64,000 nucleotides of DNA from the NCBI GenBank assembly GCA_002479415.1, contig DLMZ01000047.1, positions 2,984 to 66,983 on the forward strand. Direction: 5' to 3'. The stretch comes from Firmicutes bacterium UBA7523. GTDB lineage: Bacteria > Bacillota > Dethiobacteria > Dethiobacterales > Dethiobacteraceae. Below are positions 1 through 64,000 of the stretch, one piece after another; positions within the stretch are counted from its first letter, which is position 1; the number at the start of each line of letters is the position of its first letter. Under the pieces are notes generated by a model, which was given only the letters and a program-made list of their open reading frames with translations, ran no database searches and was not told where the DNA came from. Position numbers and translations under genes: made by a program.

Positions 1-1
1 A

Positions 2-307
2 CCGAGAACAGGAGGCCTGTTTTTCATGGCGCCTAACGCTGACCCTTATGACGGGAAACTGACGGCGGTTTTAGGGTACAAAAAGACAGCTTTTAGTATG
101 TTGCGCGTTTTACCAAAGACCATGTCTCCTGAAGGCGCATTTATTCATACTGAAGGCATTCAAGAAATTCATGCAACGCGTATAAAAATCCGTCTTGTAA
201 CTCCTTGCCCTGCTCACTGTGACGGTGAATTGTTTTCAAAGGAAATCGATTCTATTGAATACTCAGTTTTGCCGGGCAGGTTAAACGTGTTGGTTCCGGA
301 GCTATAA
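2..307 (+). CDS. Lipid/diacylglycerol kinase family protein, C-terminal part (5' end outside window)
   Basis: Frame is open from the window edge. ..GGLFFMAPNADPYDGKL.. resembles the GGG-x-AP-x-A-xxx-DG-x-L C-terminal signature of YegS/BmrU-type lipid kinases. Confidence 0.55.
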   Translation, partial: PRTGGLFFMAPNADPYDGKLTAVLGYKKTAFSMLRVLPKTMSPEGAFIHTEGIQEIHATRIKIRLVTPCPAHCDGELFSKEIDSIEYSVLPGRLNVLVPEL

Positions 308-362
308 AAAATAGCAGGCAGGGAGAACGTTTCTCTGCCGCTATAAAAACGGGAGGGATACG

Positions 363-1424
363 ATGAATGTTTGGGACTGCCTGGGGCAGGATGCGGAGTA
401 TTTGTTGGGGCACACTTGCGGAACTGTGCCTAAGGAGGATCTTCATCTTCCGGGGCCAGATTTTGTGGACAGAGTGTTTACGGACTCAGACAGGCCTGTG
501 CCTGTGCTAAGAAGTCTGGAGCAGTTTTTCAGGAACGGCAGACTCTCAGGAACAGGCTATTTGTCTATTCTGCCTGTGGATCAAGGGATTGAACATTCCG
601 GCGGCGCTTCTTTTGCTACTAATCCTGCTTACTTTGCTCCTGAGAATATTGTTAGATTGGCAATTGAAGGAGGCTGCAATGGAGTTGCTTCCACATTAGG
701 TGTATTAGGGGCAGTAGCTAGAAAGTATGCCCACAAGATACCTTTTATTGTGAAGCTTAATCATAACGAGCTTCTTACATACCCGAATGCCTATGATCAA
801 GTGATGTTTGCCAATGTTAAACAGGCTCGAGATATGGGGGCTGTAGCTGTCGGCGCTACTATTTACTTTGGCTCCCCAGAATCTCGTCGGCAAATAATAG
901 AAGTATCAGAAGCCTTTCGCATTGCGCATGATTTGGGGATGTTTACAATACTCTGGTGCTACCTTAGGAACTCTACGTTCAAAGTCGACGGGATAGATTA
1001 CCATGCAGCGGCAGATTTGACAGGGCAGGCTAACCATCTTGGCGTCACGATTAAGGCAGATATCATTAAGCAAAAGCTTCCCGAGACAAATGGCGGGTAT
1101 CCTGCAGTCAGCAGTTTAGGCAAAGAATATGGCAAGACAAGTCAAAAGGTATACGATGAACTGACAAGCGCGCATCCCATAGATTTAACTCGCTATCAGG
1201 TCGTAAACTGCTATATGGGCAGAGCCGGGCTGATAAATTCAGGAGGGGCTTCCGGAAAAAATGATATGGCAGAAGCGGTAAGAACTGCGGTAATTAACAA
1301 GCGTGCCGGAGGCATGGGGTTAATATCCGGGAGAAAAGCTTTTCAACGCCCAATGGTTGAGGGAGTGAAGCTTTTAAACGCCATTCAAGACGTTTATCTT
1401 GACAGTGAAATTACGATTGCGTAA
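363..1424 (+). CDS. fbaB: Class I fructose-bisphosphate aldolase (FbaB/DhnA family)
   Basis: 353 aa. Long stretches match my memory of E. coli FbaB ([81 protein letters not shown]). RBS GGGAGG lies upstream. Confidence 0.9.
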
Positions 1425-1449
1425 TTCTTGTATTAGCAAAGGCAACGAC

Positions 1450-1485
1450 AATTGTCAACCAATAGGCAATGATTGGTTGACAATT
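1450..1485 (+). promoter_or_regulatory. Candidate BirA operator (also a 14-bp stem hairpin after fbaB)
   Basis: Perfect inverted repeat AATTGTCAACCAAT..ATTGGTTGACAATT. The core TTGTCAACC-N14-GGTTGACAA fits the TGT.AACC-N14-GGTT.ACA biotin-repressor box and lies directly upstream of bioY. Confidence 0.55.
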
Positions 1486-1506
1486 ATTTTTTATTTGTGC
1501 TATAAT
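1477..1506 (+). promoter_or_regulatory. Sigma-A type promoter of bioY
   Basis: TTGACA (1477-1482), an 18-nt spacer, then TATAAT (1501-1506). The -35 box lies inside the right arm of the palindrome. Confidence 0.5.
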
Positions 1507-1534
1507 TCTGCTATATTGATTGAGGAGGCAGACA

Positions 1535-2086
1535 ATGAAGCCTAAATATTCCGTTCGAGATTTAATATTAATTTCACTATTTGCCGCATTAACAGCTGTA
1601 ATGGCTTATGTTTCAATCCCTTTGCCTTTTAGCCCAGTGCCGTTGAGCGGCCAAACATTTGCCGTTATGTTGGCCGGAGTTTTGCTTGGCGCTAGAAAAG
1701 GCGCTTTCAGTCAGATTATCTATCTATTGTTAGGCGTTGCAGGCATACCTGTTTTTGCCGGCGGTTATGCAGGGATAAGCCGTTTGGCCGGACCAACAGG
1801 AGGCTTTATTTGGGGCTTCGTTATTGGTGCGTATATTATAGGTAAGCTTGTGGAAGGAGAAAAGTGTCCTTCAATGGCTCGTTTGGTTGCAGCAGTTGTC
1901 GTTGGAGGCATAATTGCCGTTTATTTACCCGGAATTTTGCAGTTGGCTTACGTTACAGGGATGGCGGGGCGTCAAGCAGCTGTTGCCATGCTTCCTTATA
2001 TTCCCGGGGATTTGGTTAAAGTCGCGGCAGCGTCGGTTTTAGCCAAGCAAATGTTATCAATTCCTATTTTTAATGCCTCGTATTAG
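1535..2086 (+). CDS. bioY: Biotin transporter S-component BioY
   Basis: ATG at 1535 follows RBS GAGGAGG. Multi-pass membrane protein with BioY-like motifs (PFSPVPLSGQTFAV.L.G, GGF..GF). Confidence 0.85.
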   Translation: MKPKYSVRDLILISLFAALTAVMAYVSIPLPFSPVPLSGQTFAVMLAGVLLGARKGAFSQIIYLLLGVAGIPVFAGGYAGISRLAGPTGGFIWGFVIGAYIIGKLVEGEKCPSMARLVAAVVVGGIIAVYLPGILQLAYVTGMAGRQAAVAMLPYIPGDLVKVAAASVLAKQMLSIPIFNASY

Positions 2087-2221
2087 CGTGCAGCTAACTG
2101 CATAACATAGTAGGATAAACAGTTTCTCACAAGTAGGGCGGCAGTTACTTTAACTGTCGTCTTTTGCAAATATTTTTTCTGGTTTTTTTGCATATTAAGT
2201 GTTATAATACAGTAAATTCAC

Positions 2222-2240
2222 TAAATATTCAGAATATTTA
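2222..2240 (+). promoter_or_regulatory. 19-bp perfect palindrome, candidate MarR autoregulatory operator
   Basis: TAAATATTC-A-GAATATTTA lies between an extended -10 (TGTTATAAT, 2200-2208) and the RBS of the MarR gene. Confidence 0.35.
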
Positions 2241-2262
2241 TATAGCAGTAAGGAGGATTCTG

Positions 2263-2760
2263 ATGGAGAGCTTTAAAGAAACTGAAGTTTTCACCAAAGC
2301 ATTTCAAGAGATTTTTCCAAAATTGGTTCATTGCTTGGAAACAGAAGAAATGCGTGAACTAACAGGCCTTGGTATTACTCCGGGGCAAATTAACGCGCTG
2401 CTAATTCTTTATACGCATGATGATTTAACAATGGGCGAACTTTGCGCCGAATTGTTCTTAGCAGAAAGTGCAGCCACACGTTTAGTAGACCGTATGGTAA
2501 AAATGAACCTAATCCAGCGCAGAGGAGACGAAAAAGACCGCCGAATCGTACGCGTGTACCTGACATCTTACGGCAGACAACTGGCCAGCTTTGTGTTTGA
2601 GCGCAGGTCTCTGCGATTTCAAAAGCTGGCCGACCAGCTTACTCCGGAAGAAAGGAAAATGCTTGTTTTGTCGGTCAAAGCCGTACTGCGAGTAATAGGT
2701 AGTTCTGAGACACAAAGACAGTGTTTCCATGCTGTTGAAGATAAAGGAAAAAGCCTTTAG
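2263..2760 (+). CDS. MarR family transcriptional regulator
   Basis: ATG at 2263 follows AGGAGG. Winged-helix pattern LT..Q...L..L......T..EL......S.AT.L.DR....L..R......DRR. Confidence 0.8.
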   Translation: MESFKETEVFTKAFQEIFPKLVHCLETEEMRELTGLGITPGQINALLILYTHDDLTMGELCAELFLAESAATRLVDRMVKMNLIQRRGDEKDRRIVRVYLTSYGRQLASFVFERRSLRFQKLADQLTPEERKMLVLSVKAVLRVIGSSETQRQCFHAVEDKGKSL

Positions 2761-2787
2761 GGAGTTACTAGGTATTTCTGCTAAGCA

Positions 2788-3438
2788 TTAAAAACAACTT
2801 GCTGCTATTTTCTTCCGTATTTCCTCTACTTGTGAAATAATATTTTCATGTCCTACCAATGCGGAAATCATTGCCGAACAGGGGATGCCGCGCCGTCGCA
2901 CCTCATTAATATTTCCGTCATTAACCCCACCAATTGCTACCAGCGGGATACTATAATTCTTTGCTATATATTCAACTAGATCCAAACTCACAAGCTCTCC
3001 GGCGTCCGATTTAGTACCGGTTGGAAAAACTGGACCAATACCTACATAATCTGCTCCGCGGGCGATAGCATCTTCTACTTCTGCAGGTCTAGCAGCAGAT
3101 ACACCAATAACCATCTCTTGTCCAACGAGTTTGCGAACCTGCTCCGCGGGCAAATCGTCTTGCCCCACATGAACGCCGCCTGCCTTACTAAGTATGGCAA
3201 TATCCACATCATCATTTACAATAAACAAAACACCGGCGGGCTTACACATCTCCCGTATAGCTTTGCATTCGTCCAGCTTTTCTTTTTTTGGCTTATCTTT
3301 TTCCCGGTATTGAATAATTTTAATCCCGGCGTTAACCATTTGACGTACCACTTCAAGGTTGTCTCCTGCGGCGGATAGCGCCTCGCAGGTTATACCATAT
3401 ATGTCTGTTTGAAAAACTTCATTGATTTTATTTCTCAT
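2788..3438 (-). CDS. thiE: Thiamine-phosphate synthase
   Basis: Start moved to the internal ATG (MRNKINEV..) with RBS GAGGAGG. ThiE motifs: LYGIT, IQ.REK, .INDDVD.A, GVH.GQDD, IG.S, ADY.G.GP.F.T.TK, VAIGG. Confidence 0.85.
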   Translation of the reverse strand: MRNKINEVFQTDIYGITCEALSAAGDNLEVVRQMVNAGIKIIQYREKDKPKKEKLDECKAIREMCKPAGVLFIVNDDVDIAILSKAGGVHVGQDDLPAEQVRKLVGQEMVIGVSAARPAEVEDAIARGADYVGIGPVFPTGTKSDAGELVSLDLVEYIAKNYSIPLVAIGGVNDGNINEVRRRGIPCSAMISALVGHENIISQVEEIRKKIAASCF

Positions 3439-3673
3439 AATACTTGCCTCCTCTGCTTCTGAATACATTATATTCTCAAAACACCTGCCAGTAAAGACCT
3501 GTTGAAAATACAAAAATGAGGCTGCAGTTTTGCAGCTATATACTGGCCGTAACGCTTGAAACATTGATTTTCAAATGTTTCAGGTTTTTTTATTTTAATC
3601 TTAAAATTTAATATACTTTTGCGGAAACTATAGCAGCCTTTTGGTATAATAATGACGACAGGAGGAACTGCTG

Positions 3674-4282
3674 ATGATTATTGGGCTGACCGGTGGAATT
3701 GCCACAGGTAAATCTAGCGTGGCAGAGTTGTTTGAAGAATTAGGGGCTGTCCGTGTTGATACAGATTGTTTGGCTAGGAAAGCAGTAGAGCCTGGGAAAC
3801 CTGCATGGCAAAAGATTATTTGTGAATTTGGTCGGGAGATACTTGATGACGAACAGCGTATAGACAGAAAAGCCCTTGCAGCCATAGTTTTTAATGATAA
3901 CGAAAAGCTGAAAAGGTTAAATGGAATTATTCACCCCGTTGTCCGGGCTCTTCTGCGCGAGCAGATTGCCGAAGCCGTGGGGCAGGGGGCAAAAGTGATT
4001 GTTGTGGAAGTCCCTCTGTTATTTGAAGCAGGGTTTGAGAATGAAGTAGATAAAATAATAACAGTTTCAGTAAATGAGCAGATACAGTTTGCCAGATTGA
4101 TGCAAAGAAGCAGTATTACCGAAGCTGAAGCGGTAAAAAGGATAGAATCTCAAATGCCGCAAAACGAAAAGCTGGAAAGGGCCGATATGGTTATAGATAA
4201 TAGTGGCACATGGGAGAAGACTAAGGAGCAGATAATTGACTTATGGCAAGCGATTCAACAGGAGTATCAAAATGAAATTTAG
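3674..4282 (+). CDS. coaE: Dephospho-CoA kinase
   Basis: MIIGLTGGIATGKS P-loop at the N-terminus, IIHP.V, VPLLFE. Confidence 0.9.
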   Translation: MIIGLTGGIATGKSSVAELFEELGAVRVDTDCLARKAVEPGKPAWQKIICEFGREILDDEQRIDRKALAAIVFNDNEKLKRLNGIIHPVVRALLREQIAEAVGQGAKVIVVEVPLLFEAGFENEVDKIITVSVNEQIQFARLMQRSSITEAEAVKRIESQMPQNEKLERADMVIDNSGTWEKTKEQIIDLWQAIQQEYQNEI

Positions 4283-4838
4283 TGCAAATATTTCTCGTGC
4301 AATAATAATTGTCGGATTGCTTGGAGTTTTATTTGTTGTGCTTTGCCAAATGCCGCAGTTCGGCAGAATTTATTATCCTTATCGTTATCGACAGATAGTT
4401 GAAGATAATGCGGCCGCTTACGGTGTTGATCCTCTTTTGGTAGCCGCAGTGATTCGCGTGGAAAGCAAGTTTCATCCAGATGCAATTTCCCATAAAGGAG
4501 CAAAAGGATTAATGCAAATTATGCCGGCTACGGCAGAATGGATTGCGCCTCAGGCCGGCGTAATGGATTTTCAGGAAGAGTTGCTTATGGATCCGGAGAT
4601 AAATATTCGTTTAGGCACATGGTACCTTGCCAGCTTAGCAAAAGAGTTTAACGGCAGAACTGTTGTGGTTATTGCCGCATACAATGGCGGCAGAGGACAA
4701 GTTGGACGCTGGCTTGAGGAAGGCGTATGGAACGGAAGCTATGACGAAGTAGCAAATATTCCTTTTCCTGAAACTCGCAACTTTGTATTAAAAGTAAAAA
4801 ACGCTTATTGTCAATATCAAAAGTTGTATAAAAACTAA
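4272..4838 (+). CDS. Membrane-anchored lytic transglycosylase (SLT domain)
   Basis: ATG at 4272 follows AGGAG and overlaps the coaE stop. N-terminal TM segment. ES.F.P.A.S..GA.GLMQIMP and AYNGG motifs. Confidence 0.8.
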   Translation: MKFSANISRAIIIVGLLGVLFVVLCQMPQFGRIYYPYRYRQIVEDNAAAYGVDPLLVAAVIRVESKFHPDAISHKGAKGLMQIMPATAEWIAPQAGVMDFQEELLMDPEINIRLGTWYLASLAKEFNGRTVVVIAAYNGGRGQVGRWLEEGVWNGSYDEVANIPFPETRNFVLKVKNAYCQYQKLYKN

Positions 4839-4913
4839 GATTGTCCGGCTAACAATTTGGTGGTAGAATATAAAGGTGTTTTGATTAAGGTGCGCTTAAA
4901 GGAGGAGTAATGC

Positions 4914-5669
4914 ATGGCTGGTCATTCAAAATGGGCTAACATTAAACATAGAAAAGCGCGAGTAGATGCGGTCAAGGGGAAAATATTTACTAAAATATCT
5001 AAGGAATTAATGGCGGCTGCTCGTCAGGGCGGTGGTAATGCGGACAGCAATTTTCGTCTGAGGCTGGCATTGCAGAAAGCACGAAGTGTTAATATGCCCA
5101 ATGATAACATTCAGCGTGCCATTCAAAAGGGCACCGGAGATTTAGAAGGCGTTAATTTTGAAGAGATTGTTTACGAGGGATATGGTCCCGCAGGCACAGC
5201 AATTATGTTGGATATTCTTACAGATAACCGCAATCGCACAGTAGGGGAAATACGTCATATATTTTCCAGGAGAAACGGTAGTTTGGGAGAGAGTAATTGT
5301 GTTGCTTGGATGTTCAAAAGGCGCGGGTATTTGGCTGTGATAATTGAAGGGCAGGATGAGGATGAGCTTATGATGATGGCACTGGATGCTGGAGCGATAG
5401 ATTTTTCAGCCGGAGATGGCGCCTATGAAATATACACTAATCCTGAGGATTTCCAAGCAGTGAAGGAAAAACTGGAAAGCCAGAGGGTAGTCTTCAGTGA
5501 GGCAGAAATAAGCTTAGTACCGGAAAACACTGTAGAGGTTGACAGCTTGGAAAGCGCTAAAAAAGCATTGGGTTTAATTGAGGCCCTGGAAGACCACGAC
5601 GATGTGCAAAATGTTTACAGCAACCTGGATGTTCCTCCCCACATACTGGAAAAGCTAGAGAACGAATAG
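4914..5669 (+). CDS. yebC: YebC/PmpR family DNA-binding regulator
   Basis: MAGHSKWANIKHRK.. N-terminus and overall YebC/TACO1 pattern. Confidence 0.9.
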   Translation: MAGHSKWANIKHRKARVDAVKGKIFTKISKELMAAARQGGGNADSNFRLRLALQKARSVNMPNDNIQRAIQKGTGDLEGVNFEEIVYEGYGPAGTAIMLDILTDNRNRTVGEIRHIFSRRNGSLGESNCVAWMFKRRGYLAVIIEGQDEDELMMMALDAGAIDFSAGDGAYEIYTNPEDFQAVKEKLESQRVVFSEAEISLVPENTVEVDSLESAKKALGLIEALEDHDDVQNVYSNLDVPPHILEKLENE

Positions 5670-5732
5670 ACAGTATAAACACCTTCCTCACGGGAATTGT
5701 ATTAACAAGGCCGTGTAAGGGAGGTTTTATAT

Positions 5733-6137
5733 ATGCGCAGAAGACGTAAAAGAAAAAGAAAGGTAATTACCGTCATAATAGCTTTTTCTCTTTTAGCTGC
5801 AGTAACTTTGGCTGCCGTACGTTATGGAAATGGCGAAGATATTCCCTTGCAGCCTCCGGCCGTGCAGCAGGAAATTATGGGAGATATTGTTGAGAATGTC
5901 TTGCCTCCCGTTGTAGGGCAGAGCGCACGAGAAGAGGAGGAGAGCATTTTTCAGCATGGTTACCTAAGTGTTTGTGAAGATAGAATAGCAGTATTTTGGG
6001 GAATCCCGCCGGATGGGATATTGCAGTATGTTACGGAGTTTGAAGTCAGAGACGATCTAAGAGATGAATTGGAAAAGGGTGTATTGTTTACCACAACAGA
6101 GGAGCTTATGCAGCTGCTGGAGAGTTATACCAGCTGA
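5733..6137 (+). CDS. Hypothetical membrane-anchored protein
   Basis: Basic N-terminus (RRRRKRKRK) plus one TM helix. RBS GGGAGG. No recognisable family. Confidence 0.5.
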   Translation: MRRRRKRKRKVITVIIAFSLLAAVTLAAVRYGNGEDIPLQPPAVQQEIMGDIVENVLPPVVGQSAREEEESIFQHGYLSVCEDRIAVFWGIPPDGILQYVTEFEVRDDLRDELEKGVLFTTTEELMQLLESYTS

Positions 6138-6182
6138 ATGATGTCTCAGGAAACGGGCATACTACATTTTTGAGGTGATAAA

Positions 6183-6392
6183 ATGAAATGTCCTATTTGC
6201 AACAGTATTGATACAGGCAAGGTTGGAACCGTCCAATACTATTGCTGGAACTGTTTTGTGGAATTCAATATGAGGGGTCCTAACCAATTTACAGCGTATT
6301 ATGTGGACGAAGAGGGTGCTTTAGTTTCTTTGAGTGAAGTGGCCGAAGCAAAAGAAGGAGAAATGCCGGTTTGGCTGAATGAGGGAAATTAG
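6183..6392 (+). CDS. Small zinc-ribbon protein
   Basis: CPICNS..17 aa..CWNC pattern. RBS GAGGTGA. Confidence 0.5.
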   Translation: MKCPICNSIDTGKVGTVQYYCWNCFVEFNMRGPNQFTAYYVDEEGALVSLSEVAEAKEGEMPVWLNEGN

Positions 6393-7497
6393 CCCCGCAT
6401 ATAATAAACAGGACGAATGTGGGGTGAGATTCTTGGAATACAACAAAGAAGCTAAAAGTGCTTACTTACGTTATGGGTTGTTGGTGTTAGCAGTAATGCT
6501 GATAATCTATTCAATTTACTGGCTTTTTGTTTCCGGTACAAAATTTCTAATAGCTATGATTCCTTTTTTTCTCGCAATAGTTATTGCTTATATCTTGAAT
6601 CCGTTGGTAGAATTCCTGGAAAGACGCCGAATGTCGCGCTCCCTGGGGATTTTACTTATTTATGCTGTATTTTTTTCTTTTCTTTTTATTGTTGGCGCCA
6701 CTACTATTCCAAAGCTTATATTTGAAATGCAGAAGCTAGGAGAGATGATTCCAGAATATACAGCAAGTTTCCAGGCGTTTATCAGCCATCTGCAGTCTGA
6801 TTATCAGCGGTTTAATCTGCCAGAAAGTGTTCGTGCTGTTTTAGATCAAAATATAATTGATTTACAGGATAATCTGCAAGATATCCTTGAAAAGTTAACG
6901 GCTACAGTTTTAAACTTATTTTCTCATTTGTTTACAATTCTCATAACTCCTTTGCTTGTTTATTACATTTTGAGGGATATTGACAGTTTAAAGTCAGCTT
7001 TCGTGCTAATCTTTCCCAGGCGTTGCCGTAATTGGGTGGTTCAAGTAGGTCGAGAAATGGATCATACCCTAGGAGCTTATTTTCGCGGTATGCTATTTAT
7101 ATGTTTTGTTGTTGGGCTGCTGACTTACCTAGGGCTGCTGCTTCTTGGTTTGGAGTTTGCACTTATACTAGGCATAATCTCTGGATTAACAAATATCATT
7201 CCGTACTTCGGCCCGATAATTGGCGCTGTTCCGGCTGTACTCATTGCTTTATTGACTTCGCCAAGCTTAGTTTTAAGAGTTATTGTAGTCCTAGTAGTTG
7301 TGCAGCAGCTAGAAAGCCAAGTAGTTGCGCCACAGGTATTGGGCCGCAGTTTGGGTCTTCACCCCCTGATTGTTATTTTTGTATTAATTTTGGGAGGAAG
7401 GCTATTTGGACTGGCTGGCCTTATCTTCGCCGTTCCTATTGCTGCAGTGCTGCGGATTTTCTTGAAGCACGCCTTAGCTCTTGCCGCAGGCCGATAG
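6379..7497 (+). CDS. AI-2E family transporter (PerM-like permease); start uncertain
   Basis: Multi-pass membrane protein with the typical C-terminal IIPY.GP.IG..PA..... and Q..E....P...G motifs. Confidence 0.8.
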   Translation: MREISPAYNKQDECGVRFLEYNKEAKSAYLRYGLLVLAVMLIIYSIYWLFVSGTKFLIAMIPFFLAIVIAYILNPLVEFLERRRMSRSLGILLIYAVFFSFLFIVGATTIPKLIFEMQKLGEMIPEYTASFQAFISHLQSDYQRFNLPESVRAVLDQNIIDLQDNLQDILEKLTATVLNLFSHLFTILITPLLVYYILRDIDSLKSAFVLIFPRRCRNWVVQVGREMDHTLGAYFRGMLFICFVVGLLTYLGLLLLGLEFALILGIISGLTNIIPYFGPIIGAVPAVLIALLTSPSLVLRVIVVLVVVQQLESQVVAPQVLGRSLGLHPLIVIFVLILGGRLFGLAGLIFAVPIAAVLRIFLKHALALAAGR

Positions 7498-7566
7498 CAC
7501 ATTGATTGACACACTTCCTTTTCATCTATATAATTGATTTTGAAATGCTTTCAGGGAGGTTTTGGC

Positions 7567-10185
7567 ATGAAGTCTAAAGATATCCGGGCTACATTTCTAG
7601 AGTACTTTAATAAACAGGATCATCTTGTATTACCCAGTTTTTCACTCATTCCTCAAAATGACCCTACCTTGCTTTTAGTTGGGGCCGGCATGGCTCCGTT
7701 AAAGCCATATTTCACCGGTGAAAAAGTGCCTCCGCACCCGAGGATAGCTACCTGTCAGAAGTGTGTGCGCACCCCGGATATAGAGCGTGTAGGCCGAACA
7801 TCACGGCATGCCACCTTTTTTGAAATGCTGGGGAATTTCTCCTTCGGAGATTATTTCAAGGAAGAAGCAATTGCTTGGGCTTGGGAATTGGTAACTAAAG
7901 GGTATAAGCTCCCAGAGGATAGGCTTTATGTCAGTGTCTACCAGGATGATGACGAAGCTTTTGAAATCTGGAACAAAAAAATTGGGTTGCCACCTGAAAA
8001 GATTTTTCGTTTGGGTAAGGAAGATAATTTCTGGGAGATAGGACAAGGTCCTTGCGGCCCGTGTTCAGAAATTTATTATGACTTAGGTTCGGAGCGCGGC
8101 TGCGGTCGTCCTAATTGTGAAGTAGGCTGTGACTGCGATCGATTTATGGAAGTCTGGAACCTGGTCTTTACTCAGTTTAACTGTATGGAAGACGGCAGTT
8201 ATCAGCCGTTAGCTAAAAAGAATATTGATACTGGCGCCGGCTTGGAGCGACTGGCAGTTGTGCTACAGGGAGTAAACAATCTATTTGAAATTGACACCGT
8301 GCGTCCTTTACTCGATTATTTTAGCGGTGTCACAGGCGTTAAATACGGCAGCGATGACTCTAAGGATGTCTCTTTGCGGATTATTACCGAGCATTTGCGT
8401 GGAATTACCTTTATGATTGGAGACGGCATTTTGCCCTGCAATGAAGGGCGGGGTTATGTGCTGCGGCGGTTGCTGCGTCGAGCCGTCCGCCACGGTAAGC
8501 TGCTTGGTGTGGCAGAGCCTTTTTTGTATAAAGCTGTAGATACAGTTGTCAGAGAATATGGAGAATTCTACCAGGAACTGGCTCAGGGTCAGGAGTATAT
8601 TGAAAAAGTGGTTCGCTTGGAAGAAGAACGCTTTCATGAAACTCTGGAACAGGGTATGAAGATATTAAGTGAGCAGATGAGCGAGAGTAAAAATGGAGTT
8701 TTCCCCGGGGACGCTGCGTTTAAGCTTTATGATACCTATGGTTTTCCTGTTGATTTAACTAAAGAAATACTAGCCGAGCATGAACTGGTCTTAGATGAGC
8801 AGGGTTTTAAGGACGCTTTAGAAGCACAGCGGGAGCGGGGCCGCAGCGCCCGTGGTGCTGCTGTTTACGGTAAGGAAGAAAGCATGTGGCATGATTTGGA
8901 AGGTGTAAACACAGAATTTGTTGGCTACGATAAGCTGGATGCAGAATCATCAATCATTGCTCTCTTTAAAGATGGCGAAAAGGTCGCTTCAGTAAGCGAA
9001 GGAGACAATGTAGATATTGTGCTTGATGCAACTCCCTTTTACGGAGAAAAGGGGGGACAAGCAGGTGACGCCGGTGTAATCAAGACGCCGGGAGGCTCTG
9101 TCGTTGTAAATGACACAATAATGACGCCACACGACCAAGTAATTCATCGCGGCAAGGTTGAATACGGCATAATTTCTGAGGGAGATGCTGCTGCAGCAGT
9201 TGTGGGTTCTGCTACACGAAGCGCCGTTTGCCGAAACCATACTGCAACCCATCTATTGCATCGTGCTTTGAGGGAAGTGCTGGGAGAGCATGTAAAGCAG
9301 GCCGGTTCTCTTGTTACCGCAGAAAGAATGCGTTTTGATTTTACCCATTTGAGTGCAGTTTCTCCGGAACAGTTGGCAGAAGTGGAAAAGCGGGTAAATG
9401 AAAAAATATGGGAAAATATACCTGTAAGTATCAGGCTGACCAGCATAGATGAAGCTAAAGAAATTGGTGCAACTGCGCTTTTTGAAGAAAAATACGGTGA
9501 TTCAGTACGCGTTGTCAGTGTGGGTGACTACAGTACAGAATTATGCGGTGGCACTCATGTTGCCAGCGTTGGCGAAATAGGTTTGTTTAAAATTATTTCG
9601 GAATCAGGAATCGGCGCAGGCTTGCGTCGTATTGAAGCGCTGACGGGCAGCGTTGCTTACAGCTTTTTTGAACAAAGCAGAAAACTTCTTGATTCCGCTG
9701 CGGTGCATTTGAAGACTTCGGCCGAACTCCTGCCGGATAAGATTGCTGACTTCATCGGTGAGCATAAAGAGCTGCAAAGAGAGTTCCAGCGGTTGCAGCT
9801 TAAGCTGGCCGGCATGGAAGTGGACGGTTTGTTGGAGAAGGTTTCTAAGCAAAGCGGTATTTCCGTAATCAGCGCTCAGGTATCCGCTGGTAATATGGAA
9901 ACTTTGCGGGAGATGTCAGATCGCCTTAAAAACAAAATACAATCGGGCATAATAGTTCTTGGCGCCGTATCGGACGGCAAGGTGCTTCTCGTCACTGCAG
10001 TTACGCAGGATCTAGTAAAAAAGGGGTACCATGCAGGCAAACTAATCGGCGAAGTGGCTAAACTTACCGGCGGCGGTGGTGGCGGACGCCCAGATATGGC
10101 ACAGGCAGGCGGCAAAAATCCTGAAGATTTAGCCGGAGCACTGCAAAAAGTTGATAATTTAGTGGAAAAACAAGGCAATAACTAA
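7567..10185 (+). CDS. alaS: Alanine--tRNA ligase
   Basis: ATG at 7567 follows GGGAGG. Class II motifs, FFEMLGNFSFGDYFK, editing-domain HTATHLLH and CGGTH, C-terminal GGGGGRPDMAQAGG. Confidence 0.95.
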   Translation: MKSKDIRATFLEYFNKQDHLVLPSFSLIPQNDPTLLLVGAGMAPLKPYFTGEKVPPHPRIATCQKCVRTPDIERVGRTSRHATFFEMLGNFSFGDYFKEEAIAWAWELVTKGYKLPEDRLYVSVYQDDDEAFEIWNKKIGLPPEKIFRLGKEDNFWEIGQGPCGPCSEIYYDLGSERGCGRPNCEVGCDCDRFMEVWNLVFTQFNCMEDGSYQPLAKKNIDTGAGLERLAVVLQGVNNLFEIDTVRPLLDYFSGVTGVKYGSDDSKDVSLRIITEHLRGITFMIGDGILPCNEGRGYVLRRLLRRAVRHGKLLGVAEPFLYKAVDTVVREYGEFYQELAQGQEYIEKVVRLEEERFHETLEQGMKILSEQMSESKNGVFPGDAAFKLYDTYGFPVDLTKEILAEHELVLDEQGFKDALEAQRERGRSARGAAVYGKEESMWHDLEGVNTEFVGYDKLDAESSIIALFKDGEKVASVSEGDNVDIVLDATPFYGEKGGQAGDAGVIKTPGGSVVVNDTIMTPHDQVIHRGKVEYGIISEGDAAAAVVGSATRSAVCRNHTATHLLHRALREVLGEHVKQAGSLVTAERMRFDFTHLSAVSPEQLAEVEKRVNEKIWENIPVSIRLTSIDEAKEIGATALFEEKYGDSVRVVSVGDYSTELCGGTHVASVGEIGLFKIISESGIGAGLRRIEALTGSVAYSFFEQSRKLLDSAAVHLKTSAELLPDKIADFIGEHKELQREFQRLQLKLAGMEVDGLLEKVSKQSGISVISAQVSAGNMETLREMSDRLKNKIQSGIIVLGAVSDGKVLLVTAVTQDLVKKGYHAGKLIGEVAKLTGGGGGGRPDMAQAGGKNPEDLAGALQKVDNLVEKQGNN

Positions 10186-10244
10186 AAGGAAAACATGCTT
10201 AAAGGTAGAAGTAAGTAATAATAAACTATGCCGGGGGTGAATGT

Positions 10245-10517
10245 ATGAACGGCTCCTTTGACCAAACGATGAAATTTAAAAGGAAAATGGAAGATGAGGT
10301 ATATGAGGCTAAAGATGTTTTTGCCGTAGTTTATGATGCTCTCAAGGATAAGGGCTACAACCCCATCAACCAAATCGTTGGTTATCTGTTGTCCGGGGAT
10401 CCGGCTTATATTACCAGCCATAAAAACGCCCGTGTATTGATACGCAAACTGGAAAGAGATGAGTTATTGGAAGAACTGGTGGGCAGTTATCTTCACCAGC
10501 TTGACAGTAAGGATTAA
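10245..10517 (+). CDS. ireB: IreB family regulatory phosphoprotein (UPF0297/DUF965)
   Basis: [39 protein letters not shown] is near-identical to the B. subtilis YrzL pattern. Confidence 0.85.
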
Positions 10518-10535
10518 AGACTCGGAGGCGTTGCT

Positions 10536-10958
10536 ATGCGTATTCTTGGCCTTGATGTAGGGGATAAAACTATCGGGGTAGCCGTTAGCGATGAGCTGGG
10601 CTGGACAGCTCAAGGCTTAGAAGTAATTCGGCGCAGCGAGTGGGAAAATGACTTGGAGCGATTACGGGAACTGGTTGTTCAATGGGAGGTAGGTTCAGTC
10701 GTTGTGGGCTATCCAAAGAACATGAATAACACTGTTGGCCCGCGGGCTCAAATAGCAGCTGAATTTGCTGATAAGTTGTCTCAATGCTTGGCGTTGCCGG
10801 TTAAATTATGGGATGAGCGCTTAACGACTATGGAAGCTGAGCGGATGTTAATATCCGCAGATGTAAGTCGCTCTAAAAGGCGTAAAGTTATTGATAAAAT
10901 GGCGGCAGTGCTGATTTTGCAAAATTATCTGCAATCAAACCCTATTAACGCCAAATAG
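10536..10958 (+). CDS. ruvX: Holliday junction resolvase-like nuclease RuvX (YqgF)
   Basis: [19 protein letters not shown]-terminus, WDERLTT, D..AA..ILQ.YL. Confidence 0.9.
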
Positions 10959-11026
10959 GATAATATTGTGTAAAAATGTAAACAATATAGGCGTTTACTT
11001 ACATTTAAAAAGGAGTGTATAATAAA

Positions 11027-11323
11027 ATGGCAGAAATACGTGATGATTTAGTAACATTGGTGGATGAGGAAGGACAGGAACACGCTTTTATCGTTCTCGA
11101 CATTTTGACTGTTAATGACCAGGAGTACGCAATTCTTGTATCTGCGGAAGATGAAGAGGTGGATACTGAAGCAGAAGAACAAGAAGCCGTTATCTTCCGT
11201 ATTGTAGAAAATGATGATGAGCAAACACTATTAGTTGTGGAAGACGATGATGAATGGCAGGCGGTTGCTGCGGCTTGGGAAGAACAGTCTGACTATGAAG
11301 ATGAAGAGGAAGACGAGCAGTAA
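11027..11323 (+). CDS. DUF1292 family protein (YrzB-like)
   Basis: Small acidic protein in the conserved position after ruvX; ..DEEG.EH.F.VLD......EYA.L pattern. Confidence 0.8.
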   Translation: MAEIRDDLVTLVDEEGQEHAFIVLDILTVNDQEYAILVSAEDEEVDTEAEEQEAVIFRIVENDDEQTLLVVEDDDEWQAVAAAWEEQSDYEDEEEDEQ

Positions 11324-11339
11324 CTGACGGAGGGGAAAA

Positions 11340-12377
11340 ATGACAATGCGCACACCGCTACGGATATTAGGAGGAGTAACGTTCCTTTTAGCCGTAGCGT
11401 TTGGCTTATTAGCACTGCAAATTAATAGTTGGATGCAGCCTGTGGATGCTCCTGCGGCAGCTCAGGAGCCGATTATGGTTACTATTGCCCCCGGGTCAAC
11501 TTCATTGAGTATAGGGGAAGCGTTATACGACCAAGGGTTAGTTCGCCATGCGCTGGTTTTCCGTTACTATGCAAAGTACCGCAAACTGGACCAGAGCTTA
11601 AAAGCCGGGAATTACTTGCTTGAATACGGCATGAGCATTGATGAAATCCTTGCAGAATTGGCTGCGGGCAATGTTCATCGGCCCACAGTGAGTGTTACTA
11701 TTCCCGAAGGGTTTACGCTGGAGCAGATTGCACAGCGACTATCACAACGGGGATTAGCCGACTATGATGAATTTATGGACTTGGCTATATCCACTGTTCC
11801 TGTGTTGGGGCAAAGCACTCCCGGTATGCGCTACGCTTTGGAAGGCTATCTTTATCCCGACACTTATACGTTTGATGAAGGTGTCACAGCAGAAACTATT
11901 TTACGTAGAATGCAGGACAGGCTCAATGATATTTATACCCAGGAAATGAGAGAGCGGACTGAGGAACTGGGGTTAACAACTCATGAAGTGGTGACGCTGG
12001 CTTCCCTGGTGGAGCGTGAAGTGCAGGTGCCTGACGAGAGGGAGCTGGTTGCCAGTGTGCTGCACAATCGTTTGAGAGTTAAAATGCCGCTGCAGATTTG
12101 TGCTACGGTTATATATGCCTTAGGTGAACATAAAACTACCGTAACGCTTAAGGATTTAGAAGTGGATTCTCCTTATAACACTTATAAAATAAGAGGAATT
12201 CCCCCCGGACCCATTGCTTCACCCGGCCTAAAATCGCTGACGGCTGTACTTTATCCGGCTAAAACAGATTATTATTATTATTCTGTCAAGGATGATGGCA
12301 CTGGAGGGCATTACTTCGGAAGAACACTAGCAGAACACGAGGCTAATATTGCAAAAGCCAGGAGAAATAAAAAGTGA
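11340..12377 (+). CDS. mltG: Endolytic murein transglycosylase MltG (YceG-like)
   Basis: N-terminal TM, G.Y.L...MS..EIL..L..G, TLASLVE.E, SPYNTY...G.PPGPI..PG. Confidence 0.9.
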   Translation: MTMRTPLRILGGVTFLLAVAFGLLALQINSWMQPVDAPAAAQEPIMVTIAPGSTSLSIGEALYDQGLVRHALVFRYYAKYRKLDQSLKAGNYLLEYGMSIDEILAELAAGNVHRPTVSVTIPEGFTLEQIAQRLSQRGLADYDEFMDLAISTVPVLGQSTPGMRYALEGYLYPDTYTFDEGVTAETILRRMQDRLNDIYTQEMRERTEELGLTTHEVVTLASLVEREVQVPDERELVASVLHNRLRVKMPLQICATVIYALGEHKTTVTLKDLEVDSPYNTYKIRGIPPGPIASPGLKSLTAVLYPAKTDYYYYSVKDDGTGGHYFGRTLAEHEANIAKARRNKK

Positions 12378-13606
12378 ACAAAGCTAAGAGTCCTGAGATA
12401 CTGGCTCCGGCCGGGGATTTGGAAAAACTGAAAATGGCCGTAATTTATGGTGCGGATGCTGTCTACCTTGCCGGGAAAATGTACGGTATGCGAGCTTTTG
12501 CGGGAAACTTTAGCGAGGAGGAGCTTCGTGAAGGGATAGAGTTTGCTCATGCTCATGCGGCTAAAGTATATGTTACCGTCAATATATTTGCCGGCAACGA
12601 TGACCTTCGTGCCATGCCAGCCTACTTAGCATCCTTGGCAGATGTCGGAGCGGACGCCCTGATTATTGCTGATCCGGGTGTTTTTGCCTTGGCAGGAGAG
12701 GTTGTTCCCCATATACCACGCCATATTAGTACTCAAGCGAACACCACCAATTGGCGTGCCGCTCGGTTTTGGCAAGAACATGGGGCATCCCGTGTTGTTT
12801 TGTCCAGGGAACTGTCCATGGAAGCCATACAAGAGATACGCGCTAAAACATCTGTGGAGCTGGAACTTTTTATTCATGGAGCTATGTGCTGGGCTTATTC
12901 CGGCAGGTGTTACCTGAGTCAATATATGGAGGGGCGCAGTGCCAACCGGGGCGAATGTGCCCAGGCCTGTCGTTGGAAGTATCACCTGATGGAAGAAAAG
13001 AGGACCGGCGAGTACCTTCCTGTAGAAGAAGACGAGCGCGGCACTTATATATTTAATGCCCGTGATTTGCGTTTAATCGATTATATTCCCAAGCTGACAG
13101 ATTTAGGCGTTGATAGCTTAAAAATTGAGGGTAGAATGAAGAGCGTTTATTATGTGGCCACAGTAACCAGAGCTTACAGAAGGGCAATGGATGCTTACCT
13201 GGCCAATCAGGATAGTTTCACCTCTGCAGCTGATTGGCATGAAGAATTGGAAAAAATCAGCCACCGACCATATTCTACCGGTTTTATTGCCCATAACCCC
13301 TCTCTTGAAGGGCAGGTTTATGATACAACAGCGCAAATGGCCAGCCACGATTTTGTCGGTGTGGTGCGTCAGTTTAATCAGGGCCGTGCAGTAGTGGAAA
13401 TGCGCAATCGCTTTGCTGAAGGGGAAACGTTGGAGATTGTAGGTCCAAAAACTCACAGCCGCCAGGTAATTATTCAAAATTTGCGTAACTCCGAAGGCAT
13501 CCCGATAAAAGAAGCTGTACGGGTGCAGGAGCATGTAAGCTTCACAGTTTCCTTTCCCGTTGAAGAATATTCATTAGTTCGCAGAAAAACAGTGTCAACC
13601 GCATAA
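12374..13606 (+). CDS. Peptidase U32 family protein
   Basis: PE.LAPAG....L..A...GADAVYL and E.F.HGAMC...SGRC.LS motifs. Same position as yrrO in Bacillus synteny. Confidence 0.85.
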   Translation: MNKAKSPEILAPAGDLEKLKMAVIYGADAVYLAGKMYGMRAFAGNFSEEELREGIEFAHAHAAKVYVTVNIFAGNDDLRAMPAYLASLADVGADALIIADPGVFALAGEVVPHIPRHISTQANTTNWRAARFWQEHGASRVVLSRELSMEAIQEIRAKTSVELELFIHGAMCWAYSGRCYLSQYMEGRSANRGECAQACRWKYHLMEEKRTGEYLPVEEDERGTYIFNARDLRLIDYIPKLTDLGVDSLKIEGRMKSVYYVATVTRAYRRAMDAYLANQDSFTSAADWHEELEKISHRPYSTGFIAHNPSLEGQVYDTTAQMASHDFVGVVRQFNQGRAVVEMRNRFAEGETLEIVGPKTHSRQVIIQNLRNSEGIPIKEAVRVQEHVSFTVSFPVEEYSLVRRKTVSTA

Positions 13607-13657
13607 AAACGCCCCCGGTGGAAAGACTATTGATTTAAGTCTCCCGGGGGTGTTTTT

Positions 13658-15328
13658 ATGCACAGAAATAATCGTCAAAAAAGAATACTTATTTTGCTGC
13701 TTTGTTTTTTGTTCGCCGGTACTGCTCTTGTCGGCAGAATCTTTATGCTGCAAATTGTTCGAGGAGAGGAATTTGCTAAAGCCGCTGTAATTCAGCGTTC
13801 ACTGCGGCATGTGTATGCTACCGGCCGTGGACAAATCCTCGACCGCAACTCTGTTTCCCTTCTTGATAGCCGCTGGGAGCCAATCCTTGTATCTTTTAAC
13901 CCAATTTTAGCAAATGATTCCCAGCAAGTGTTGGCACAGTATGAACTTCACGAAGAGAGCAATGTAAACGTCATTCGCAATGTGGACGTAATTACCTTTC
14001 GCAGGCTCCAGGAAACCCCTATTTTTGGCCTAGTGCCTCTCTATGAAGAAATTCGCTATGGCCCAAAGGCACTTGCTCCCCATATAACCGGTTATATTCA
14101 ACGCCGGGAAACAAGAAAAAGAGGCCCTAACTATGTGGAGCTGACTTACAAGCCGGCGTCCGGGCTTGAGCGTTTCTTTGATTCTTCCCTCTCTGCCGCT
14201 CGTCCGTCTGCTTTAGCCGCCATATTGGACGGCCAGGGGCGCCTAATAGAAGGCTTGGGTTTTCGAGAATGGGGAGAGGACAACTCTCGCCGCCCTTATA
14301 ACGTAGTTACCACAATCGACTGCAATATCCAGGCTGCTGTTGAGAAAGTCGGCAGAAGTGCCATGGAAAGCGGGGCCATTGTAGTTATCGAGCCGAAATC
14401 CGGTGACATTTTAGCCATGGCATCCTTTCCCGACTATGAACCCGCTAAGTTCTACCAGGGATTAAGCGCCTATGAATACAATGAACTGGACAGCAACCCT
14501 TACAAGCCTTTTCTTAATAAGGCTGTGCAAAAATATTCTCCAGGCTCTGTATTTAAGGTTATTTTAGCTACCGCAGCTCTGGAAAGAAATTTTGACCAAA
14601 GAGAAGCTTACATATGCACAGGAAATATTAATGTGGGCGACCGCAGCATTTCCTGCTATCAAGGGCGTGTTCATGGTGAAGTTGATTTAAAGCAGGCGCT
14701 AGCGGTTTCCTGCAATGCCTATTTTATTCAGCTTGGCCAACGTTTGGGTTGGGAAACAGTTGCCGAAACGGCCCGGAGCTTTTCACTGGGACGCGCCAGC
14801 GAGCTTCCTCTGAGCATAGAGTCCTCCGGATATATCCCCGATGCCCAGGAGCTTTCCTCGTTAGGAGATTTGGCAAATGCTTCAATTGGTCAGGGAGTTG
14901 TTGAGACAACACCGTTGCAAATAGCAAGAATGATGGCTGTAATTGCCAACCAGGGGCGAGATATTTATCCTCGGCTAGTCTTAGAAATCACAGACAATAA
15001 CGGCGATACCGTGCGCCGATATCCGGTGCAGTACGGTTCCCTAGTTATAACTCCTGCCACAGCCCGTTTATTAACTTCTATGATGGAGGAAGTGGTGAAA
15101 TCAGGTACGGCTAAGGAAGCAGGGAGCTCACTTTATACAGCGGCAGGCAAATCGGGAACTGCTCAAACAGGGCGTGAAGGTGAGAGCTATTATTGGTTTG
15201 CCGGCTTTGCTCCAAGAGAAAATCCCCTGGTTATAGCTGTTTTTATAGATAGCCGCCGCGGTTTATCTGCTCCTGCCGTTTTCCGCCAAGTCACGGAGGC
15301 CATACTGCCCCTAAGGCAATCCCCATAA
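13658..15328 (+). CDS. Class B penicillin-binding protein (FtsI/SpoVD-type transpeptidase)
   Basis: N-terminal TM, dimerisation domain, active-site SPGSVFK, SCN and KSGTAQ boxes. Confidence 0.85.
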   Translation: MHRNNRQKRILILLLCFLFAGTALVGRIFMLQIVRGEEFAKAAVIQRSLRHVYATGRGQILDRNSVSLLDSRWEPILVSFNPILANDSQQVLAQYELHEESNVNVIRNVDVITFRRLQETPIFGLVPLYEEIRYGPKALAPHITGYIQRRETRKRGPNYVELTYKPASGLERFFDSSLSAARPSALAAILDGQGRLIEGLGFREWGEDNSRRPYNVVTTIDCNIQAAVEKVGRSAMESGAIVVIEPKSGDILAMASFPDYEPAKFYQGLSAYEYNELDSNPYKPFLNKAVQKYSPGSVFKVILATAALERNFDQREAYICTGNINVGDRSISCYQGRVHGEVDLKQALAVSCNAYFIQLGQRLGWETVAETARSFSLGRASELPLSIESSGYIPDAQELSSLGDLANASIGQGVVETTPLQIARMMAVIANQGRDIYPRLVLEITDNNGDTVRRYPVQYGSLVITPATARLLTSMMEEVVKSGTAKEAGSSLYTAAGKSGTAQTGREGESYYWFAGFAPRENPLVIAVFIDSRRGLSAPAVFRQVTEAILPLRQSP

Positions 15329-15338
15329 AAAACCAGTA

Positions 15339-15366
15339 ACAAACATCTATATTCCCACATATCATA
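15339..15366 (+). promoter_or_regulatory. Candidate mother-cell (sigma-E/sigma-K type) promoter of sigK
   Basis: AC (15339-15340), a 17-nt spacer, then CATATCATA (15358-15366) fits AC-N17-CATA-NNN-TA. It lies 25 nt upstream of the sigK start. Confidence 0.3.
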
Positions 15367-15390
15367 TAAAGGACATAAATATGCGGGAGG

Positions 15391-15852
15391 TTGATGCTTT
15401 TGTTTCCTGTTATTGCCGCTGTGGCGGCCATAGTAAAGGAAATTGTGCTGCTTGTATCTTACTTAAATAACAATTCTTTTCCCCAGCCCTTATCTCCCCG
15501 AGAAGAGAAGAGACACCTGGATTTAATGTTTCAGGGTGACCCCTATGCCCGCAGTATACTGATTGAGCATAATCTCCGTTTAGTTGCCCATGTAATAAAA
15601 AAGTTTGAAAATACAGGAGATGACCAGGAGGACCTCATCTCCATCGGCACAGTCGGCTTGATAAAAGCTATTGATTCTTTTAGAAACGATAAAGGTACTC
15701 GATTGGCAACCTATGCTGCCCGTTGCATTGAAAATGAAATTTTGATGCATATACGAGCCAATGCTAAACGAAAAGCAGAAGTTCTTTTGCACGACCCAAT
15801 AGGCAATGATAAGGATGGAAATGAGTTTACGCTATGTTTATATCTGTACTAG
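15391..15852 (+). CDS. sigK: Pro-sigma-K, N-terminal segment only (spoIVCB-like), interrupted by the prophage
   Basis: The pro-sequence plus regions 1.2-2.4 match sigma-K ([75 protein letters not shown]). The frame then ends after a few unrelated codons, and regions 3-4 are missing. Confidence 0.85.
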
Positions 15853-17384
15853 TCTAGCTTCGGCAGTATATCTAGCTCGAAGTCATCTCCAACTTGATGC
15901 TTTTCTTTGAGATAGACGGCACGCTCCACTACAGATTTGAGGAGCGTGTTTTTCTTTTGGATATCGGATGTGAGCGGGTATACCTTCAGTACATGCTCCA
16001 CGGTGGGGATAATGTCGAGTTGAGCCTTAGATCTCTTGATTTCCGCCAGGAGAGAGGCTTTGGCAGTCTCTATACCTACCTTGGCGTCTTCGATGCGCTC
16101 AGCGAGACTCTGTGACCTCTCAAGATATGTTTCCTCATCATATATGCCGCGCTCAAGGAAGTCATGCAGTTTTTCTTTCTGCTTTTCCAGCTCGGCCAAC
16201 TCTCGGGCTAATGATTCTTTAGCAGCTTCGCGCAACTTCACGGCATCTGTCGAAGGGGTTGGCTTCTTGTTACGCCTGCCCCACTGGGCCTTATATGTCG
16301 ATAGCCACTCCTCGAGAACAGTCAGCAGTCGCTGCTCCACAAGCTCAAATTTAGACCCTTTGTTGTTACACATGCGATTTTGGCAAATCATATGCGGTTT
16401 CTGCTTAGCGTACGGTCGGCGCACCATCATCATGCCGCACTTATCACACACGATTAGGCCAGCCAAAGGGTTAGACAATGCACCGTTAATAAAATACGGA
16501 GGGTGGGTTCTAGTTTCAAGTATTTTCTGCGCTTTTTGAAAATCTTCTTTACTGACTAATGCTTCGTGCTTGCCCTCGACTTCAATCCATTCATCCTGCG
16601 GCCTGGTCCGGGTGTCCTTGCGCTTGCCAGGCTCTTTAGATTTTTTGCATTCTTTTTTTTGCCACTGAATAACTCCGGAGTAGACTGCATTCTTGATTAC
16701 ATTCTGGACAGCAGCCTGTGACCAAGGTATACCGGTATAAGAGAGCAGACCCATCTTGTTCAGCTCATTAGCTATTTTTGCACATCCCAGATTGTCGTTG
16801 ATGTACCGTGAAAATATTAGCTTTACGACCGGCGCTTGCTCCTCGTTCGGAATTAGTGTTCTGTGACCGTCAATTTTGGCTATATCGTAGCCGTAAGGAG
16901 GACGGGGGGGCAAGTATCTCCCCTGCTCAACAGAGGCAATACGGCCACGCTGGAGCCTCCTCGTGATGAGCTTTAGCTCCCGCCGGGCCATGAAGGTTTC
17001 AAACTCTGAGTACTCTTCATCAAATTCGTCTGAAAGATCATAGGTTTTGCGCGGAGTGATTATTTTTGTTTTGGACTGCTGGAACGCTTCTAGGATGATG
17101 CCTTGTTCGCGCATACCGCCGCGGCCAAGCCTGTCCAGGTCCATACAAAGCACAGCGTCATAAGAACCGGCTTCAATCTCCTTGAGCAGCTCAAGCATCT
17201 CCGGCCGGTGAAGGATTGATTCTCCGGAGACTATCTCTTCGTAGATTTTAATTATGTTGAGATTTTTTTCTTTGGCCACTTGAAGCAGGGCGCGCTTGTG
17301 CTTCGCCAGGGTTTCGCCTTCGCCATGGGCTTCGGCTTCGATGTCTTGGCGGGATTTTCGCAGGTAGATTGCTACACGTTCCAT
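15849..17384 (-). CDS. Large serine recombinase (SpoIVCA-like integrase/excisionase)
   Basis: ATG at 17384 follows GAGGTGA. N-terminal resolvase domain ([11 protein letters not shown] with catalytic Ser, LDRLGR), recombinase domain, Cys-rich zinc ribbon (C.KCG....C.NRMC), coiled-coil C-terminus. Confidence 0.9.
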
Positions 17385-17419
17385 GCTTATCACCTCGGCT
17401 TAGATATATCATAGGTGGT

Positions 17420-17448
17420 GGAAAAAGAAAAGCCTCAGTTAAGAGGCT
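17420..17448 (-). terminator. Rho-independent terminator of the lysogeny operon
   Basis: On the minus strand: AGCCTC-TTAACT-GAGGCT followed by TTTTCTTTTTCC. Confidence 0.55.
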
Positions 17449-17492
17449 ACACACAGTTGGCGGCTTATAAACCTTTCTCAGCCAAGAATAAT

Positions 17493-17903
17493 CTATGATC
17501 TCTCAATCCCATTACATACAAACGCAAAATTTTCTTTGTATTCATCAAATTTCCTCTTATCATAAATGCCTTTGGCATTGCACGTTGGACACAAATATGT
17601 CCCTTCATCTTCGCTTATATGTACTTGTATTGTCTTGCTATTTGCATCCCAACATGCTGAGCAATACATAATACCTTCTTCGTCATCTTTTAATGTTAAA
17701 TATCCACCACTTTTATGCCTAGTGATTTTTGAAGAAATATCTCCCTTGAGCTTAAGTGTCCTGATCTCTTCTTTAAGTTGAATAATCTCGTTTTGCATCT
17801 CTAGTGCTTGTGCGCTTAAATCTATTAATTTTTTATATACATCAATATTGTCTATTTTTTGGAGAACTTGAGCAACGTCTTTTATGCCTTCATAAAGACT
17901 CAT
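17493..17903 (-). CDS. Hypothetical coiled-coil / zinc-ribbon protein
   Basis: The N-terminal half is coiled-coil-like. The C-terminal half has CSAC..19 aa..CPTC. No family recognised. Confidence 0.5.
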   Translation of the reverse strand: MSLYEGIKDVAQVLQKIDNIDVYKKLIDLSAQALEMQNEIIQLKEEIRTLKLKGDISSKITRHKSGGYLTLKDDEEGIMYCSACWDANSKTIQVHISEDEGTYLCPTCNAKGIYDKRKFDEYKENFAFVCNGIERS

Positions 17904-17932
17904 AATCACACTACCTTTCATATATTGTTTTT

Positions 17933-18018
17933 AGGAGGGAAGGGGATTCGAACCCCTGAGGCGTTTTCGCCTTACCGATTTTTAAGATCGGCGCCTTAAG
18001 CCACTCGGCCACCCCTCC
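17933..18018 (-). tRNA. tRNA-Leu (anticodon UAA), class II with long variable arm
   Basis: Hand-folded cloverleaf: acceptor GGAGGGG/TCCCTCC, D arm GCC-GAGTGGCTTAA-GGC, anticodon stem CCGAT/ATCGG with loop CTTAAAA, variable stem GGCG/CGCC, T arm AGGGG-TTCGAAT-CCCCT. No encoded CCA. Confidence 0.9.
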
Positions 18019-18236
18019 CCAAACTCGAAACCAAATGTAATGCCAACCAAAACATGCCCCAGTCAACATCGCCCCAATCACAATCAGCCCCACCGCTATA
18101 GCAGTAATCTCCCATAGCGACTTGAGCAGCTCAATTGCCCAGGCGGAAACGCTGACCCGGTAAAAGAATAGGGTTATGCCAGATATTAAAATAGAGAGGG
18201 AGAAAAGTAGGTGGTGGTCATTTAGTCAGTCCTTGT

Positions 18237-18593
18237 TTAGCTAGCCGAGGGCTCAGATTTCTTAGAAAGCTCTTTTTGTCCTGCCATAGCAAAAATGCCG
18301 CCTAGCAATAGAAGAATAAATGCAATTAAGTATGCAGCAGAGATCATGATTAATCCAACAATCGAGCTGAAAATCATAAGTATCCCGGCAAGCTTTGGTT
18401 TAGCAATTGCCAATGCGCCACCTACTAGCCCTATTAACGCAACAGGGATGGAAACTAATCCAAGATTAGTAACAGTTGTTGCACCTTCAGCTTGTAAAGC
18501 TTCCCCAATTCCACCAAACGCTGTTGCCGCTAATCCTCCAAAAATTCCTGCGATACCGCCAATTATACCAAGAATTAAAGCTGCTATTCTCAT
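18237..18593 (-). CDS. Small glycine-rich multi-pass membrane protein
   Basis: Start moved to MRIAALILG.. with RBS AAAGGGG. About 118 aa, four predicted hydrophobic segments. Confidence 0.6.
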   Translation of the reverse strand: MRIAALILGIIGGIAGIFGGLAATAFGGIGEALQAEGATTVTNLGLVSIPVALIGLVGGALAIAKPKLAGILMIFSSIVGLIMISAAYLIAFILLLLGGIFAMAGQKELSKKSEPSAS

Positions 18594-18627
18594 TTTTACC
18601 CCTTTCTTTATTCCGCAGTAGTTTGTT

Positions 18628-19158
18628 TTAATTAATATCGTCAACTGCGACAGTATAAATTGCCTGTCCAAAACCGAATACGCTAGGCTCAAAAATAAAC
18701 TCCCATTCCGTTTCATCGGCATCCACTTCAAATGCTACTTCTCCTGCCATTTTGCGCCCAGCAGCAAGTTCACCATCTAAACTCCCTTTTGCGCTTGTTG
18801 AAATAGTTAAGCTTTGAGAGTAGCTGTCTGAATCGTACAGCTTAAACATAAGCATGCTTGAGATTCCTTCAGACTCACTGCCTGTATTTTCTAGCGTGCA
18901 GTCAAACAGTAGCCAAGATTTACCTTCGTCCGGCGTCCAGAAGTCGTCTCCTTCGTCAAAGCGCACTCCATTAAGAGTGAATTGCAAACTGCCCATTTTT
19001 ATAGTTTCGCCAATATTAAAGGTTTCTTGAGTATTGCCTTTGGGTTTCTCGTTTTGGTTGTTAGCATTAACTCTTTCTGGTTTTGTTGTTTCTCCGCATC
19101 CCACAACAGCTAAAGCTAATACTAATGACAGCACCAACAAAAATATAATTTTTTTCAC
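18628..19158 (-). CDS. Lipoprotein, DUF4352-like
   Basis: GTG start follows GGAGGGG. Signal peptide with lipobox (LAVVGC). The mature part resembles the DUF4352 beta-sandwich pattern (..F.LNGV......W.....K.L..D..L.N.G...). Confidence 0.7.
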   Translation of the reverse strand: MKKIIFLLVLSLVLALAVVGCGETTKPERVNANNQNEKPKGNTQETFNIGETIKMGSLQFTLNGVRFDEGDDFWTPDEGKSWLLFDCTLENTGSESEGISSMLMFKLYDSDSYSQSLTISTSAKGSLDGELAAGRKMAGEVAFEVDADETEWEFIFEPSVFGFGQAIYTVAVDDIN

Positions 19159-19258
19159 AAGTTCCCCTCCAAAAAGGTTATTTGTATGTAAACCTGTCAT
19201 TTTTCTATTGACAGGGGAATAGAGAAAAGTAAAAACATTGTAGTTATTTGTCGAAACC

Positions 19259-19771
19259 TCATTCAAGCACAAAACCCGCCTCATCATTGGCGGGTTTTAT
19301 TTCTTGGTGTCGAAATTTAAAGTTTTCAATTATCCCTAACGGGTCAAAGCAAATCCAGTATTTATCTACACGGCAGTAGATGCCGTGTTTTATTATGTAG
19401 TGCTGAAGAGCGGCAGTTAAAAAATGCTCTGTTATATTAAGATGCTCTGCAAGTTCATGCTGAGTCCTAATTCCGGTCTTATAAGCAAGAATTAGCTTGT
19501 CCAGTGGTACGAGTCGCCGGTAGCTCCATGCACGCGCAAGGTGTTCTTGTTTTCGATTAGAAATTATAGTTTGGTCAAGTATGTTTCCGACTGTCATATG
19601 GTAATGTCCAAGCTCCTCGGCCATGATACAGGCTTTCTCGGCAGCACTATCTATGTTACTGTTAATGGCTATTATTTGGTTGCTATAAATGCCTTTTAAT
19701 TTGCCATTGAAAGGGCGGGATATTACCTCAATCCGTTCTTCAGCAGCTTCATGGAGTAAGGTTTCGTACAT
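19259..19771 (-). CDS. ImmA/IrrE-family (DUF955) metallopeptidase-like protein
   Basis: Position beside the XRE repressor, size, and an ..AEELGHYH.. motif at the place of the HExxH zinc site. Confidence 0.75.
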   Translation of the reverse strand: MYETLLHEAAEERIEVISRPFNGKLKGIYSNQIIAINSNIDSAAEKACIMAEELGHYHMTVGNILDQTIISNRKQEHLARAWSYRRLVPLDKLILAYKTGIRTQHELAEHLNITEHFLTAALQHYIIKHGIYCRVDKYWICFDPLGIIENFKFRHQEIKPANDEAGFVLE

Positions 19772-19794
19772 GTAAGCTCCTCGCTAATTATTCA

Positions 19795-20064
19795 TTATTT
19801 CTTTGCAATTGTAATGTCTTTTCTTATTGCATATATCTCTTTTTCTGCCTGACTGCCTTTATGCATTAAGAAGTCAACAGTGTTTGAGATGTCGTTCAAT
19901 TTGTTGTTTGTTTCCGTGCGGAATTCGGTTAGCATAGCTGTTTGGTCATATACGGAGTTAAGCTTTTTTTCAATACGTTCTTGCCCTTCAGTTAGACGTT
20001 CTTGCCCTTCAACCAGAGACTTTAACTGTTGAAGCACTAGTTCTTGAAATTTTTCATTGTCCAC
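19795..20064 (-). CDS. Hypothetical coiled-coil protein
   Basis: 89 aa with an internal tandem EGQER(L/I) repeat. Sits between the repressor and the ImmA-like gene. Confidence 0.5.
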   Translation of the reverse strand: MDNEKFQELVLQQLKSLVEGQERLTEGQERIEKKLNSVYDQTAMLTEFRTETNNKLNDISNTVDFLMHKGSQAEKEIYAIRKDITIAKK

Positions 20065-20091
20065 TTACTCACGCTCCTTTATATAGTGCAA

Positions 20092-20424
20092 TTATTCTTT
20101 GCCTTCCCTTTGCTGCCGCCGCATCCGGACAAACTCCTTAAACTGCTCTATGTCTTGCAGTTCCTCATCTGTCCATTCGTTACCGTCGTGATGGGCGGCT
20201 ATGGTGTCGTGCGGAGTGCGAATGTTTGTGCGGCCGAGAAGATAGTCGATGCTGACATTAAAATAATCTGCTAGCTTACTTTTTATATCATCGTTTGGCG
20301 TACTTTTTCCGCTTTCATACAGAGAAACCGCAAATTTTGTAACACCAACTATGACTCCAAGCTCCTCTTGAGTCATATCTCTTTCTGTTCGTAACAATCT
20401 AATTCTTGCTCCCAAGTCAGACAC
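20092..20424 (-). CDS. XRE-family repressor (CI-like)
   Basis: HTH_3 pattern: R...R....MTQEELG...GV....VS.YE.G...P. Divergent from the cro-like gene. Confidence 0.85.
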   Translation of the reverse strand: MSDLGARIRLLRTERDMTQEELGVIVGVTKFAVSLYESGKSTPNDDIKSKLADYFNVSIDYLLGRTNIRTPHDTIAAHHDGNEWTDEELQDIEQFKEFVRMRRQQREGKE

Positions 20425-20464
20425 TATGCACCGCCTAAATGTTTAATATTCTTAAACTACCTAT

Positions 20465-20493
20465 ATTATAAATGCAGGGAAAATATATGTAAA
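20465..20493 (-). promoter_or_regulatory. Candidate repressor-operon promoter
   Basis: On the minus strand: TTTACA, a 17-nt spacer, then TATAAT. Confidence 0.5.
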
Positions 20494-20522
20494 CAAAGTT
20501 TAAGAAACTTCAATATTTATGC

Positions 20523-20551
20523 TTGACAGTTGAAGAAATATAAACTATTAT
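20523..20551 (+). promoter_or_regulatory. Candidate early rightward promoter
   Basis: TTGACA (20523-20528), a 17-nt spacer, then TATTAT (20546-20551). The spacer itself is an operator copy. Confidence 0.6.
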
Positions 20552-20593
20552 AGTATTAAAGTTGAAGCAACTTAAACATGAGGGGGTGTTGAT

Positions 20594-20845
20594 GTGAAGC
20601 ATTTAAGATTAATTCTGGCAAGAAAAGCCAAAGGTTTTACTCAGGAGGAGATGGCGAAACTTCTTGGGTATAAAGATAAAAGCGGTTATTGTCAGCTAGA
20701 AAACGGCCAAGTAAGCATGACGCTGGAGAAGGCTAGCCGAATTTGCGAAATTTTAGGCGTTCAAATAGAGGAGATTTTTTTTAACAAAACGGTTGAAGAA
20801 GCTTCAACACGCTCTGGGCGTGACTTACCCAAAACCGGCACATAG
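20594..20845 (+). CDS. XRE-family Cro-like regulator
   Basis: GTG start follows GAGGGGGTG. HTH_3 pattern: R...G.TQEEMA..LG......Y...E.G. Confidence 0.8.
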   Translation: MKHLRLILARKAKGFTQEEMAKLLGYKDKSGYCQLENGQVSMTLEKASRICEILGVQIEEIFFNKTVEEASTRSGRDLPKTGT

Positions 20846-20860
20846 AAAGGATGTGAGAAG

Positions 20861-21043
20861 ATGGGTGGACTGCACTCGTTGAAAATCAGCCAAAAAGAAA
20901 ACAATCTAGACGGCTGCCGAATAGAATTAGACGGTTTTGTTCTTAAGGGCATATCCGAATATACAGTTAGCGCCGCTGCTCTCGGGGGAATTGAACTGAC
21001 TCTTAAGTTAACGGTTAAAGATTTAGAACTGCTTGTTGATTAA
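20861..21043 (+). CDS. Hypothetical protein
   Basis: ORF with RBS-like AAGGATG upstream. No family recognised. Confidence 0.4.
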   Translation: MGGLHSLKISQKENNLDGCRIELDGFVLKGISEYTVSAAALGGIELTLKLTVKDLELLVD

Positions 21044-21400
21044 CGCCGTAACCACGCTTACTGCAATCTGTGAGAGTGCCTGCAATGAGAAAGAGCCAAC
21101 ATTCTGTGCAATTTCCTTTGTTCTACTCCAGTTATTATCGCTTCGAATATTAGCCAAAAACTCATGGCCCTGTGGAGACAGATCGTGGATTAGACATCCA
21201 CCATCAAAAAACCAATCTACTTTTGTTAGGAGCACTGATAACTGACATTGTTTTATGTGATACAAAACGGTTTCAACTGGGTATTTTTCAAGATTACTGT
21301 AATTTTGATCTTCCTCAGGATATCTCATAAAAGTACCAAAACCAGTTTTTCCCTCAACAGTAAGCAAAATGTCTCTAATGCAATCCGGATTCAATCTCAT
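21023..21400 (-). CDS. DUF2513-like winged-helix protein
   Basis: M.LN.D.IRDILL..E..... and ..Y....YH...L.......... pattern typical of DUF2513. Opposite strand to the early operon. Confidence 0.55.
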   Translation of the reverse strand: MRLNPDCIRDILLTVEGKTGFGTFMRYPEEDQNYSNLEKYPVETVLYHIKQCQLSVLLTKVDWFFDGGCLIHDLSPQGHEFLANIRSDNNWSRTKEIAQNVGSFSLQALSQIAVSVVTALINKQF

Positions 21401-21505
21401 AAAAAACACCCTTTCAATGGTAGTGTCTGGACAACTTTACCATATCACGGGAGATAAGAAAGGGGCAAGACCAAAACCAACACAGCGTAAAGGATGTGAA
21501 GAACA

Positions 21506-21697
21506 GTGACAGAGAGCAAAATTGTCTATCAAGCAGAGGAGGACAACGAAGAATCCTCAATAACGTTTAGGGAGCTTATTATAGATCAAATTCTTCTTTT
21601 AACTGACTGGAATGTAACAAACATCAAAAGAGACCCTGAACAGGTCAGAAAAAATATTGAAACTATCCTAATTCTTAGAGAACATTTTATGGTGTAA
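21506..21697 (+). CDS. Hypothetical protein
   Basis: ORF only. Confidence 0.4.
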   Translation: MTESKIVYQAEEDNEESSITFRELIIDQILLLTDWNVTNIKRDPEQVRKNIETILILREHFMV

Positions 21698-21705
21698 GGC
21701 CGACC

Positions 21706-21912
21706 TTATATGATTGTACCGCCCTTTGATTTGGAGGCAGGGTTGTTCTTTTCAAGGCTGTCTATCATCATAAAAAGTGTCTCGTATGTCCTTGCAACCT
21801 CACTTGCAAGTGACTGATTAGATTCAGTCGGGGTTTCGTGGCACTCAGCTGTCAGCCTATCAATTATTGCTATCGTCAACTCTTTGGCAATCTCAAACTT
21901 GTTAACCAACAT
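21706..21912 (-). CDS. Hypothetical protein (reverse-oriented)
   Basis: ORF only, 68 aa. Confidence 0.4.
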   Translation of the reverse strand: MLVNKFEIAKELTIAIIDRLTAECHETPTESNQSLASEVARTYETLFMMIDSLEKNNPASKSKGGTII

Positions 21913-21994
21913 ATCACATCCTTAGTGACCTGTTCAGGGCTAGCTTATAAGTTCGTCAATTGCCAGAAAAATCCTGTGAAAGGAGTGAGAAAAC

Positions 21995-22243
21995 ATGGTT
22001 GTCCCTGCCACCTCCCCGCATATCAATGTACGGGGTGAGCGTATGAACCATATGGGCAAAGTAGCAGAGCTTCTGCAGCGTCCCAGGCACTACGCCATGG
22101 TGCGTAAAGTCGGGAACTCAACCGTGAGGATTATCCAGCCGGCGCCAATTACGGATGCGGAGCGGGAGCGCATCCTGGATGCCTTCTATGTTGCCGGCTG
22201 GGCAATCGTGGAGGAGGTGGTCGAGCGGGGGGAGAGCGTTTAG
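21995..22243 (+). CDS. Hypothetical protein
   Basis: ATG follows a strong RBS, AAAGGAGTG. Confidence 0.5.
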   Translation: MVVPATSPHINVRGERMNHMGKVAELLQRPRHYAMVRKVGNSTVRIIQPAPITDAERERILDAFYVAGWAIVEEVVERGESV

Positions 22244-22354
22244 TTCTCTCTTGGGAGAGTAGGGGACGGGCCTTACAATATAACTTTACAGCAATGATAA
22301 GTCACATACAATCCCTGCAGTGTTACCCATCATTTAACGAAAGGGGGTGCTGAT

Positions 22355-22909
22355 GTGAGAGAAGTGATTAAAGCTGCACGAAAAAGAGCCGGGCTGACTC
22401 AGCAAGAGGTTGCAAACCAATTACATATCACTAGAGAGTTTTATAACCAAATTGAAAACGAAGCAATAGAGCCTGATTTTTCTTGGGCTGAGCGATACGG
22501 TCGCTTGGCGGAAATTATCAACGAGGATAACTTGACGATGGTTGTCTGCGCTAAGAAGTGCTTCATCGGGCAGAAATATTGCTATACGCTATTAAACAAT
22601 GTTGATTTATCGCCCATGGCAGCCTTAGCAAAAATGGAATCAAAAGACCGACAGTTTGACCAGGCCTGGAATCAGCTACGGGATTTGATGCTCAACAAGC
22701 GAACGGTTTCTGACTTCAACGCTGAGGAATTACTGGCCGTAGAAGAGTGTTTTTCTGTACTGCTAGATATGGAGCATATCATTGAGACAACAAAGCAGAT
22801 TGCCACAATGATGGGTTTTAGGGTTTCTAGGTGGGTGGCTGACCACAACCAGAAGATGGTTAGAAAGAAGTATGTGGATCCAAAGAAGCCGGAGCTGCAA
22901 ATTGCTTAA
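22355..22909 (+). CDS. XRE-family HTH protein with uncharacterised C-terminal domain
   Basis: N-terminal AR.RAGLTQQEVA..L.I....Y..IE HTH_3 pattern. RBS AAAGGGGGTG. Confidence 0.7.
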   Translation: MREVIKAARKRAGLTQQEVANQLHITREFYNQIENEAIEPDFSWAERYGRLAEIINEDNLTMVVCAKKCFIGQKYCYTLLNNVDLSPMAALAKMESKDRQFDQAWNQLRDLMLNKRTVSDFNAEELLAVEECFSVLLDMEHIIETTKQIATMMGFRVSRWVADHNQKMVRKKYVDPKKPELQIA

Positions 22910-22922
22910 AGGAGAGGATTAT

Positions 22923-23078
22923 ATGGTTAGCTGGACATGTCCACACTGTGCAAAGTCAATGCATTCGTCTTGGGACTGCAGGGACAAGGAAAAGGTGCAA
23001 TGTATTCACTGTGACTGCTGGCTTGTGAATCCTTATTTCAAAGAAGAGAAAGGAGCGGGTGGTGATGGAAAGGCATAG
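22923..23078 (+). CDS. Small zinc-ribbon protein
   Basis: ATG follows AAAGGAGAGG. CPHC..18 aa..CIHCDC. Confidence 0.5.
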   Translation: MVSWTCPHCAKSMHSSWDCRDKEKVQCIHCDCWLVNPYFKEEKGAGGDGKA

Positions 23079-23274
23079 CTTCGATGTAACTGCAACATAC
23101 AAAAAAGCAATAGCGATGTTGACATCGGATGAATGCATCCACGAAGACTCTTTCACCTATGCTGGTATTTGCGGAACAATTATGAGCGCTCTTACAGAGG
23201 AAGAAAGGCAACAAATCGCCGAGAGAATTGAGGAGAGGCTAAAAATCTTAGAAAGATTGGAGGCGAGAAAATGA
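23059..23274 (+). CDS. Hypothetical protein
   Basis: ORF in a tightly packed operon. Confidence 0.45.
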   Translation: MVMERHSFDVTATYKKAIAMLTSDECIHEDSFTYAGICGTIMSALTEEERQQIAERIEERLKILERLEARK

Positions 23275-23426
23275 GGGGAGTTTTGCTGAGCTACGTTGGC
23301 ACCGTCCGCGGACTAAGAAGCTTCCTGGCGGCCGCGATGTATCCGGAAAAGATTGTGAGCTTAGACGTTCGCAGGCAAAAGAAAAAAGCCACTCCTGCCA
23401 GAGTGACCTTGAAGCCCATTGCGTAG
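23271..23426 (+). CDS. Small ORF (51 aa), absent from the supplied track
   Basis: ATGA start/stop overlap with the preceding ORF. GGAGG lies 7 nt upstream. Basic C-terminus. Confidence 0.4.
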   Translation: MRGVLLSYVGTVRGLRSFLAAAMYPEKIVSLDVRRQKKKATPARVTLKPIA

Positions 23427-23428
23427 GC

Positions 23429-24079
23429 TTGACTGTCTTTATTGTAGCACAACTCAAACCGAAATTTCAAGGGGTGAAGAAATTGCAAGAAATAACAATT
23501 GGGCTGTCGGAACGACAGGTACACTTTTTGAAGATGTTTGCAGCTAATCATTATCCAGGAGCTAAGGATAATCTGGCTACAAATAAACCTATACACGTTG
23601 TCCAAACAAGAAGAGAAAGAGTCGTTGATTCCAGCTACGATTCACCAGATGCTACAAAGTATTATTTGCGCTCGGACTGCACGGCCTACGATTCGGCAAA
23701 AGAATTGATAAGCGGTTACTATGAGCGCGGTTACGATGAAGAGTGCCCAATAGAAATCGTTTCTTTTAAAGAAGCATATGCACAAGATGAATTCACGGAT
23801 ATAAACGGTGAAGGACAAGTCTTGATGAACGAAGAGGAATATTTTGAGGCTTATGGCTTAACAAAGGATATGTACTCCAAGGTTAACATTGAGTACTACT
23901 ACGAGCCTGTCGCCTACTTCTTCATCTTAGAAGAGGCCAGACGCTATATCGAGTATCAGCGACACAACCTTTGCAACCCTCGAACTTACACGTACAGTTG
24001 CGGCTTTGCAAACCACGGGGAGTACGAGCACTTTTGGGACCTGCTTTTCAGTATAGGGAAGATGCTGAATGAGGGTTGA
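23429..24079 (+). CDS. Hypothetical protein (start uncertain, possibly about 23483)
   Basis: Long ORF. An AAGGGGTG RBS-like element lies upstream of an internal TTG. No family recognised. Confidence 0.5.
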   Translation: MTVFIVAQLKPKFQGVKKLQEITIGLSERQVHFLKMFAANHYPGAKDNLATNKPIHVVQTRRERVVDSSYDSPDATKYYLRSDCTAYDSAKELISGYYERGYDEECPIEIVSFKEAYAQDEFTDINGEGQVLMNEEEYFEAYGLTKDMYSKVNIEYYYEPVAYFFILEEARRYIEYQRHNLCNPRTYTYSCGFANHGEYEHFWDLLFSIGKMLNEG

Positions 24080-24215
24080 TTTATCAGCTGCGCCCGTTCC
24101 TATAGGTGGGGCAGGTTGCGGGCTAGCGAGGGCGGGGCGGCTGATTGATAAAAGATGAGGCGGGAAAGCGCCGAACGGCAAACCCCGCCCCCAAAGATCC
24201 AAAGGAGGAATAAAT

Positions 24216-26207
24216 GTGAAGCTAGTAACCCTTAAACTGCGAAACTTTATGGGAATCAAAAATTTCGAGCTTGATGCCAAGGGTAGTAATGTATCAATTT
24301 ATGGAGCCAACGGAGCGGGGAAAACAACTTTGTTTTCAGCTTTTTTATGGCTGCTGTTTAATAAGGACGCGACGAATCGGACAGACTTTGATATCAAAAC
24401 ATTGGACAAAGAGGGTCAGGTTATTCACGGCCTTGAGCACCAAGTGGAAGCTGTTTTGGAAATTGGCGGCAAAGAATTGGCGCTCTGCAAAATTTACAAA
24501 GAGCAGTGGACCAGAAAACGTGGGAGCGTATCACGAGAATTTACTGGTCATACTACCGATCACTTTATTGATGGTGTACCGGTGCCTAAGAAAGATTTCA
24601 CCGCAAGAATCTCAGAGATAAGTGCCGAGGATGTTTTCAAACTACTCACTAACCCAACATACTTTAATACTCAGTTGCACTGGCAGGAACGCAGGAAGAT
24701 CCTCCTTGAGATATGCGGAGACATTACTGATGCCGAAGTGATTGCCTCGGAAAAAGCGCTTTCCAAACTTCCGGATATCCTGAACGGCCGTAAGTTGGAT
24801 GACCACCGGAAGGTGATCAATGAGCGTCGCAAGGCTGTCAACGATAAGTTGGAGAAAATTCCGGTCCGTATTGATGAAACTGAACGTGGTTTGCCAGACA
24901 TCAGCAACATCCAGGTAGACAAGCTTCCGGAAGACATTGCAAAGCTCCGTGCAAAGGTGAGGGAGAAGAATCAGGAGATTCTTCGTATTGAGGGCGGTGG
25001 AGAAAGCGCCGAAAAGACTAAGCAGTTGAGAACGATTGAAGGAGAGATTCTAAGGCTCAGAAATGAGCGCCAGCAAAGGCTGGATGCGTTAGCAGGCAAA
25101 AAGAGAGAAGATCTCCGTTTGGTTAAAGGCGCTGTTCTTGACCTAAAAGGTGAAATCGGCACACTTACGCGTACAATAAGCAGCTATGAGAACGATATTG
25201 CGACTTACACTACCAAGATGGAGCAGCTGAGACAGGATTGGCATAACGAAAACGAACGTAAGTTTAATTTTGAGCAGGAAGAAATCTGTCCTACATGCGG
25301 TCAAGACCTTCCTCATGAGCAGCTACAGGATGCTAGGGAAAAAGCTTTAGCGACTTTCAATAAGCATAAAGCGGATAAGCTGGAGACTATTAATGCAGAC
25401 GGGCAGAAGCTGAAAGCTTTAAAAAACAAAATGGAAATCGAGCTTAACAAAGCTCAAGCTAATATGCAAAAGGCTACTGCAGATATAGAGCAACTTCAGA
25501 AGAAAGAGGCTTCACTGCTGACTGAAGCAGACGCTATTCTGCAGGGAGCAAAAACAGTTGAGGAATCAACACTTTATGCTAGTTTGTTAGAACAGAAAGC
25601 ATCCTTAGAGGAGGAAATAAAAGAGCTGGAAGTAGGAAATTGCGACAGCATAACTTCAGTTCGTGAGGGTATTTACGTATTGGAGAATGCCATAGCAGCT
25701 CTTGAGAGTGCAACTGCTCAGGTAGACAGCCATAAGAGAGGCTTAGAGCGCATTAAAGAGCTTAAGCAGGAAGAGAAAAAGCTGGCAGCTGAGTATGAGC
25801 AACTAGAGAACGAGCTTTATCTCACAGAACAGTTTATCTGCGCTAAAGTGAGTCTGCTTGAAGAAAAAATCAACAGCAAGTTTGAATTGGCTAGGTTTAA
25901 ATTGTTTAATGTGTTGGTCAATGGTGCTGTGGAAGAGTGCTGCGAGACCATATACAACGGGGTGCCGTACTCCAGTGGACTTAACAACGCAGCGCGGATT
26001 AATGTAGGCCTGGACATTATTAATACACTGGCTGACCACTACAGCATTGATGCGCCTATCTTCGTAGATAATGCCGAGGCCGTTACGGAACTAATTGAAA
26101 CTCGTGGCCAACAGATCCGGCTTGTAGTCAGCGCGGATGACAAAAAATTAAGGGTGGAAGTGGCGGAAGTGCCACAGACACTCTTTAGTGAAAGAGAGGC
26201 TGTTTAA
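24216..26207 (+). CDS. SMC/Rad50/SbcC-like AAA ATPase with coiled coil and CxxC zinc hook
   Basis: N-terminal Walker A GANGAGKTT, a roughly 400-aa coiled-coil region with a central CPTCGQ, and a C-terminal signature/Walker B region (..IFVDNAE..). Confidence 0.8.
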   Translation: MKLVTLKLRNFMGIKNFELDAKGSNVSIYGANGAGKTTLFSAFLWLLFNKDATNRTDFDIKTLDKEGQVIHGLEHQVEAVLEIGGKELALCKIYKEQWTRKRGSVSREFTGHTTDHFIDGVPVPKKDFTARISEISAEDVFKLLTNPTYFNTQLHWQERRKILLEICGDITDAEVIASEKALSKLPDILNGRKLDDHRKVINERRKAVNDKLEKIPVRIDETERGLPDISNIQVDKLPEDIAKLRAKVREKNQEILRIEGGGESAEKTKQLRTIEGEILRLRNERQQRLDALAGKKREDLRLVKGAVLDLKGEIGTLTRTISSYENDIATYTTKMEQLRQDWHNENERKFNFEQEEICPTCGQDLPHEQLQDAREKALATFNKHKADKLETINADGQKLKALKNKMEIELNKAQANMQKATADIEQLQKKEASLLTEADAILQGAKTVEESTLYASLLEQKASLEEEIKELEVGNCDSITSVREGIYVLENAIAALESATAQVDSHKRGLERIKELKQEEKKLAAEYEQLENELYLTEQFICAKVSLLEEKINSKFELARFKLFNVLVNGAVEECCETIYNGVPYSSGLNNAARINVGLDIINTLADHYSIDAPIFVDNAEAVTELIETRGQQIRLVVSADDKKLRVEVAEVPQTLFSEREAV

Positions 26208-26984
26208 ATGACAAATGCACTGGCAACAACATCATCAGTTAAAAAACTAAGGGCTATTATCAACACAGAGAGCGTGAAGGAGCAGTTCAGAAATGCTCTT
26301 GCAGAAAATGCCCCGCTTTTTATTGCCTCACTAATTGACGTGTACGGCAACGACAAGTATTTGCAGAAATGTGAGCCTCAGTTAGTGATTATGGAAGCGC
26401 TGAAGGCCGCTACTCTAAAGCTGCCTATCAACAAAAACCTGGGATTTGCTTATATTGTTCCGTACAAGGACGAGCCTCAGTTTCAGATTGGATATAAAGG
26501 CTATATCCAGCTCGCAATGCGTACCGGGCAGTATAAGTATATAAACGCTGATGTGGTGTACGAAGGGGAGCTAAAAGGACATAACAAACTGACCGGCGAG
26601 GTTGACCTAAGCGGCGATGCAGCTTCTGATAAAATTATCGGATATTTTGCCTACATCGAAACTATTAACGGCTTTAAAAAACCGCTTTATTGGACCAAAG
26701 AAAAAGTGACGGAACACGCAAAGAGATATTCAAAATCCTATAATTCAAACAATTCTGCATGGAAAACCAATTTCGACGAAATGGCGTTAAAGACAATGAT
26801 ACGAAACCTGCTCAGCAAATACGGTGTAATGTCTGTTGAGCTTATGAACGCATTTAGCGCAGATACAGGGGACGAGCGTTCATACGAGGCCCAGGCTGAG
26901 GACGAGATAAGCAGCAACGCAAACGGCGAAGTGATTGATGTTGACGTCACGGTCGAGAGCAAAAATGAAGGGCCGGGATTTTAA
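26208..26984 (+). CDS. recT: RecT-family single-strand annealing protein
   Basis: RecT pattern (..P....A.......L.LP.N.....AYIVPY......FQIGYKG...LA.R.G). Confidence 0.85.
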   Translation: MTNALATTSSVKKLRAIINTESVKEQFRNALAENAPLFIASLIDVYGNDKYLQKCEPQLVIMEALKAATLKLPINKNLGFAYIVPYKDEPQFQIGYKGYIQLAMRTGQYKYINADVVYEGELKGHNKLTGEVDLSGDAASDKIIGYFAYIETINGFKKPLYWTKEKVTEHAKRYSKSYNSNNSAWKTNFDEMALKTMIRNLLSKYGVMSVELMNAFSADTGDERSYEAQAEDEISSNANGEVIDVDVTVESKNEGPGF

Positions 26985-26997
26985 GTAGACCAAAGAG

Positions 26998-27023
26998 CCG
27001 GGGCGGTCGCGCGACCGCCCCGG
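26998..27023. repeat. 26-bp perfect GC-rich palindrome between recT and the MBL gene
   Basis: CCGGGGCGGTCGCGCGACCGCCCCGG, with no downstream T tract. Confidence 0.8.
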
Positions 27024-27027
27024 CAGA

Positions 27028-27747
27028 ATGGAGTGCAGCATGGAATTCGTGGCTTACGCAAGTAGCTCTAAGGGAAATCTATACACTCTCTCAGATGGGC
27101 AAGAAAGAATACTCATTGAGTGTGGCTTGCCGATCAGAGAGGTCAAGAAGCTGCTTGGGTTTAGTTTGTCGGGGATATCCTTCTGTCTGCTGAGCCACGG
27201 CCATTCTGATCACTCAAAAGCTGCTGCGGACATTATGAGGGCTGGGGTAGATATTTACACGTCGCAGGGCACAATCGACGCCCTGAAGCTACATAGCCAC
27301 CGCGCACATGTAATCCGGGCAGGGAAACAGTTTGCATCTGGAAATTGGATTGTACTGCCGATAGAGGCGCAACATGATGCCCCGGAGGCGCTGGCTTTTC
27401 TGGTTTACAATAAAACCACTCGCAAACGGATGTTATTCGCAACAGACACGTATTATCTGAAAAACGCATTTGCTGGGCTCGACATTATTGCGGTTGAGTG
27501 CAATTACGCCGCTGACATCCTTCAATCTAACGTAGAATCCGGAGCTGTACCGGCCGCAATGAAGAACAGGCTCCTAAAGTCTCACTTCAGCCTTGAAAAT
27601 GTGAAGAAATTTTTAAAAGCCAACGACTTGAATAAAGTGCAGGAGATTTGGCTGGTACACTTGTCCGACGGCAACAGCGATGCAGAACGGTTCAAGCGCG
27701 AAATCCAAGAACTAACTGGCAAGCCAACATATATCGCGGGGGTATAA
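27028..27747 (+). CDS. MBL-fold metallo-hydrolase (probable recombination exonuclease partner)
   Basis: SSSKGN, LLSHGHSDH (HxHxDH) and later H/D motifs. Adjacent to recT. Confidence 0.8.
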   Translation: MECSMEFVAYASSSKGNLYTLSDGQERILIECGLPIREVKKLLGFSLSGISFCLLSHGHSDHSKAAADIMRAGVDIYTSQGTIDALKLHSHRAHVIRAGKQFASGNWIVLPIEAQHDAPEALAFLVYNKTTRKRMLFATDTYYLKNAFAGLDIIAVECNYAADILQSNVESGAVPAAMKNRLLKSHFSLENVKKFLKANDLNKVQEIWLVHLSDGNSDAERFKREIQELTGKPTYIAGV

Positions 27748-27749
27748 CT

Positions 27750-28409
27750 ATGAAATTTGCTGCTGAAATCGAAAAAGTGGAATCGCTAAAAAAACACTTC
27801 AAGGTCGTCATTTATGCGGACAAGGAAGCAAACAGGCGGTTCCTTTCGCAAATAGACGGTTTTATAGACAAACCAGTAAAGGTTGAAGTTCTCGTAGATG
27901 AAGATAGGCAAAAAGAAATTTTGGATATGATTAGCGAGGAGCAGCGGCGCAAAACATACGCTATACTGCGAGACATCAGCAACCACATAGGCGATGTAAT
28001 AGAGAGTACAAAGCTTGAAATGAAGCATCAATTCGCGGCAGCAGGTGGCCCGGAAAGTTTTTCTCTCAGCGACTGCTCACGTGAGGTGGCCCGTGAATTC
28101 ATAACTTTCTTGATAAAGTTTTGTTTCGAGTACGGAGTTCCGATGTCTGAGCATCCGAAGTCAGCATTTGACGACCCGGAAACATACGCCCGGATATGCC
28201 TAGAAACAAACACATGTTGCATCTGCGGCAAGCGCGGAGAGGTTCATCACTGCACCGGCTCGCGCATCGGAATGGGACGTAACCGCAACAAGGTTGACGA
28301 TACAGGCAAGCTCAAAATATGCCTTTGTCGTGAGCATCATAGCGAAATGCACAACGGAGCGGAAGAAGATTTCTTTATGAAATATCATGTAGTGCCGGCG
28401 GTAGTTTAA
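27750..28409 (+). CDS. Phage protein with C-terminal Cys/His nuclease-like zinc motif (DUF968/HNH-like)
   Basis: ATG at 27750. C-terminal CCICGKRGEVHHC......N.....CREHHSEMH. Confidence 0.5.
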   Translation: MKFAAEIEKVESLKKHFKVVIYADKEANRRFLSQIDGFIDKPVKVEVLVDEDRQKEILDMISEEQRRKTYAILRDISNHIGDVIESTKLEMKHQFAAAGGPESFSLSDCSREVAREFITFLIKFCFEYGVPMSEHPKSAFDDPETYARICLETNTCCICGKRGEVHHCTGSRIGMGRNRNKVDDTGKLKICLCREHHSEMHNGAEEDFFMKYHVVPAVV

Positions 28410-28432
28410 ATGTGGGGGTGGAGATAGTGACA

Positions 28433-28744
28433 ATGAATTGGGGAGCGAAGTCGCACAGCAATATAAAAAAATGGCCTCGTTGGGTCTGGGCAATACTTCT
28501 CCTAGTTTATTTATACGCATTGCTATCTATGATTATGCGTCCCTCAAGTGCATTTCAGGAACCAGAGTACATTGTGCACATTGTTCAGCCGGGAGATACG
28601 CTTTGGTCGGTTGCTAAAGAGCGACAGGAAGAGGCTGGTTTCAGTGGCGATATTCGATCTCTTGTGTGGGAGATTCAAGAGGCATCAGAAACAACGGCAT
28701 TGATACTACCGGGAGATATTTTGCTGATACCGGTTGTGAAATAG
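28433..28744 (+). CDS. Membrane-anchored LysM-domain protein
   Basis: ATG follows GGGGGTGGAG. TM helix, then the LysM pattern Y.V..GDTLWS.A............L.PGD.L.IP. Confidence 0.7.
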   Translation: MNWGAKSHSNIKKWPRWVWAILLLVYLYALLSMIMRPSSAFQEPEYIVHIVQPGDTLWSVAKERQEEAGFSGDIRSLVWEIQEASETTALILPGDILLIPVVK

Positions 28745-28764
28745 GCTCGAAAGGGGATGTACGC

Positions 28765-29109
28765 ATGCAAGCGGTTAACGTGATTCGTGAAGAGATGGAA
28801 CAAAACAAAACCAATAGTTATGTTCAGGCGGTGGGGGACTTCCTGCTGAAACACCTGGCGGCAAATCCGGGGGATGCGGAGAAGATTTCGGCTGAAAAAA
28901 CGCTTATCAGTAGCATGGATGCTCTGCGGAAGGAAGCAGAGAAGAAAAAGACAGGGAATTTTTACGCTATGCCACCGGATGAAGGCTTTAAGATTATCCT
29001 AGAGTATTTCGGCATCACCGATGCCCAGGTAAACGTGCAGATACCTGCGGCTCCGGAGAAGAAGGCATTGGACTTTGATGTGAAACTGGATGATCTGCTG
29101 AGGGGGTAG
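28765..29109 (+). CDS. PcfK-like protein (tentative)
   Basis: ATG follows AAAGGGGA. Size and layout resemble PcfK-like proteins that accompany PcfJ. Assignment is from memory only. Confidence 0.4.
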   Translation: MQAVNVIREEMEQNKTNSYVQAVGDFLLKHLAANPGDAEKISAEKTLISSMDALRKEAEKKKTGNFYAMPPDEGFKIILEYFGITDAQVNVQIPAAPEKKALDFDVKLDDLLRG

Positions 29110-29114
29110 GCGCT

Positions 29115-30791
29115 ATGATTATAGCCGAAATGATAATTCCGAAAATGTTCACCGCTTATGCAGAGGATTTGGGGTATCAGAAACACAACGGCTTGCACCA
29201 TTATCAGTATTACTGCAACAATTGTGACCAGCTTTTTTCTGCGGCTTGGGGCAGAGCAGTAAATATGGGCTACGCTGAGCGTGGAAGTCTTTTTGCTTGC
29301 CCGTGCTGCGGCAGACCGCACGAAAAGCATGTTGCATTTGTTAAGCGGAACATAGCTGCTCCGGACAAAGTGCGCCTTGTTGTTAAGGAGTATAAAAGCG
29401 CAGTTACGCTTGAGTTTTCCTGCAAGGCAGTTGTCTTTTATGATTACTTAGGCCTACAGGGCGCAACCCACAGGGAAGTGTTTCGATTTGATATCGCCAA
29501 GCAAGAAGCGACTCTTTCGGTAACTCACGCCGGCATTAAGCACGAACCCGTTGAGATCGGGAGCCCCTTTAACCTTGCCTTATTCCAGTCCAGCATGCTT
29601 TCCATTTTCTCCTCTCGCAGCATACCTAACACTGAGCAGAAATCGAAGCTCACAAAGGTTCTCAAAATCCTACGCGACACTGTGCACCAGAAGCTAGAAA
29701 AGCACCTTGGGCACAAAATCAAGTCCATGTTCGTCAGTCCGGGCACCCATTGGGGGATGTTTCTTTTCCCACTTTTCAATATGGCATACAGGGTGGCTTG
29801 CACGGATGCACCAAATCTGCCGGAGTGTTACCGGGATGAGCACAAAGCCGTATTTGCCTTCTGGAACACAAAATATTTCGATGAGCTTGAGGGTGGCCAG
29901 CTAATGGAAGATGTAATCCTGAACACCCGCGGGGGCATGGACTTTATTTCGGCATTAGTCGAATTATCCGGGCTACCGGACAAGCCTAGGGTGCGCAGGA
30001 TCCTTGCAGAAAACCCGTTTGAAGCTAACATACTAAAACTTGCATTTTCTACTTGCTGCAATTACGACCATGCAACTCAGTTGTATCGGGGGATTACGGC
30101 AAACCGAAAATTCCGGGCGGACTCATGGAATGGCGGTGAACTCAACAGTGTTAGTTATGATGGACTGGCTGAATTTTTGTGGGAGATGAAAGAAATATAC
30201 GGAGAGGCCGGCATTGTACGCCTGGTGAATGAAGCGAAAGAACTGCATACCAGGGACTGCATCCGACTATATGAGCAGTTGAACGACGAGAACAAGGAAG
30301 CTGTGGTCGGGGAAGGTATCCGGCTTCGGGATCTGCACGACTGGATGTCGCTGCGACACAAAAAGCAGGGGCACAAAAACCTTAAATTCGATGTGCCGGA
30401 ACACATTGTTAGACGGCTATCCATGCAGCATGACAGGCTGCGGTTCTTCCTGCCTGCGGAGTCGATGGAGCTTGTAGAGGCTGGTCATCAGCTCCATAAC
30501 TGTGTTGCATCCTATAGCGACAGTATGAAGCAGCATGATTCGTGGATTGTGCTCGTGGCGGATGATAAGGGTAAATTAGTGGCCTGCCTTGAACTAGTCG
30601 GATCCGGTAATCCCCCCAATGTTACGAGGGTGTTGGTGCAGGCAAAGATTGACCGGAACCAGTGTATTTCTAAAGACAAAAAATTAAACGCTGCTGTTCT
30701 GGCCTGGGCAAAAGATGCCGGCATTGAAATTAAAACCAAGGACGTTAATGTGCCTAATAAAAAGAATAATGAATTGGAGGTTGCAGTATGA
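29115..30791 (+). CDS. PcfJ-like protein
   Basis: The C-terminal block L.EAGHQLHNCVASY......H.S.IV........ACLE........Q....N fits the PcfJ domain signature. N-terminal zinc ribbon (CNNC..CPCC). Confidence 0.6.
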   Translation: MIIAEMIIPKMFTAYAEDLGYQKHNGLHHYQYYCNNCDQLFSAAWGRAVNMGYAERGSLFACPCCGRPHEKHVAFVKRNIAAPDKVRLVVKEYKSAVTLEFSCKAVVFYDYLGLQGATHREVFRFDIAKQEATLSVTHAGIKHEPVEIGSPFNLALFQSSMLSIFSSRSIPNTEQKSKLTKVLKILRDTVHQKLEKHLGHKIKSMFVSPGTHWGMFLFPLFNMAYRVACTDAPNLPECYRDEHKAVFAFWNTKYFDELEGGQLMEDVILNTRGGMDFISALVELSGLPDKPRVRRILAENPFEANILKLAFSTCCNYDHATQLYRGITANRKFRADSWNGGELNSVSYDGLAEFLWEMKEIYGEAGIVRLVNEAKELHTRDCIRLYEQLNDENKEAVVGEGIRLRDLHDWMSLRHKKQGHKNLKFDVPEHIVRRLSMQHDRLRFFLPAESMELVEAGHQLHNCVASYSDSMKQHDSWIVLVADDKGKLVACLELVGSGNPPNVTRVLVQAKIDRNQCISKDKKLNAAVLAWAKDAGIEIKTKDVNVPNKKNNELEVAV

Positions 30792-31747
30792 CCGAGACAG
30801 CTTTAGCCATCGAAAGAACGCCTGATGTCATAGCAACTGAGATTATAAGTATCCGAGAGCAAGGGAAGAAGATTGTTTTAATGGCCAGCATTGAAATTGG
30901 GAAGCGCCTAGTGGAAGCAAAGGAACTGGTAGCGCACGGAGAATGGGGCAAATTTCTTGAAGAAAAGGTGGATTACTCTCCCCGGACAGCAAATAACCTT
31001 ATGCAGCTTTACAACGAGTACGGCAACAGCCAGATGTCACTTTTCGGTGGTTCTGCAGATTCGCAAGCGATTGCGAATTTGAGCTATACACAGGCTATTG
31101 CTTTGCTTGGAATCCCGACACATGAGCGTGAAGAGTTTATGCAGGAACATGATGTTGAAAGTATGAGTACTAGGGAGCTGCAGGCGGCGATTAAGGCCCG
31201 GGACGATGCAGAGCGTAAGCTGAAAGAAGTCGAAGAAAATTCAGATGAAATAATGGATGAGCTGATTACAGTTCGAGAGGAAAGCAAAAAAGCAAAAGAG
31301 GAAGAGGATAAGCTCAAAAAGGAGCTCAAAGAGGTTCAGCGGCAGCTGACAGAAGCTATAAATGCCGGAAACAGTGAGAAGGTTGGTAATCTGCAGTCTG
31401 AACTGGCAAAGACAGATATAGCACTAAAAGATGCTCAAAGTAAAATAACTGCACTGGAAAAGCAGTTAAAGGAAAAGCATATTGATATTCCTGCAATAGT
31501 TGAGAAGGTTCCTGAAGATGTGGAGAGGGAGCTGAACGAGCTGCGGACCAAGATGAAGCAATTTGAGGAAAAGGCCGGCAAGCCGGAAGCGCTGCTGAAA
31601 TTCAAGGTTCGTTTTGACACACAGGTATCCGGTTTTCAGGAATTGCTATCTATTCTGGAAGAAATTAAGTCAGCAGAGCCTGACGCTTACGAGAAATACC
31701 GCAGCGCCGTTTCCGGTCTGCTGAAAAAGATGCTGGAAAGCCTGTGA
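30788..31747 (+). CDS. DUF3102-domain protein with long coiled coil
   Basis: N-terminal ..EI...........IEIG..L.EAK.L..HGEW..WLE..V.YS.RTA...M pattern of DUF3102. Confidence 0.65.
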   Translation: MTETALAIERTPDVIATEIISIREQGKKIVLMASIEIGKRLVEAKELVAHGEWGKFLEEKVDYSPRTANNLMQLYNEYGNSQMSLFGGSADSQAIANLSYTQAIALLGIPTHEREEFMQEHDVESMSTRELQAAIKARDDAERKLKEVEENSDEIMDELITVREESKKAKEEEDKLKKELKEVQRQLTEAINAGNSEKVGNLQSELAKTDIALKDAQSKITALEKQLKEKHIDIPAIVEKVPEDVERELNELRTKMKQFEEKAGKPEALLKFKVRFDTQVSGFQELLSILEEIKSAEPDAYEKYRSAVSGLLKKMLESL

Positions 31748-31784
31748 TTTAACTAACCGAAGAAAACTAAGGTGGTGAGTTTGT

Positions 31785-32207
31785 TTGAAAGCTATCAGTA
31801 TACTTCAACCGTGGGCATCACTGATTTCCGTGGGTGCTAAAGAGATAGAAACCCGGAGCTGGGCAACCAATTGTTTGGCAATACACGCAAGCAAGCGATA
31901 CCCAAAGGATCTACAAGAACTAGCAAAACAGGAACAGTTCTATTCCGCGCTACGTCCAGATGGCAACTATCAGTACCCGGAATTACACTTAGGCTGTATT
32001 ATCGCAGTCTGTCAGCTGGTGGACTGTCAGCGGATTAATTCAGACGAACTCCCGCCTGAACCGGAAGCATCCTTTGGAGACTACACGCCTGGGCGCTACG
32101 CCTGGTTACTGACGGATGTGAAGAGAATAACACCAGTGGCAGTAAAAGGGCAACTCGGTTTGTGGAATTGGGAGCCGCCGGAAATGCATACACAAGGTAT
32201 TGGTTAG
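31785..32207 (+). CDS. ASCH-domain protein
   Basis: MKAISI.QPWA.LI..G.K..ETR.W pattern. TTG start follows GGTGGTGAG. Confidence 0.7.
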   Translation: MKAISILQPWASLISVGAKEIETRSWATNCLAIHASKRYPKDLQELAKQEQFYSALRPDGNYQYPELHLGCIIAVCQLVDCQRINSDELPPEPEASFGDYTPGRYAWLLTDVKRITPVAVKGQLGLWNWEPPEMHTQGIG

Positions 32208-32208
32208 C

Positions 32209-32487
32209 ATGTTTACTCCTGTATACGATATAGAGACTGTCTTGGAAACGCTGCTACCCCTCCGCATCGGTCATGTAAGTGAGGAGTATCAATTGCATGA
32301 TGCTGTAGCAAAGCGTTTAGCTGGAGCGGGACTGTTCTTTTATAAAGAGCACCGCCTGGGTCCCCGAAATCGTATAGATTTCTTGGTTGGCGGAATTGGC
32401 GTTGAGTGCAAGAAGGGTCGACCGAACTGGCAGCAGGTTACAAACCAGCTGCACCGAACTTTAAGACAGCAAAAGAAAGTGCATTAG
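32209..32487 (+). CDS. Small PD-(D/E)xK-like protein (tentative)
   Basis: RIDFLV..IGVECKKG resembles a D...E.K nuclease core. Confidence 0.35.
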   Translation: MFTPVYDIETVLETLLPLRIGHVSEEYQLHDAVAKRLAGAGLFFYKEHRLGPRNRIDFLVGGIGVECKKGRPNWQQVTNQLHRTLRQQKKVH

Positions 32488-32522
32488 AAACACAAATATG
32501 TGACTTCCTTTACAAGCCATTC

Positions 32523-32744
32523 ATGGAGATTCGTGGTCATATGTGCCGGGGTGAAGACAGAAAGCCAATCACAACAGAGTACAGCGGAGAATTAGACGTT
32601 CAGCAAATAGTCGATGTAGGCTGTGCGTGGTGGTCTTGTGACGGGCTTAACGGTGAATGCGAGAGTAAAAGTTTTGATATGCTGCAAAAAGGGTGGATAT
32701 GGAAATGCCGCGAGTGTGGCAAGGAGGGAAGCACAATTGTATAG
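32523..32744 (+). CDS. Small Cys-rich protein
   Basis: Internal ATG of track ORF 32406..32744. Contains CAWWSC and CRECG motifs. Confidence 0.35.
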   Translation: MEIRGHMCRGEDRKPITTEYSGELDVQQIVDVGCAWWSCDGLNGECESKSFDMLQKGWIWKCRECGKEGSTIV

Positions 32745-32863
32745 AAAGATGCGAGACCAGATTGAGCAGTTAGTTCTCGAAGAATTTGACCGGGCGAACA
32801 AAAACTTCCGGGGTTTAGTAATAACCATGAGGCGTATTGGGGGAATACGCGGGAGGAGACGCA

Positions 32864-33190
32864 ATGATACCTGAGTATAGAAGGTTTAGATGTTGCTTGT
32901 GTCCAAACAGGAATGACCCACAGAAAGTTAAGTGCCCCCCGAAACCGTTTAACCCAGAAGTCACGCCTTGCCGTTTTATCAAGGCCTACATAGATAAGCG
33001 GGGCTGGAAATACAAAGTAATGTCCGGCATGGGCGAAAGCAATTACAAGGCCAGGTATCAAAAGCCTGAGAAACGTGGGGATGCTGGGTGGAAGTGTGTG
33101 CGAAATCTTCCCTGGCGGAAGTCGTTTGATGAGGCGCAGAGTGATTTGAATGCGTTAGCGAAGAAGAAGGGGTGGGGTGAGACAGGGTGA
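32864..33190 (+). CDS. Hypothetical basic protein
   Basis: ATG follows GGGAGGAG. Overlaps the start of the PAPS-reductase-like gene by 4 nt. Confidence 0.45.
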   Translation: MIPEYRRFRCCLCPNRNDPQKVKCPPKPFNPEVTPCRFIKAYIDKRGWKYKVMSGMGESNYKARYQKPEKRGDAGWKCVRNLPWRKSFDEAQSDLNALAKKKGWGETG

Positions 33191-34431
33191 GCAAAAAGCA
33201 AAGCATATACGCATATGTCGAAATGCAAGAGATGCAATCCTGGCCGCTTGAAAAGAAAGTCGAGGAGGCGCAGGAAATAATCCGCGAAACGTTCAGGCGC
33301 GGTAAGAAGGTAGCTCTTGCATTTTCCGGCGGCAAAGACTCAACTGCCCTCTGGCACCTTATTCGCGAAACCTGCCCTGAAGAAGCAAAAAATATGATAG
33401 TCATTTTCGGCAATACAGGCGTGGAGTACAAAGAATCCCTTCTGTTTGCTCGTCAAATGGGCAAGGAATGGGGCGGCGAGAATTTTTACGAAACGAAGCT
33501 TGACCGAATAAAGGTGCCGCGCCTGAAATACGAAGCGCAAAAAGAAGTATGGGCAAAGATTGAGGCGGATGATGACGTTGCCAGGTACCTAAATATAAAA
33601 GGGCGCCTACTGAAAACTGACAAGCTCAATGAAGCCGTTACACCCGAAATGTGGGCAGATTTTCGCCGCCGGAAGCTCGTGTGGGAGGCGGGAACGCAGG
33701 TTAGTTTTTGGTTTATTGCTGAACAGTACGGTTTCCCGATACTTGGCAAGGATGCTACGAAGTTGGACGCGCCGCGAATAAACATCAATGTGTTTCTAAA
33801 ATACAGCGATGAACAGAGCAAGGGTAACGAAAAATACTACGACATGATCAGAAAGTTCCCAGACATGCGTATATCACACTCCTGCTGTAATTTTATCAAG
33901 GAGCAGCCAAGTCAGAAGCTGCAAAGAGAGTTGGGATGCGACACCCTTTTCCGTGGTTTAATGGCAAGCGAGAGTCGCCGCCGCACGTTTACTTTTTTAG
34001 ACCACGGATTTTTGTACACGGTCAAGACAGGCTACCTTTACTCAAACCCGATGTCAACATGGACGGATGCCGACGTTTGGGAGTACATCAAAACGCGAAA
34101 CTGCCCGTATTCGGAATTATACGATTTGGCCGATGATGACGGGAACAAACTGTTTCAGCGCAACGGCTGCTATACATGTGGCACAGGATTGGCCTACGAG
34201 GGAAACAACATAGAAATCTTGCGGAAGCATTATCCGAGCAAGTGGCGGGCGTTGATGGAATACGGGATGGCTAGGGAAATGAAGGCCTTCGCATGTGCCA
34301 TCAGTGACGACATCAAACTAAACACCTTAGAACACGACTGGCTGTTGGATATGCGGCCATGTGCTTTTGACAGGCTGACACCAAGAGTAAATTTGTTGGA
34401 GGCCTTATCGTATGGCGCGGTGCTATTTTAG
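33187..34431 (+). CDS. Phosphoadenosine-phosphosulfate reductase family protein (phage type)
   Basis: PP-loop ALAFSGGKDSTALWHL and later Cys-rich regions. Confidence 0.8.
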   Translation: MSKKQSIYAYVEMQEMQSWPLEKKVEEAQEIIRETFRRGKKVALAFSGGKDSTALWHLIRETCPEEAKNMIVIFGNTGVEYKESLLFARQMGKEWGGENFYETKLDRIKVPRLKYEAQKEVWAKIEADDDVARYLNIKGRLLKTDKLNEAVTPEMWADFRRRKLVWEAGTQVSFWFIAEQYGFPILGKDATKLDAPRININVFLKYSDEQSKGNEKYYDMIRKFPDMRISHSCCNFIKEQPSQKLQRELGCDTLFRGLMASESRRRTFTFLDHGFLYTVKTGYLYSNPMSTWTDADVWEYIKTRNCPYSELYDLADDDGNKLFQRNGCYTCGTGLAYEGNNIEILRKHYPSKWRALMEYGMAREMKAFACAISDDIKLNTLEHDWLLDMRPCAFDRLTPRVNLLEALSYGAVLF

Positions 34432-34451
34432 GCACAGAAGGGGTGTATTAA

Positions 34452-34607
34452 ATGAACCACTACCAACTCCACCACCTAATCGAAGCCTACCGCGCCCGGA
34501 TGCACCAACTTGCGGCTGTGTACGGCATGGGGGATGCGCGAGTGTTGCGACTAAGCCAGAGGCTGGATAGGTTGATTGTGGCGGAGATGAGGGGGAAAGG
34601 GGTGTAA
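34452..34607 (+). CDS. Spo0E-like aspartyl-phosphate phosphatase (51 aa; absent from the supplied track)
   Basis: ATG follows GAAGGGGTG. The translation MNHYQLHHLIEAYRARMHQLAAVYGMGDARVLRLSQRLDRLIVAEMRGKGV fits the Spo0E family layout (IE..R..M......G.....VL..SQ.LD.LI). Confidence 0.6.
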   Translation: MNHYQLHHLIEAYRARMHQLAAVYGMGDARVLRLSQRLDRLIVAEMRGKGV

Positions 34608-34609
34608 TT

Positions 34610-35047
34610 TTGCGAGAAATCATAGTGCCGAGAGAAAATGGACGGTTTGTATCAGGGTTTTCTTATTCTCCGGAAACGCAAATAAAACCAGGTGAACATA
34701 AAAGTCAGCAAACCGAAATAAAACCAGGGCAAAGATTAAGCCCATCTACAGAATTTAAACCCGGGCAAGTAGCACGCAACAAATTACCGATTGGTTCTGT
34801 GAGGATAAGAGAGGAAACGCATACGGGATTATTGAGGGCATGGGTAAAAGTTGCCGAGCCTAATGTGTGGCAAAAAAGAGCAATCCTTGTTTGGGAGTCT
34901 ATGCGCGGGCCATTACCAAAAGGCTGGGTTGTTCACCACAAAGACAGAGACAGCCTCAACGATCATCCCGATAACCTTGTAGGAATGACGCGGCGCGACC
35001 ATGCCGCAGAACACAGAAGGGAGCTGCAGGCATGGTATATGAACTAA
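34610..35047 (+). CDS. Free-standing HNH endonuclease
   Basis: VHHKDRDSLNDHPDNLVGMTRRDHAAEH (HNH_3-type motif). Confidence 0.8.
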   Translation: MREIIVPRENGRFVSGFSYSPETQIKPGEHKSQQTEIKPGQRLSPSTEFKPGQVARNKLPIGSVRIREETHTGLLRAWVKVAEPNVWQKRAILVWESMRGPLPKGWVVHHKDRDSLNDHPDNLVGMTRRDHAAEHRRELQAWYMN

Positions 35048-36549
35048 TTGTGGATTCCTTTGCCGGCGGTGGTGGTGCCTCAATAGGTATTGCCCTGGCC
35101 ATAGGCCGTTCCGTAGATATAGCCATTAACCATGACCCGATAGCCATAGCCATGCACAAGGTTAACCATCCGGACACCTACCACTACTTAGAGAATGTCT
35201 GGGAAGTAGACCCCCGAGAAGCGGCGGCAGGTAGGCCAGTGGGGTTGTGTTGGCTGAGTCCGGATTGCAAACACTTTTCGAAAGCAAAGGGTGGCAAGCC
35301 AGTAGAAAAGAATATTCGTGGCCTTGCATGGGTGGCAGTGCGCTGGGCGGCAACAGTGAGGCCGCGAGTCATCATCCTAGAGAACGTAGAAGAGTTTAAG
35401 ACCTGGGGGCCGCTGCTTGAAGGCGGCAAGCCTGACCCGAAGCAAAAAGGACGGACGTTTCGTTCATTTGTCAATGCGCTGAAGAGGTACGGCTATAAAG
35501 TAGAATGGCGTGAATTGAGGGCATGTGATTATGGAGCGCCGACGATACGCAAGCGGCTGTTCCTTGTTGCTCGATGTGATGGACAGCGCATTGTCTGGCC
35601 GGAACCGACTCATGGTGACCCGGAGAGTGATGTAGTTAAATCCGGGAAGCTGAGCCCATGGCGCACTGCAGCAGAGATAATTGATTGGAGCCTGCCATGT
35701 CCCAGCATCTTTGAGAGGAAGCGGCCACTGGCTGAGAACACTATGAAGCGAATTGCCCGGGGAATTAAGAAATTTGTGGTTGATAATCCAAGGCCGTTTA
35801 TAATGCAGGCTTACGGTGGAGGTTACACGGGATCTGGATCAGACATTAATAAACCGCTGCCAACAATTACAACAAAGGATCACAACTGGCTAGTAACCCC
35901 AATTATATCCCGTCAATTCGGCAATTCAATCGGGCACGGAATTGATGACCCCCTGGGAACTGTGACAGCTGGCGGTGGCGGTAAATCACAATTAGTCACA
36001 GCTTTTCTTGCTCAATACCACGGCTACGATGACGCACCAAGAGGTCAAACGATGGACAGGCCGTTACTTACACAGGACACATCGAACCGCTACGCCCTTG
36101 TCACTAGCCACATCATAAAAATGCGCGGCACCAACATTGGCCACAGGGTAGACGAACCACTACATACCATTACTGCCGGCGGCTTACATTTGGGTGAGGT
36201 AAGGGCCTTCCTACTTAAGTATTACGGCACGGCTACCGGTCAGGAGTTAAACAGCCCGATGCACACCGTAACGACAAAGGACAGAATGGGCCTTGTTGCC
36301 GTCCACGGCCAGGACTATCAGATTGTTGATATCGGCATGAGGATGCTGGAACCACACGAGCTTTTTGCGGCACAGGGTTTTCCGGATGATTACATCATTG
36401 ACCGGGACGAGGACGGGAACAAGTTTGCGAAAAAGGAACAGGTGGCAAAATGCGGCAACTCTGTTTGTCCACCGCTTGCCGAGGCGCTTGTAAGGGCGAA
36501 TATGTCGGAGCTGGCCACGGAGAGAAAGGATAATGAGGCTGCCATATGA
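35032..36549 (+). CDS. DNA (cytosine-5)-methyltransferase
   Basis: Motif I DSFAGGGGAS, motif IV SPDCKHFS, motif VI ILENVEEF, C-terminal QGFP.DY and GNSV. Confidence 0.9.
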   Translation: MVYELIVDSFAGGGGASIGIALAIGRSVDIAINHDPIAIAMHKVNHPDTYHYLENVWEVDPREAAAGRPVGLCWLSPDCKHFSKAKGGKPVEKNIRGLAWVAVRWAATVRPRVIILENVEEFKTWGPLLEGGKPDPKQKGRTFRSFVNALKRYGYKVEWRELRACDYGAPTIRKRLFLVARCDGQRIVWPEPTHGDPESDVVKSGKLSPWRTAAEIIDWSLPCPSIFERKRPLAENTMKRIARGIKKFVVDNPRPFIMQAYGGGYTGSGSDINKPLPTITTKDHNWLVTPIISRQFGNSIGHGIDDPLGTVTAGGGGKSQLVTAFLAQYHGYDDAPRGQTMDRPLLTQDTSNRYALVTSHIIKMRGTNIGHRVDEPLHTITAGGLHLGEVRAFLLKYYGTATGQELNSPMHTVTTKDRMGLVAVHGQDYQIVDIGMRMLEPHELFAAQGFPDDYIIDRDEDGNKFAKKEQVAKCGNSVCPPLAEALVRANMSELATERKDNEAAI

Positions 36550-36725
36550 AGCGAAGTAAACTAAGGTGCGATGCAAGCAATTTTGACATAGATACGGGGT
36601 AGGTGATTGCTGTTGCCACAAAAACAAGATTTGGATTCTATATTATCTCAGCCCCAGGTTGCCGCCAAGGAGCATATGAAGCGAATTATTGAGCAGCTAA
36701 AAAAAGACGGCCGGAGGTCTAACTG

Positions 36726-37652
36726 ATGGCAAACCCCCAACCGGACAAATACACAAGACTTTCTAACGAGCTGTATGAGTCAATAATGCAGACCGATTTC
36801 ACCAAACGACAACGGAGCATGCTGGATTTAATTATTAGAGCGAGTTACGGCTGCAATAATAAGTATGCCTTGCTTCGGCCCTCTGATTTTGAGGTAGTTG
36901 GGGTTTACAAAACACACGTTAAAAAAGAGCTTGAGTACCTTTGCCGTGCAAAGGTGATAACTTGGCATGGTGAGCGGATTTCGCTCAATAAGGACTACGA
37001 GCAGTGGCGAATTAACCTTTGCAAGCCATGCAACGGGAACAAGCTGCAGGAAATTCTTCGAAGAAACATCTCTAATGAAGTTACTGAAACAGTAACCAAA
37101 GTTACCAAAACAGTAACTGCCGAACAAATGGTCGGTTACCAAAACAGTAACCAAGAGGTTACTAAAACAGTAACCGACACCCCCCAAGAAAGCCTGCAAC
37201 CATCGGACTCCGCAGGGTGCCTAAAGACAATTAAAGACAATAGTAGTAGTAGTATAGTGGGCGAGGCAAGTCTTGAGGATGCCGTTGTGTTTTACCAAAA
37301 GCACTTTCCTATACTCAACCCATACCAGTATGAGCAGTTAGTAAAATTTGTGGATGATGGCATGGCGGCTGACGTCATTCTTTATGTGATGGAAAAGGCG
37401 GCTCTAAATGGGGCGTTAAAGTTTGCGTACATACAAAGCACATTAGGCACTCTTTTTGTTCAGGGAGTTCGAACGAAAGAACAGGCCCTAAGAGAAGAGG
37501 AGTTATTTAAACGACGAGGAGGCTTTAACAATGATGACACGAAGAGACCGCGAGCGTCGCCAAGGAGAGGTAGTGCAGCTCAAAAACGCACTGGTAGCCT
37601 CGAATGTATTATCATTAACGGCGCCGGGGATGAAGCTGCTGAGCCAGGATGA
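36726..37652 (+). CDS. Phage replication organizer/initiator (Rep_O N-terminal-like plus DnaD-like C-terminal domain)
   Basis: N-terminal ..YT...N.L.E.....D.T.RQ..ML.LI.R.SYGC.. and a C-terminal DnaD-like segment (..Y...F....P...E.L...V.DG...D.I....E.A). Contains iterons. Confidence 0.7.
   Translation: MANPQPDKYTRLSNELYESIMQTDFTKRQRSMLDLIIRASYGCNNKYALLRPSDFEVVGVYKTHVKKELEYLCRAKVITWHGERISLNKDYEQWRINLCKPCNGNKLQEILRRNISNEVTETVTKVTKTVTAEQMVGYQNSNQEVTKTVTDTPQESLQPSDSAGCLKTIKDNSSSSIVGEASLEDAVVFYQKHFPILNPYQYEQLVKFVDDGMAADVILYVMEKAALNGALKFAYIQSTLGTLFVQGVRTKEQALREEELFKRRGGFNNDDTKRPRASPRRGSAAQKRTGSLECIIINGAGDEAAEPG
37080..37174 (+). repeat. Four iterons (GTTAC-N7-GTAAC), probable phage origin of replication
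   Basis: GTTACTGAAACAGTAAC at 37080, GTTACCAAAACAGTAAC at 37101 and 37135, GTTACTAAAACAGTAAC at 37158. Confidence 0.75.
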
Positions 37653-38427
37653 ACATGTTGCGACGTATGATACAGGGGAACGGATTTCTTGTATCGGCTG
37701 CGGGGAAGAAATCCTGGTAACTCTAACAATCTTTGACTTATTGGGTGAAGAGAAAAGACGCGAGCACCGTGTAGACTTATGTGATGACTGCTATAAGCGG
37801 CAAGAAGAGGACAAGCAGATACAGCAGCGCTTGGAAAAGATTAATAAGCTCTTTAACGTGGCGGATCTGGGAGTTCGTTTTGCTCAGTGTACATTCTCAA
37901 ACTGGACTAAACGCAAGGAACTAAACATGGCCTATAAAATTTGCCATGAATACACGAAGGCTTTCAGGGACGCTAAATTGACCGGTCAAGGTATAGTTCT
38001 GATGGGTGACCGCGGAAGCGGTAAATCCCATCTGGCCGCAGCGATTGCAAATGAGCTGTTAAAGCAGCTAGTTCCCGTAATATTTCAGCCGGTGCCCAAG
38101 TTGTTAAAACGTATTCAGGCAACATACGGACGTGGCAGTGAGGAAAAGGAGAGGGATATAATTTCCGCACTCACAACCTGTGATTTGCTTATCTTGGATG
38201 ATGTCGGAGCAGAAAAATGGACTGAAACTCGTGAAGAGACTTTGTATAACATCATCGATGAACGGTACCGGCAGCTGCTACCCGTTATACTCACCACAAA
38301 CTGTGACATGGAAGACCTTGAAATGCAGATTGGCTCACGCAGTTATGATCGATTACTAGAAGTTTGCCGTTTTGTCCGCATGGAGGCAGAAAGCTGGAGA
38401 GTGTTAAAGGCCAAAGGAAAAGTTTGA
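37531..38427 (+). CDS. DnaC/IstB-like helicase-loader ATPase
   Basis: ATG follows GGAGG. N-terminal zinc ribbon, Walker A GDRGSGKSHLA, Walker B LLILDDVG. Confidence 0.85.
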   Translation: MMTRRDRERRQGEVVQLKNALVASNVLSLTAPGMKLLSQDEHVATYDTGERISCIGCGEEILVTLTIFDLLGEEKRREHRVDLCDDCYKRQEEDKQIQQRLEKINKLFNVADLGVRFAQCTFSNWTKRKELNMAYKICHEYTKAFRDAKLTGQGIVLMGDRGSGKSHLAAAIANELLKQLVPVIFQPVPKLLKRIQATYGRGSEEKERDIISALTTCDLLILDDVGAEKWTETREETLYNIIDERYRQLLPVILTTNCDMEDLEMQIGSRSYDRLLEVCRFVRMEAESWRVLKAKGKV

Positions 38428-38449
38428 TTCGTGGATTGGAGGAACGAGA

Positions 38450-38944
38450 ATGAATAGACATACAATCGCGTTATACTTTTTACTTCTAACGATTGTCTGC
38501 CTGCTGGTGTTCAACGTTTATACTCAGGCATATATTGCTGCGGCGTTAAGCCAGGAGCTCGAGGCGGCATTTAAGGAGCAGGCGGAGATCCGGCAGAAGC
38601 AAGATGAAATCTGGCAGAGGCAGGAACGGATCCTGCGCATCTTTGAGGGGGCAGAAACCTTTGAAGTAACGGCCTATACTCATGTGGCTATACCGGGAGT
38701 AGCGGATATCAACGGCACCGGAGATGGTTTGACGTCAATCGGTTTGCCGGTGAGTGAAAGATTTGTAGCAGTAGATCCTCGGGTTATTCCCCTGAGGAAG
38801 TGGCTTATAGTCGAGGGAGTGGGTTTGGTTTACTCCGCTGATACCGGTGGGGCGATAAAAGGAAACCGCATAGATATTTTTAAAGAGTGCCGAAAAGAAG
38901 CTTTTGAGTGGGGCAGGCGCAAGGCAAGAGTGGTGGTGCTATAG
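38450..38944 (+). CDS. Membrane-anchored 3D-domain protein (MltA/YuiC-like fold)
   Basis: TM helix, coiled coil, then ..VTAYT......G.G.T..G..V....VAVDP..IPL.....VEG.G...A.DTGGAIKGNRIDIF. Confidence 0.7.
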   Translation: MNRHTIALYFLLLTIVCLLVFNVYTQAYIAAALSQELEAAFKEQAEIRQKQDEIWQRQERILRIFEGAETFEVTAYTHVAIPGVADINGTGDGLTSIGLPVSERFVAVDPRVIPLRKWLIVEGVGLVYSADTGGAIKGNRIDIFKECRKEAFEWGRRKARVVVL

Positions 38945-38945
38945 C

Positions 38946-39113
38946 ATGGAGCGACAAAACATACCTAAGGCGCTTAGGCAAAAGCGGCCCAAGAAAGATG
39001 ATGAAAACATGGACACTTGGACCTGGTACAAGCCAGAGCAGTTCCTAGATAAATTCTATCCGGGGTGGCGCGAGAACGTCCACTTGTGGCCGTCCCGGTC
39101 GGGGAGGTTGTGA
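38946..39113 (+). CDS. Small hypothetical protein
   Basis: ATG lies 1 nt after the preceding stop. Confidence 0.4.
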   Translation: MERQNIPKALRQKRPKKDDENMDTWTWYKPEQFLDKFYPGWRENVHLWPSRSGRL

Positions 39114-39118
39114 TGTAA

Positions 39119-39916
39119 ATGGCGGCAAGGGAACAGCTGTATCGCGAAGCAAGTGCGCCAATGAGGCCCAGTGCTGGTAGAACTCACGAGGAGATTGAGG
39201 AAGAAATCAAAAGACGCTACGGGCATATGAGTGCGCCGGTGGTGACGCGGCAGCTGACGGATGAGGAGCGGTTGGAGCTGGATGCGAGGATTGAGGCTAA
39301 GTATGGGGCGCCGAAGCCTATACAGAGCCAAGTCATCAAAAAGGGAAGGATGGATAGAGCTATGACGGAGCAAACGGTCAATTATACTGCAAAAGCAGAG
39401 GAAAATGTGGGCGGCATGTCAACTAGGGAACTTATTGAGTTAAAAGGACTCAAGGGGAAAATCGCCGTCTCTCTCGTAGAGAGCGTTGACAAAGCAGCGT
39501 TTCTTCGGGCGGTAGGTGAGGGTAAGTCTAACGTCGAGGTTGGCAAAATATTTGGCATTAGTGCTACGTATGTGTCGGGGCTGCGTAAGTTGTGGGACTG
39601 TCAGGGCGAAAGGAAGAGGATTGGGAAGAAAAAAGCTTTGGTGCCGGGCGTTGGCACTGTTAAGCCCGCTGAACATGACAAGAAAGATGAGCTGGACGGC
39701 GATGAAGCCCGCTATACCCTGACCGAAAAAGGCGAGGAGATTATGGTTGAGGCGGAGGTCTCTAGCGATTATGCGTTTGAACTGAAAGCATTTGAACACC
39801 CAAGTGTGGCAGCGGAGTTAGTATACGGAGTATATTCGGCTCTTACTAAGTTTGTGTGCGTGAATATAGATTCTAGGGTGTCGGTTGAGGTTAAGGTGAG
39901 GCGGGTTTCTTCGTGA
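39119..39916 (+). CDS. Hypothetical protein with central HTH-like segment
   Basis: ..GKSNVEVGKIFGISATYVSGLRK.. resembles a sigma-70 region 4 or resolvase-type HTH. Confidence 0.45.
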   Translation: MAAREQLYREASAPMRPSAGRTHEEIEEEIKRRYGHMSAPVVTRQLTDEERLELDARIEAKYGAPKPIQSQVIKKGRMDRAMTEQTVNYTAKAEENVGGMSTRELIELKGLKGKIAVSLVESVDKAAFLRAVGEGKSNVEVGKIFGISATYVSGLRKLWDCQGERKRIGKKKALVPGVGTVKPAEHDKKDELDGDEARYTLTEKGEEIMVEAEVSSDYAFELKAFEHPSVAAELVYGVYSALTKFVCVNIDSRVSVEVKVRRVSS

Positions 39917-40176
39917 GGGAGAACGAGATTCGCGCCCAAGTTAGGGATTATCTTCGGCTAAAAGGTTGGTTTCTGTATTACAACCTAGCTGGCTTAGGGG
40001 CTTATCCGGGATTGAGCGATATAGTTGCAGTTAAGGGCGGGCGTATAATACACATTGAGCTTAAGACCAAGCGCGGCAAACAGAGTGACAACCAAGAAAA
40101 ATTTCAGACTGACTTAGAGGCGGCCGGCGGGGAGTATCGGGTGGTTAGGTGCATCGAGGACGTTGAAGATTTATAA
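39913..40176 (+). CDS. VRR-NUC domain nuclease
   Basis: G.SDI.A.K.G....IE.K...G..S..Q..F pattern. Confidence 0.75.
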   Translation: MRENEIRAQVRDYLRLKGWFLYYNLAGLGAYPGLSDIVAVKGGRIIHIELKTKRGKQSDNQEKFQTDLEAAGGEYRVVRCIEDVEDL

Positions 40177-40195
40177 ATTCACGGAGGTGCGAAAT

Positions 40196-40369
40196 ATGGA
40201 TTGGAATCAAGCGAATGAACATTTAGAAACATGCGAAAAAGCATATGCCGGCATCGGTTCATCAGGGTATTTTGCTTTGAGTGTTGTCATTAGACCATTA
40301 CGCGACAGGCTTAATGGCGGGGAAAGAACAGAAGAACTCTATCAAGAGATTATGGAAGTAGCTTTATAA
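40196..40369 (+). CDS. Small hypothetical protein
   Basis: ATG follows GGAGGTG. Confidence 0.4.
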   Translation: MDWNQANEHLETCEKAYAGIGSSGYFALSVVIRPLRDRLNGGERTEELYQEIMEVAL

Positions 40370-40386
40370 AGGGGGCCGTACTCCCT

Positions 40387-40674
40387 ATGAAAAGACAAAA
40401 CAAACGAAAAATATACCTAAAGCCGCACTTCAAGGAACGCTGGCTCCAGCATATCGGCTCTGAAAAAGAAGGCCGCATCAAGAGCACTCTGCACGCAGCC
40501 ATGGCGGAGAAGCCAGCGAAGAGAGTCAGGGAAAACTATTTTGCATTTGAAGTGAGGGGCGGGCATCGGGCAGTGTGTGCAATAGACCCTGACGGGACAT
40601 GGGTGTTTGTGACGCTGCTGGCGCGGTGGATGCATGAGCCGCGGAGGATGGCGGAGAAAGAGGAGGCTGGGTAG
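40387..40674 (+). CDS. Hypothetical protein
   Basis: ORF only. Confidence 0.4.
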   Translation: MKRQNKRKIYLKPHFKERWLQHIGSEKEGRIKSTLHAAMAEKPAKRVRENYFAFEVRGGHRAVCAIDPDGTWVFVTLLARWMHEPRRMAEKEEAG

Positions 40675-41097
40675 ATGATGAACCAAGAAGGTAAAAGGGA
40701 TGAAGGAAAGGCAAGACTATCACTCGTACCATCAGAAATAATCAGGTGTATTGCATCTGTGCGCGAGTTTGCTACAACAAGAAAATATTTAGACCCCGAT
40801 AATTGGCAAGGAGTAGAGATTGAAAAGTTTCGCGACGCAGCATACCGGCATTGGTTAGAGTATATTGATGACTCTAAGAGTGTAGATAGCGAGAGTGGTT
40901 TACCCCACTTGTGGCACTTAGCTTGTAATGTAGCGTTTCTGTGCGAAATAGAAAGGAGAAGCGCGGAAAGAGGAAAGTGTTGTGATGTTGCAAGAGAGGT
41001 AAACATCATATCTCCCGCAGACAGTTGCGTCATGTGCGGAGAGTATACGCCGGAAGGCAGTCATGTGTGCAAGGTGTGTCGAGATGCTGTTGGCTAG
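40675..41097 (+). CDS. DUF5664-like (dATP/dGTP pyrophosphohydrolase-like) protein with C-terminal zinc ribbon (tentative)
   Basis: N-terminal KDEGKARLSLVP.E........V..F...KY....W.......F.DAA.RH...Y....D.ESG.PHL.H.A.N..FL pattern. Confidence 0.5.
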   Translation: MMNQEGKRDEGKARLSLVPSEIIRCIASVREFATTRKYLDPDNWQGVEIEKFRDAAYRHWLEYIDDSKSVDSESGLPHLWHLACNVAFLCEIERRSAERGKCCDVAREVNIISPADSCVMCGEYTPEGSHVCKVCRDAVG

Positions 41098-41125
41098 GGT
41101 GCGCGGTTAAGGGGGAGCAGAAATA

Positions 41126-41407
41126 ATGGGCATGGGGGTGGCTTGCTTGTCAAAGACGGAGTGTATTAAGTTTGAGTGTATCTGGTGCGATGTCCCGCTG
41201 CTATTCAACGTGGAGCATGGATACTATAAGTGTCCAGACTGCGGAGGAGAGTGGTGGCCCGGTCCCTCAGATTACGGGGTCTCGACGTTGTGGCGTGATG
41301 AGCAACGATACAAGAAAAGTATAAGCAAGCAGGGTGGCGGTAGTAATAATGCCGGCAGAAAAAAAGACAAGCCTTTGCCCCAGCAAGACAAGTATAAACT
41401 TTATTAA
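41126..41407 (+). CDS. Zinc-ribbon protein
   Basis: C..C..14 aa..CPDC. Confidence 0.45.
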   Translation: MGMGVACLSKTECIKFECIWCDVPLLFNVEHGYYKCPDCGGEWWPGPSDYGVSTLWRDEQRYKKSISKQGGGSNNAGRKKDKPLPQQDKYKLY

Positions 41408-41573
41408 TAAGGGGCTTGCAAAAAGTTGACAAACATGTTAAGCTTACGTTAATAGCGTTATACCTTAGGGATGGAAATATTTTACATAAAAGATTAGTTT
41501 GTTTATGGTTATTAATAATATTAATGGTTAGTGATTTGATATTATTAATAATTGATAGTTAATATTTAATATA

Positions 41574-41598
41574 AGAGCCTACGGGCTCTTTTTCTTTT
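41574..41598 (+). terminator. Candidate rho-independent terminator before the late operon
   Basis: AGAGCC-TACG-GGCTCT followed by TTTTTCTTTT. Confidence 0.5.
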
Positions 41599-41674
41599 GC
41601 GGCAAAATTAAAAAGGAAGACAATTAACAAACAAAGAAATCAACGCAGCCTTGAGGGTAGGTGGTGAGAGTGTA

Positions 41675-42604
41675 GTGGCCAGGAAGCGCAGCCCGGAGCG
41701 AGACAAAGCGTACGAGATGTGGAAAGAGAGCGGAGGGGAAATGCCGCTTGTTGATATTGCCGCGAAGTTGGGCGTTAGTCCGGAACAGATACGGAAGTGG
41801 AAGCATCAGGATAAATGGTGTGCTGGGGGGCCGGAGAAAAAGGTAACGAGAAATGAAAAGGTAACGTTACCAAGGAAGGAAGAAAAGAAAAAGCAGAAAG
41901 GTAGCGTTACTAATAGGGTAGACGAGCAAATACTAAAAGAGATTGAAGAGGCAGAACTGACTGAAAAGCAGAAGTTGTTCTGCCTTTATTATATAAAAAA
42001 CTTTAATGCTACTCAGGCAGCAATCAGGGCTGGGTATAGCAAATGTAGCGCTCACGTAAGCGGGCCACGTCTATTAGGTAATGATAGAGTTAGAAATGAA
42101 ATCCGCCGCCTCAAGGGGGTAATGCACGAAGAGTTACTAATTGATGCAATGGATGTTCTTGCTAAGTATATCAAGATTGCCTTTTCCGACCCTTCCGAGT
42201 ACGTGACCTTTGGGCAAAAAGAGATTCAGGTTATGAATATGTTCGGACCTCTTTACGAAGAGGTAGGTGAAGGTGAACACAAAGTTAAGAAGCCGGTTAT
42301 GAAGACTGTCAACTACATTGACTTCAAAGAAAGCAGCGACGTTGACGGCTCCATCATAACCGAGGTTTCCCAGGGTAAGGACGGCGCAAAAATCAAATTC
42401 GCCGATAAGATGAAAGCCCTGGAAAAGCTAGAGCTCTACTTCGACCTTTTGCCTGACAAATGGAAGCGCCGCTTGGAGGAAGAGAAACTAGAGGTGCAGA
42501 AAAAGCGGCTGGACATAGATGACAAAGATAAGACTATGAAAGTTATGATAGTGGACAATATCCCTGAAGGCCCTGAGATTAACTCAGAGGGTGATGAGCA
42601 ATGA
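41675..42604 (+). CDS. Terminase small subunit (Terminase_2-like with N-terminal HTH)
   Basis: GTG follows GGTGGTGAGAG. LTEKQKLFCLYYIKNFNATQAAIRAGYS is the classic small-terminase motif. Confidence 0.8.
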   Translation: MARKRSPERDKAYEMWKESGGEMPLVDIAAKLGVSPEQIRKWKHQDKWCAGGPEKKVTRNEKVTLPRKEEKKKQKGSVTNRVDEQILKEIEEAELTEKQKLFCLYYIKNFNATQAAIRAGYSKCSAHVSGPRLLGNDRVRNEIRRLKGVMHEELLIDAMDVLAKYIKIAFSDPSEYVTFGQKEIQVMNMFGPLYEEVGEGEHKVKKPVMKTVNYIDFKESSDVDGSIITEVSQGKDGAKIKFADKMKALEKLELYFDLLPDKWKRRLEEEKLEVQKKRLDIDDKDKTMKVMIVDNIPEGPEINSEGDEQ

Positions 42605-44106
42605 TGCCGCAGACAAGCGAAAGCCTTCAAGTAAACTTAAACGATATAATTGCGCCCAGTTTTTACTCCCTTCACCATGATGTTAAACAAGAGCGCTTCA
42701 CTGAATTTTGGTTGCGCGGCGGCCGTGGTTCAACAAAATCATCATTTGCCAGCGCAGAGATCATCTTGGGCATGATGCGGGACGCAGACGCCGGGGAGCA
42801 TACTAACGCCGTAGCCTTGCGCAAGGTTAAGGACACGCTCCACGACTCCGTCTTTGAGCAGCTTTCTTGGGCTATAGAGAAGCTTGGCGTGTCTCATCAA
42901 TGGCATATCCCGCAATCAAAGCTAGAAATAACATATAAGCCAACAGGGCAGAAGATTTTGTTCCGCGGAGCAGATAACCCAAAAAAGATTAAGTCCACAA
43001 AGGTTAAGAAAGGTTATATTAAGTATATTTGGTTTGAGGAACTCGATGAGTTCTACGGCCCGGAAGAAATTAGGGTTATCAATCAATCCCTCATGCGTGG
43101 CGGCGAAAAGTTTCTCGTCTTGTACAGCTATAACCCGCCGAAGAGCTCCCGGTCTTGGGTTAACCATGAAGCCAAGATCCCAAAGCCAGGCCGGAAAGTG
43201 CATACATCAGATTACAGAGCTGTGCCAAAAGAATGGCTAGGCTCTATTTTTATTGCCGACGCAGAGCACTTAATGCGCACGAACGAAATGGCTTACCAGC
43301 ATGAGTACCTGGGCGAGGAGGTTGGCACAGGGCTTGAGATATTTACTAACGTAACATTAAGGAAAATTACCGATGAAGAAATTAGGGCTTTTGACCGCAT
43401 AAAGCAAGGGCTTGATTTCGGGTACGCTGTGGATCCGGTTTGTTTCGAGAAAATGCATTACGATAAGACCAGGAAACGGCTCTATATCTTCTATGAGTTT
43501 AGTGGGATAAAGACATCTAACCGTAAGCTTTATGTCGCTATTAAAGATCAACTGTCAACAATAACGACAGCTGACAGCGCCGAGCCTAAGAGCATTTCAG
43601 AGTTAAAGGGGTACGGCATGCAAATTAAGGGGGCCAAGAAAGGCCCTGATTCCGTTGACTATGGTATTAAATTCTTGAGTGAAGATATAGAGGAAATCAT
43701 CATCGACCCGGTAAGGTGTCCCAGGGCAGCGAAAGAGTTTATAAACTACGCTCTGGAAACTAACCAGCAGGGCGAGGTTATAAGTAGCTATCCGGACAAA
43801 GATAACCACTGTATAACTGGTGACACTATAGTGAACACCTTGAGTGGTGACTTTCCAATCTCACAACTGGTTGGAAGAGAAGGGCTTGTTCATTGTTACG
43901 ATGAGAAGAATAAAAAAGCTACTGCGTCACGATATCTTGATGTGCGTCTAACTAGGGAAAAAGCAAAGGTATACGAAATTGAATTAGAAGACGGGCGGAG
44001 AATAAAAGCGACAGAAGATCATCTTGTATTAACCCAGGACGGATGGAAGCAGGTTAAAAACATCGGCTGTACTGATAGCATCCTTGACATATCCAACCAC
44101 GCTTGA
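42601..44106 (+). CDS. Terminase large subunit N-fragment (ATPase and most of the nuclease domain) fused to intein N-splicing half
   Basis: Walker A GGRGSTKS, Walker B IWFEELDE, nuclease Asp motifs. At 43810 Cys1 starts Hint block A (CITGDTIV), followed by block B (ATEDHLVLT). Stop at 44104-44106. Confidence 0.85.
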   Translation: MMPQTSESLQVNLNDIIAPSFYSLHHDVKQERFTEFWLRGGRGSTKSSFASAEIILGMMRDADAGEHTNAVALRKVKDTLHDSVFEQLSWAIEKLGVSHQWHIPQSKLEITYKPTGQKILFRGADNPKKIKSTKVKKGYIKYIWFEELDEFYGPEEIRVINQSLMRGGEKFLVLYSYNPPKSSRSWVNHEAKIPKPGRKVHTSDYRAVPKEWLGSIFIADAEHLMRTNEMAYQHEYLGEEVGTGLEIFTNVTLRKITDEEIRAFDRIKQGLDFGYAVDPVCFEKMHYDKTRKRLYIFYEFSGIKTSNRKLYVAIKDQLSTITTADSAEPKSISELKGYGMQIKGAKKGPDSVDYGIKFLSEDIEEIIIDPVRCPRAAKEFINYALETNQQGEVISSYPDKDNHCITGDTIVNTLSGDFPISQLVGREGLVHCYDEKNKKATASRYLDVRLTREKAKVYEIELEDGRRIKATEDHLVLTQDGWKQVKNIGCTDSILDISNHA

Positions 44107-44140
44107 TACGATAAGGTATGGGTATGAAGGGGGCTCAAAT

Positions 44141-44803
44141 ATGGCCGAAAAAGTGCGTTACGAAGATGGGCAGAAATTTGCTTATTTCAACGGCATTAAG
44201 TTTACGCGGGATAATAAAACAGGATATTATTTAAATTCAACCATTCGAAAAAGGCTCCACCGCTATATCTGGGAGTTTTATAATGGAAAGGCCCCAAAAG
44301 GCCATCACGTGCATCATAAGGACCGAGATAAGAGTAATAACGATATCAGCAACTTAGGGCTTTTAAGACATGGTAAACATGTGACACTCCACGGCATTGA
44401 GAATTCCATGGACGATGAGTGGCTAGAACGGTCAAGGGAAAACCTTAAAGTAAACGCAAGGCCAAAAGCATCTGAGTGGCATAGGTCCGAAGAAGGCAAG
44501 GAATGGCATAAGCAACACTACGAATCATGTAAGGACAAATTCCACCGCAAAGTAAAAAGAAACTGCGATAACTGTGGAGCCGAGTTTGAAGCGTTGGATA
44601 ACGGGCTCAATAGATTCTGCAGCAATAAATGTAAGTCTGCATGGAGAAGAGCGACGGGACTTGATGATGAGGTGAAACAATGTGAATTTTGCGGAACAGT
44701 TTTTATTGCCAACAAATACAGTAAGCAGAAGTGCTGCTCAAAAGCCTGTTCTAATAGGCTCTCTCCCAGGCTCCCCATCCTTCGCAAAGGTAAAGTCAGT
44801 TAA
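44141..44803 (+). CDS. Free-standing HNH homing-type endonuclease between the intein halves
   Basis: ATG follows GAAGGGGG. HHKDRDKSNNDISNLGLLRHGKHVTLH, plus C-terminal CxxC zinc ribbons. In a different frame from both intein halves. Confidence 0.8.
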   Translation: MAEKVRYEDGQKFAYFNGIKFTRDNKTGYYLNSTIRKRLHRYIWEFYNGKAPKGHHVHHKDRDKSNNDISNLGLLRHGKHVTLHGIENSMDDEWLERSRENLKVNARPKASEWHRSEEGKEWHKQHYESCKDKFHRKVKRNCDNCGAEFEALDNGLNRFCSNKCKSAWRRATGLDDEVKQCEFCGTVFIANKYSKQKCCSKACSNRLSPRLPILRKGKVS

Positions 44804-44975
44804 GTTTGTTGGGGAACACGATGTTTACAATATGGAAGTCGCAGACCACCATAACTTTGCGGTTAATGGTGGTCTTATTATTCACAATTGTATAGATGCT
44901 GCAAGGTACGCCCTAGAAGATGAGATGAAAAATGCCAAGGCTAAAGCGCTGGGTGCTAAGCCGCGAGGATTTTAA
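44682..44975 (+). CDS. Intein C-splicing half plus terminase large subunit C-extein
   Basis: GTG follows GAGGTGA (8-nt spacing). Blocks F/G VYNMEV..HHNFAVNGGLIIHN, then Cys+1 at 44889 and IDAARYALEDE (the conserved TerL ..DA.RY.. nuclease motif). Confidence 0.7.
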   Translation: MNFAEQFLLPTNTVSRSAAQKPVLIGSLPGSPSFAKVKSVKFVGEHDVYNMEVADHHNFAVNGGLIIHNCIDAARYALEDEMKNAKAKALGAKPRGF

Positions 44976-45001
44976 GTTTTAAGTAAGGATGTGAGCAGAA
45001 C

Positions 45002-46489
45002 TTGCCAAAACTCATAATCGGTAGCCAAGAGTACGAATCCTGGCCGCCAGACGATCCACAAAACAAAGCACGCCTGGAAAATTATAAGCGCTCCCGGCTG
45101 TTGTTTAAGGGTAAGCACCAGGACGTATATGAACGCATCCAGAAATGGCTGGAGCGCCAGGAAGATAAAGAGCTTATTTATATCGTCTGCAACTTTGCCG
45201 GCCTGCTTAGCAAAGTTTCTGCCGATATGCTTTTTGGTGAGCAGCCGCGCTTTGTGGCAGGAGAAGAGAAGTCAAAGGAGCAGGAAGCGCTTGATACCAT
45301 AGTCAAGAATAATAGTCTGCATGTCCTCAATTATGAGATGGCTCTTTCAGCAAGCTGGCGCGGAGAAGCGATATATAAAGTGCGCTTTGGTAAGTTCGCA
45401 GACTGGGCAGAGACTGAGCACGCGGTCATTGAGACAGTATCGCCCGAAATATTTTACCCTATTCTAGACGAGGACAACGTCCGGGGACTCAAAGGCGGAA
45501 TATTCGGCTGGGTAAAGCAAGGTCCTGGTGACAAGAAGTACCTGCGCATCGAGCGGCAGCTGCCTGGGCTTATAGAAAGCGAGCTATACGAGCTTGACGG
45601 CCGCAGTATCGGTCAGCGCGTAAAGCTCAATACTTTCCCGGAGTATGCTGACCTAGAAGATGTGCAGGAGACTAGATATCCTGGGTTGCTGTTTGAGGTC
45701 GTGCCAAACTGGCGGCTTGATGATGAGTTTTATGGGATTTCTGATTACTATGATTTAGAGGGAATCTTCGATGAGCTGAACAACAGGGTAAGTCGTATAT
45801 CTCGGGTCCTCGATAAACATGAGAGTCCTAAATTGATCTTGCCTCCCGGTATCATGAAATGGGACGAGAATTACCGGCGGTGGCACATCGAAAAAGAAGA
45901 CCTCGAAGCTATTGAGGTTAACCCGGCCGAGGAGCAAGTTGGGGACTTACCGCGCTATTTGACCTGGGACGCCCAGCTTGAAGCGGCATTCAAGCAGATA
46001 GACAAGCTGCTGGAGTTTGCCTTTATGGTGTCAGAGACTTCGCCGGACGCCTTCGGGCTTGGGAAAAGTGGCCAGGCTGAGAGCGGGAGGGCGCTGAAAT
46101 TTCGGTTGCTTCGTCTGCTGGCTAAGATAAACCGCAAAAAGCTCTACTTCGACGAAGCTTTACGAAATACACTTTACGCAGCGCAGTATCTCAACAACGT
46201 CTGGGGCCGCGGCCCGGAGCCGCAGGATGTCAGGATTGAGTGGCAGGACGGGTTGCCTGCGGATGAGTTGGAGCAGGCTCAGGTTGAGCAGACCCGCACT
46301 GGTAACAAAGCTACAAGCAGCGTCCGGAGCGCAGTGCGGCGGCTGGACAATTTGGATGGCGAGCAGCTGGAGGAAGAGCTTGAAGAGATAGCGAAGGACG
46401 AAAAGAGCCTGGGGGGGCAAGCCGCGGATCCTGCGCTGAGCATCACTTTGCCTGGCGTGGAGGGTGACGAAGAGCAAGAGGGTGAATAG
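45002..46489 (+). CDS. Portal protein (SPP1 gp6-like)
   Basis: Position after the terminase, about 495 aa, acidic C-terminus. Family call is from general pattern only. Confidence 0.7.
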   Translation: MPKLIIGSQEYESWPPDDPQNKARLENYKRSRLLFKGKHQDVYERIQKWLERQEDKELIYIVCNFAGLLSKVSADMLFGEQPRFVAGEEKSKEQEALDTIVKNNSLHVLNYEMALSASWRGEAIYKVRFGKFADWAETEHAVIETVSPEIFYPILDEDNVRGLKGGIFGWVKQGPGDKKYLRIERQLPGLIESELYELDGRSIGQRVKLNTFPEYADLEDVQETRYPGLLFEVVPNWRLDDEFYGISDYYDLEGIFDELNNRVSRISRVLDKHESPKLILPPGIMKWDENYRRWHIEKEDLEAIEVNPAEEQVGDLPRYLTWDAQLEAAFKQIDKLLEFAFMVSETSPDAFGLGKSGQAESGRALKFRLLRLLAKINRKKLYFDEALRNTLYAAQYLNNVWGRGPEPQDVRIEWQDGLPADELEQAQVEQTRTGNKATSSVRSAVRRLDNLDGEQLEEELEEIAKDEKSLGGQAADPALSITLPGVEGDEEQEGE

Positions 46490-48663
46490 TGATGTCCAAA
46501 TTTGGAGAAGGCAGCGGCGCTGCTCGCTTCAGCGATGTCCAGGCACAGAGACTGATAAAATTTTACGAACAGGCCGAACGTGAAATACTGGATCAGCTGA
46601 ACAGGGCATTACTTCGAGGCAACAAGACTGAGTATTTGGCCGGCATGAGGAGAAATATCGGGGCTATCCTAGGCGACCTGAGAAAGGGGAATAGAACATG
46701 GTGTGAAGAAGCGTTGCCAAGTGTGTACTCTCAAGGAATCCGCTCAACTGACATTATGTTGGGGCAAGAAGGGTTCAGGGTTAGTGATGTAGCAGGTTTT
46801 GGCACCCTCCATCAACAAGCGGCACAGGTCTTGGCGGAGAACACATATCAGCGGTTGGATAGTGTGGCGCAACTAATCGGGAGACGAACAGAGAGTGTAT
46901 ATCGCGACCTGGCCCTAGAGAATATTCGTGGTAGCGTAGTTGGGTATGACAGTTGGAGAGATGTAGCTAGGCGATATCACGAACAACTAGCAGAACAGGG
47001 AGTGACAGGATTTAAAGACGCAAAGGGTCGCAATTGGAATATGAAGAGCTATGCGGAGATGGTAGCTAGAACTAGCACTATGGAAGCGCATCTTCAAGGG
47101 ACTGCTAACCGCCTGGTGGAGCAAGGTCATGATTTAGTGAAGGTGAGCAGGCATCAAGGAGCTTGCGAATTATGCGTTCCCTGGGAGGGTTCGATATTAA
47201 GTATAACTGGCAAGACAGACGGGTACCCGACGTTAGAAGAAGCAAGGGGAGCAGGGCTGCTTCACCCGAACTGTTTCCCGGCTGGAGTATTAGTCAATGG
47301 TCCGGCACCATTGGCCGCGTTTGCCAGATGGTATGAGGGCGAGATAGTCATCATTACCACTGCCAGTGGAGTAGAATTGCCCGTCACCCCAAATCACCCT
47401 ATATTGACGCCTAAAGGATGGTTGGCTGCGGGACTGCTCAACAAAGGCGATGATATCATCCGCTACACAGGGCAAAAGGGGATGATAAGCGATATTGACC
47501 CAGACGATCAGGACATTCCAACCCCGATCGAACAAGTAGTTGACTCGTTCAGGGAGTCTTGCGGCGTGCCGTCCCGATGCATGCCAGTTACCCCCGAAGA
47601 CTTCCACGGCGACGGGGTCGGCTCCGAGGTCTATGTTGTATGGGCCGACAGCCTGTTGATGGGTGATAGCAATGTCTCTTTCGGCGAGCCATTCAGCAAG
47701 AATATGTTCTGTTTTGCTGATGTGAGATCCCACTTTTTGCTTACCTTTGGCACGCTTGTGCAGATCTTCATCAGAGCGCTTACTACCGCGCAGCGCTTGA
47801 TTGGCGGCACTAGTAAGAGCGCGTCGCTCTTCGGCTGTCATCCTTTCCATTCGGGTTCTCAAGGCTTCGGAGCGACTATTAGCAGTGGTAATGCCAAAAT
47901 TAGCGAGGCGTCTCTGAAGTGTAGCATGGTTAACACCCAAGCTTTCCGCAATAGCCTTCTTGGTTTCGCCAGCGAGATACCGTTGCAGAATCTTTTCGTT
48001 GTCCAAGGGAATGCGACGATTAATTCTTGCTTCGGCAAAGCTACGAATAGGGATACTATTTTTTTCAAGAATAGTTTTAACGGTTTGCTTGCCGACATGG
48101 AAGGTGGTCGCAAGTTGATGGAGCGACTCGCCGGAGGTATAGCGACGGATGAGATCACTAGCATCAAGGTTAACGCTTTTTCTGGACATGTTTATAACCT
48201 CCAAACTAAAGATGGTTGGTATGTTGCCAATTCAATTATAACACATAATTGCCGGCATTCTTATGGACTGCACATTGACCTTGACAAAGAGATCGAAGAT
48301 CTAGAAAAAGAGCTAAAAGATGTTGAAGATACATTGCCAGGCTATAAAAAAGCTGTTGTTCCCCCAGATAAACTAATTAATTATGTCTTAAATAAAGAAC
48401 ATTTACGTGGAGGCAAAGATAAGGCTATAGCTTTTGAAAGAGCTTTGGGTTATAATATTAATAACTATCAGGAGTTGATAGGCAATATTAAGGAAAACTT
48501 AAGGGCTTGGCCTGCTGCTTTAAAGGGTAAAAACCAATATGGTATGAAATATGAAGTCATGATGCTTCTAAGCGGGCCAAACGGGAAAACAGCAAAAGTG
48601 GTTACTGCTTGGTTGGTGGACAAAACAGGTGCGAGGTTGGTGAGTGCGTATGTCAAGGATTGA
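46489..48663 (+). CDS. MuF-like minor head (head morphogenesis) protein containing an intein and a C-terminal DUF6883-like domain
   Basis: MuF/SPP1 gp7 pattern ending in the conserved HPN-C-R motif. That motif is interrupted after HPN by 326 codons bounded by CFPAGVLV.. and ..SIITHN/C. Confidence 0.85.
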   Translation: MMSKFGEGSGAARFSDVQAQRLIKFYEQAEREILDQLNRALLRGNKTEYLAGMRRNIGAILGDLRKGNRTWCEEALPSVYSQGIRSTDIMLGQEGFRVSDVAGFGTLHQQAAQVLAENTYQRLDSVAQLIGRRTESVYRDLALENIRGSVVGYDSWRDVARRYHEQLAEQGVTGFKDAKGRNWNMKSYAEMVARTSTMEAHLQGTANRLVEQGHDLVKVSRHQGACELCVPWEGSILSITGKTDGYPTLEEARGAGLLHPNCFPAGVLVNGPAPLAAFARWYEGEIVIITTASGVELPVTPNHPILTPKGWLAAGLLNKGDDIIRYTGQKGMISDIDPDDQDIPTPIEQVVDSFRESCGVPSRCMPVTPEDFHGDGVGSEVYVVWADSLLMGDSNVSFGEPFSKNMFCFADVRSHFLLTFGTLVQIFIRALTTAQRLIGGTSKSASLFGCHPFHSGSQGFGATISSGNAKISEASLKCSMVNTQAFRNSLLGFASEIPLQNLFVVQGNATINSCFGKATNRDTIFFKNSFNGLLADMEGGRKLMERLAGGIATDEITSIKVNAFSGHVYNLQTKDGWYVANSIITHNCRHSYGLHIDLDKEIEDLEKELKDVEDTLPGYKKAVVPPDKLINYVLNKEHLRGGKDKAIAFERALGYNINNYQELIGNIKENLRAWPAALKGKNQYGMKYEVMMLLSGPNGKTAKVVTAWLVDKTGARLVSAYVKD
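47272..48249 (+). other. Intein (Hint domain) within the MuF gene
   Basis: Cys1 TGT at 47272. Block A CFPAGVLV, block B VTPNHPILT, then GWLAAGLLNKGDDI, blocks F/G GHVYNLQTKDGWYVANSIITHN, +1 Cys at 48250. 978 nt, in frame. Confidence 0.85.
47290..48189 (-). CDS. Vsr/DUF559-like (PD-(D/E)xK) homing-type endonuclease with two N-terminal HTH modules, encoded antisense inside the intein
   Basis: ATG at 48189 with GGAGG 7 nt upstream. Two resolvase-type HTH segments (GESLHQLATTFHVGKQTV; GETKKAIAESLGVNHATL). Core is GPYNIDLGADPVAVEVFGGNWH....H........L...GW.VL.VW. Confidence 0.75.
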   Translation of the reverse strand: MSRKSVNLDASDLIRRYTSGESLHQLATTFHVGKQTVKTILEKNSIPIRSFAEARINRRIPLDNEKILQRYLAGETKKAIAESLGVNHATLQRRLANFGITTANSRSEALRTRMERMTAEERRALTSAANQALRGSKRSDEDLHKRAKGKQKVGSHISKTEHILAEWLAERDIAITHQQAVGPYNIDLGADPVAVEVFGGNWHASGRHAARLPERVNYLFDRGWNVLIVWVNIAYHPLLPCVADDIIAFVEQSRSQPSFRRQYRVIWGDGQFYSTGSGNDDYLALIPSGKRGQWCRTID

Positions 48664-48835
48664 AGTTAAAGAATTTGATATAGTTAAACTTAAAGACGGC
48701 CGCGAAGGAACGGTGGTGCATATCCATGACCAGCCGGAGTTGCCGCTTGCTTATGAGATTGAGTTTGGGGGCAAACTGCAGCTTGAGACAGTAAAAGCTA
48801 AGGACGTAGAAGTGGTTGTTTGGAGAGAAAAATAG
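48644..48835 (+). CDS. DUF4926-like small protein (candidate partner/immunity of the MuF C-terminal domain)
   Basis: Overlaps the MuF stop. FD.VKLKDGREGTVV.I.......YE.EF fits the DUF4926 pattern as I remember it. Confidence 0.55.
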   Translation: MRMSRIEVKEFDIVKLKDGREGTVVHIHDQPELPLAYEIEFGGKLQLETVKAKDVEVVVWREK

Positions 48836-48844
48836 CACCTTTGG

Positions 48845-49195
48845 TTAGGTGCTTTTCTTTTTGGCCTTATCTGGTTTTGTCACCCCTTCTACAGCAATCC
48901 CATAAATCAACCGGTCATTGAACCTCATAGGAATCAATGCTCGACTTTTATAGCAATAACAGTTATGCTCTTGAACCCAGACAGCATTGCCGAATTTTAT
49001 CTTGGTGCCAGGCCTGGGGTTATGATAAGGGAACCCACAGGATTTCCAAAACAAGCGAGTATGCTCTTTGCCTAGACGAATCAGGGTAGGGAGCATTTTG
49101 TTTTGATAAAGTAAGCCTAGGCGATAATTGATACCAACATGAACATCAAGTTTATCCTGGGGCATATACCAATCCATAAACAACACCTCTGGCAA
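48845..49195 (-). CDS. Hypothetical protein, reverse-oriented within the morphogenesis region
   Basis: 116-aa ORF. No family recognised. Confidence 0.45.
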   Translation of the reverse strand: MPEVLFMDWYMPQDKLDVHVGINYRLGLLYQNKMLPTLIRLGKEHTRLFWKSCGFPYHNPRPGTKIKFGNAVWVQEHNCYCYKSRALIPMRFNDRLIYGIAVEGVTKPDKAKKKST

Positions 49196-49243
49196 TTAGT
49201 TTCGCTAGGGGCGTTTTATTACCTGCTAAGGAGTAAAAAAACA

Positions 49244-49510
49244 ATGGGAAGCTCAGCAAGCAATCAAAAAAATAAAGTAGTTCGACTGCATCACAAAACT
49301 GTAGTTAAGGCCCTGAAGGATATGCTAGAGCTAGCTCAAAATGGGAAACTGCGAAGCATTGTCATGGCTGGGAATGTCCGAGAAAAAGGCGGCGAAGAAC
49401 TAACATACACCAGTTGGGCTAATGCCGAGCCTGGCCACAGGATGGAGCTTATAGGGCACCTGCAGATTGATGTGATGATGGATGTCGTTGCTGTAAATCT
49501 CATTGAATAG
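49244..49510 (+). CDS. Hypothetical protein
   Basis: ATG follows AAGGAG. 88 aa. Confidence 0.5.
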   Translation: MGSSASNQKNKVVRLHHKTVVKALKDMLELAQNGKLRSIVMAGNVREKGGEELTYTSWANAEPGHRMELIGHLQIDVMMDVVAVNLIE

Positions 49511-49652
49511 GGGGTATTCGAGTTGAAAATGCAGCCATTTTACCCCTGGATCCCAAACTGTCCGGAAACAAAACTGTCCCAAAAATTAGAAGTCGGGCAG
49601 ACAGAGATAAACGAAGAGAACGCAAAGGGCAAGATAAAATAAATCTTAGGAG

Positions 49653-50402
49653 GTGGCCCAGGTGGCCAAGAGTTTATACCCGGGCAATATCGACTTGCAA
49701 ATGTTTGCAGATGGAGGAGAGGGGGATCCGCAGGCAAAGGGAGGATTCTCCGCCGCATACGTCCAGGAGCTGCGCGATGAAGCTGTCGCATGGCGAAAAA
49801 AACTGCGCACTGCGGAGGAAGAGCGCGACGACTACAAGTCCAAGCTGGACACCGCAAACAAGAAATCAACAGACCTTGAAGGTCAAAACAAAACGCTTCT
49901 GGAAAGCGTTGCAGGCGCTTTGGGGCTCGATGCAGCCAAAGTAAAACCGGAAGAAATCCCCGGCAAGATAAAGGACGCAATAAGTAGCAATAACGCAGCT
50001 GTAGACAAAGCTCAGGAAGCTTTGCGTAAATCAGCATTTATTGCCGCTGCTGTCAAGCAAGGCGTTCGCAAGGAAGCCCTAGAGGATGCTTACAAACTAG
50101 CGGATTTTTCTGCAGTTAAGGTGGACTTAGAATCCATGTCTGTGTTCCCGGTGGACAAGGACGGCAACCAAATTATTGGTGAAGACAAAAACCCCGTGAC
50201 TGGCCTTGATTCTCTAGTGGGCGCCTTGGCTAAGGACAAGCCGTATTTGGTAGGCAAGGTCGGAGGTGTAGGCAGCTCATCTAACCCAGGTGCTGGCAGT
50301 CAAGGGTCTGGTGATGCCGATAGCTTTGGGGCGGAGCTTGGCAAGAAACAGAAAGAGCAGAGCAAGAAGCACAGTGAAAGCCAGAACATTTATTTCGGTT
50401 AA
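49653..50402 (+). CDS. Scaffolding protein (GP20-like)
   Basis: Coiled-coil, charged protein upstream of the capsid genes. The likely start is the second GTG at 49662, after AGGAGG. Confidence 0.65.
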   Translation: MAQVAKSLYPGNIDLQMFADGGEGDPQAKGGFSAAYVQELRDEAVAWRKKLRTAEEERDDYKSKLDTANKKSTDLEGQNKTLLESVAGALGLDAAKVKPEEIPGKIKDAISSNNAAVDKAQEALRKSAFIAAAVKQGVRKEALEDAYKLADFSAVKVDLESMSVFPVDKDGNQIIGEDKNPVTGLDSLVGALAKDKPYLVGKVGGVGSSSNPGAGSQGSGDADSFGAELGKKQKEQSKKHSESQNIYFG

Positions 50403-50426
50403 ATAAAAAACGGAGAGTGATAAAGT

Positions 50427-51170
50427 ATGAGCAAATTTGTTGAAACCACGTTTGGTGGCACGCAAGAAATACTGAAATTCCCTGACCATTATGTTGCCAT
50501 GCCAGTAATGGTCAGCGACTCTGGAGTGTCGGCTAACGAGCAAGGCAAGAAAATTGTCCCGAAAGGTACAATTATTGGCGGAGCTTCCGCAGCGGTGTTA
50601 AGAAACCTTGACCAGGCCGCGGTGAATAAATTCGTTGACGCAGCATATGCAGACAAAACAATTGGGGCAACTGGTAGCAATAATGCTATCTACGGCAAAG
50701 CGTTGGAGCCTGGCACTGGCGGGAACAGCATCAAAATTACCTTGGTTGACCCCAGCGCAAACGATGAGCCTCTGGCGGTTGCTGTTACCGGTAAGGAAAT
50801 CGTCGTTACCTTAGCCACTGGAGGAGCAGGCGCAATCACTAGCACAGCAGCGCAGGTAGTGACAGCTCTTAACGCTAACGAGGTTGTAGCTGAGTTTGCG
50901 ATCTTTACTGCTGACATCGAAAGCAATGATGGTGGGTCAGGGGCATGTGGGGCTGTAGCTGAAACTGCTTTTGACGGCGGCCATAACGGCGTTGTAACTG
51001 GTGCAGAGGGCGTACTTAAAAATGATATTGATGTGACCTATGGCCCAAAAGAAGGCGCAATGATTCTGCACGGCTTCATTAAGGTTGCTGCGCTTCCATA
51101 CGGGAGCAAGAATGATTTGGCTGCGGATGCCGCCGCATCCGCTTTGCCAATCATTAAGTTTATTAAGTAA
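50427..51170 (+). CDS. Capsid-associated protein (possible head decoration protein)
   Basis: Position between the scaffold and a lambda-E-like major capsid gene. Ala/Gly/Val-rich. Confidence 0.4.
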   Translation: MSKFVETTFGGTQEILKFPDHYVAMPVMVSDSGVSANEQGKKIVPKGTIIGGASAAVLRNLDQAAVNKFVDAAYADKTIGATGSNNAIYGKALEPGTGGNSIKITLVDPSANDEPLAVAVTGKEIVVTLATGGAGAITSTAAQVVTALNANEVVAEFAIFTADIESNDGGSGACGAVAETAFDGGHNGVVTGAEGVLKNDIDVTYGPKEGAMILHGFIKVAALPYGSKNDLAADAAASALPIIKFIK

Positions 51171-51202
51171 TATTATAAAAAACACATGGAGAGTGATTTA
51201 GA

Positions 51203-52264
51203 ATGAGCCAAACCATTTTTGACATGGTAAACGCCCAAGAGATAGCATCATATTGGAGCGAAGCCGTTGAAAACCAGATCCCATATTTAGGCGCGACTCT
51301 GTTCCCGCCAAAAAAACAGCTTGGGCTTGATTTGTCGTGGATTAAGGGTTATCAGGGGCTTCCAGTTGCCCTGACGCCCTCAGCCTTCGACGCGAAAGCA
51401 ACCCTGCGCGATCGCATCGGCGTCAAAAAGATTGAGACCGAAATGCCGTTTTTCCGTGAATCTATGAGAATCGGCGAAAAAGACCGACAGGAAATAAACA
51501 AGCTCCTGGCAGCTTCCAACAGGGCAACTTTGGAGCCAATCCTTAACCGCATCTTCGATGATGCTGGCAACCTGATTGCCGGCGCCGAAGTGCAGGCAGA
51601 GCGTATGCGCATGCAACTTCTCGCAACTGGCAGGATTCAGATTGTAGCCGAAAATCGTATGAGCTACGATTATGACTACAAACATCCTGGCGACCATAAA
51701 GAGACATTACTCACCACTGCCAGGTGGAGTCAGTCAGAAACAGCAGTGCCGGTTCAAGATATTCAGCGTTGGCAGGATGAAGTTGAAGAGAACACTGGAG
51801 TGCGTCCGACTAGAGCAGTATGTAGCCGCAAAACGTGGAACTATCTGATGGCAAACAAGTCCATTCGCTTGGATATGGATCCCATTGGCGGGACAAACCG
51901 CATCATGACTGATGCTATGCTACAGCAGTATCTAGCAACTAAGCTGGGATTGTCTGTAGCGGTATACAGCAAAAAGTATCAGACTGAGCTTGGCGGAGCC
52001 TCATATTCGTTCTTCCCAGACGAAGTATTTTCCTTAATCCCCGATGGAAATCTGGGAAACACCTACTTCGGCACAACTCCGGAAGAATCGGACTTGTTGG
52101 CAGGCGGAACTGACGCAGAGGTTAGAATTGTCAATACTGGCGTGGCCGTCACAACTTTTAAAGAGGTTCACCCGGTAAACGTCGTGACTGTTGTCTCCGC
52201 GATCACGCTGCCTAGTTTTGAAACACTGGATAATGTGTTCATAGCAACTGTGCATACAGCGTAA
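51203..52264 (+). CDS. Major capsid protein (lambda gpE-like family)
   Basis: N-terminal ..IFD........Y.........YLG..LFP pattern, size 353 aa, followed by a strong terminator. Confidence 0.75.
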   Translation: MSQTIFDMVNAQEIASYWSEAVENQIPYLGATLFPPKKQLGLDLSWIKGYQGLPVALTPSAFDAKATLRDRIGVKKIETEMPFFRESMRIGEKDRQEINKLLAASNRATLEPILNRIFDDAGNLIAGAEVQAERMRMQLLATGRIQIVAENRMSYDYDYKHPGDHKETLLTTARWSQSETAVPVQDIQRWQDEVEENTGVRPTRAVCSRKTWNYLMANKSIRLDMDPIGGTNRIMTDAMLQQYLATKLGLSVAVYSKKYQTELGGASYSFFPDEVFSLIPDGNLGNTYFGTTPEESDLLAGGTDAEVRIVNTGVAVTTFKEVHPVNVVTVVSAITLPSFETLDNVFIATVHTA

Positions 52265-52281
52265 GATAGCAAAATCCCAAC

Positions 52282-52319
52282 AAAGGGCGAAGGCAAAAAC
52301 AACTTCGCCCTTTGTTTTT
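52282..52319 (+). terminator. Rho-independent terminator after the major capsid gene
   Basis: AAAGGGCGAAG, a 10-nt loop, CTTCGCCCTTT, then GTTTTT. Confidence 0.7.
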
Positions 52320-52335
52320 ATGGAGGGTTAGAGTG

Positions 52336-52575
52336 ATGGTCAAGGTAAAAGCAAAAGCAAATGTAAGATACAAAGGGGTTAGCTATGCTTCCGGAGATAC
52401 CTTCGAGATGTCCGAGCAAGAGTATGAAGAGCATGCAGGCGGAGTAGTTGTTGCTGCAGAACCTTTAATCAAGCCGAGTCAGATATCAGATACCTTGAGT
52501 GCCAACAATCAGTCGGAAGAATCCAGTGTTAACCCAAAACGCAAAGAAACAAAGCCGCGAAAAAATAAGAGGTGA
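52336..52575 (+). CDS. Small hypothetical head-module protein
   Basis: ATG follows GGAGGG. Confidence 0.45.
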   Translation: MVKVKAKANVRYKGVSYASGDTFEMSEQEYEEHAGGVVVAAEPLIKPSQISDTLSANNQSEESSVNPKRKETKPRKNKR

Positions 52576-52934
52576 TGGCCATGGTTTCTGTGTCATTTGC
52601 AAACGAGTACTTTGCGACTAGGCTTAACACCGAGGCATGGGATGACGCCAGCAGTATAACCAAGGAAAAAGCCCTAGCTCAGGCCGAACGAGAATTGGAG
52701 CCTTACAAAGCACAAACAAGCAGCGCCAAGTTACTCTCGGCAATTTGTGAACAAGCACTTTGGTTGTTGCAGGGCGATACGCGGGCAGAGCTACAGAAAG
52801 CAGGCGTAAAGGTTTTCAATATCGGGAATGTTTCCGAGCAATTTAGCGCTGGGGGCAGGCCGCCAACCATCTCTCCACAAGGATGGGCTATTTTGCGGGG
52901 TCCCAGCGGAGTTAAAGCGGGGCGGTTGCTGTGA
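52572..52934 (+). CDS. Head-tail connector (gp6-like)
   Basis: Position and ..A..Y...RL....W......K..AL..A pattern. Confidence 0.6.
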   Translation: MMAMVSVSFANEYFATRLNTEAWDDASSITKEKALAQAERELEPYKAQTSSAKLLSAICEQALWLLQGDTRAELQKAGVKVFNIGNVSEQFSAGGRPPTISPQGWAILRGPSGVKAGRLL

Positions 52935-53224
52935 TTGGCTTATACTTGAATCAAAAAGCAACATGGAAGAGCGTGGTGGGGCGAAACCAATATGGTGAAC
53001 CAAAAACAGAGTCGCAGGAAATAAGTGTTCGCTGGGAAGCTAAGCGCCGCATGGTCCGTGATAAAGAAGGACACGAAATTGTTTCCGAAGCTCGCGTATT
53101 TTGCGTGGAGCAGGTATTGGCAGGGGACTTTCTGGAGCATGATGGTAGGACTTGGCCTGTTATCGCTGTTTCAGGAATTCCCGGGCTGGCCGGCGATGAG
53201 AGTCACAGGGAGGTGTATGTCTGA
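52931..53224 (+). CDS. Head closure / head-tail adaptor protein
   Basis: Position and size. Overlapping start/stop. Confidence 0.5.
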   Translation: MIGLYLNQKATWKSVVGRNQYGEPKTESQEISVRWEAKRRMVRDKEGHEIVSEARVFCVEQVLAGDFLEHDGRTWPVIAVSGIPGLAGDESHREVYV

Positions 53225-53661
53225 TGTCTAGAAGAATGAGAAGCAAGTGGCGCACCAAGGAAGCTGTGGAAATTGTGGTTAAGGCCGGGCTTAAAGCCTT
53301 AAGGACAGGCGGCGAGAACATTCTTACTCACAGCATTGACGATGCTCCAGTTGAATCCGGCACCCTGCGTCGCAGCGGCACGGTGACCGTAGGCGCACTG
53401 CCTGACTCGGCGGCCGTTTATGAGGCTGCTGAGGCGGGCAAAGAACATAAAGGCGCATTTACAAAAGAGTTGGGAAAGGAAGCAACAGTTTTTGTCAGCT
53501 TCAACACTCCGTATGCGAGAATAATGCATGAACACTTGGGGTACAAACCTAAGCTGGCTGGCGGCCCAAAATATCTCGAAAGCAACTTCAAAAAGCTCAA
53601 GCGCAAGACTCAGCAATATGCTCAATTGCAAATTAAAAAGGCCTTACGGAAGGCGAAGTGA
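53224..53661 (+). CDS. HK97 gp10-family tail-completion protein
   Basis: ..AP.ESGTLRRS.. motif and position. Confidence 0.65.
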   Translation: MSRRMRSKWRTKEAVEIVVKAGLKALRTGGENILTHSIDDAPVESGTLRRSGTVTVGALPDSAAVYEAAEAGKEHKGAFTKELGKEATVFVSFNTPYARIMHEHLGYKPKLAGGPKYLESNFKKLKRKTQQYAQLQIKKALRKAK

Positions 53662-53667
53662 TAAAGA

Positions 53668-54045
53668 ATGATGTTGGAACAGATAGGGAACTACATACAG
53701 GCTCAGGGCGTTGCAACTTTAGAGGTTGATATGTTTCTTGGCTATATGCCTGATCAGCCAGATAGCTGCGTTGCGCTGTTTGAGTACGCAGGTGCGCCAC
53801 CCGACTTGCATTGGGGAGGCGAATATCCGGGACTACAGGTTCGAGTGAGAAATACATCATACTCAGCCGCAAGAGCGAAGATAGAAAACATAGGTAAGTT
53901 GTTACACGGGGCGCATGAAACTGTTTTGTCAGGAACAAGGTTTTTGCTCATAAAGGCAACAGGTAGCCCAGAAGTATTGCGCCGAGACGGGAGCAACCGC
54001 GTTGAGTTTTTTATAAATTTTGAGACTATTAAGGAGCGTGATTAG
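53668..54045 (+). CDS. Tail terminator / minor capsid-like protein
   Basis: Position immediately before the tail tube genes. Confidence 0.5.
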   Translation: MMLEQIGNYIQAQGVATLEVDMFLGYMPDQPDSCVALFEYAGAPPDLHWGGEYPGLQVRVRNTSYSAARAKIENIGKLLHGAHETVLSGTRFLLIKATGSPEVLRRDGSNRVEFFINFETIKERD

Positions 54046-54046
54046 T

Positions 54047-54430
54047 GTGGCGATAGCAGGAAAGGGCGGCAGCGTCAATGTCGGTGCCAATAAAGTAGCA
54101 GAAATTAGCAATTGGTCGTTGGACTTGGGCTCAGACGATATTGACATTACTAGCTTTGATTCGAACGGGTGGAAGGAGTTTTTAGCAGGACTGAAAGAGT
54201 GGTCTGGTAGCCTCGAAGGTAACTTCAAGCACGATGACACAAACGGACAAAAGGCAATCTTAGCCGCTTGGGTTGCAGGTACCGCGTTGACTTTTAACTT
54301 AAAAGTAAGCGATACTGTAACTTTCAGCGGTAGTGCTTTTGTTAAGCCCAGCATCGAAACCCCAGTGGACGACAAGGCATCGTTCAGCTGCGACTTTCAA
54401 GGCACCGGGGCGTTAACGCTACCGGCATAA
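54047..54430 (+). CDS. Major tail (tube) protein, copy 1
   Basis: GTG follows AAGGAG. ..NWSLDLG.D.IDITSFDS.GWKEF..GLK.WSGS.EG.. pattern. Confidence 0.7.
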   Translation: MAIAGKGGSVNVGANKVAEISNWSLDLGSDDIDITSFDSNGWKEFLAGLKEWSGSLEGNFKHDDTNGQKAILAAWVAGTALTFNLKVSDTVTFSGSAFVKPSIETPVDDKASFSCDFQGTGALTLPA

Positions 54431-54443
54431 GGAGCTGAGACAA

Positions 54444-55058
54444 ATGGCGATAGTTGGAAAAGTAGGGGCGGTATATGTAAGCGACGTAGATACCGCCCCT
54501 GTTATTTTTATCGACGAGCCGACTACAGGCGACACAGCACGCAAGCGCTACCAGGTGACGGACGCAGATTTTCGTTACTGGCCACTAGATGAGCCAACAA
54601 CTGTAAAGGTCAATAACGTTGTTGTTGCTTCTGGTTTTGCTTTGGAGCGTGCTGGCGGTGTTGTTGAGTTTGCAGAGGCACTGGAAGTCGAAGATGAAGT
54701 CACTGTTTCTGGAAAAGCATTGACCGTTGTGCAGGCCGGCGGGTTTTTTAATTGGTCAGTAGACGGAGACGGGGATGACGCTGATGCCACAACATTTGAG
54801 AGCCAGGGATGGAAAGAGTTTGTTCGGACGCTGAATGGCTGGAGTGGTAGCGCAGAGGCATACTGGGGTGACGAGAGGTTCTCTGACGCTCTTGGAAAAA
54901 TCATTGTCGTAAAGCTCTTTGTGGATGCAGGGCAATCACAAAATTGCCTTGAAGGCTTTGCACTCATTAGCGGCGATGGAGTTGAGGCGCCTGTTGATGG
55001 GCTGGTGCAAGAGACTGTGGACTTTACGGGCACCGGGCCTTTGTATCCTAGATTTTAA
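54444..55058 (+). CDS. Major tail (tube) protein paralogue with N-terminal extension
   Basis: The C-terminal half repeats the copy-1 pattern: ..NWSVDGDGDDADATTFESQGWKEFVRTLNGWSGSAEAYW.. Confidence 0.65.
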   Translation: MAIVGKVGAVYVSDVDTAPVIFIDEPTTGDTARKRYQVTDADFRYWPLDEPTTVKVNNVVVASGFALERAGGVVEFAEALEVEDEVTVSGKALTVVQAGGFFNWSVDGDGDDADATTFESQGWKEFVRTLNGWSGSAEAYWGDERFSDALGKIIVVKLFVDAGQSQNCLEGFALISGDGVEAPVDGLVQETVDFTGTGPLYPRF

Positions 55059-55075
55059 ACTGAGGAGATGTAATC

Positions 55076-55414
55076 ATGCGTGACAAAACAATAAAGTTTG
55101 CCGGAAAAGAAGTTCGGATAGAAGAGAAAAAGATATTTGAGCTCGAAAAGATTGTTTCCGAGCTCTTTCCAGAAAGCAAAGGGAATCTCAAGAAGGTGGA
55201 TTTAGGCAAGCTTATAGAGCAGATTGACTTCGACCTGCTCTATAAAAAGCTTCCTGCAATCATCCCCGGGATTACGAAAGACGATGTTCGAAACGCCTAC
55301 ATGTCAGAACTTGAAGAATTACTAGAGGCGTTTGTTAATGTAAATTTTCAGGGAATCAAGCGTCTAATCGGTCCTCTGATGAATTTGATTCAGGTTGGCT
55401 TACCGCAGAGGTAA
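55076..55414 (+). CDS. Tail assembly chaperone (G-like)
   Basis: Position between the tube and tape-measure genes. Confidence 0.6.
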   Translation: MRDKTIKFAGKEVRIEEKKIFELEKIVSELFPESKGNLKKVDLGKLIEQIDFDLLYKKLPAIIPGITKDDVRNAYMSELEELLEAFVNVNFQGIKRLIGPLMNLIQVGLPQR

Positions 55415-55764
55415 CTGTCCTTTTGGGCAGAGAGTTTGGCTGGACGCTTGATGACATGCGTAGATTGACACCGGGAGAGTTGTCGGCGATATTAACAGAG
55501 CTTCAGCGTCAGGTCACTATCGAACAATACAACGAGCAGCGTAATCACTGGGCTTTTTTGGCTGCTGTGATTACTAATGGATTTGGTGCTATAGCAAGCA
55601 TGTTTAGTAAACGAAAGCATAAAGGCGTGTCCGCTGATGATTTTATAGGCAAGGATGCAAAAAAAATGCTCCAGAGGTTGCTGGAACAGGATGAGCCTAA
55701 GCAGACTGACTGGGGCAGGCATGTGAATGATGCTAAGGCTAAGGGGCTGGCGGGGCCGTGGTAA
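55342..55764 (+). CDS. -1 frameshift extension of the tail assembly chaperone (GT-like product)
   Basis: Slippery heptamer A-AAT-TTT at 55342-55348 in the zero frame. The -1 frame opens at 55339 and runs to 55764. Confidence 0.5.
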   Translation, partial: KFSGNQASNRSSDEFDSGWLTAEVTVLLGREFGWTLDDMRRLTPGELSAILTELQRQVTIEQYNEQRNHWAFLAAVITNGFGAIASMFSKRKHKGVSADDFIGKDAKKMLQRLLEQDEPKQTDWGRHVNDAKAKGLAGPW

Positions 55765-55797
55765 GAGCACGCAAAGACAGTATAGTGAGGTGGGCCT

Positions 55798-58536
55798 ATG
55801 AACTTTGGCGAGCTTTTCGTCCGGATGGCCGTAGACGAAAGACAATATGAAAAAGAATTGGACAGGCTTGAGGGCGTTACACAAAAGAAGGCCGTGACCC
55901 TAGGAAGCATCTTCAAAGGTGCTTTTTCTTTTGCCCTTGGGATGGGTCTTGTTTCTGGTTTTCGGTCAATCACCGACGCTGTGATTGACTTTGCAAATAC
56001 CGCATCAAGGACTCAGATGTTAGATATAGCGCTTCAGTCAGTAGCGCAATCATCTGGATACGTTTATTCAGCGATAAAAGAACAGAGAAACGCCATGGAA
56101 GACTTAGGCATTGCAGAGCAAGAAGCCTCTCAAATTCTTACTCGCTTCATGCAGGCTCAATTGGATGTTGCCGATGCGTCGAAGCTTGCAAGGGTTGCTC
56201 AAGACGCAGCTGTAATAGGCGGATATAATTCATCTGAAGCGGCAGAGCAAATGACCGAGGCTATCGCCAAGCAGCGTCCGCAACTGCTGTCTGCATTTGG
56301 ATTTACCCGCAATTTGAATGATATCTACAACGATTATGCTAAAACTGCTGGTAAAACCGCAAACAAGCTGTCTGAGGCTGAGAAAAAGCAGGCAATGTTA
56401 AATTACATCCTCAAAGAGGGCGAAAAAATAGCCGGAACTTACGAGGCTAGCATGGGGAGTGTCGGAAAAAAAATTGGCTCACTAGCTCGTTGGTGGAGCA
56501 AATTAAAAAACGTTATTGCAACACCTTTAGCGTTGCCGGTGCTAGACATTTTTGTCGAAGGCGTTACCAAAGGGCTAAAGAATGCCGTAGCCTGGGGCGA
56601 AGCAAATGAAGTAACAATGCGCAGATGGGGACAGACAGCGGTTAATGTCGCGACACTGATCGCTCGTGGCTTTATGTTTGTGGCTAGCGTGATACAGCGG
56701 AACTGGCAGCTTACACGCTTTGCCGGGACAGCGCTTATTTTTTATAAGGTAGCGACGAAGGCAGCATCTGGGGCATCGGCACTATTTAGTACAATAACGC
56801 TGGCGATTAATGGACAGTTAACAACGAAGATCCCACTGCTCGGATTTGTAAGTACTGCGATGGGGATATACAAGATGCAGATGTACTTGGCATCCAAAGC
56901 CGGCATTGCCCTAACCGGTGTGTTGGCTAAAGTTAAATTGGCGTTGTATTCTGTTTGGACTGCATTAGGCCCTATCGGCTGGATAATGATAGGATTGTCC
57001 GTGTCTGTGGCCGGGGGCGTTTCGCTTTGGAACAAATATAACCAATCACTACAAAAGGTGCCGAAAGCCTCTGCCGACGTAGCAGACGCGACCAGCGGCG
57101 CAACAAAGTCTTTGTATGACCAGGCAGAAGCCATGAGCGAAGCCGGGAAAGCAGCAAGCAAGAACCTTCAATCATTTGACGAAGTTCATCAACTGCAGGA
57201 GGATATGGCTGGTAGCGGAGAAGGCGTGCTGGATGGGCTGGACATAGATGGTCTGGGTGGCGGCATTTCGTCATTGGACGTTGAAGACATGCTTTTTGGA
57301 GTTGAACAAGCCAAGGGGACACTGGCTGGCTTTTGGGGATGGATTAAACAAGAAGCAAGCAAAACCTGGGGAGAAGTAAAGTTTGTAGCATCCGCAATTT
57401 GGCAGAAAATTAAAGAACGATGGAACTACGAAATAAACGAAACTAAAATGCTGGTTCAAAAGGTATGGAGCGGTATAAAAGAAGAATGGAATAAATTTAT
57501 CTCCTGGGCGGGGAATTTGTGGGATGGAGCAAAAGCCAAGTGGAATGATTTCAAGGATTGGGTAAAAAACGGATTTGGCTCTCTCTGGGACGGGGTAAAA
57601 GAAAAATGGGATAACTTCAAAGAGTGGTTGGCTAATCTCTGGGACGGAGTAAAAGAAAAATGGGGCGGCTTTACTGACTGGGTTTCTGAAAAATGGGATA
57701 GCTTTAGAACAAGAGCCGGAGAGATTTGGGGCAGCATAAAGGACTCAGTGTTGACAAGATGGGAAGGGATCCGAAACGCTACTCAGGCAATATGGTCTTT
57801 CATTTCCGCGTTTATAATTTCTTTGTGGCAGGGGGTACTGTCAACTGCAGTTAATGTTTGGTCTTCGCTGTATGCGGCTGTTAGTAAAACTTGGAACAGC
57901 GTACTTGATGCGGCTACATCTACATGGGAGGCCATCAAAATGGCTGTTTCGAGTCGCGTTAACAACACTAGAGACGTGATAGTATCTGCATGGAACAACG
58001 TAAGGGCAAGCCTTGCAGCGACATGGGAAAGCATAAGCAGCACAGCGGTCAGCATTTGGGGCGGTATCACCAATGTAATCAAAGGTGCCATCAACGGCAT
58101 CATCGGGCTTATAAACAAATTCATCGGTGCATTTAACAGGATAGAAATACAAGTACCTTCGGCGAACATTCCGCTGGTCGGAGAAGTTGGCGGGTGGAGT
58201 GTGAAAGTTCCGCAGATTCCGAGGATACCGATGCTGGCTAAGGGAACTAATTATGTACCAGAAGACATGCTTGCATTCCTGCACAAAGGAGAGGCCGTAG
58301 TCCCTGAAAAATTCAACAACAATCAATCGGCAACCGCCGGCGCCGAGGTTTATGAAGCTGTATATAGTGCAATTCGCGATGCCTTCAGAAGCATGCAGTC
58401 AGAACAAAACAGATCAGAGCAACAGCATGAAGCGGTATTTTATGTTGATTCCCATCGTATAGCCAGGGCTATCCTGCCGGCACTAGTAAAAGAAGGGCAG
58501 CGAACCGGGGTTTCTGTGGTGACGGCGGGAACGTAA
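55798..58536 (+). CDS. Tape measure protein
   Basis: 912 aa, with hydrophobic central segments and Trp-periodic repeats. Canonical position. Confidence 0.9.
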   Translation: MNFGELFVRMAVDERQYEKELDRLEGVTQKKAVTLGSIFKGAFSFALGMGLVSGFRSITDAVIDFANTASRTQMLDIALQSVAQSSGYVYSAIKEQRNAMEDLGIAEQEASQILTRFMQAQLDVADASKLARVAQDAAVIGGYNSSEAAEQMTEAIAKQRPQLLSAFGFTRNLNDIYNDYAKTAGKTANKLSEAEKKQAMLNYILKEGEKIAGTYEASMGSVGKKIGSLARWWSKLKNVIATPLALPVLDIFVEGVTKGLKNAVAWGEANEVTMRRWGQTAVNVATLIARGFMFVASVIQRNWQLTRFAGTALIFYKVATKAASGASALFSTITLAINGQLTTKIPLLGFVSTAMGIYKMQMYLASKAGIALTGVLAKVKLALYSVWTALGPIGWIMIGLSVSVAGGVSLWNKYNQSLQKVPKASADVADATSGATKSLYDQAEAMSEAGKAASKNLQSFDEVHQLQEDMAGSGEGVLDGLDIDGLGGGISSLDVEDMLFGVEQAKGTLAGFWGWIKQEASKTWGEVKFVASAIWQKIKERWNYEINETKMLVQKVWSGIKEEWNKFISWAGNLWDGAKAKWNDFKDWVKNGFGSLWDGVKEKWDNFKEWLANLWDGVKEKWGGFTDWVSEKWDSFRTRAGEIWGSIKDSVLTRWEGIRNATQAIWSFISAFIISLWQGVLSTAVNVWSSLYAAVSKTWNSVLDAATSTWEAIKMAVSSRVNNTRDVIVSAWNNVRASLAATWESISSTAVSIWGGITNVIKGAINGIIGLINKFIGAFNRIEIQVPSANIPLVGEVGGWSVKVPQIPRIPMLAKGTNYVPEDMLAFLHKGEAVVPEKFNNNQSATAGAEVYEAVYSAIRDAFRSMQSEQNRSEQQHEAVFYVDSHRIARAILPALVKEGQRTGVSVVTAGT

Positions 58537-58556
58537 CATAGGGGGATGACGGTATC

Positions 58557-58901
58557 ATGAAAATAAACGGACAAAATATTAAGACGCCTACAGAAGTTGT
58601 TGTGGGCGTCTTTCGCATATCAAAATCCGGCAGGCTATCAGATGGCAGCATGGCGATGGATATAATTGCACTTAAGCGAAGACTAGACTGTAGTTGGGCA
58701 CTTATATCGTCTTCTGACTTACAGCATTTACATGGAACACTTGAGAGTCAAACATTTAATGCGGTTGAATATGTTGACCCAAAAAATGGAGAAGCGGGGA
58801 CTATGACTGCCTATGTAGGGGACATCAATCAGTCAACGTTTCAAGTAAAAGACGGGGTTAGGTACTGGCGGAACGTTTCTTTATCATTGATAGAGAAATA
58901 A
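58557..58901 (+). CDS. Small distal-tail-like protein
   Basis: Position after the tape measure gene. 114 aa. Confidence 0.4.
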   Translation: MKINGQNIKTPTEVVVGVFRISKSGRLSDGSMAMDIIALKRRLDCSWALISSSDLQHLHGTLESQTFNAVEYVDPKNGEAGTMTAYVGDINQSTFQVKDGVRYWRNVSLSLIEK

Positions 58902-58923
58902 ATCGTAAGGTAGGAGAAGCAGC

Positions 58924-60351
58924 ATGATTACAAGCCAAAGATATAAAGACGCCATCCGCGCTGATAGCCGCAAATTTATTTGCAGAATAGAAGTAGATTT
59001 TCCGGCGGGGACAGAGGAATTCACTGGTGATCAGATAACAAAAATGTCCTTGCTGGAAGAGTCAAAGGGTGAGAGTGACAATCCCATGGGGCTTGTTACA
59101 TCTAACGAGTTTAGGTTTTCCATAGAAAACTCAGACCGCCGATTTTCCCCTTCAAATGAGAGCAGCCCATATTACGGGGAAATCCGTCCGGGCATTAAAG
59201 TGAGACCCTATATTGGACTCATTTTACCGCCGGAAGAAGAGGGTGAGGAAGAAACGATTGAGGAGATTCCTTTAGGTGTGTTTTGGGTTAACGACTGGCA
59301 AGCATTATCAACATCAATTGAGGCCACTGTTGTTTGTTACGATCGTCTCTACAGCCTGTTGCCCCAAGAGGTTCCTATGCTACCAGTTTTTCCGAACACG
59401 ACAATAGGGCAAATGTTTGTTAGCCTGTTCAGGGCGCTGGGTCTCAATGATAACGAATTTTACATCGGATCCAGACTAAATATCCCAGTGCGCCTGGGTT
59501 GGCTACCGCGCGGCAAAGTGGGCCAGGCCCTGAACCTACTTGCTGTAGCTGGAAGCTGTACAGTTTCAGTTAACAGAAACGGTGTAGTTGAAGTAAGGTC
59601 TATGCTTGGCATTGGTTTGCCGACGACGAGTTGGACTGATAGCGACATGATTTTTTCGGTGCATAACCCACAAAGATACCGAGATGTCTTTTCAAGTATA
59701 AGCATAGGTTATGCGCTTCCGGGGGTCGGTGAAAGCGAAACTATTTTGAACATCAAAGATATTGACTTGCCAAACGGGCTGACAAGGATTGAAAATATTC
59801 CGTTCAGGCAGTCAGCTATTGCGCGCGTTGAGTCTGTTGAGCTTATCGGGGTAACCGAAGCATTTATTAATGACTTTAAATACGGTGCTACAAGTATGAG
59901 CCTCGAAATAATCAATCCAGGAGAAGGACGCAAGGTGGATGTAAGAGTAATCGGAAGGCCTGTTAGCGTAAATGTCTCTGATTTGTCGCTAGACGATTCA
60001 GTAGCTGTTGCTGAATACGGGAAAAAAGTGCTAAGAATAGAGAATTTCTTAATACAGAGTGAAAGATTTGCTCGTACATATGCTAGTGCGCTAATAGCAT
60101 ATGTCAAAAACCCAAAAACAACATTTAGCATAGAGTCTCGCGGAGACCAATCGGTTACAACAACCGATTATATAGAGATTTTGAGCCCATCAGATTCAGT
60201 TGATGCGCCTATTGTTGTTCAGCCGATAAGAATGAGCCTCGATTTTGAGGGGGGGCTTCAGGCTAGCATAGAAGCGCGCCTGCCTATTGTACCGCTATAT
60301 TGGACTATGATTAGCCCTGGCTTATATGCATACACACAGGCCAGGATATAA
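58924..60351 (+). CDS. Tail tip / baseplate hub-like protein
   Basis: Position and size (475 aa). Confidence 0.5.
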   Translation: MITSQRYKDAIRADSRKFICRIEVDFPAGTEEFTGDQITKMSLLEESKGESDNPMGLVTSNEFRFSIENSDRRFSPSNESSPYYGEIRPGIKVRPYIGLILPPEEEGEEETIEEIPLGVFWVNDWQALSTSIEATVVCYDRLYSLLPQEVPMLPVFPNTTIGQMFVSLFRALGLNDNEFYIGSRLNIPVRLGWLPRGKVGQALNLLAVAGSCTVSVNRNGVVEVRSMLGIGLPTTSWTDSDMIFSVHNPQRYRDVFSSISIGYALPGVGESETILNIKDIDLPNGLTRIENIPFRQSAIARVESVELIGVTEAFINDFKYGATSMSLEIINPGEGRKVDVRVIGRPVSVNVSDLSLDDSVAVAEYGKKVLRIENFLIQSERFARTYASALIAYVKNPKTTFSIESRGDQSVTTTDYIEILSPSDSVDAPIVVQPIRMSLDFEGGLQASIEARLPIVPLYWTMISPGLYAYTQARI

Positions 60352-60390
60352 AGCTAACACATAATGATTTATCAAGGAGATGAAAACAGT

Positions 60391-61146
60391 ATGGCAATAT
60401 TACTTGAAGATAGCCTGGGCAGACCAAAACCACAATATGAAAACACGGCCGGAACGGATTTTGAAGCGTGGAAAGGTGCGAATGGGCATGGAAATGTCCG
60501 GTCGTCTGACGGGCAATTAATCACGGTAGGATCTAAAGATGATAGTGCTGCTGCAGACCACACCGTGAGTGCTTCGGTTGTGGCTGTGTTGAAGGCGATT
60601 CTCCGGGATGTGGGCGGTAGCGGGGAAGGAATAGATGAATTGCTTGATCGTATGGGGGAGGCAGTAGCCAGTCCTGACGCGCATACGCAGTTAGCCCGAC
60701 TGCAGGCAATTATGGATAGAATAGGGGACGCTGTTGAAGAGCCGAGTGGCTATACGTTGCTCGCTCGTATTCAGGTGTTGATTGATTTACTCAACTCCTT
60801 AGTAGATGAGGGAAACGTAAGGGTCGTTCAGCCCAAATTTATGGGACGAAAATCGTTTGCGTCAGAGTATGATTCGGCTCAGTCCGAAGAGGTAGTTGTT
60901 TCACCCGCCGCGGGAAAAAGGATTGTAGTGAAAGCTGTAACAATTACGACTGATGCGGCATCTGGGAGCGTGAAATTGTCCTGGGGAACTGCCGGGGCTC
61001 CGATTGCCGTGTTTTTCGCTGGAGGACAGAATGTTTTACACATGACGGGTGTAGAAATAGCCGGAGGGGTGGATGACACCGTTCAGCTTGACACGACGAC
61101 CTTGGCTGACAATGTGTTTGTAGCAATAGACTACGAAGAGGTATAG
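60391..61146 (+). CDS. Hypothetical tail-module protein
   Basis: ATG follows AAGGAG. Internal repeat ..HTQLARLQAIMDRIGDAV.. / ..YTLLARIQVLIDLLNSLV.. Confidence 0.45.
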   Translation: MAILLEDSLGRPKPQYENTAGTDFEAWKGANGHGNVRSSDGQLITVGSKDDSAAADHTVSASVVAVLKAILRDVGGSGEGIDELLDRMGEAVASPDAHTQLARLQAIMDRIGDAVEEPSGYTLLARIQVLIDLLNSLVDEGNVRVVQPKFMGRKSFASEYDSAQSEEVVVSPAAGKRIVVKAVTITTDAASGSVKLSWGTAGAPIAVFFAGGQNVLHMTGVEIAGGVDDTVQLDTTTLADNVFVAIDYEEV

Positions 61147-61158
61147 GTGGTGAAGTAG

Positions 61159-61509
61159 TTGCCGGCTGAGCAAATGTATAGTAAGAATCGGCTGATAAAT
61201 CCAAGCGCAGAGACTGGAGACACGACTGGCTGGGGTGTTGACGATGCTGAAGCCGTTCCTGGTGGTGTAGAAGGGGCTTACTGTTTCAGGGTTGGGTCGT
61301 TAGCCAGCATGGAGCAGGAAATTGTCGTCCCTGGACAGCCAACGGACTACAGGGTAGTAGGATTATTCTTGCCCGAGGGAGACCACCCTGAGGATAGCCC
61401 TGAAGTACATGCTTGGCTGGAAGTGATTTACGAGTACGGAGATGGGTCGAAAGACGAGTTTAGGTTCCCGTGCCGCAATGATGCGCTCGGGGTTATGGGA
61501 GGAGTTTAA
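61159..61509 (+). CDS. Hypothetical tail-module protein
   Basis: ORF only. Start may be TTG at 61159 or ATG at 61174. Confidence 0.4.
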   Translation: MPAEQMYSKNRLINPSAETGDTTGWGVDDAEAVPGGVEGAYCFRVGSLASMEQEIVVPGQPTDYRVVGLFLPEGDHPEDSPEVHAWLEVIYEYGDGSKDEFRFPCRNDALGVMGGV

Positions 61510-63210
61510 GTGGCTGGAGGATTATTTGGCGGCGGAGACGGTTCCCTGGGAAATCCATTCCTGGTAGAGGACGCGGCAGACTTAAACGCGGTGCGAAATG
61601 GTCTCGACCAGCACTACAAGCAAGCAGCTGATATAAACCTATCTAGTTGGGGTAACTTCGAGCCTATAGGATATGAAGAAGATTTGGACCCATACGAAAG
61701 ACGGTTTATGCCTTTTACCGGAAGCTATGATGGTGACGGACATGAGATACAGAACGCCTACATCTATTTTCCGATTATGGGCCTGGGATCCTACTGCGGA
61801 CTTTTTTCTTTTGTAGAAGCGCCAGGGGAAATTAAAAATTTGACCATAAGAGATACTACGGTCCCAGAAGATGAGGAAAATCCTAATGACGAGGCTGGAG
61901 ACTACGCCGGGGGACTCGTCGCACAAAATTTCGGTGTACTAACAAACTGTGGTTGTATAAACAGCGTTATATCAGGAGAGATGGCGGCCGGAGGGCTTGT
62001 CGGTATAAATTATGGTACCATTGTAGATTGTTCTAGCGAAAACAGCGATGTGGTAGGAGCATACTATGCTGGCGGGCTTATCGGTGCAAACTTTTATGGT
62101 GTGATGACGAACTGCAATAATGCCGACAGTGTTGTGCTAGGACGATATGTTGGTGGGCTTGTCGGATTTATTCTTTATGGCGGGGCCACAGAAGAATGTC
62201 ACAGTAGGAACAGTGAATTATTCGGCCTCTACGTTGGTGGGCTTGTAGGCGTAAGCGTAGAGGGCAGTATATCAAACTGTTATAGCACGGGGGACAACAT
62301 ACATGGCAGCGCCATAGAAGTGTACGGTGATGTGTCCCCCGGTTACTGCGGTGGTTTTGTCGGGATAGGTTTTGACGATACCATAACAAATTGTTACAGC
62401 ACGGGAACTCCCAACGGGGGAGAAAACGTGTTTGTCGGAGGATTTGCGGGCGAATATGCAGGGGTAATCACTGGTTGTTATTATGATAGCGATACTAGCG
62501 GGCAAAGCGATACCGGCAAAGGCGAGCCGAGAACATCTGCACAAATGAAAACACAAGAAACGTTTGCGGGTTGGGATTTTGAGAGTGTGTGGAGCATAGC
62601 CACAACTATCAATGATGGCTACCCGCACCTGGGAGTAAGTCCTGTAACCGCCTTGGTTTGGGTTAACTCAGATGTCCAGGTGCTGTCGGTTGCGTGGACT
62701 GCAGTGAGCAGCTTCGCTCCTATTCGAGATGATGCCGAGATCATCAGAGCGCGCTATAGGGTAGTGACGAAGGATTTGGCTGATGGCGGATACTTTGATT
62801 CACTCGGATTTTTCCGAAACCTGCTACGAGATAAGATTACGGGAAACAATGTTGTGTATTTTCCAGTTGCCCCAATTGCCCAAGGTGAGTCGTTGGAAAT
62901 ACCGGTGTTCGGAGCTGTAACCGAGGCGCAAGTTGTGGCTGCGCACCTTGTTCCAAAAGAGGCGATAACGGGGCGCGACGGCGATTATGCACAGATTCAG
63001 CTCGTGAATAAAGGCAGCGAGCAGGTTCTATCGACGCTGACATTTATAGCGGGGATAGATGCTTTAGCGCATGAAGTAATCAGCTTCGGTCCGGTAAACC
63101 AGTATGGCGAGTTTGAAATCTATAAGGGCATGTCATACAGGGTTGAGCAAGTTGGTATGGGCATGGCCCTGCCCGAGCTTGCATTGATTATTGAATGGAA
63201 CCTGCGATAG
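61510..63210 (+). CDS. GLUG-motif repeat protein (probable receptor-binding / tail fibre protein)
   Basis: Repeated GGL(V/I)G / GGFVG / GGFAG motifs at about 20-30 aa spacing. Confidence 0.6.
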   Translation: MAGGLFGGGDGSLGNPFLVEDAADLNAVRNGLDQHYKQAADINLSSWGNFEPIGYEEDLDPYERRFMPFTGSYDGDGHEIQNAYIYFPIMGLGSYCGLFSFVEAPGEIKNLTIRDTTVPEDEENPNDEAGDYAGGLVAQNFGVLTNCGCINSVISGEMAAGGLVGINYGTIVDCSSENSDVVGAYYAGGLIGANFYGVMTNCNNADSVVLGRYVGGLVGFILYGGATEECHSRNSELFGLYVGGLVGVSVEGSISNCYSTGDNIHGSAIEVYGDVSPGYCGGFVGIGFDDTITNCYSTGTPNGGENVFVGGFAGEYAGVITGCYYDSDTSGQSDTGKGEPRTSAQMKTQETFAGWDFESVWSIATTINDGYPHLGVSPVTALVWVNSDVQVLSVAWTAVSSFAPIRDDAEIIRARYRVVTKDLADGGYFDSLGFFRNLLRDKITGNNVVYFPVAPIAQGESLEIPVFGAVTEAQVVAAHLVPKEAITGRDGDYAQIQLVNKGSEQVLSTLTFIAGIDALAHEVISFGPVNQYGEFEIYKGMSYRVEQVGMGMALPELALIIEWNLR

Positions 63211-63220
63211 GAGTGTTATC

Positions 63221-63850
63221 ATGACAATACGGGTTAAGTCAACAGACGTTGTATCGCCGCCGGTAATACAGAAACCGACCTTGGCTAGGAGCGCAACCCC
63301 AACCTTCATCATGTCAACGATGAAGCCATCGCTGATAGATGATGAGCCGCTACAATTCCGGGTGCAGGTTTTTGAAGATGAGCAGATGCAGGACATGATA
63401 TCAGAGGTGAGTTCGGCTGATAATCCTGAATCATTTGAATTTAGCTTAGACAAGGGCGCATCTTGGAGTCCTTTTCCGGAGGGCGGGCTTGGTGACGCTG
63501 AATGGGGAGCTATGCTGAGGTGTAAGGTGAGTATTGGCCCTCGGAATCAGGTCTGGGTACGAACGGGGACAGGGCTAAAGTTTAGCGAGAGCATTTCAGG
63601 GTTCGTTTATGACCTGCTGTTGCAACCACTAGAAGGGGTCACGGTCTACGCAATAGACAAGCTTGGGGGTGGACCAATTGTGAGCACGCAATCAAAAGAT
63701 GACGGAGCATATACGCTTTCCGTTGACCCCGGAGCGTATGTCGTTGTGGCCGAAAAGTCGGGCTATATAACAGAAATACAGGAAAACATTGTTGTAAACG
63801 AGTGCGAAAAGGTGGTAGATGCTAACTTTGCACTTGAGCAGATTGTGTAG
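63221..63850 (+). CDS. Tail-module protein with C-terminal carboxypeptidase-regulatory-like beta-sandwich
   Basis: ATG follows TAGGAGTG. The C-terminal G.V.D....PL.GVTVYA.........T.S..DG.Y.L.V.PG.Y.V.A.K.GY pattern. Confidence 0.45.
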   Translation: MTIRVKSTDVVSPPVIQKPTLARSATPTFIMSTMKPSLIDDEPLQFRVQVFEDEQMQDMISEVSSADNPESFEFSLDKGASWSPFPEGGLGDAEWGAMLRCKVSIGPRNQVWVRTGTGLKFSESISGFVYDLLLQPLEGVTVYAIDKLGGGPIVSTQSKDDGAYTLSVDPGAYVVVAEKSGYITEIQENIVVNECEKVVDANFALEQIV

Positions 63851-63886
63851 TGGTCGATAAAAAGCGTAAGAGGGGCGGGGGATTAA

Positions 63887-64000
63887 ATGGAAAAGCTTGA
63901 AGTTTTCGCGGAGAGAGTAGACACCCTGGGGCGCAGGGTGAGCTCACACAGCGAACGTTTGGACGAACTTGACAAAGTGCAGGCTCAGCAAGGTCAGAAA
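63887..64000 (+). CDS. Hypothetical coiled-coil protein (3' end outside window)
   Basis: ATG at 63887; open to the window end. Confidence 0.3.
   Translation, partial: MEKLEVFAERVDTLGRRVSSHSERLDELDKVQAQQGQK

Follow-up and report, generated by a model that had tools for sequence, protein, structure and literature searches.

A probable sigK-intervening temperate siphophage in an uncultured member of the Dethiobacteria

Introduction

[quoted passage not shown] 2012, PMC3442830). PhiS63, which is inducible, and the element in the window, the latter being the whole 64-kb stretch of DNA that was analysed, are alike in that a temperate siphophage lies in sigK and its precise excision restores or, in our case, is predicted to restore the gene. 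The two integrases are 48% identical over their full length, and both are encoded opposite to sigK. However, the host of PhiS63 belongs to the Clostridia and that of the window element to the Dethiobacteria; the genomes measure 33.6 kb and 53.8 kb, respectively, and are unrelated in gene content outside the integrase. The core shared by attL and attR is 10 nt long in PhiS63 and 5 nt long here, and only the window phage has a DGR, two inteins and a tRNA.

In C. tetani, the sigK prophages of site A are phiCT9441A, phiCT19406A and phiCT453A (skin-Ct; PMC5553647). Their integrase is 48.5% identical to ours, and their attL carries TTCATT at the same position in sigK. In the lysogeny module, upstream of the integrase, they share with the window an ImmA-like peptidase and an 89-aa protein, arranged in the same order, and in phiCT9441A the homologues of both occupy the same position. 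In contrast to the siphovirus-like window element, the C. tetani elements are myovirus-like, with Xkd tail genes, and the hosts are distant.

In Bacillus subtilis, skin, a phage-derived element of about 48 kb that carries SpoIVCA and Skr, separates the 5' part of sigK from the 3' part (PMC4191935, PMC6957869). Like the window element, skin has a large serine recombinase (LSR) at the junction that converges on the 5' part of sigK, a 5-bp core with inverted repeats, and a sigK that is, or here would be, rebuilt. However, skin is defective, whereas the window element has all phage modules and apparently forms an attP junction in nature; the reported position of skin in sigK is other than the site of PhiS63 and skin-Ct (PMC3442830). 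In the window element, a Skr-type ORF over the 5' end of the integrase gene is not conserved.

SPbeta, with SprA and SprB, is likewise an active prophage in a mother-cell sporulation gene (PMC4191935, PMC5499854; 9dxh, 9dxd). SprA is the best match to our integrase among solved structures. Because SprA is used in both induction and sporulation (PMC4191935), SPbeta is the model for one LSR acting in both induction and developmental excision. Its target is spsM rather than sigK, and our PDB searches returned no SprB-like factor. Two further recent cases of infectious or excisable elements in sigK, each with a SpoIVCA-family recombinase by the junction, are the Alicyclobacillus phage MMB025 (PMC13141910) and a 22-kb insertion in B. 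cereus bv. anthracis (PMC10745906). Unlike the window element, MMB025 is a myovirus of 105 kb whose core, TCTC, has 4 nt and lies elsewhere in the gene, and the B. cereus bv. anthracis element is small and no complete phage.

The concept is therefore unchanged by the present locus, since active sigK phages (PhiS63 in 2012, MMB025 in 2026) and dual-use integrases (SPbeta in 2014) were already described; what is new is that the phage-in-sigK arrangement now extends to the class Dethiobacteria. This class includes alkaliphilic, subsurface and hydrocarbon-associated anaerobes. We propose, with a probability of roughly 0.75, that sigK of an uncultured member of the Dethiobacteria is interrupted by a 53,776-bp temperate siphophage, which was integrated by its own LSR and whose excision rebuilds the gene.

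Results and Discussion

Two halves of sigK flank a prophage with a full set of modules

From profile position 5 to 146 of 235, the NCBIfam SigK models match the ORF at 15391-15852 (+) with E 6e-71, and Pfam places a Sigma70_r2 domain in it. Past the residues DKDGNE the ORF continues into eight foreign, phage-derived codons (FTLCLYLY) and stops at 15850-15852. When B. subtilis SigK was used as the tblastn query, residues 1-146 were the only SigK stretch in the 64-kb window, and regions 3-4 were matched nowhere within it. Thus, what the preliminary description had read here, i.e., an N-terminal pro-sigma-K ORF that ends early after a few unrelated codons, the lack of regions 3 and 4, a convergent 511-aa LSR at the junction and phage modules from lysogeny switch to tail behind it, was borne out throughout (Table 1).

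It had also suggested looking for the missing segment at the far end of the prophage and joining the halves in silico, and both steps gave the anticipated result. The public metagenome contig that contains the window also has the 3' segment, 53,776 bp farther downstream and outside the window; that is, two sigK halves in one orientation flank the inserted element and share its 5-bp core. The 3' half is an ORF of 106 aa with a Sigma70_r4 domain. Joining at the shared AATGA yields a full-length, uninterrupted SigK of 238 aa, in frame, which is 90% identical to intact orthologues from metagenome-assembled genomes and 82% identical to that of Dethiobacter alkaliphilus. The alignment runs across the junction without a gap and retains the invariant G143-N144-E145.

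Table 1. Features of the interrupted sigK locus and of the prophage (window positions unless marked L003).
Feature	Position	Strand	Basis
Mother-cell-type promoter-like motif, AC - 17 nt - CATATCATA, 5' of sigK	15339..15366	+	Pattern match only
sigK 5' segment, pro-sequence and regions 1.2-2.4, residues 1-145	15391..15824	+	NCBIfam SigK, Sigma70_r2, alignment
attL core AATGA, Asn-Glu codons of invariant Gly-Asn-Glu	15820..15824	.	Same 5 nt at attR
P' half-site of attL, inner 7 nt GTTTACG and 15-nt arm CTATGTTTATATCTG	15825..15846	.	Arm repeat
Large serine recombinase (integrase), 511 aa	15849..17384	-	Pfam, SprA alignment, integrase identities
Terminator-like hairpin between 142-aa gene and recombinase gene	17431..17448	-	
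142-aa coiled-coil/zinc-ribbon protein, directly upstream of recombinase	17493..17921	-	No Pfam or PDB match
tRNA-Leu(UAA), prophage-encoded	17932..18019	-	ARAGORN
Lysogeny module	18237..20424	-	Pfam
Divergent sigma-70-like promoters, lysis/lysogeny switch	20465..20551	.	11/12 matches per strand
Early, replication and modification module	20552..41600	+	
Terminase small subunit	41651..42604	+	Pfam Terminase_2, phrog_2606
Terminase large subunit (TerL) as three ORFs	42601..44975	+	Terminase_3/3C and Intein_splicing matches
TerL N-extein and intein-N	42601-44106	+	
Free-standing HNH endonuclease in TerL locus	44084-44803	+	
Intein-C and C-extein of TerL	44682-44975	+	
Morphogenesis module	45002..64000	+	
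attR core AATGA	L003 18087-18091	.	Same 5 nt as attL
sigK 3' half	L003 18092-18374 = window-equivalent 69601-69883	Same orientation as 5' half	

The lysogeny module encodes an HTH repressor (20092-20424), the 89-aa protein, the ImmA/IrrE-like M78 peptidase, a DUF4352 lipoprotein and a DUF4064 membrane protein. In the early module we found a Cro-like HTH protein, an AAA_23 ATPase, RecT, a metallo-beta-lactamase, HNH nucleases, and PcfJ-like and DUF3102 proteins, as well as a PAPS-reductase-like protein, a DNA methyltransferase, DnaD- and DnaC-like loaders and a MazZ-like dNTP diphosphohydrolase. The head genes comprise an SPP1-type portal, a minor capsid protein with an in-frame intein, a scaffold, the major capsid protein (51203-52264) and connectors, and the tail genes a tail terminator, major tail protein, a 912-aa tape measure and distal tail and fibre proteins. 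Beyond the window follow lysis genes, the DGR and attR. Modules for lysogeny, replication, packaging, head, tail and lysis are thus all present.

The recombinase and its attachment sites

The recombinase consists of Pfam Resolvase (residues 7-160 of the 514-aa ORF), Recombinase and Zn_ribbon_recom domains. This is the build of LSRs, in which an N-terminal catalytic resolvase domain with the nucleophilic serine precedes a recombinase domain and a zinc ribbon with a coiled-coil insert. Its stop codon at 15849-15851 overlaps that of the sigK fragment and is 24 nt from the attL core. The protein aligns end-to-end with the structure of SPbeta SprA/YokA (9dxh; residues 4-495, E 5e-46), with its YLRKSRQD motif and Ser11 (511-aa numbering) placed on the same motif in SprA; the residue equivalent to Ser11 in CD1231, S10, is essential (PMC5025042). 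Over 100% of the query, it is 57.2% identical to the integrase of Thermoanaerobacterium THSA-485A, 48.5% to that of phiCT9441A and 48.0% to that of PhiS63. The related LSRs, at 48-57% identity, include some encoded beside a truncated sigK in Petroclostridium and Anaeromonas. The recombinase thus belongs to a clade of sigK-targeting integrases and has the same target site. The 142-aa protein encoded upstream gave no match in Pfam or PDB, and no homologue was found beside the related recombinases.

The AATGA core, which in the window element is at nt 430-434 of sigK, is shared with PhiS63, phiCT9441A, THSA-485A, L053 and L054; when these six loci were compared, each had TCATT just beyond the stop of the integrase gene. 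For PhiS63, the published core is GTAATGAAAT, placed at nt 427 of the gene (PMC3442830), and includes this AATGA. The arm CTATGTTTATATCTG of attL and the P arm of attR form a perfect inverted repeat. In the reconstructed attP, these perfect 15-nt inverted arms enclose a 16-nt spacer centred on GA, the inner 7 nt being partly symmetric; the inner arms of attR, AGGGTTA/TAACCCT, have the same GA at their centre. GA is thus the dyad centre of both the reconstructed attP and the attR inverted repeat, and the crossover dinucleotide is predicted to be GA at 15823-15824. The attP sites of LSRs are about 50 bp long and imperfectly dyad-symmetric, and the dinucleotide at their centre is non-palindromic; the layout reconstructed here is of this architecture.

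In the mechanism that we propose, strand exchange at the central GA of the core, in the Gly-Asn-Glu codons of sigK, would have integrated the phage and produced attL and attR. To initiate excision, the LSR would synapse attL with attR, assisted by a recombination directionality factor of the phage. The LSR would then cut both sites at GA, rotate its subunits and religate the ends, to give a circular phage with attP and a chromosome with intact sigK.

Signs of an excised form in a natural sample

In the Logan assembly of SRR5325122, the phage is a contig of 53,781 bp that starts exactly at 15820 and ends exactly with the AATGA of attR; the stretches that were read contain 0 mismatches. Its overlap with the host contig is exactly 30 nt, i.e., k-1. 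Contigs are expected to break in this way only where two alternative sequences, attL and attP, adjoin the P' arm on its left and two likewise adjoin the P arm on its right. The data thus indicate, indirectly, that an attP-type junction exists alongside attL in the sample, and therefore that the element is excision-competent. Together with the full module set, this agrees with the view of the preliminary description that the element looks like a functional temperate siphovirus. Exact break points of de Bruijn contigs can therefore expose an excised prophage even where the reads are not at hand, and the method is reusable. The predicted attP had no exact match in IMG/VR or the JGI metagenomes, nor did the predicted attB in the JGI metagenomes.

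Directionality factor and sporulation signals

Recombination directionality factors under sporulation control are known in Skr, CD1234 and SprB. In the C. difficile skin element, the LSR is constitutive, and a directionality factor controlled by sigma-E and SpoIIID sets the time of excision (PMC5025042). No such factor was found among the candidates in the prophage, which were an ORF overlapping the integrase gene, a 47-aa gene and small neighbours of the att sites. The overlapping ORF, a Skr-like candidate of 68 aa (17248-17454, -; 137-nt overlap with the integrase 5' end), recurs in none of five related loci and was set aside as a chance ORF. The 47-aa basic protein, whose gene near attR is positioned like sprB in SPbeta, was discarded because an 80% identical homologue occurs in a tyrosine-integrase prophage, i.e., it is not LSR-specific. 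SprB/YotN-like proteins were sought by PDB sequence searches with three small proteins encoded near the att sites, which returned no relevant match.

The sigma-E/sigma-K promoter consensus was used for a pattern scan of 71.5 kb, which gave no convincing promoter of this type before the recombinase gene or any small prophage gene. The motif 25 nt upstream of the sigK start is one of only three matches in this sequence. Another sigma-K-type match near attR (window-equivalent 69155-69182) has no convincing ORF downstream, and the sigma-E-like pattern has two matches, both inside genes. The sequence CATAGATTA lies 113 nt upstream of the integrase start and is followed by a terminator.

Developmental switch, ordinary prophage or relic

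By analogy, excision may be coupled to sporulation, and one recombinase may serve both phage induction and development. The models for this analogy are B. subtilis skin and SPbeta, C. difficile skin and the site-A prophages of C. tetani. Alternatively, the element might be an ordinary temperate phage that uses sigK merely as its attB and is excised only lytically or spontaneously, with no developmental wiring. Lysogens would then be sporulation-defective, or would sporulate only once cured. The assembly graph of SRR5325122 has an attP-type but no attB-type branch, which fits phage replication better than equimolar developmental excision, and so suggests replicating or free phage DNA rather than excision in mother cells. 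The results of the searches for a sporulation-type promoter and a directionality factor in the element point the same way, and the sporulation phenotype of PhiS63 was never determined (PMC3442830). However, all sigK insertions examined experimentally in sporulating strains excised during sporulation (PMC4191935, PMC5025042, PMC10745906); these are B. subtilis skin, C. difficile skin and the B. cereus bv. anthracis element. Likewise, C. tetani strains with homologous sigK prophages at site A sporulate readily (PMC5553647), and the LSR clade hits the same site across several classes of Bacillota, which argues that the insertion is tolerated and hence that sporulation must remain possible. We therefore consider the ordinary-phage explanation unlikely.

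Much less probable still is that the locus is a dead-end relic, with this sigK permanently inactive and the organism either non-sporulating or equipped with a second intact sigK elsewhere. In D. alkaliphilus, intact sigK directly follows genes for YceG, a U32 peptidase and a PBP, and because the window locus has these genes too, it is the ancestral locus of sigK. The six closest intact SigK proteins (86-90%) have another context (Crp - toxin/antitoxin - sigK - MFS), so that a second locus in the genome is conceivable, and the genome is a metagenome bin absent from the GTDB representatives. However, the origin of five of these six proteins, all but P0006 (87%), was traced, in each case to another sample. 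Moreover, both sigK halves are intact and equally and strongly conserved: dN relative to the orthologues is equally low for the two, and the promoterless 3' half shows no decay. The recombinase and both att sites are also intact, the 15-nt arms being perfect, and the graph evidence speaks for an element that is mobile in a natural sample. That a host contig was falsely joined to a phage contig at a short repeat is hardly credible, even for a metagenome assembly and a shared core of just 5 nt, because the attL junction is identical in ENA k127_44504 and Logan SRR5325122_155, two independent assemblies from different assemblers, and is thus not an artefact, the sigK halves join exactly in frame, and related integrases have the same insertion site.

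For the sigK-intervening phage, a broader reading has about an even chance of being right: an active DGR- and intein-bearing siphophage in the Dethiobacteria would double as a developmental sigma-K switch, and one integrase clade would have kept its 5-bp AATGA target in the Gly-Asn-Glu codons of sigK. The clade would in that case be spread over the Clostridia, Thermoanaerobacterales and Dethiobacteria, i.e., over three or more classes or orders of Bacillota. This would imply an ancient arrangement between phage and host, re-used repeatedly, with the integrase acting in lytic induction as well as in sporulation. That one integrase clade recognises the same few bases in the sigK genes of spore formers so distant from one another is also of practical value, as the conserved target helps to predict att sites and to mine orthogonal serine integrases with known attB/attP pairs.

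A probable split intein in the terminase

The preliminary description had called the large terminase intein-broken, which is probably wrong. Its splicing blocks (CITGDT, TEDHLVLT and ...GLIIHN before CIDAARY) are all intact in translation, and the two intein halves that keep them surround a free-standing HNH gene. The layout looks like that of a "fractured gene" with a split intein around such a gene, and a functional terminase would depend on putative trans-splicing.

Sequence analysis of the interrupted sigK gene

The preliminary description reported an N-terminal pro-sigma-K segment at 15391, a convergent large serine recombinase and phage modules beyond it, and no sigma regions 3 and 4; profile searches bear out this picture. 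Two SigK models of NCBIfam match the ORF, one along its profile positions 5-146 of 235 (E 6e-71), the other along 4-144 of 227 (E 6e-69), with scores far above that of SigE. Past the break, the sigK frame runs through 8 unrelated codons (FTLCLYLY) to a stop. When the whole window was searched by tblastn with B. subtilis SigK, residues 1-146 matched 15397-15834 and nothing beyond residue 146 matched anywhere; thus, the window lacks regions 3 and 4. The segment retains a mother-cell-type promoter motif (AC-17-CATATCATA, pattern match at 15339-15366), one of three such matches in the 71.5 kb scanned. The recombinase (integrase) gene is convergent with the sigK fragment and overlaps its stop codon. 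Lysogeny through tail genes were identified downstream.

The exact recombinase protein is also encoded on k127_44504, a 74,511-bp contig deposited in ENA from a hydrocarbon metagenome. This contig is identical to the window and runs 7.5 kb past its end. There, at the far prophage end, the sought 3′ segment of sigK was found, as a 106-aa ORF carrying Sigma70_r4 beyond the gene-poor stretch. The two junctions, attL and attR, have AATGA in common, with a core-to-core distance of 53,776 bp, and their phage-side arms form a perfect 15-nt inverted repeat. Joining the halves in silico at this core, as the preliminary description had proposed, yields a 717-nt ORF encoding a 238-aa SigK, 90% identical to intact 231-aa SigK proteins from metagenome bins and 82% to that of Dethiobacter alkaliphilus. 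The joined protein aligns gap-free over the junction, with the invariant G143-N144-E145 contributed by the 5′ side and T147 by the 3′ side. For both halves dN is equally low (0.07-0.13 versus four orthologues, with dS saturated).

Serine-integrase attP sites are typically imperfect palindromes of ~46 bp around a non-palindromic central dinucleotide. The dyad of the reconstructed attP is centred on the GA of AATGA, and so are the inner arms of attR, AGGGTTA/TAACCCT. From this symmetry, we infer that GA would be the central dinucleotide of the att sites.

Features of the element and its junctions (coordinates refer to the window; L003, the stretch of k127_44504 that extends past the window end)
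Feature	Position	Strand	Description
Pro-sigma-K N-terminal ORF	15391-15852	+	NCBIfam SigK models, Pfam Sigma70_r2
attL	core 15820-15824		GGAAATGAGTTTACGCTATGTTTATATCTG
Recombinase, 511 aa	15849-17384	-	Resolvase, Recombinase, Zn_ribbon_recom
tRNA-Leu(UAA), prophage-encoded	17932-18019	-	between lysogeny genes and 142-aa gene upstream of integrase
Lysogeny operon		-	HTH repressor, ImmA-like peptidase, lipoprotein, membrane protein, tRNA-Leu
Divergent promoters	20465-20551		sigma-70-like
Early, replication, packaging, head, tail genes	after divergent promoters	+	
TerL ORF 1	42601-44106		N-extein and intein-N; Terminase_3, Terminase_3C, intein block A (CITGDT), block B (TEDHLVLT), then stop
TerL ORF 2	44084-44803		HNH endonuclease, free-standing, other frame, own ribosome-binding site
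TerL ORF 3	44682-44975		intein-C and C-extein; ends ...VYNMEVADHHNFAVNGGLIIHN, then CIDAARYALEDE
Lysis genes	beyond window, after tail genes		XhlA, holin, amidase
Order after tail genes	k127_44504		lysis genes, DGR, gene-poor 1.1 kb, 106-aa ORF, HAD phosphatase, shikimate dehydrogenase
Diversity-generating retroelement (DGR)	L003 14503-16850 (window-equivalent 66012-68359)		past window end
DGR variable repeat	L003 15731-15841		in 450-aa target protein
DGR template repeat	L003 15924-16034		
RT-18 RNA (Rfam)	L003 16070-16140		42.8 bits, over gathering score
DGR reverse-transcriptase ORF	L003 16173-16850		RVT_1 profile positions 64-204 only
Gene-poor stretch, 1.1 kb	L003 17000-18050 (window-equivalent 68509-69559)		adjoins attR
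attR	core L003 18087-18091		CAGATATAAACATAGGGTTAATGAAGTAACCCTG
attP, reconstructed			CAGATATAAACATAG-GGTTAATGAGTTTACG-CTATGTTTATATCTG

Relatives of the integrase and their target

Among solved structures, the best match of the integrase is SPbeta SprA (YokA; residues 4-495 aligned, E 5e-46). The closest integrases among phage records, all aligned at full length, are those of Thermoanaerobacterium phage THSA-485A (57% identity), C. tetani phiCT9441A/19406A/C2A/453A (48.5%) and C. perfringens PhiS63 (48%). A search with the joined SigK returned two genomes in which the sigK match ends at residues 149-160 with a convergent integrase directly after, namely Petroclostridium sp. X23 (NZ_CP124862.1; integrase 57% identical) and Anaeromonas gelatinilytica (53.5%). 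In both, sigK is cut at the same AATGA, which makes them probable additional sigK-intervening elements. Just past the integrase stop, 6/6 loci compared have TCATT (complement of AATGA), and in the chromosomal ones this region runs on into the sigK Gly-Asn codons. For PhiS63, a core of GTAATGAAAT at sigK nt 427 has been published and precise excision demonstrated (PMC3442830); the core here starts at nt 430. In C. tetani, site-A prophages are always in sigK, and carrier strains sporulate (PMC5553647). The integrase relatives and the common TCATT/AATGA target therefore place the element, by sequence, in a clade of phages already recognised as targeting sigK.

Break points in a second assembly

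Three informative break points occur in another, independently made assembly (Logan SRR5325122, with identical contigs in two runs). Contig _31 (53,781 bp) begins on the opening A of the core, at 15820, and shows 0 mismatches to the window over 11,565 bp. On the right it finishes with ...CAGATATAAACATAGGGTTAATGA, reaching the final base of the core at attR; its length is the core-to-core distance inclusive (53,776 + 5). Host contig _155 crosses attL and ends at 15849, exactly 30 nt (k-1, k = 31) into contig _31. A de Bruijn graph breaks in this way when two different k-mers precede the one that starts at 15820 and two different k-mers follow the one that ends at the attR core. Compared with attL, the predicted attP has a different base at 15819 (T versus A), and compared with attR, a different base immediately past the core (G versus A); such a junction explains both contig _31 break points to the base. 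If a second host allele had caused them, more common bases past the core would be expected at attR. Contig _155 is unbroken at 15824, where an attB branch (rejoined sigK) would cut it; the graph thus shows attP, not attB. This suggests that phage DNA exceeds emptied chromosomes, i.e., replication or virions, a reading that hinges on the thresholds with which the assembler cleans its graph. Exact searches gave no match to the predicted attP in IMG/VR or JGI metagenomes, nor to the predicted attB in JGI metagenomes. Contig _155 (12432-15849) is just 3,418 bp long and breaks again ~3.4 kb upstream of attL, strain variation being one possible cause.

Complete or infectious sigK phages are already known, namely PhiS63 (2012), the C. 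tetani phages (2017) and Alicyclobacillus MMB025 (2026; PMC13141910), as are smaller excisable insertions in B. subtilis (skin), C. difficile (skin) and B. cereus bv. anthracis (PMC10745906). To these, the element adds a new host class, evidence for a common AATGA target across distant Bacillota, and in-silico evidence of excision in nature.

Control of excision and context of sigK

That one serine integrase can serve both induction and development is established for SPbeta, whose sprB has two promoters, one for stress and one for sporulation (PMC4191935). In C. difficile, integrase CD1231 is constitutive, and excision is confined to the mother cell by a directionality factor of 72 aa that sigma-E and SpoIIID control (PMC5025042); Skr of the B. 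subtilis skin (64 aa) is encoded by a gene overlapping the start of spoIVCA (PMC6957869). By analogy, we infer that excision here would be coupled to sporulation. No directionality-factor gene like that of C. difficile, Skr or sprB was identified in the element.

In D. alkaliphilus, intact sigK directly follows YceG - U32 peptidase - PBP, the same genes that precede the split sigK here. In contrast, the closest intact SigK proteins (86-90%; relatives' loci L004, L005, L006, L008, L068) are not encoded after the PBP gene but in the order Crp - toxin/antitoxin - sigK - MFS, with a Crp-family regulator and a toxin-antitoxin pair on one side of sigK and an MFS or ferritin gene on the other. Either the gene moved in that lineage or two loci exist; a second sigK copy could thus be present elsewhere in the genome. 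The UBA7523 genome is absent from the GTDB representative set, and the five proteins looked up among the closest SigK matches all derive from other samples.

Terminase and accessory genes

The large terminase, previously described as "intein-broken", is probably a natural split intein, because all splicing blocks are intact in the translation of its three ORFs; the third ends, at …GLIIHN|CIDAARYALEDE, with the C-terminal blocks of the intein, then the +1 Cys and the C-extein of the terminase. The layout is that of a 'fractured gene', in which a free-standing homing endonuclease accompanies a split intein (PMC2677866), and is compatible with a functional protein made by predicted trans-splicing. 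A second intein of the element, contiguous and in frame (~residues 281-587), lies within a minor capsid protein 2 homologue (46489-48663), which also has a C-terminal DUF6883 domain.

Accessory nucleic-acid genes at 33187-36549 and 40675-41097 include a PAPS-reductase/PP-loop protein, a MazZ-like dATP/dGTP diphosphohydrolase N-domain protein and a DNA methyltransferase of 505 aa, for which the PHROG matches split around residues 150-347; a free-standing HNH gene lies at 34610-35047. Together, these genes hint at a module for DNA modification. None of the ORFs scanned was PurZ-like.

Between the variable and template repeats of the DGR, 20/21 mismatches fall at template adenines. Its reverse transcriptase may be N-terminally truncated, given the limited RVT_1 match. 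The gene-poor stretch adjoining attR contains strong sigma-70-like promoters, TTGACA-17-TATTAT (L003 17303) and TTGACA-17-TAAAAT (L003 17831), each followed within ~100 nt by a terminator-like hairpin. These units may be small RNAs; an Rfam scan of L003 17000-18050 found no family reaching threshold. The same stretch includes a sigma-K-like promoter motif at L003 17646-17673.

What the first reader, a model, noticed from the sequence alone, without database searches (positions are those of the whole stretch)
34452..34607. Unannotated Spo0E-like phosphatase gene inside a sigK-splitting prophage
A 51-codon ORF, below the track cutoff, has a good RBS (GAAGGGGTG). It sits between the PAPS-reductase-like gene and the HNH gene.

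Its product carries the Spo0E-family layout, including the diagnostic helix ..VLRLSQRLDRLI.. (family signature SQELD.LI, with the Asp retained).

Established knowledge: Spo0E-family proteins dephosphorylate Spo0A~P and delay or block entry into sporulation.

Inference: the prophage depends on sporulation-stage excision from sigK and also carries a potential brake on sporulation initiation. That would let it influence the host dormancy decision. The signature Glu is replaced by Arg, so activity is not guaranteed.
Basis: partly seen in the sequence, partly recalled or inferred. Interest (0 to 1): 0.7.

Follow-up and report, generated by a model that had tools for sequence, protein, structure and literature searches.

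The report
Phage-borne Spo0E-like anti-sporulation gene
A 51-codon gene inside an intact virus genome that splits the host's late sporulation gene sigK really does encode a Spo0E-family protein, the kind that switches off the master sporulation regulator, but viral copies of this family have been reported before, so this is a sound but fairly ordinary find.

Summary
ORF 34452..34607 (+) encodes 51 aa, with GAAGGGGTG 6 nt upstream of the ATG. It matches Pfam PF09388 (Spo0E-like) at E=8e-11, 42.2 bits against a cutoff of 23. It folds as a two-helix hairpin whose best PDB match is the B. anthracis Spo0E-like phosphatase 2C0S. It keeps Ser35, Leu38 and Asp39 of the SxxxD signature. The Glu-to-Arg change is typical of its closest relatives.

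The element is a 53.8-kb apparently intact prophage. It interrupts sigK at an AATGA core beside a large serine recombinase. The 3' half of sigK lies 5.6 kb past the window end on the same contig. The host is Dethiobacter-like.

The closest relatives with enough flanking DNA all lie in phage early DNA-metabolism operons. Most phages that share the 73-89%-identical neighbouring PAPS-reductase-like gene lack a Spo0E-like gene, so it is sporadic cargo. It has no promoter-like site of its own. I therefore think it is expressed after induction or infection to lower Spo0A~P, rather than in the lysogen.

Phage-borne spo0E-like genes and sigK-integrated phages are both published. Verdict: new member of a known kind; function untested.

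The parts
34437..34445 (+). Shine-Dalgarno-like GAAGGGGTG, 6 nt before the ATG
   Evidence: Read directly from the sequence.
34452..34607 (+). Spo0E-like gene, 51 aa plus stop
   Evidence: ORF listing. Pfam PF09388 E=8e-11, 42.2 bits against 23. AlphaFold2 pLDDT 91 with helices 3-24 and 29-48. Foldseek top hit 2C0S, TM 0.93, rmsd 0.8 A. dN/dS 0.12-0.38.
34554..34568 (+). Codons for the signature S35-Q-R-L-D39 on helix 2 (SxxxD; Asp39 is the presumed catalytic residue)
   Evidence: Sequence. Ser35, Leu38 and Asp39 are invariant in alignments A1 and A2. Motif census. Signature definition from PMC11115286.
33187..34431 (+). PAPS-reductase-like gene directly upstream; its stop is 20 nt before the Spo0E-like start
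   Evidence: Pfam PF01507 E=1e-22. It is 73-89% identical in about 35 related prophages and viral contigs, while the slot after it is hypervariable.
34610..35047 (+). HNH endonuclease gene; its TTG start is 2 nt after the Spo0E-like stop
   Evidence: Pfam HNH_3 E=1.2e-14. It is absent after the Spo0E-like gene in the related fragment L002.
35032..38427 (+). Rest of the early module: C5 DNA methylase, replication protein O/DnaB_2, and IstB/DnaC-like loader
   Evidence: Pfam; gene calls on the source contig.
22251..22312 (+). Two overlapping sigma-70-like promoter matches (hexamer spans 22251..22279 and 22285..22312) at the head of the + strand early operon. No + strand promoter-like match lies between 26456 and the Spo0E-like gene.
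   Evidence: Consensus scan only; the total count is not above the shuffled expectation. Sequence.
19259..20424 (-). Lysogeny module: ImmA-like Peptidase_M78 (19259..19771) and HTH_3 repressor-like gene (20092..20424)
   Evidence: Pfam.
15849..17393 (-). Large serine recombinase (Resolvase + Recombinase + Zn ribbon) at the left end of the element
   Evidence: Pfam. Best NCBIfam relative is XisF, below its cutoff.
15820..15824 (+). attL crossover core AATGA. The same core in attR lies at window-equivalent 69596..69600, outside the window.
   Evidence: The phage arms CTATGTTTATATCTGT and ACAGATATAAACATAG are inverted repeats. The element is 53,776 bp.
15394..15824 (+). 5' half of sigK (pro-sequence, region 2 and the start of region 3)
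   Evidence: Pfam Sigma70_r2. The joined protein passes TIGR02846.
15825..64000 (+). Prophage body within the window; it continues for 5.6 kb beyond the window
   Evidence: Lysogeny, recombination, replication, terminase, capsid, tail and lysis genes.

Best explanation
The ORF is a real gene for a minimal (51 aa) Spo0E-family protein carried as accessory cargo by an intact temperate phage. The phage is integrated in sigK of a Dethiobacter-like endospore former. Shown: family membership by profile, by fold and by the SxxxD signature; purifying selection; and placement inside the phage's + strand early recombination/replication operon, without a promoter-like site of its own. Inferred: the gene is made together with the early genes after prophage induction or fresh infection. 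Its helix-2 Asp39 then enters the active site of phosphorylated Spo0A and removes (or blocks) the phosphoryl group. This keeps Spo0A~P low, so the cell does not commit to sporulation and Spo0A~P cannot dampen phage development while the phage replicates. The sigK insertion is a separate, late-stage link to sporulation: excision by the serine recombinase restores sigK.
For: Family membership:
- Pfam PF09388 at E=8e-11.
- A profile of the clade hits the B. anthracis Spo0E-like structures 2BZB and 2C0S at about 1e-6.
- The AlphaFold2 model is a confident hairpin (pLDDT 91) whose top PDB match is 2C0S, TM 0.93.
- Ser35, Leu38 and Asp39 are invariant. The literature gives SxxxD as the signature with a critical Asp, and Spo0E represses sporulation in both Bacillus and C. 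difficile (PMC11115286).

A real gene:
- dN/dS is 0.12-0.38.
- A 62%-identical homologue occupies the same slot after an 89%-identical PAPS-reductase-like gene.

Phage early-operon placement, seen in six independent contexts, all on the same strand:
- the window itself;
- L005, with overlapping stop and start;
- L028/L029;
- L073, L074 and L075.

Operon structure: the gaps are 20 nt upstream and 2 nt downstream, with no + strand promoter-like site nearby.

Precedent: Spo0A suppresses the phi29 lytic cycle (PMC2731898), and phage-borne spo0E homologues have been proposed as sporulation manipulators (PMC10075063).
Against: - There are no expression or biochemical data.
- The host Spo0A is not on the contig, so the interface could not be examined.
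- Position 3 of the classical SQELD motif is Arg.
- NCBIfam gave no hit.
- The gene is absent from most related phages, so it is dispensable for them.
- The promoter scan covers only a sigma-70 consensus, and its total count is not above the shuffled expectation. An internal promoter active in the lysogen cannot be excluded.
- 0A boxes (TGTCGAA) are not enriched in the window: 5 found against 6.1 expected. Relief of direct Spo0A repression of this phage is therefore unsupported.
Confidence: 0.6

Rival explanations
1. Lysogenic-conversion reading. The gene is expressed from the resident prophage and continuously raises the threshold for sporulation entry, so the prophage biases the host's dormancy decision.
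For: The family and motif evidence is the same as for the best explanation. Published proposals for prophage spo0E homologues assume this kind of host manipulation (PMC10075063; bioRxiv 10.64898/2026.07.27.740819). In two relatives, 155-219 nt gaps upstream could hold promoters.
Against: In the window the gene is packed 20 nt and 2 nt from its neighbours, in the middle of the early DNA-metabolism operon. That operon runs opposite to the repressor module and has no + strand promoter-like site nearby. Such operons are normally repressed in lysogens (established knowledge of temperate phages).
Confidence: 0.2
2. A Spo0E-fold protein with a different partner. It binds another receiver domain or an RRNPP-type regulator (as C. 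difficile Spo0E binds RstA), or a phage protein, and does not act mainly on Spo0A~P.
For: Spo0E-like proteins are reported to have species-specific partners and to occur outside spore formers (PMC11115286). The phage clade has its own invariant residues (Gly25, Asp28, Arg30) and a mostly non-acidic third motif position.
Against: The catalytic-helix signature is strictly kept. The hosts identified for the loci that carry a Spo0E-like gene are from spore-forming lineages. No RRNPP receptor lies next to the gene.
Confidence: 0.15
3. A chance ORF or decaying remnant with no function.
For: It is very short. It is missing from most related phages. It has no NCBIfam model hit.
Against: The profile E-value is 8e-11. 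The predicted fold is confident and specific. dN/dS is below 0.4, and intact homologues of about the same length are found in metagenomic contigs, phage-like wherever enough flanking DNA is held. It has a good RBS and an unambiguous start.
Confidence: 0.03

Closest known systems
Spo0E-family aspartyl-phosphate phosphatases: B. subtilis Spo0E/YisI/YnzD, B. anthracis BA5174 (PDB 2C0S) and BA1655 (PDB 2BZB), and C. difficile Spo0E
   Same: Pfam PF09388. A 40-100 aa two-helix hairpin. The SxxxD signature on helix 2 with the Asp kept. About 34% identity and rmsd 0.8 A to 2C0S.
   Different: It is phage-borne. It is at the minimal end of the size range (51 aa) with no C-terminal extension. It has SQRLD instead of SQELD. 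It belongs to a small clade with extra invariant residues (Gly25, Asp28, Arg30); all clade members with enough flanking DNA lie in phage-like gene clusters. Its activity is untested.
Phage and prophage spo0E-like genes reported next to RRNPP quorum-sensing systems (Bernard et al., PMC10075063; Brevibacillus phages Sundance and SecTim467, PMC4909266), and the 'aspartyl-phosphate phosphatase' of Clostridium phage phiCp-D
   Same: A viral homologue of a sporulation-initiation regulator, proposed to manipulate Spo0A~P. phiCp-D is the only isolated-phage tblastn match, and it is weak: 37% identity, E=0.2.
   Different: There is no adjacent quorum-sensing receptor or propeptide. The flanking genes are a PAPS-reductase-like gene and an HNH gene. 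The gene lies inside the early replication operon, not beside the lysogeny switch. The host lineage is different (Dethiobacteria-like).
sigK-intervening elements: B. subtilis skin, C. difficile skin, the functional C. perfringens phage PhiS63 (PMC3442830), and the Alicyclobacillus sigK prophage (PMC13141910)
   Same: sigK is split into two halves, with a large serine recombinase just inside the element. Recombination at a short core restores the reading frame (..DKDGNE|VTLLDILG..).
   Different: At 53.8 kb with complete modules it looks like an active phage, like PhiS63, rather than a degraded skin. None of the sigK-element papers retrieved also came up in the Spo0E + prophage searches. Sporulation-specific excision was not tested.
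Phage Rap-Phr systems (for example phi3T), which drain the phosphorelay at Spo0F~P
   Same: This is a functional analogy: a phage-encoded negative regulator of Spo0A~P accumulation.
   Different: It is an unrelated protein family with a different target (Spo0F rather than Spo0A) and peptide-regulated. No peptide control is visible here.

Membership tests
Spo0E family (Pfam PF09388) | Profile match above the curated gathering score | tested here: met
   42.2 bits against 23, E=8e-11, residues 7-44 on profile positions 2-39 of 42. NCBIfam has no matching model.
Spo0E family (Pfam PF09388) | Small (about 40-100 aa) antiparallel two-helix hairpin | tested here: met
   51 aa. The AlphaFold2 model has helices 3-24 and 29-48 with pLDDT 91. 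The best PDB match is 2C0S, TM 0.93, rmsd 0.8 A. This rests on a predicted structure, not a solved one.
Spo0E family (Pfam PF09388) | SxxxD signature on helix 2 with the conserved Asp | tested here: met
   S35-Q-R-L-D39. Ser35, Leu38 and Asp39 are invariant in A1 and A2. Signature definition from PMC11115286.
Spo0E family (Pfam PF09388) | Strict classical SQELD motif | tested here: not met
   Glu is replaced by Arg. Among 105 PF09388 proteins retrieved, 45 have SQELD, 18 SRDLD, 9 SQRLD and 7 SQALD. The solved member 2BZB has SRDLD. The strict form therefore does not define the family.
Spo0E family (Pfam PF09388) | Dephosphorylates or inactivates Spo0A~P and lowers sporulation | not testable with these tools
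   Needs biochemistry or genetics. The host Spo0A is not on the contig.
sigK-intervening (skin-like) prophage | sigK is split, with the two halves flanking the element | tested here: met
   The 5' half lies in the window and the 3' half (Sigma70_r4) 53.8 kb downstream on the same contig. The joined protein passes TIGR02846.
sigK-intervening (skin-like) prophage | A large serine recombinase encoded at the junction, and short identical cores allowing in-frame reconstitution | tested here: met
   Recombinase at 15849..17393 (-). AATGA cores and inverted-repeat phage arms.
sigK-intervening (skin-like) prophage | Excision in the mother cell during sporulation | not testable with these tools
   The region upstream of the recombinase was read, but no reliable sporulation-promoter call could be made.
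Phage RRNPP quorum-sensing / spo0E cassettes (Bernard et al. 2023) | The spo0E-like gene is adjacent to a receptor with a DNA-binding domain plus a propeptide gene | tested here: not met
   The neighbours are PAPS_reduct and HNH_3. No HTH/TPR receptor lies within the operon segment examined.

The most novel reading that the evidence does not exclude
The small Spo0E-like clade (S-[QKR]-x-L-D with invariant Gly25, Asp28 and Arg30), whose members with known context are all phage-borne, is a dedicated early lytic 'anti-dormancy' factor. Phages of anaerobic spore formers would switch it on with their replication genes to strip Spo0A~P and keep the cell vegetative until lysis. In this phage it would coexist with a physical gate on sigma-K, giving one virus a handle on both the first and the last checkpoints of sporulation. 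A further possibility is that the non-acidic third motif position retunes the protein toward Spo0A of non-Bacillus hosts, or toward binding and blocking rather than catalysis.
Probability: 0.4. Interest if true: 0.55.

Novelty: new member of a known kind. Interest (0 to 1): 0.35.

Why it matters
Phage-borne Spo0E homologues have so far been noted only bioinformatically, and mostly beside quorum-sensing switches. None of the papers retrieved here reports a functional test of one. This example adds three modest points.

- Its close relatives form a distinct clade; every member for which enough flanking DNA was held sits in a phage early operon.
- The Glu of SQELD is dispensable within that clade, while Ser, Leu and Asp are fixed.
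- The gene occurs in an intact prophage that also interrupts sigK, in a poorly studied class of spore formers (Dethiobacteria-like).

If the early-expression idea is right, it gives a simple testable model. A phage would prevent its host from escaping into dormancy during lytic growth, the converse of the spore-entrapment strategy of phi29. The 51-aa protein is easy to synthesise and assay.

Tried and rejected
- NCBIfam scan of the protein gave no hit. PHROGs gave only an unnamed family, phrog_31003, at E=6e-6.
- tblastn against 50,697 isolated phage genomes gave one weak hit, phiCp-D at E=0.2. blastn of the region found only the methylase.
- The word-indexed protein search with the single sequence returned only the protein itself. 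The exhaustive HMMER search gave just 10 hits at E<=1e-3.
- IMG/VR scans failed: the alignment A1 was too variable to search with, and the single protein gave no confirmed hit.
- I looked for Spo0E-like ORFs in 13 genome loci and 22 IMG/VR loci that carry a PAPS-reductase-like gene at least 73% identical, using custom HMMs and a motif filter. Only L005 was positive. The custom HMM is less sensitive than Pfam, so very divergent copies could have been missed.
- Enrichment of 0A boxes (TGTCGAA) in the prophage was rejected: 5 found against 6.1 expected.
- An own promoter or terminator for the gene: nothing convincing. One weak terminator-like hairpin lies at 34339..34359, inside the PAPS-reductase-like gene.
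- A sporulation-type promoter upstream of the recombinase: the sequence was read but no defensible call was possible.
- The primary papers on motif mutagenesis (Diaz 2008; Bongiorni 2007) are not held. The statement that the Asp is critical is therefore cited second-hand from PMC11115286 and PMC3035606.
- The first attempt to fetch the contig tail failed because the called start differs. The second worked.

Full report
**1. The observation**

The ORF exists exactly as described.
- It runs 34452..34607 on the + strand and encodes 51 aa. Its ATG directly follows an in-frame TAA, so the start is unambiguous.
- GAAGGGGTG lies at 34437..34445, 6 nt before the ATG.
- The upstream gene (33187..34431) is a PAPS_reduct protein and the downstream gene (34610..35047) is an HNH_3 endonuclease.
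- The gaps are 20 nt upstream and 2 nt downstream.
- The gene is not truly unannotated. The identical 51-aa protein is present in the public collection, called on the source contig with a PF09388 hit. That contig is a 74.5-kb contig of a hydrocarbon metagenome.

**2. What the protein is**

- Pfam gives PF09388 (Spo0E-like) at E=8e-11 and 42.2 bits against a gathering score of 23.
- NCBIfam has no hit. PHROGs has only an unnamed phage family.
- An exhaustive HMMER pass over 1.84 billion representative proteins found only 10 proteins at E<=1e-3. All the small ones pass the Pfam cutoff.
- A profile of this clade hits the two solved B. anthracis Spo0E-like proteins, 2BZB and 2C0S, at about 1e-6.
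- AlphaFold2 on the clade alignment gives a confident hairpin: pLDDT 91, helices 3-24 and 29-48.
- Foldseek ranks 2C0S, 'protein aspartic acid phosphate phosphatase', first, with TM 0.93 and rmsd 0.8 A. All other matches are generic helical hairpins.
- Nei-Gojobori dN/dS against five distinct homologues is 0.12-0.38. dS is saturated, so this shows purifying selection only qualitatively.

**3. The signature motif**

- The C. difficile Spo0E study defines the signature as SxxxD and states that the Asp is critical in B. subtilis (PMC11115286). See also PMC3035606, which cites Diaz 2008.
- Ser35, Leu38 and Asp39 are invariant in both alignments.
- Among 105 PF09388 proteins retrieved with the profile, the motif counts are SQELD 45, SRDLD 18, SQRLD 9 and SQALD 7, plus rarer forms.
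- Among the 19 closest relatives, the third motif position is R, A, K, E or V.
- The Arg is therefore a normal state for this clade and not a sign of decay. Whether it alters kinetics or specificity is unknown.

**4. The element**

- 15391..15852 encodes only the N-terminal part of a sigma factor (Sigma70_r2). The reading frame leaves sigK after ..GNE, at the AATGA core, and runs on into the element.
- A 514-aa large serine recombinase (Resolvase + Recombinase + Zn ribbon) lies at 15849..17393 on the minus strand.
- I fetched the rest of the contig (locus L034, offset 48,923). It carries a 106-aa Sigma70_r4 ORF just before host genes.
- AATGA occurs at 15820..15824 and at L034 20673..20677. 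The adjacent phage arms are inverted repeats.
- Joining at the core gives a 237-aa protein that reads ..DKDGNEVTLLDILG.. across the junction. It passes the SigK equivalog TIGR02846, 340.5 bits against 298.65.
- The element is 53,776 bp. It carries a repressor/ImmA module, recombination and replication genes, terminase, capsid, tail and lysis genes. It looks like an active temperate phage rather than a degraded skin.
- The host AlaS is 75% identical to that of Dethiobacter alkaliphilus and 72% to Dethiobacteraceae MAGs. The host is therefore a Dethiobacteria-like member of the Bacillota. From memory, D. alkaliphilus was described as spore-forming.

**5. Comparative context**

- The PAPS-reductase-like neighbour is 73-89% identical in 13 genome loci and 22 IMG/VR loci. 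The genome loci come from Desulfosporosinus, Pelotomaculum, Syntrophomonadaceae, Ruminiclostridium and Oscillospiraceae.
- The slot after that gene is hypervariable.
- Only the metagenome fragments L002 and L003 have a Spo0E-like gene in the same slot. It is 62% identical, while the neighbouring gene is 89% identical.
- The Pelotomaculum prophage L005 carries a different, more divergent Spo0E-like gene (SEILD; Pfam 28.9 bits) 6 kb upstream, overlapping the next gene in the same operon.
- No other copies were found.
- Close relatives with enough flanking DNA (P0004, P0138, P0140, P0010) all sit on the same strand inside phage early DNA-metabolism clusters. These clusters include SbcCD-like genes, a RecD2-like helicase, RecT, ParB_N, a D5 primase and, in two of the loci, terminase genes.
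- The gene is therefore sporadic, repeatedly placed cargo of phage early regions.

**6. Mechanism**

Shown: family, fold, signature, selection and operon position.

Inferred: the protein lowers Spo0A~P, as its cellular relatives do.

On timing:
- The gene has no + strand sigma-70-like promoter nearby. It is tightly packed in the operon that starts near 22.25-22.31 kb, and that operon runs divergently from the repressor module.
- I therefore favour expression after induction or infection. This would prevent commitment to sporulation, and any Spo0A-mediated suppression of phage development as documented for phi29 (PMC2731898).
- 0A boxes are not enriched, so direct Spo0A control of this phage is unsupported.
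- The lysogenic-conversion reading remains possible at about 0.2. A different binding partner is possible at about 0.15. A spurious ORF is very unlikely.

**7. Comparison and novelty**

- Phage and prophage spo0E homologues are already reported, next to RRNPP quorum-sensing systems, in Brevibacillus phages and in a soda-lake isolate's prophage. They are still marked there as hypothetical regulators.
- Functional phages integrated in sigK are also published (PhiS63 and an Alicyclobacillus phage).
- None of the retrieved sigK-element papers also appears in the Spo0E + prophage searches. The combination, the early-operon placement and the Dethiobacteria-like host are therefore small additions.
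- Verdict: observation confirmed and interpretation supported with a correction on timing. It is a new member of a known kind, of modest interest.

Noticed in passing
window 33187..34431, and loci L005-L017 and L035-L056: The 414-aa PAPS-reductase-like gene is strikingly conserved (73-89% aa identity) across prophages of very different Clostridia-type hosts. The gene slot immediately downstream is different in almost every phage. In the fragment L002, a CxxC protein that lies upstream of the PAPS-like gene in the window is found downstream instead.
   Followed up: partly
window 42601..44106 and 44084..44803: The terminase large subunit carries a weak Intein_splicing hit and is followed by another HNH_3 gene. 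Together with the HNH genes at 34610..35047 and about 27.7-28.4 kb, the phage has at least three HNH-type genes.
   Followed up: no
window 17932..18019 (-) and 17493..17921 (-): A tRNA-Leu(TAA) lies inside the prophage next to the recombinase. Between them is a 142-aa coiled-coil plus CxxC...CxxC protein with no Pfam family and only a faint LmuB hit. Its position would suit an excision directionality factor, but this is speculation.
   Followed up: partly
outside the window: L034 18759..19436 (window-equivalent 67682..68359): A 225-aa reverse transcriptase lies just inside attR. It matches only the central part of defence-type RTs (RT_UG17/DRT, E=3e-24). It may be a truncated or minimal defence cargo gene at the prophage end.
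   Followed up: partly
window 19249..19255 and 19308..19314 (+): Two TGTCGAA (0A-box-like) heptamers lie 59 nt apart at the junction of the ImmA-like gene and the DUF4352 gene. The window as a whole shows no enrichment, so this may be chance.
   Followed up: no
protein P0007 (not in the window): A 1633-aa protein matched the 51-aa query in six separate stretches at 30% identity. De novo designed helical-repeat proteins were the top single-sequence PDB hits. The hairpin sequence resembles idealised helical repeats, which is a caution for weak single-sequence matches.
   Followed up: no
window 38450..38944 and 40675..41097: The early region also encodes a 3D-domain protein and a protein with a dGTP diphosphohydrolase N-terminal domain. 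A 3D-domain gene also occurs near the Spo0E-like gene in L075.
   Followed up: no

Follow-up and report, generated by a model that had tools for sequence, protein, structure and literature searches.

A probable fractured large terminase gene in a prophage, with a split intein and a free-standing HNH_3 endonuclease gene

In the window analyzed here (64,000 nt of a metagenome contig), the large terminase (TerL) gene of a prophage is very probably a working fractured gene, in which a class-1 intein is split by a free-standing HNH_3 endonuclease gene and from which TerL would be produced by protein trans-splicing. The anatomy of the locus, its conservation, the intactness of its catalytic residues, and its occurrence in cultured phages are all observed. 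The original prediction had read the locus as a fractured TerL gene, and this reading gains support from a layout recurring in 46 clusters of related loci, from the splits found in Lactobacillus phage CL2 and Brochothrix phage BL3, from the retention of the splicing residues, and from a virtual spliced product that is colinear with uninterrupted terminases.

Anatomy of the interrupted terminase gene

The TerL start overlaps the small terminase subunit (TerS) gene by 4 nt, and the gene runs as a 501-aa ORF (42601-44106) into the N-half of the intein (Table 1). Walker A (GGRGSTKS) and Walker B (IWFEELDE) mark the ATPase domain in the N-extein, which also holds the greater part of an RNase H-like nuclease domain and terminates in ...SSYPDKDNH. 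Its matches to PF04466 and PF17288 place it among the PBSX/Terminase_3-type large terminases, with the last nuclease motif, IDAARY, coming from the C-extein; the Asp of this motif is taken here, as in terminase nucleases generally, to be catalytic for the nuclease domain. The 403 and 28 aa of the two exteins align without gaps to the intein-less TerLs P0008, P0013, and L133, as in a fractured gene. The surrounding prophage looks complete, with a serine integrase, TerS, portal, major head protein, and tape measure.

Table 1. Features of the interrupted TerL gene and its neighbors, in window coordinates
Feature	Position	Strand	Evidence or remark
Small terminase subunit gene (TerS)	41651..42604	+	Pfam Terminase_2 9.1e-44, Phage_terminase 2.2e-18
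TerL N-extein, 403 aa	42601..43809	+	Pfam Terminase_3 2e-34, Terminase_3C 3.5e-09
Intein N-half (IntN), 98 aa	43810..44106	+	Intein_splicing profile 11-92, 2.5e-07
Promoter-like site for HNH gene, possibly IntC	44084..44112	+	10/12 match with TG
Free-standing HNH_3 endonuclease gene, 220 aa	44141..44803	+	HNH_3 (PF13392) 9.3e-15
IntC RBS GAGGTGA (44669-44675) and GTG start (44682)	44669..44684	+	within HNH codons ...DDEVKQC...
Intein C-half (IntC) within ORF, 69 aa	44682..44888	+	Intein_splicing profile 119-155, 1.1e-05
TerL C-extein, 28 aa and stop: Cys+1, then IDAARYALEDEMKNAKAKALGAKPRGF	44889..44975	+	colinear with intein-less P0008, P0013
Portal gene, next in packaging module	45002..46489	+	SPP1_portal 1.9e-25

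The whole insert in TerL measures 1079 nt (remainder 2 on division by 3), and the three ORFs lie in three different frames (mod 3: TerL, 1; HNH, 2; IntC, 0). Past 44104, the IntN frame meets 32 stops within the insert, and the IntC frame contains 20 stops upstream of 44676; therefore, no single frame crosses the insert.

IntN opens with Cys1 at 43810 (CITGDTIV), carries block B (ATEDH), and ends with the tail ILDISNHA at a TGA stop (44104-44106); among structures in the PDB, it resembles the solved DnaB, DnaE, and gp41-1 inteins (best E 1.3e-06). IntC is encoded by a 97-aa ORF that begins with GTG (44682-44975), with an intein part terminating ...VYNMEVADHHNFAVNGGLIIHN at 44888. Its conserved core of 37 aa, containing blocks F and G, is SFAKVKSVKFVGEHDVYNMEVADHHNFAVNGGLIIHN (44778-44888), and the ~32 aa ahead of it are a leader that is not conserved and shares 122 nt with the 3' end of the HNH gene. 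Blocks A and B are found in 43810-44103, blocks F and G in 44778-44888, and Cys+1 at 44889, the arrangement of a split intein, while the joint presence of Cys1, TEDH, the terminal HN, and Cys+1 assigns it to class 1. Contiguous TerL mini-inteins of relatives (132-145 aa) align with IntN over residues 1-95 and with the IntC core over their C-terminal part, suggesting that the two halves together compose a full HINT domain; in this alignment the IntC leader appears as an insertion. Membership in the atypical TerL split class (AceL-TerL, GOS-TerL; IntN of 25-37 aa, IntC >100 aa) was considered and rejected, given an IntN of 98 aa and an IntC core of 37 aa. No DnaE-like charge complementarity was found between IntN and IntC (-1 and -1 in the window), nor were split forms shifted relative to mini-inteins as expected for it.

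Most of the anatomical claims of the original prediction withstood this analysis. Its TerL coordinates and motifs all held on rechecking of the ORFs and translations and in Pfam, and the recomputed lengths and frames agree with an insert of 1079 nt that is not a multiple of 3 and uses three frames. Coordinates and Pfam likewise bear out an IntN of 98 codons ending at a stop and a third-frame IntC with blocks F and G that leads into Cys+1 and IDAARYALEDE. The claim of an HNH gene in a second frame (44141-44803) with its own ribosome binding site is confirmed by the coordinates and the HNH_3 match. The site itself, GAAGGGGG, does lie upstream of the ATG at 44141 (44126-44133), but the spacer is 7 nt rather than the 8 nt first given.

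Trans-splicing, cleavage by the HNH protein, and promoter activity are predicted from sequence, and the proposed course is as follows. A class-1 intein sits in the TerL motif H-x-IDAxRY, two residues ahead of the Asp, and is split at the canonical endonuclease-insertion point. The first protein would be TerL(1-403) joined to the 98-aa IntN, ending at a TGA whose TG would be shared with an extended -10 element; the second would be the HNH endonuclease, expressed from its own promoter-like site, RBS, and ATG; and the third would be IntC joined to the last 28 aa of TerL, begun at a GTG behind a GAGGTGA RBS inside the HNH 3' end. Association of IntN and IntC would complete the HINT fold and allow trans-splicing, with Cys1 and Cys+1 as the nucleophiles and with assistance from the TxxH of block B and the terminal HN, to yield a 431-aa TerL that should differ from intein-less relatives at the junction by Cys for Thr alone.

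Conservation of the split in related loci and cultured phages

Related loci were collected in a survey of 128 loci that was seeded with the IntC motif and is biased toward close relatives of this intein. A split intein together with an HNH gene was seen in 90 of these loci, representing 46 clusters below ~90% nucleotide identity with the same three-ORF layout. The IntN-to-HNH frame offset is 0, 1, and 2 in 11, 21, and 14 of the 46 clusters, respectively, and cassette lengths across clusters cover all residues mod 3. Independent N-fragments of 489-501 aa (55-61% identical) all end after IntN, several of them with the tail ILDISNHx, and in six diverged N-fragments the stop falls where it does in the window or at most 4 codons away. 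Free-standing IntC-TerL-C proteins of 62-98 aa have been called independently. The cassette also occurs in TerLs without detectable similarity to the window TerL, with IntN 43-62% and full-length HNH 36-65% identical.

The arrangement extends to cultured phages, at least one of them plaque-forming. In Lactobacillus phage CL2, all three ORFs recur within another TerL family, with the IntC ORF unannotated; this phage has been counted in titres in inactivation studies, which supports its infectivity. Brochothrix phage BL3 has kept the split, with an ATG-initiated IntC, but has lost all of the HNH protein except its final zinc module. Both are deposited as isolates (BL3 in its GenBank record), and BL3 has reportedly been isolated and propagated. 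In phages phiCDHM19, TJE1, and Highwayman, TerL and intein form one open frame and an HNH homologue is read in another frame.

Uninterrupted relatives define the junction. Intein-less TerLs of 417-440 aa are 73-86% identical to the N-extein of the window; P0008 and P0013 read ...DKDNH followed by TIDAARYALEDEM..., and the closest relatives read DKDNH followed by TIDAARY. A virtual spliced TerL is colinear with the close intein-less relatives, the sole junction change being Thr to Cys at +1. In the intein-less L133 (TerL site GATAATCATACTATAGATGCCGCAAGGTACGC), TerL directly adjoins the portal gene with no HNH gene between them. Further forms among the relatives are contiguous mini-inteins, contiguous inteins with an overprinted out-of-frame HNH gene, and HNH-less splits such as L063, which keeps an ATG-initiated IntC; in L098-type loci, a Dam-like methyltransferase takes the place of the HNH gene. 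A tRNA suspected by eye in the gap of L114 was not found by ARAGORN. Phage vB_EauM-23 carries an HNH insertion without an intein, in which no Rfam family was found, though an ORF-interrupted intron could escape detection.

These comparisons bear on the alternative named in the original prediction, by which a once in-frame HNH intein suffered two +1 frameshifts, or the assembly two indels, leaving a dead TerL and a defective prophage. One path would be open if +1 shifts are placed at 44084-44103 and 44676-44800, and the contig does come from a metagenome. Yet the stop-and-restart layout, which the original prediction had proposed to compare among homologues, recurs in 46 diverged clusters, among which the IntN-to-HNH offset varies, and in cultured CL2, with the split also present in BL3. 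An in-frame IntN-HNH-IntC fusion was found in none of the 128 loci and in none of the best 120 of ~1200 HNH homologue clusters. The HNH gene has a promoter-like site, RBS, and ATG of its own, and both exteins are undamaged, at 86% identity to relatives of working length. The 501-aa and 220-aa proteins also recur under three sources (NCBI, ENA, and Logan), which are possibly not independent assemblies. Decay or frameshift is therefore largely refuted as an explanation, and we regard it as extremely unlikely.

The pattern of conservation within the intein argues in addition for splicing over mere assembly. Cys1 is retained in 45 of the 46 clusters, TxxH in 44, and the terminal HN and a +1 Cys or Ser in all 46. 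The intein halves could instead serve only to dimerize, keeping the two TerL pieces in non-covalent association, a state known from the HNH-interrupted NrdA of phage Aeh1 (cited in Dassa et al. 2009; PMC3045599) and with which a C-extein of just 28 aa would be compatible. The residues listed above serve splicing only, however, and the Asp of IDAxRY is just two residues away from the junction, a position at which a retained bulky HINT domain would probably not be tolerated; assembly of this kind is thus judged unlikely. Trans-splicing remains the preferred reading.

The HNH gene and the putative expression signals of the cassette

The HNH protein carries its HNH domain at the N terminus, followed by a helical linker and, at the C terminus, by two zinc modules of the form CxxC...CSxxC. 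In 35 homologues, the residues H58, H59, N67, N71, H80, and H84 are invariant, as are both Cys4 modules (C142, C145, C160, and C164; C181, C184, C199, and C203), and this combination of an HNH motif with a modular DNA-binding part is that of an HNH_3 homing endonuclease. Its homologues form ~1200 clusters; the best 120 range from 197 to 225 aa, and each stands free with HNH_3 as its only domain. The AlphaFold2 model (pLDDT 92) finds its best PDB fold match in the homing endonuclease I-HmuI, a weak match (E 0.026), and a sequence search of the PDB with the protein gave no match. The HNH_3 ORF lies in another frame than TerL and has its own RBS, ATG, and conserved promoter-like site, consistent with a separate endonuclease gene.

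The cassette is found in unrelated TerL families at a conserved site, DH followed by x(I/M)DAxRY, and is absent from the closest TerL relatives. This distribution suggests that the HNH protein would cut intein-less TerL alleles at the conserved insertion site, spreading the cassette; the unit moved between unrelated TerL families would comprise the IntN tail with its stop, the promoter, the HNH gene, and the IntC start. The gene's location inside the packaging module could alternatively mark it as a packaging accessory factor of the terminase, like the HNH proteins of HK97-like phages, and HNH proteins that cooperate with terminases are known. This role appears very unlikely: the HNH gene is missing from relatives that have this TerL with a mini-intein or with no intein at all, it has been lost in BL3 and replaced by the methyltransferase in L098-type loci, its presence goes together with that of the intein in unrelated TerL families, and its best, if weak, fold match is to a homing endonuclease.

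Sequences at both ends of the HNH gene may serve its expression and that of IntC. The promoter-like site has a -35 TTGACA (44084-44089), a 17-nt spacer, and a -10 TACGAT (44107-44112), with the TG of the IntN TGA stop (44104-44105) as its extended -10 element, so that the IntN tail and stop form a promoter-like TTGACA-17-TGnTAnnAT motif at a conserved position. The -35 lies exactly 20 nt upstream of the IntN stop, with the 17-nt spacer, in six loci (L003, L005, L008, L053, L072, and L076), and a similar site in L050 is displaced by 9 nt. Among control segments taken from these loci, no more than 1% reached such a score. In a scan of the 46 clusters, positional conservation was clear only in the subclade of the window (7-8 clusters), the scan window being crude for the others. 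No RNA hairpin sequestering the HNH RBS, of the kind described for some fractured loci, was indicated, the fold of 44070-44170 being no better than shuffles (z = -0.49), and neither a group I intron nor any other Rfam family was found in window positions 43500-45200.

Since the HNH 3' end embeds both GAGGTGA and GTG, the HNH gene supplies the RBS and start codon of IntC. In relatives, IntC begins at this position too, and in many of them its first residues, MM(K/R)..., come from GAT GAT G, where the HNH gene encodes its (L/I)DD motif. The corresponding ATG-ATG of the window (44664-44669), the IntC start in many relatives, is closed by a TGA at 44673, so IntC here would rely on the GTG and its expression level is uncertain; L005 shares this form (MMR, a stop, and then GTG). 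Most relatives have a start codon 59-75 codons upstream of the junction, with an RBS before it in only some.

The HNH-to-IntC offset is +1 in 39 of the 46 clusters, and most overlaps measure 100-140 nt. This conserved offset would be explained if IntC were made as an HNH-IntC-TerL-C fusion through a programmed +1 frameshift within the overlap. Several observations speak against such recoding, namely the start codons of most relatives (even with an RBS in only some), the ATG-initiated IntC that persists in BL3 and L063 without the HNH gene, and the independently called free-standing IntC proteins. Moreover, the +1 offset is also present in contiguous inteins with an overprinted HNH gene and can therefore be an inherited feature. 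We consider recoding highly improbable, and favor initiation of IntC at its own start codon within a fractured gene.

Implications and comparison with known systems

Combined, the results suggest that the prophage terminase is probably not dead, and that annotation pipelines overlook its third ORF: of six distinct loci retrieved together with their gene calls, five had no call for IntC. With the locus comes a large family of Cys1/Cys+1 inteins, naturally split at the canonical site, with 46 diverged clusters in the sample. Natural split inteins are wanted as protein-ligation tools, and gp41-1, NrdJ-1, and IMPDH-1, split inteins of fractured genes, have since been characterized. Because the junction adjoins the IDAxRY nuclease motif, terminase nuclease activity should depend on splicing, which would offer a simple functional read-out. 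Cultivable phages (CL2 and BL3, with phiCDHM19, TJE1, and Highwayman as overprinted forms) make the intein-breakage, split-origin model experimentally testable beyond metagenome fragments.

Relatives occupy a series of stages (mini-intein, overprinted HNH, fractured, HNH-less split, and a gap re-used by a methyltransferase or small ORFs), and several of the stages between contiguous and split occur in growable phages. A speculative and rather doubtful extension would see one intein-HNH family at every such stage, with the self-promoted cassette as a weapon of exclusion or marker conversion and with the gap as a cargo landing site. If the putative sigma-A-type promoter formed by the last IntN codons and stop fires in lysogens, HNH and perhaps IntC-TerL-C would be made constantly, and the prophage HNH would then cut intein-less terminase genes of related superinfecting phages.

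An HNH-fractured TerL was not found described in the literature searched, which is not proof of absence, and the closest known systems each share part of the arrangement. In phage Aeh1, the HNH homing-endonuclease gene mobE divides the essential nrdA gene into two ORFs of one operon and overlaps the downstream ORF with its 3' end, as here, but without a splicing-competent intein and with two chains that assemble non-covalently. Actinobacteriophage inteins whose homing endonucleases are read in another frame or in antisense (Gosselin et al., bioRxiv 10.1101/2025.01.02.630785) resemble the relatives with an overprinted HNH homologue (phiCDHM19, TJE1, and Highwayman); the intein frame of the window is instead closed by its 32 stops and is split, not overprinted, and the out-of-frame endonuclease in that study is endonuclease VII-like whereas the window family is HNH_3. 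The PolB gene of the cultured Pseudomonas jumbo phage MIJ3 (PMC6892783) likewise has an HNH-family ORF between ORFs for intein blocks A/B and F/G, but the host gene is DNA polymerase B rather than TerL, and it is one case for which a conservation analysis was not reported. GOS-TerL, AceL-TerL, and the consensus Cat-TerL are also naturally split inteins of phage large terminase genes, with trans-splicing shown experimentally; they are split near the N terminus (IntN 25-37, IntC 104-115 aa), in contrast to the canonical split of the window (98 and 37-69 aa).

The nearest counterparts are the fractured genes of Dassa et al. 2009 (NAR 37:2560, PMC2677866), with an IntN of 88-105 aa and an IntC of 33-54 aa, for which it was proposed that the invading gene brings a stop, control signals, and a start codon. 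The IntN (98 aa) and IntC core (37 aa) of the window are of like size, and in both the endonuclease 3' end overlaps the IntC start, by 6-69 bp in those loci (PMC2677866) and by 122 nt here. Those endonucleases are GIY-YIG or Vsr-like, with HNH merely predicted as possible (PMC2677866), whereas that of the window is HNH_3. The loci of Dassa et al. came from marine and freshwater metagenome fragments and include a single terminase locus, gp17-like with an atypical split point; the intein family of the window is found in Firmicute prophages and cultured phages, with a canonical split. Overall, judged by its sequence features, the window locus belongs to the fractured-gene kind described by Dassa et al. 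2009.

Anatomy of the terminase locus

The packaging module of the window is encoded on the + strand, and ORF and Pfam analyses bore out the original prediction of a large terminase (TerL) interrupted by a 1079-nt insert, with TerL-IntN, HNH and IntC-TerL-C ORFs in frames 1, 2 and 0 (IntN and IntC being the intein N- and C-halves). The sole slip concerned the spacer ahead of the HNH start codon: 7 nt, rather than the 8 nt stated. The 501-aa ORF codes for a PBSX-type TerL in which Cys-Ile-Thr-Gly-Asp-Thr at 43810 directly follows ...YPDKDNH; its intein part matches the Pfam intein splicing domain over that domain's first two thirds, and the 98-aa IntN matches the solved DnaB, DnaE and gp41-1 inteins. 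In the 97-aa product, HN closes the intein part and Cys-IDAARYALEDE comes next. The IntN frame contains 32 more stops inside the insert and the IntC frame 20 stops upstream of 44676; therefore, no single frame spans the insert.

Features of the window, related phages and retrieved relatives' loci (L-handles)
Sequence	Feature	Positions	Strand	Remarks
Window	TerS (small terminase)	41651-42604	+	packaging module
Window	TerL-IntN ORF, 501 aa	42601-44106	+	frame 1; Pfam Terminase_3 2e-34, Terminase_3C 3.5e-09
Window	HNH_3 endonuclease ORF, 220 aa	44141-44803	+	frame 2; Pfam HNH_3 9.3e-15
Window	IntC-TerL-C ORF, 97 aa	44682-44975	+	frame 0; Pfam intein domain, last 37 positions
Window	Portal gene	45002-46489	+	packaging module, 3' of 97-aa ORF
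Window	Minor capsid (Mu-F-like) gene	46489-48663	+	Pfam Phage_min_cap2, Intein_splicing 281-587, DUF6883
Window	ORF antisense to minor capsid intein, 304 aa	47290-48204	-	two helix-turn-helix domains; weak REase_MTES_1575 match
Clostridium phage phiCDHM19 (L129)	TerL-intein ORF	443-2842		HNH in another frame
Tetrasphaera phage TJE1 (L130)	TerL-intein ORF	993-3179		HNH in another frame
Acinetobacter phage Highwayman (L131)	TerL-intein ORF	894-3176		HNH in another frame
Exiguobacterium phage vB_EauM-23 (L132)	TerL locus	1068-3250		HNH homologue at same TerL site
L063	IntN and IntC	1784-2257		same frame
L098/L100/L101/L077	IntN-IntC gap	about 2290-3510		406-aa methyltransferase
L106	IntN-IntC gap	2408-2920		two small ORFs ahead of HNH

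In the protein database, the TerLs nearest to that of the window (73-86% identity over the N-extein, 417-440 aa) lack an intein and read ...SSYPDKDNH-TIDAARYALEDEM... through to the C-terminal end. A virtually spliced window TerL aligns without a gap at the junction to the TerL of Desulfotomaculum sp. BICA1-6, with Thr to Cys as the sole junction change; in that locus the portal gene directly follows TerL and there is no HNH gene. (Among intein-less TerLs that carry an organism name, this one is the closest.) Judged by this alignment, the window's two TerL pieces sum to a normal TerL. Additionally, contiguous TerL mini-inteins of relatives (132-145 aa) align to IntN residues 1-95 plus the last 37 intein residues encoded by the IntC ORF, which places the split at the canonical endonuclease-insertion point and indicates that the halves together form a full HINT domain; roughly the first 32 residues of that ORF have no counterpart in the mini-inteins.

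The HNH 3' end and the IntC ORF overlap by 122 nt in the window. The cysteines of the last HNH zinc module (C181, C184, C199 and C203) are invariant, and the HNH frame within the overlap is under selection up to this module; the IntC leader is unconserved, with the conserved IntC core beginning approximately 20 nt past the last conserved HNH residue. The start codon of IntC falls within the HNH codons of a (L/I)DD(E/V) motif, where in many relatives the +1 reading of GAT GAT G yields the ATG ATG start; in the window and the related locus L005 a TGA closes this ATG ATG, and the start used is a GTG six bases further, preceded by GAGGTGA. The last IntN codons and stop of the window also form a promoter-like site, TTGACA-17 nt-TG(A)-TACGAT, which lies at equal distance from the stop in L003, L005, L008, L053, L072 and L076, in many cases with a better -10 box, and which is equalled in score by at most 1% of control segments. 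This site may be active as a promoter. The stop, promoter-like site and IntC start agree with the proposal of Dassa et al. (2009; PMC2677866) that the stop, control signals and downstream start come with the invading endonuclease gene.

Conservation of the split among relatives and cultured phages

Eight other TerL N-fragments (55-61% identical, 489-499 aa) likewise terminate just past IntN, several sharing the tail ILDISNHx; in their retrieved loci an HNH_3 gene is next, followed by an IntC ORF mostly uncalled by gene callers. The original prediction had proposed a comparison with homologous prophages, and the stop-and-restart layout proved to be kept. Including the window and the 38 genome and 80 viral loci fetched by the IntC motif, a total of 128 loci were scored by script: 90 were split and had an HNH homologue in the gap, six were split without one, and 17 carried contiguous inteins, nine of these being TerL mini-inteins without any HNH and most others having ribonucleotide-reductase-like junction motifs (judged by eye only). 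IntN, HNH and IntC were found in one frame in none of the 128 loci.

Collapsing near-identical loci gave 46 clusters, in which the IntN-to-HNH frame offset was 0, +1 or +2 in 11, 21 and 14, respectively, a spread that is the expectation for an untranslated spacer. The HNH-to-IntC offset was +1 in 39 clusters, with overlaps mostly of 100-140 nt, and all three residue classes modulo 3 were represented among the lengths of the cassette (IntN, HNH and IntC). Splicing residues were retained almost throughout: Cys1 in 45 of 46 clusters, TxxH in 44, and the terminal HN and a Cys or Ser at +1 (the first C-extein residue) in all. These patterns do not match a decaying element hit by two chance frameshifts, the alternative under which the window's terminase would be dead. 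By these comparisons, the split layout is conserved and no accident of the window's contig.

Split TerL genes were also found in cultured phages. In Lactobacillus phage CL2, whose TerL has no detectable similarity to that of the window, TerL-IntN ends at a stop and an HNH gene begins at its own ATG 12 nt on, in the TerL frame; the IntC-TerL-C ORF is unannotated and overlaps the HNH 3' end. Brochothrix phage BL3, deposited as an isolated temperate phage, encodes TerL-IntN and gp3 (IntC-TerL-C), with only the last HNH zinc module left between them. Inactivation studies report CL2 titres. Taken together, the two phages show that splitting of TerL does not preclude phage growth. Combined, the conserved layout, the two phages and the colinearity of the exteins with intein-less TerL support the fractured-TerL reading, and the dead-terminase alternative is rejected on the offsets, splicing residues and cultured phages. 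Trans-splicing of the window's two halves would give the active TerL, and the HNH protein is a putative homing endonuclease.

The HNH gene and related architectures

HNH homologues formed about 1200 clusters at E <= 1e-5, the best 120 of which were all 197-225 aa with HNH_3 as the only domain. In the confident AlphaFold2 model (pLDDT 92), a long helical linker joins the HNH domain to two zinc modules, and its best PDB fold match, a weak one (E 0.026), is the homing endonuclease I-HmuI. The gene is missing in intein-less and mini-intein relatives and lost in BL3 and L063. The cassette occupies a conserved DH/x(I/M)DAxRY site (slash, insertion junction), or lies a few residues off, in TerL families without detectable mutual similarity, while its own parts remain 36-65% identical across them, which suggests homing.

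Several loci vary the content of the gap. In L063, one TGA and 60 nt separate the halves, the TTGACA...TGA promoter remnant is kept and IntC begins at its own ATG. Four loci (L098, L100, L101 and L077) have a D12-class (Dam-like) N6-adenine DNA methyltransferase replacing HNH, and L106-type loci have ORFs of 62 and 73 aa, with no Pfam match, upstream of HNH.

When deposited phage genomes were searched at the protein level, HNH homologues turned up inside the annotated TerL genes of the cultured phages phiCDHM19, TJE1 and Highwayman. Both the TerL-intein and HNH frames are stop-free over the 490-650 nt of the HNH region, whereas 6-33 stops interrupt the third frame, even at 30% GC, and the IntC frame is HNH +1, as in fractured forms. 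In these phages the intein is contiguous and overprinted by the endonuclease gene, a kind of architecture described for actinobacteriophages (Gosselin et al., bioRxiv 10.1101/2025.01.02.630785). The conserved +1 overlap in fractured forms may be what is left of such overprinting, or may have preceded it. In vB_EauM-23, TerL ends with ...EDKNNHSMAA and a stop, then HNH follows, and ...CDATRYAMEMDM... resumes approximately 70 nt past the HNH stop; no intein halves were found at this locus and no Rfam intron matched the insertion, which may be an intron bearing this endonuclease at the shared TerL site; alternatively, the gene may be truly broken.

This intein family also occurs at a second TerL site, four residues further downstream, ...NNHSIDA/C...HN/CRY... 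(protein entries P0092 and P0110/L134; loci L131, L030 and L117), in split (P0092), contiguous mini-intein (P0110, 47 member sequences) and overprinted (Highwayman) forms.

The prophage (window 15849-17393 on the - strand, and 19000-64000) encodes a serine integrase, an SbcC-like protein, a DNA methyltransferase, a PAPS-reductase-like gene, a major head protein and a tape measure protein, and it looks complete; the window derives from a hydrocarbon metagenome (SRR2132206, PRJNA291107), as contig k127_44504. Its minor capsid gene carries a second, contiguous intein (...LLHPN/CFPAGVLV ... SIITHN/CRHSYG) with an antisense ORF weakly matching REase_MTES_1575, a family that we take to be Vsr/PD-(D/E)xK-like. 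Gosselin et al. describe similar inteins, with antisense Vsr-like endonucleases, in minor capsid genes.

Comparison with known systems

The window's locus shares its arrangement with the fractured genes reported by Dassa et al. (2009), whose loci carry GIY-YIG or Vsr-like endonucleases, HNH being merely predicted as possible, with overlaps of 6-69 bp and one gp17-like terminase, atypically split. An HNH-containing split has been reported for the PolB of phage MIJ3 (PMC6892783). The known split TerL inteins AceL and GOS are split atypically (IntN of 25-37 aa), and the window intein is not of this type; no description of a canonical-site HNH-fractured TerL was found in the literature searched. 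The intein-HNH family is widespread and a source of new natural split inteins, and its cultivable phages put the evolutionary model within reach of experiments. Overall, the fractured-gene kind is already known, and the window belongs to a large family of it mostly missed by annotation.
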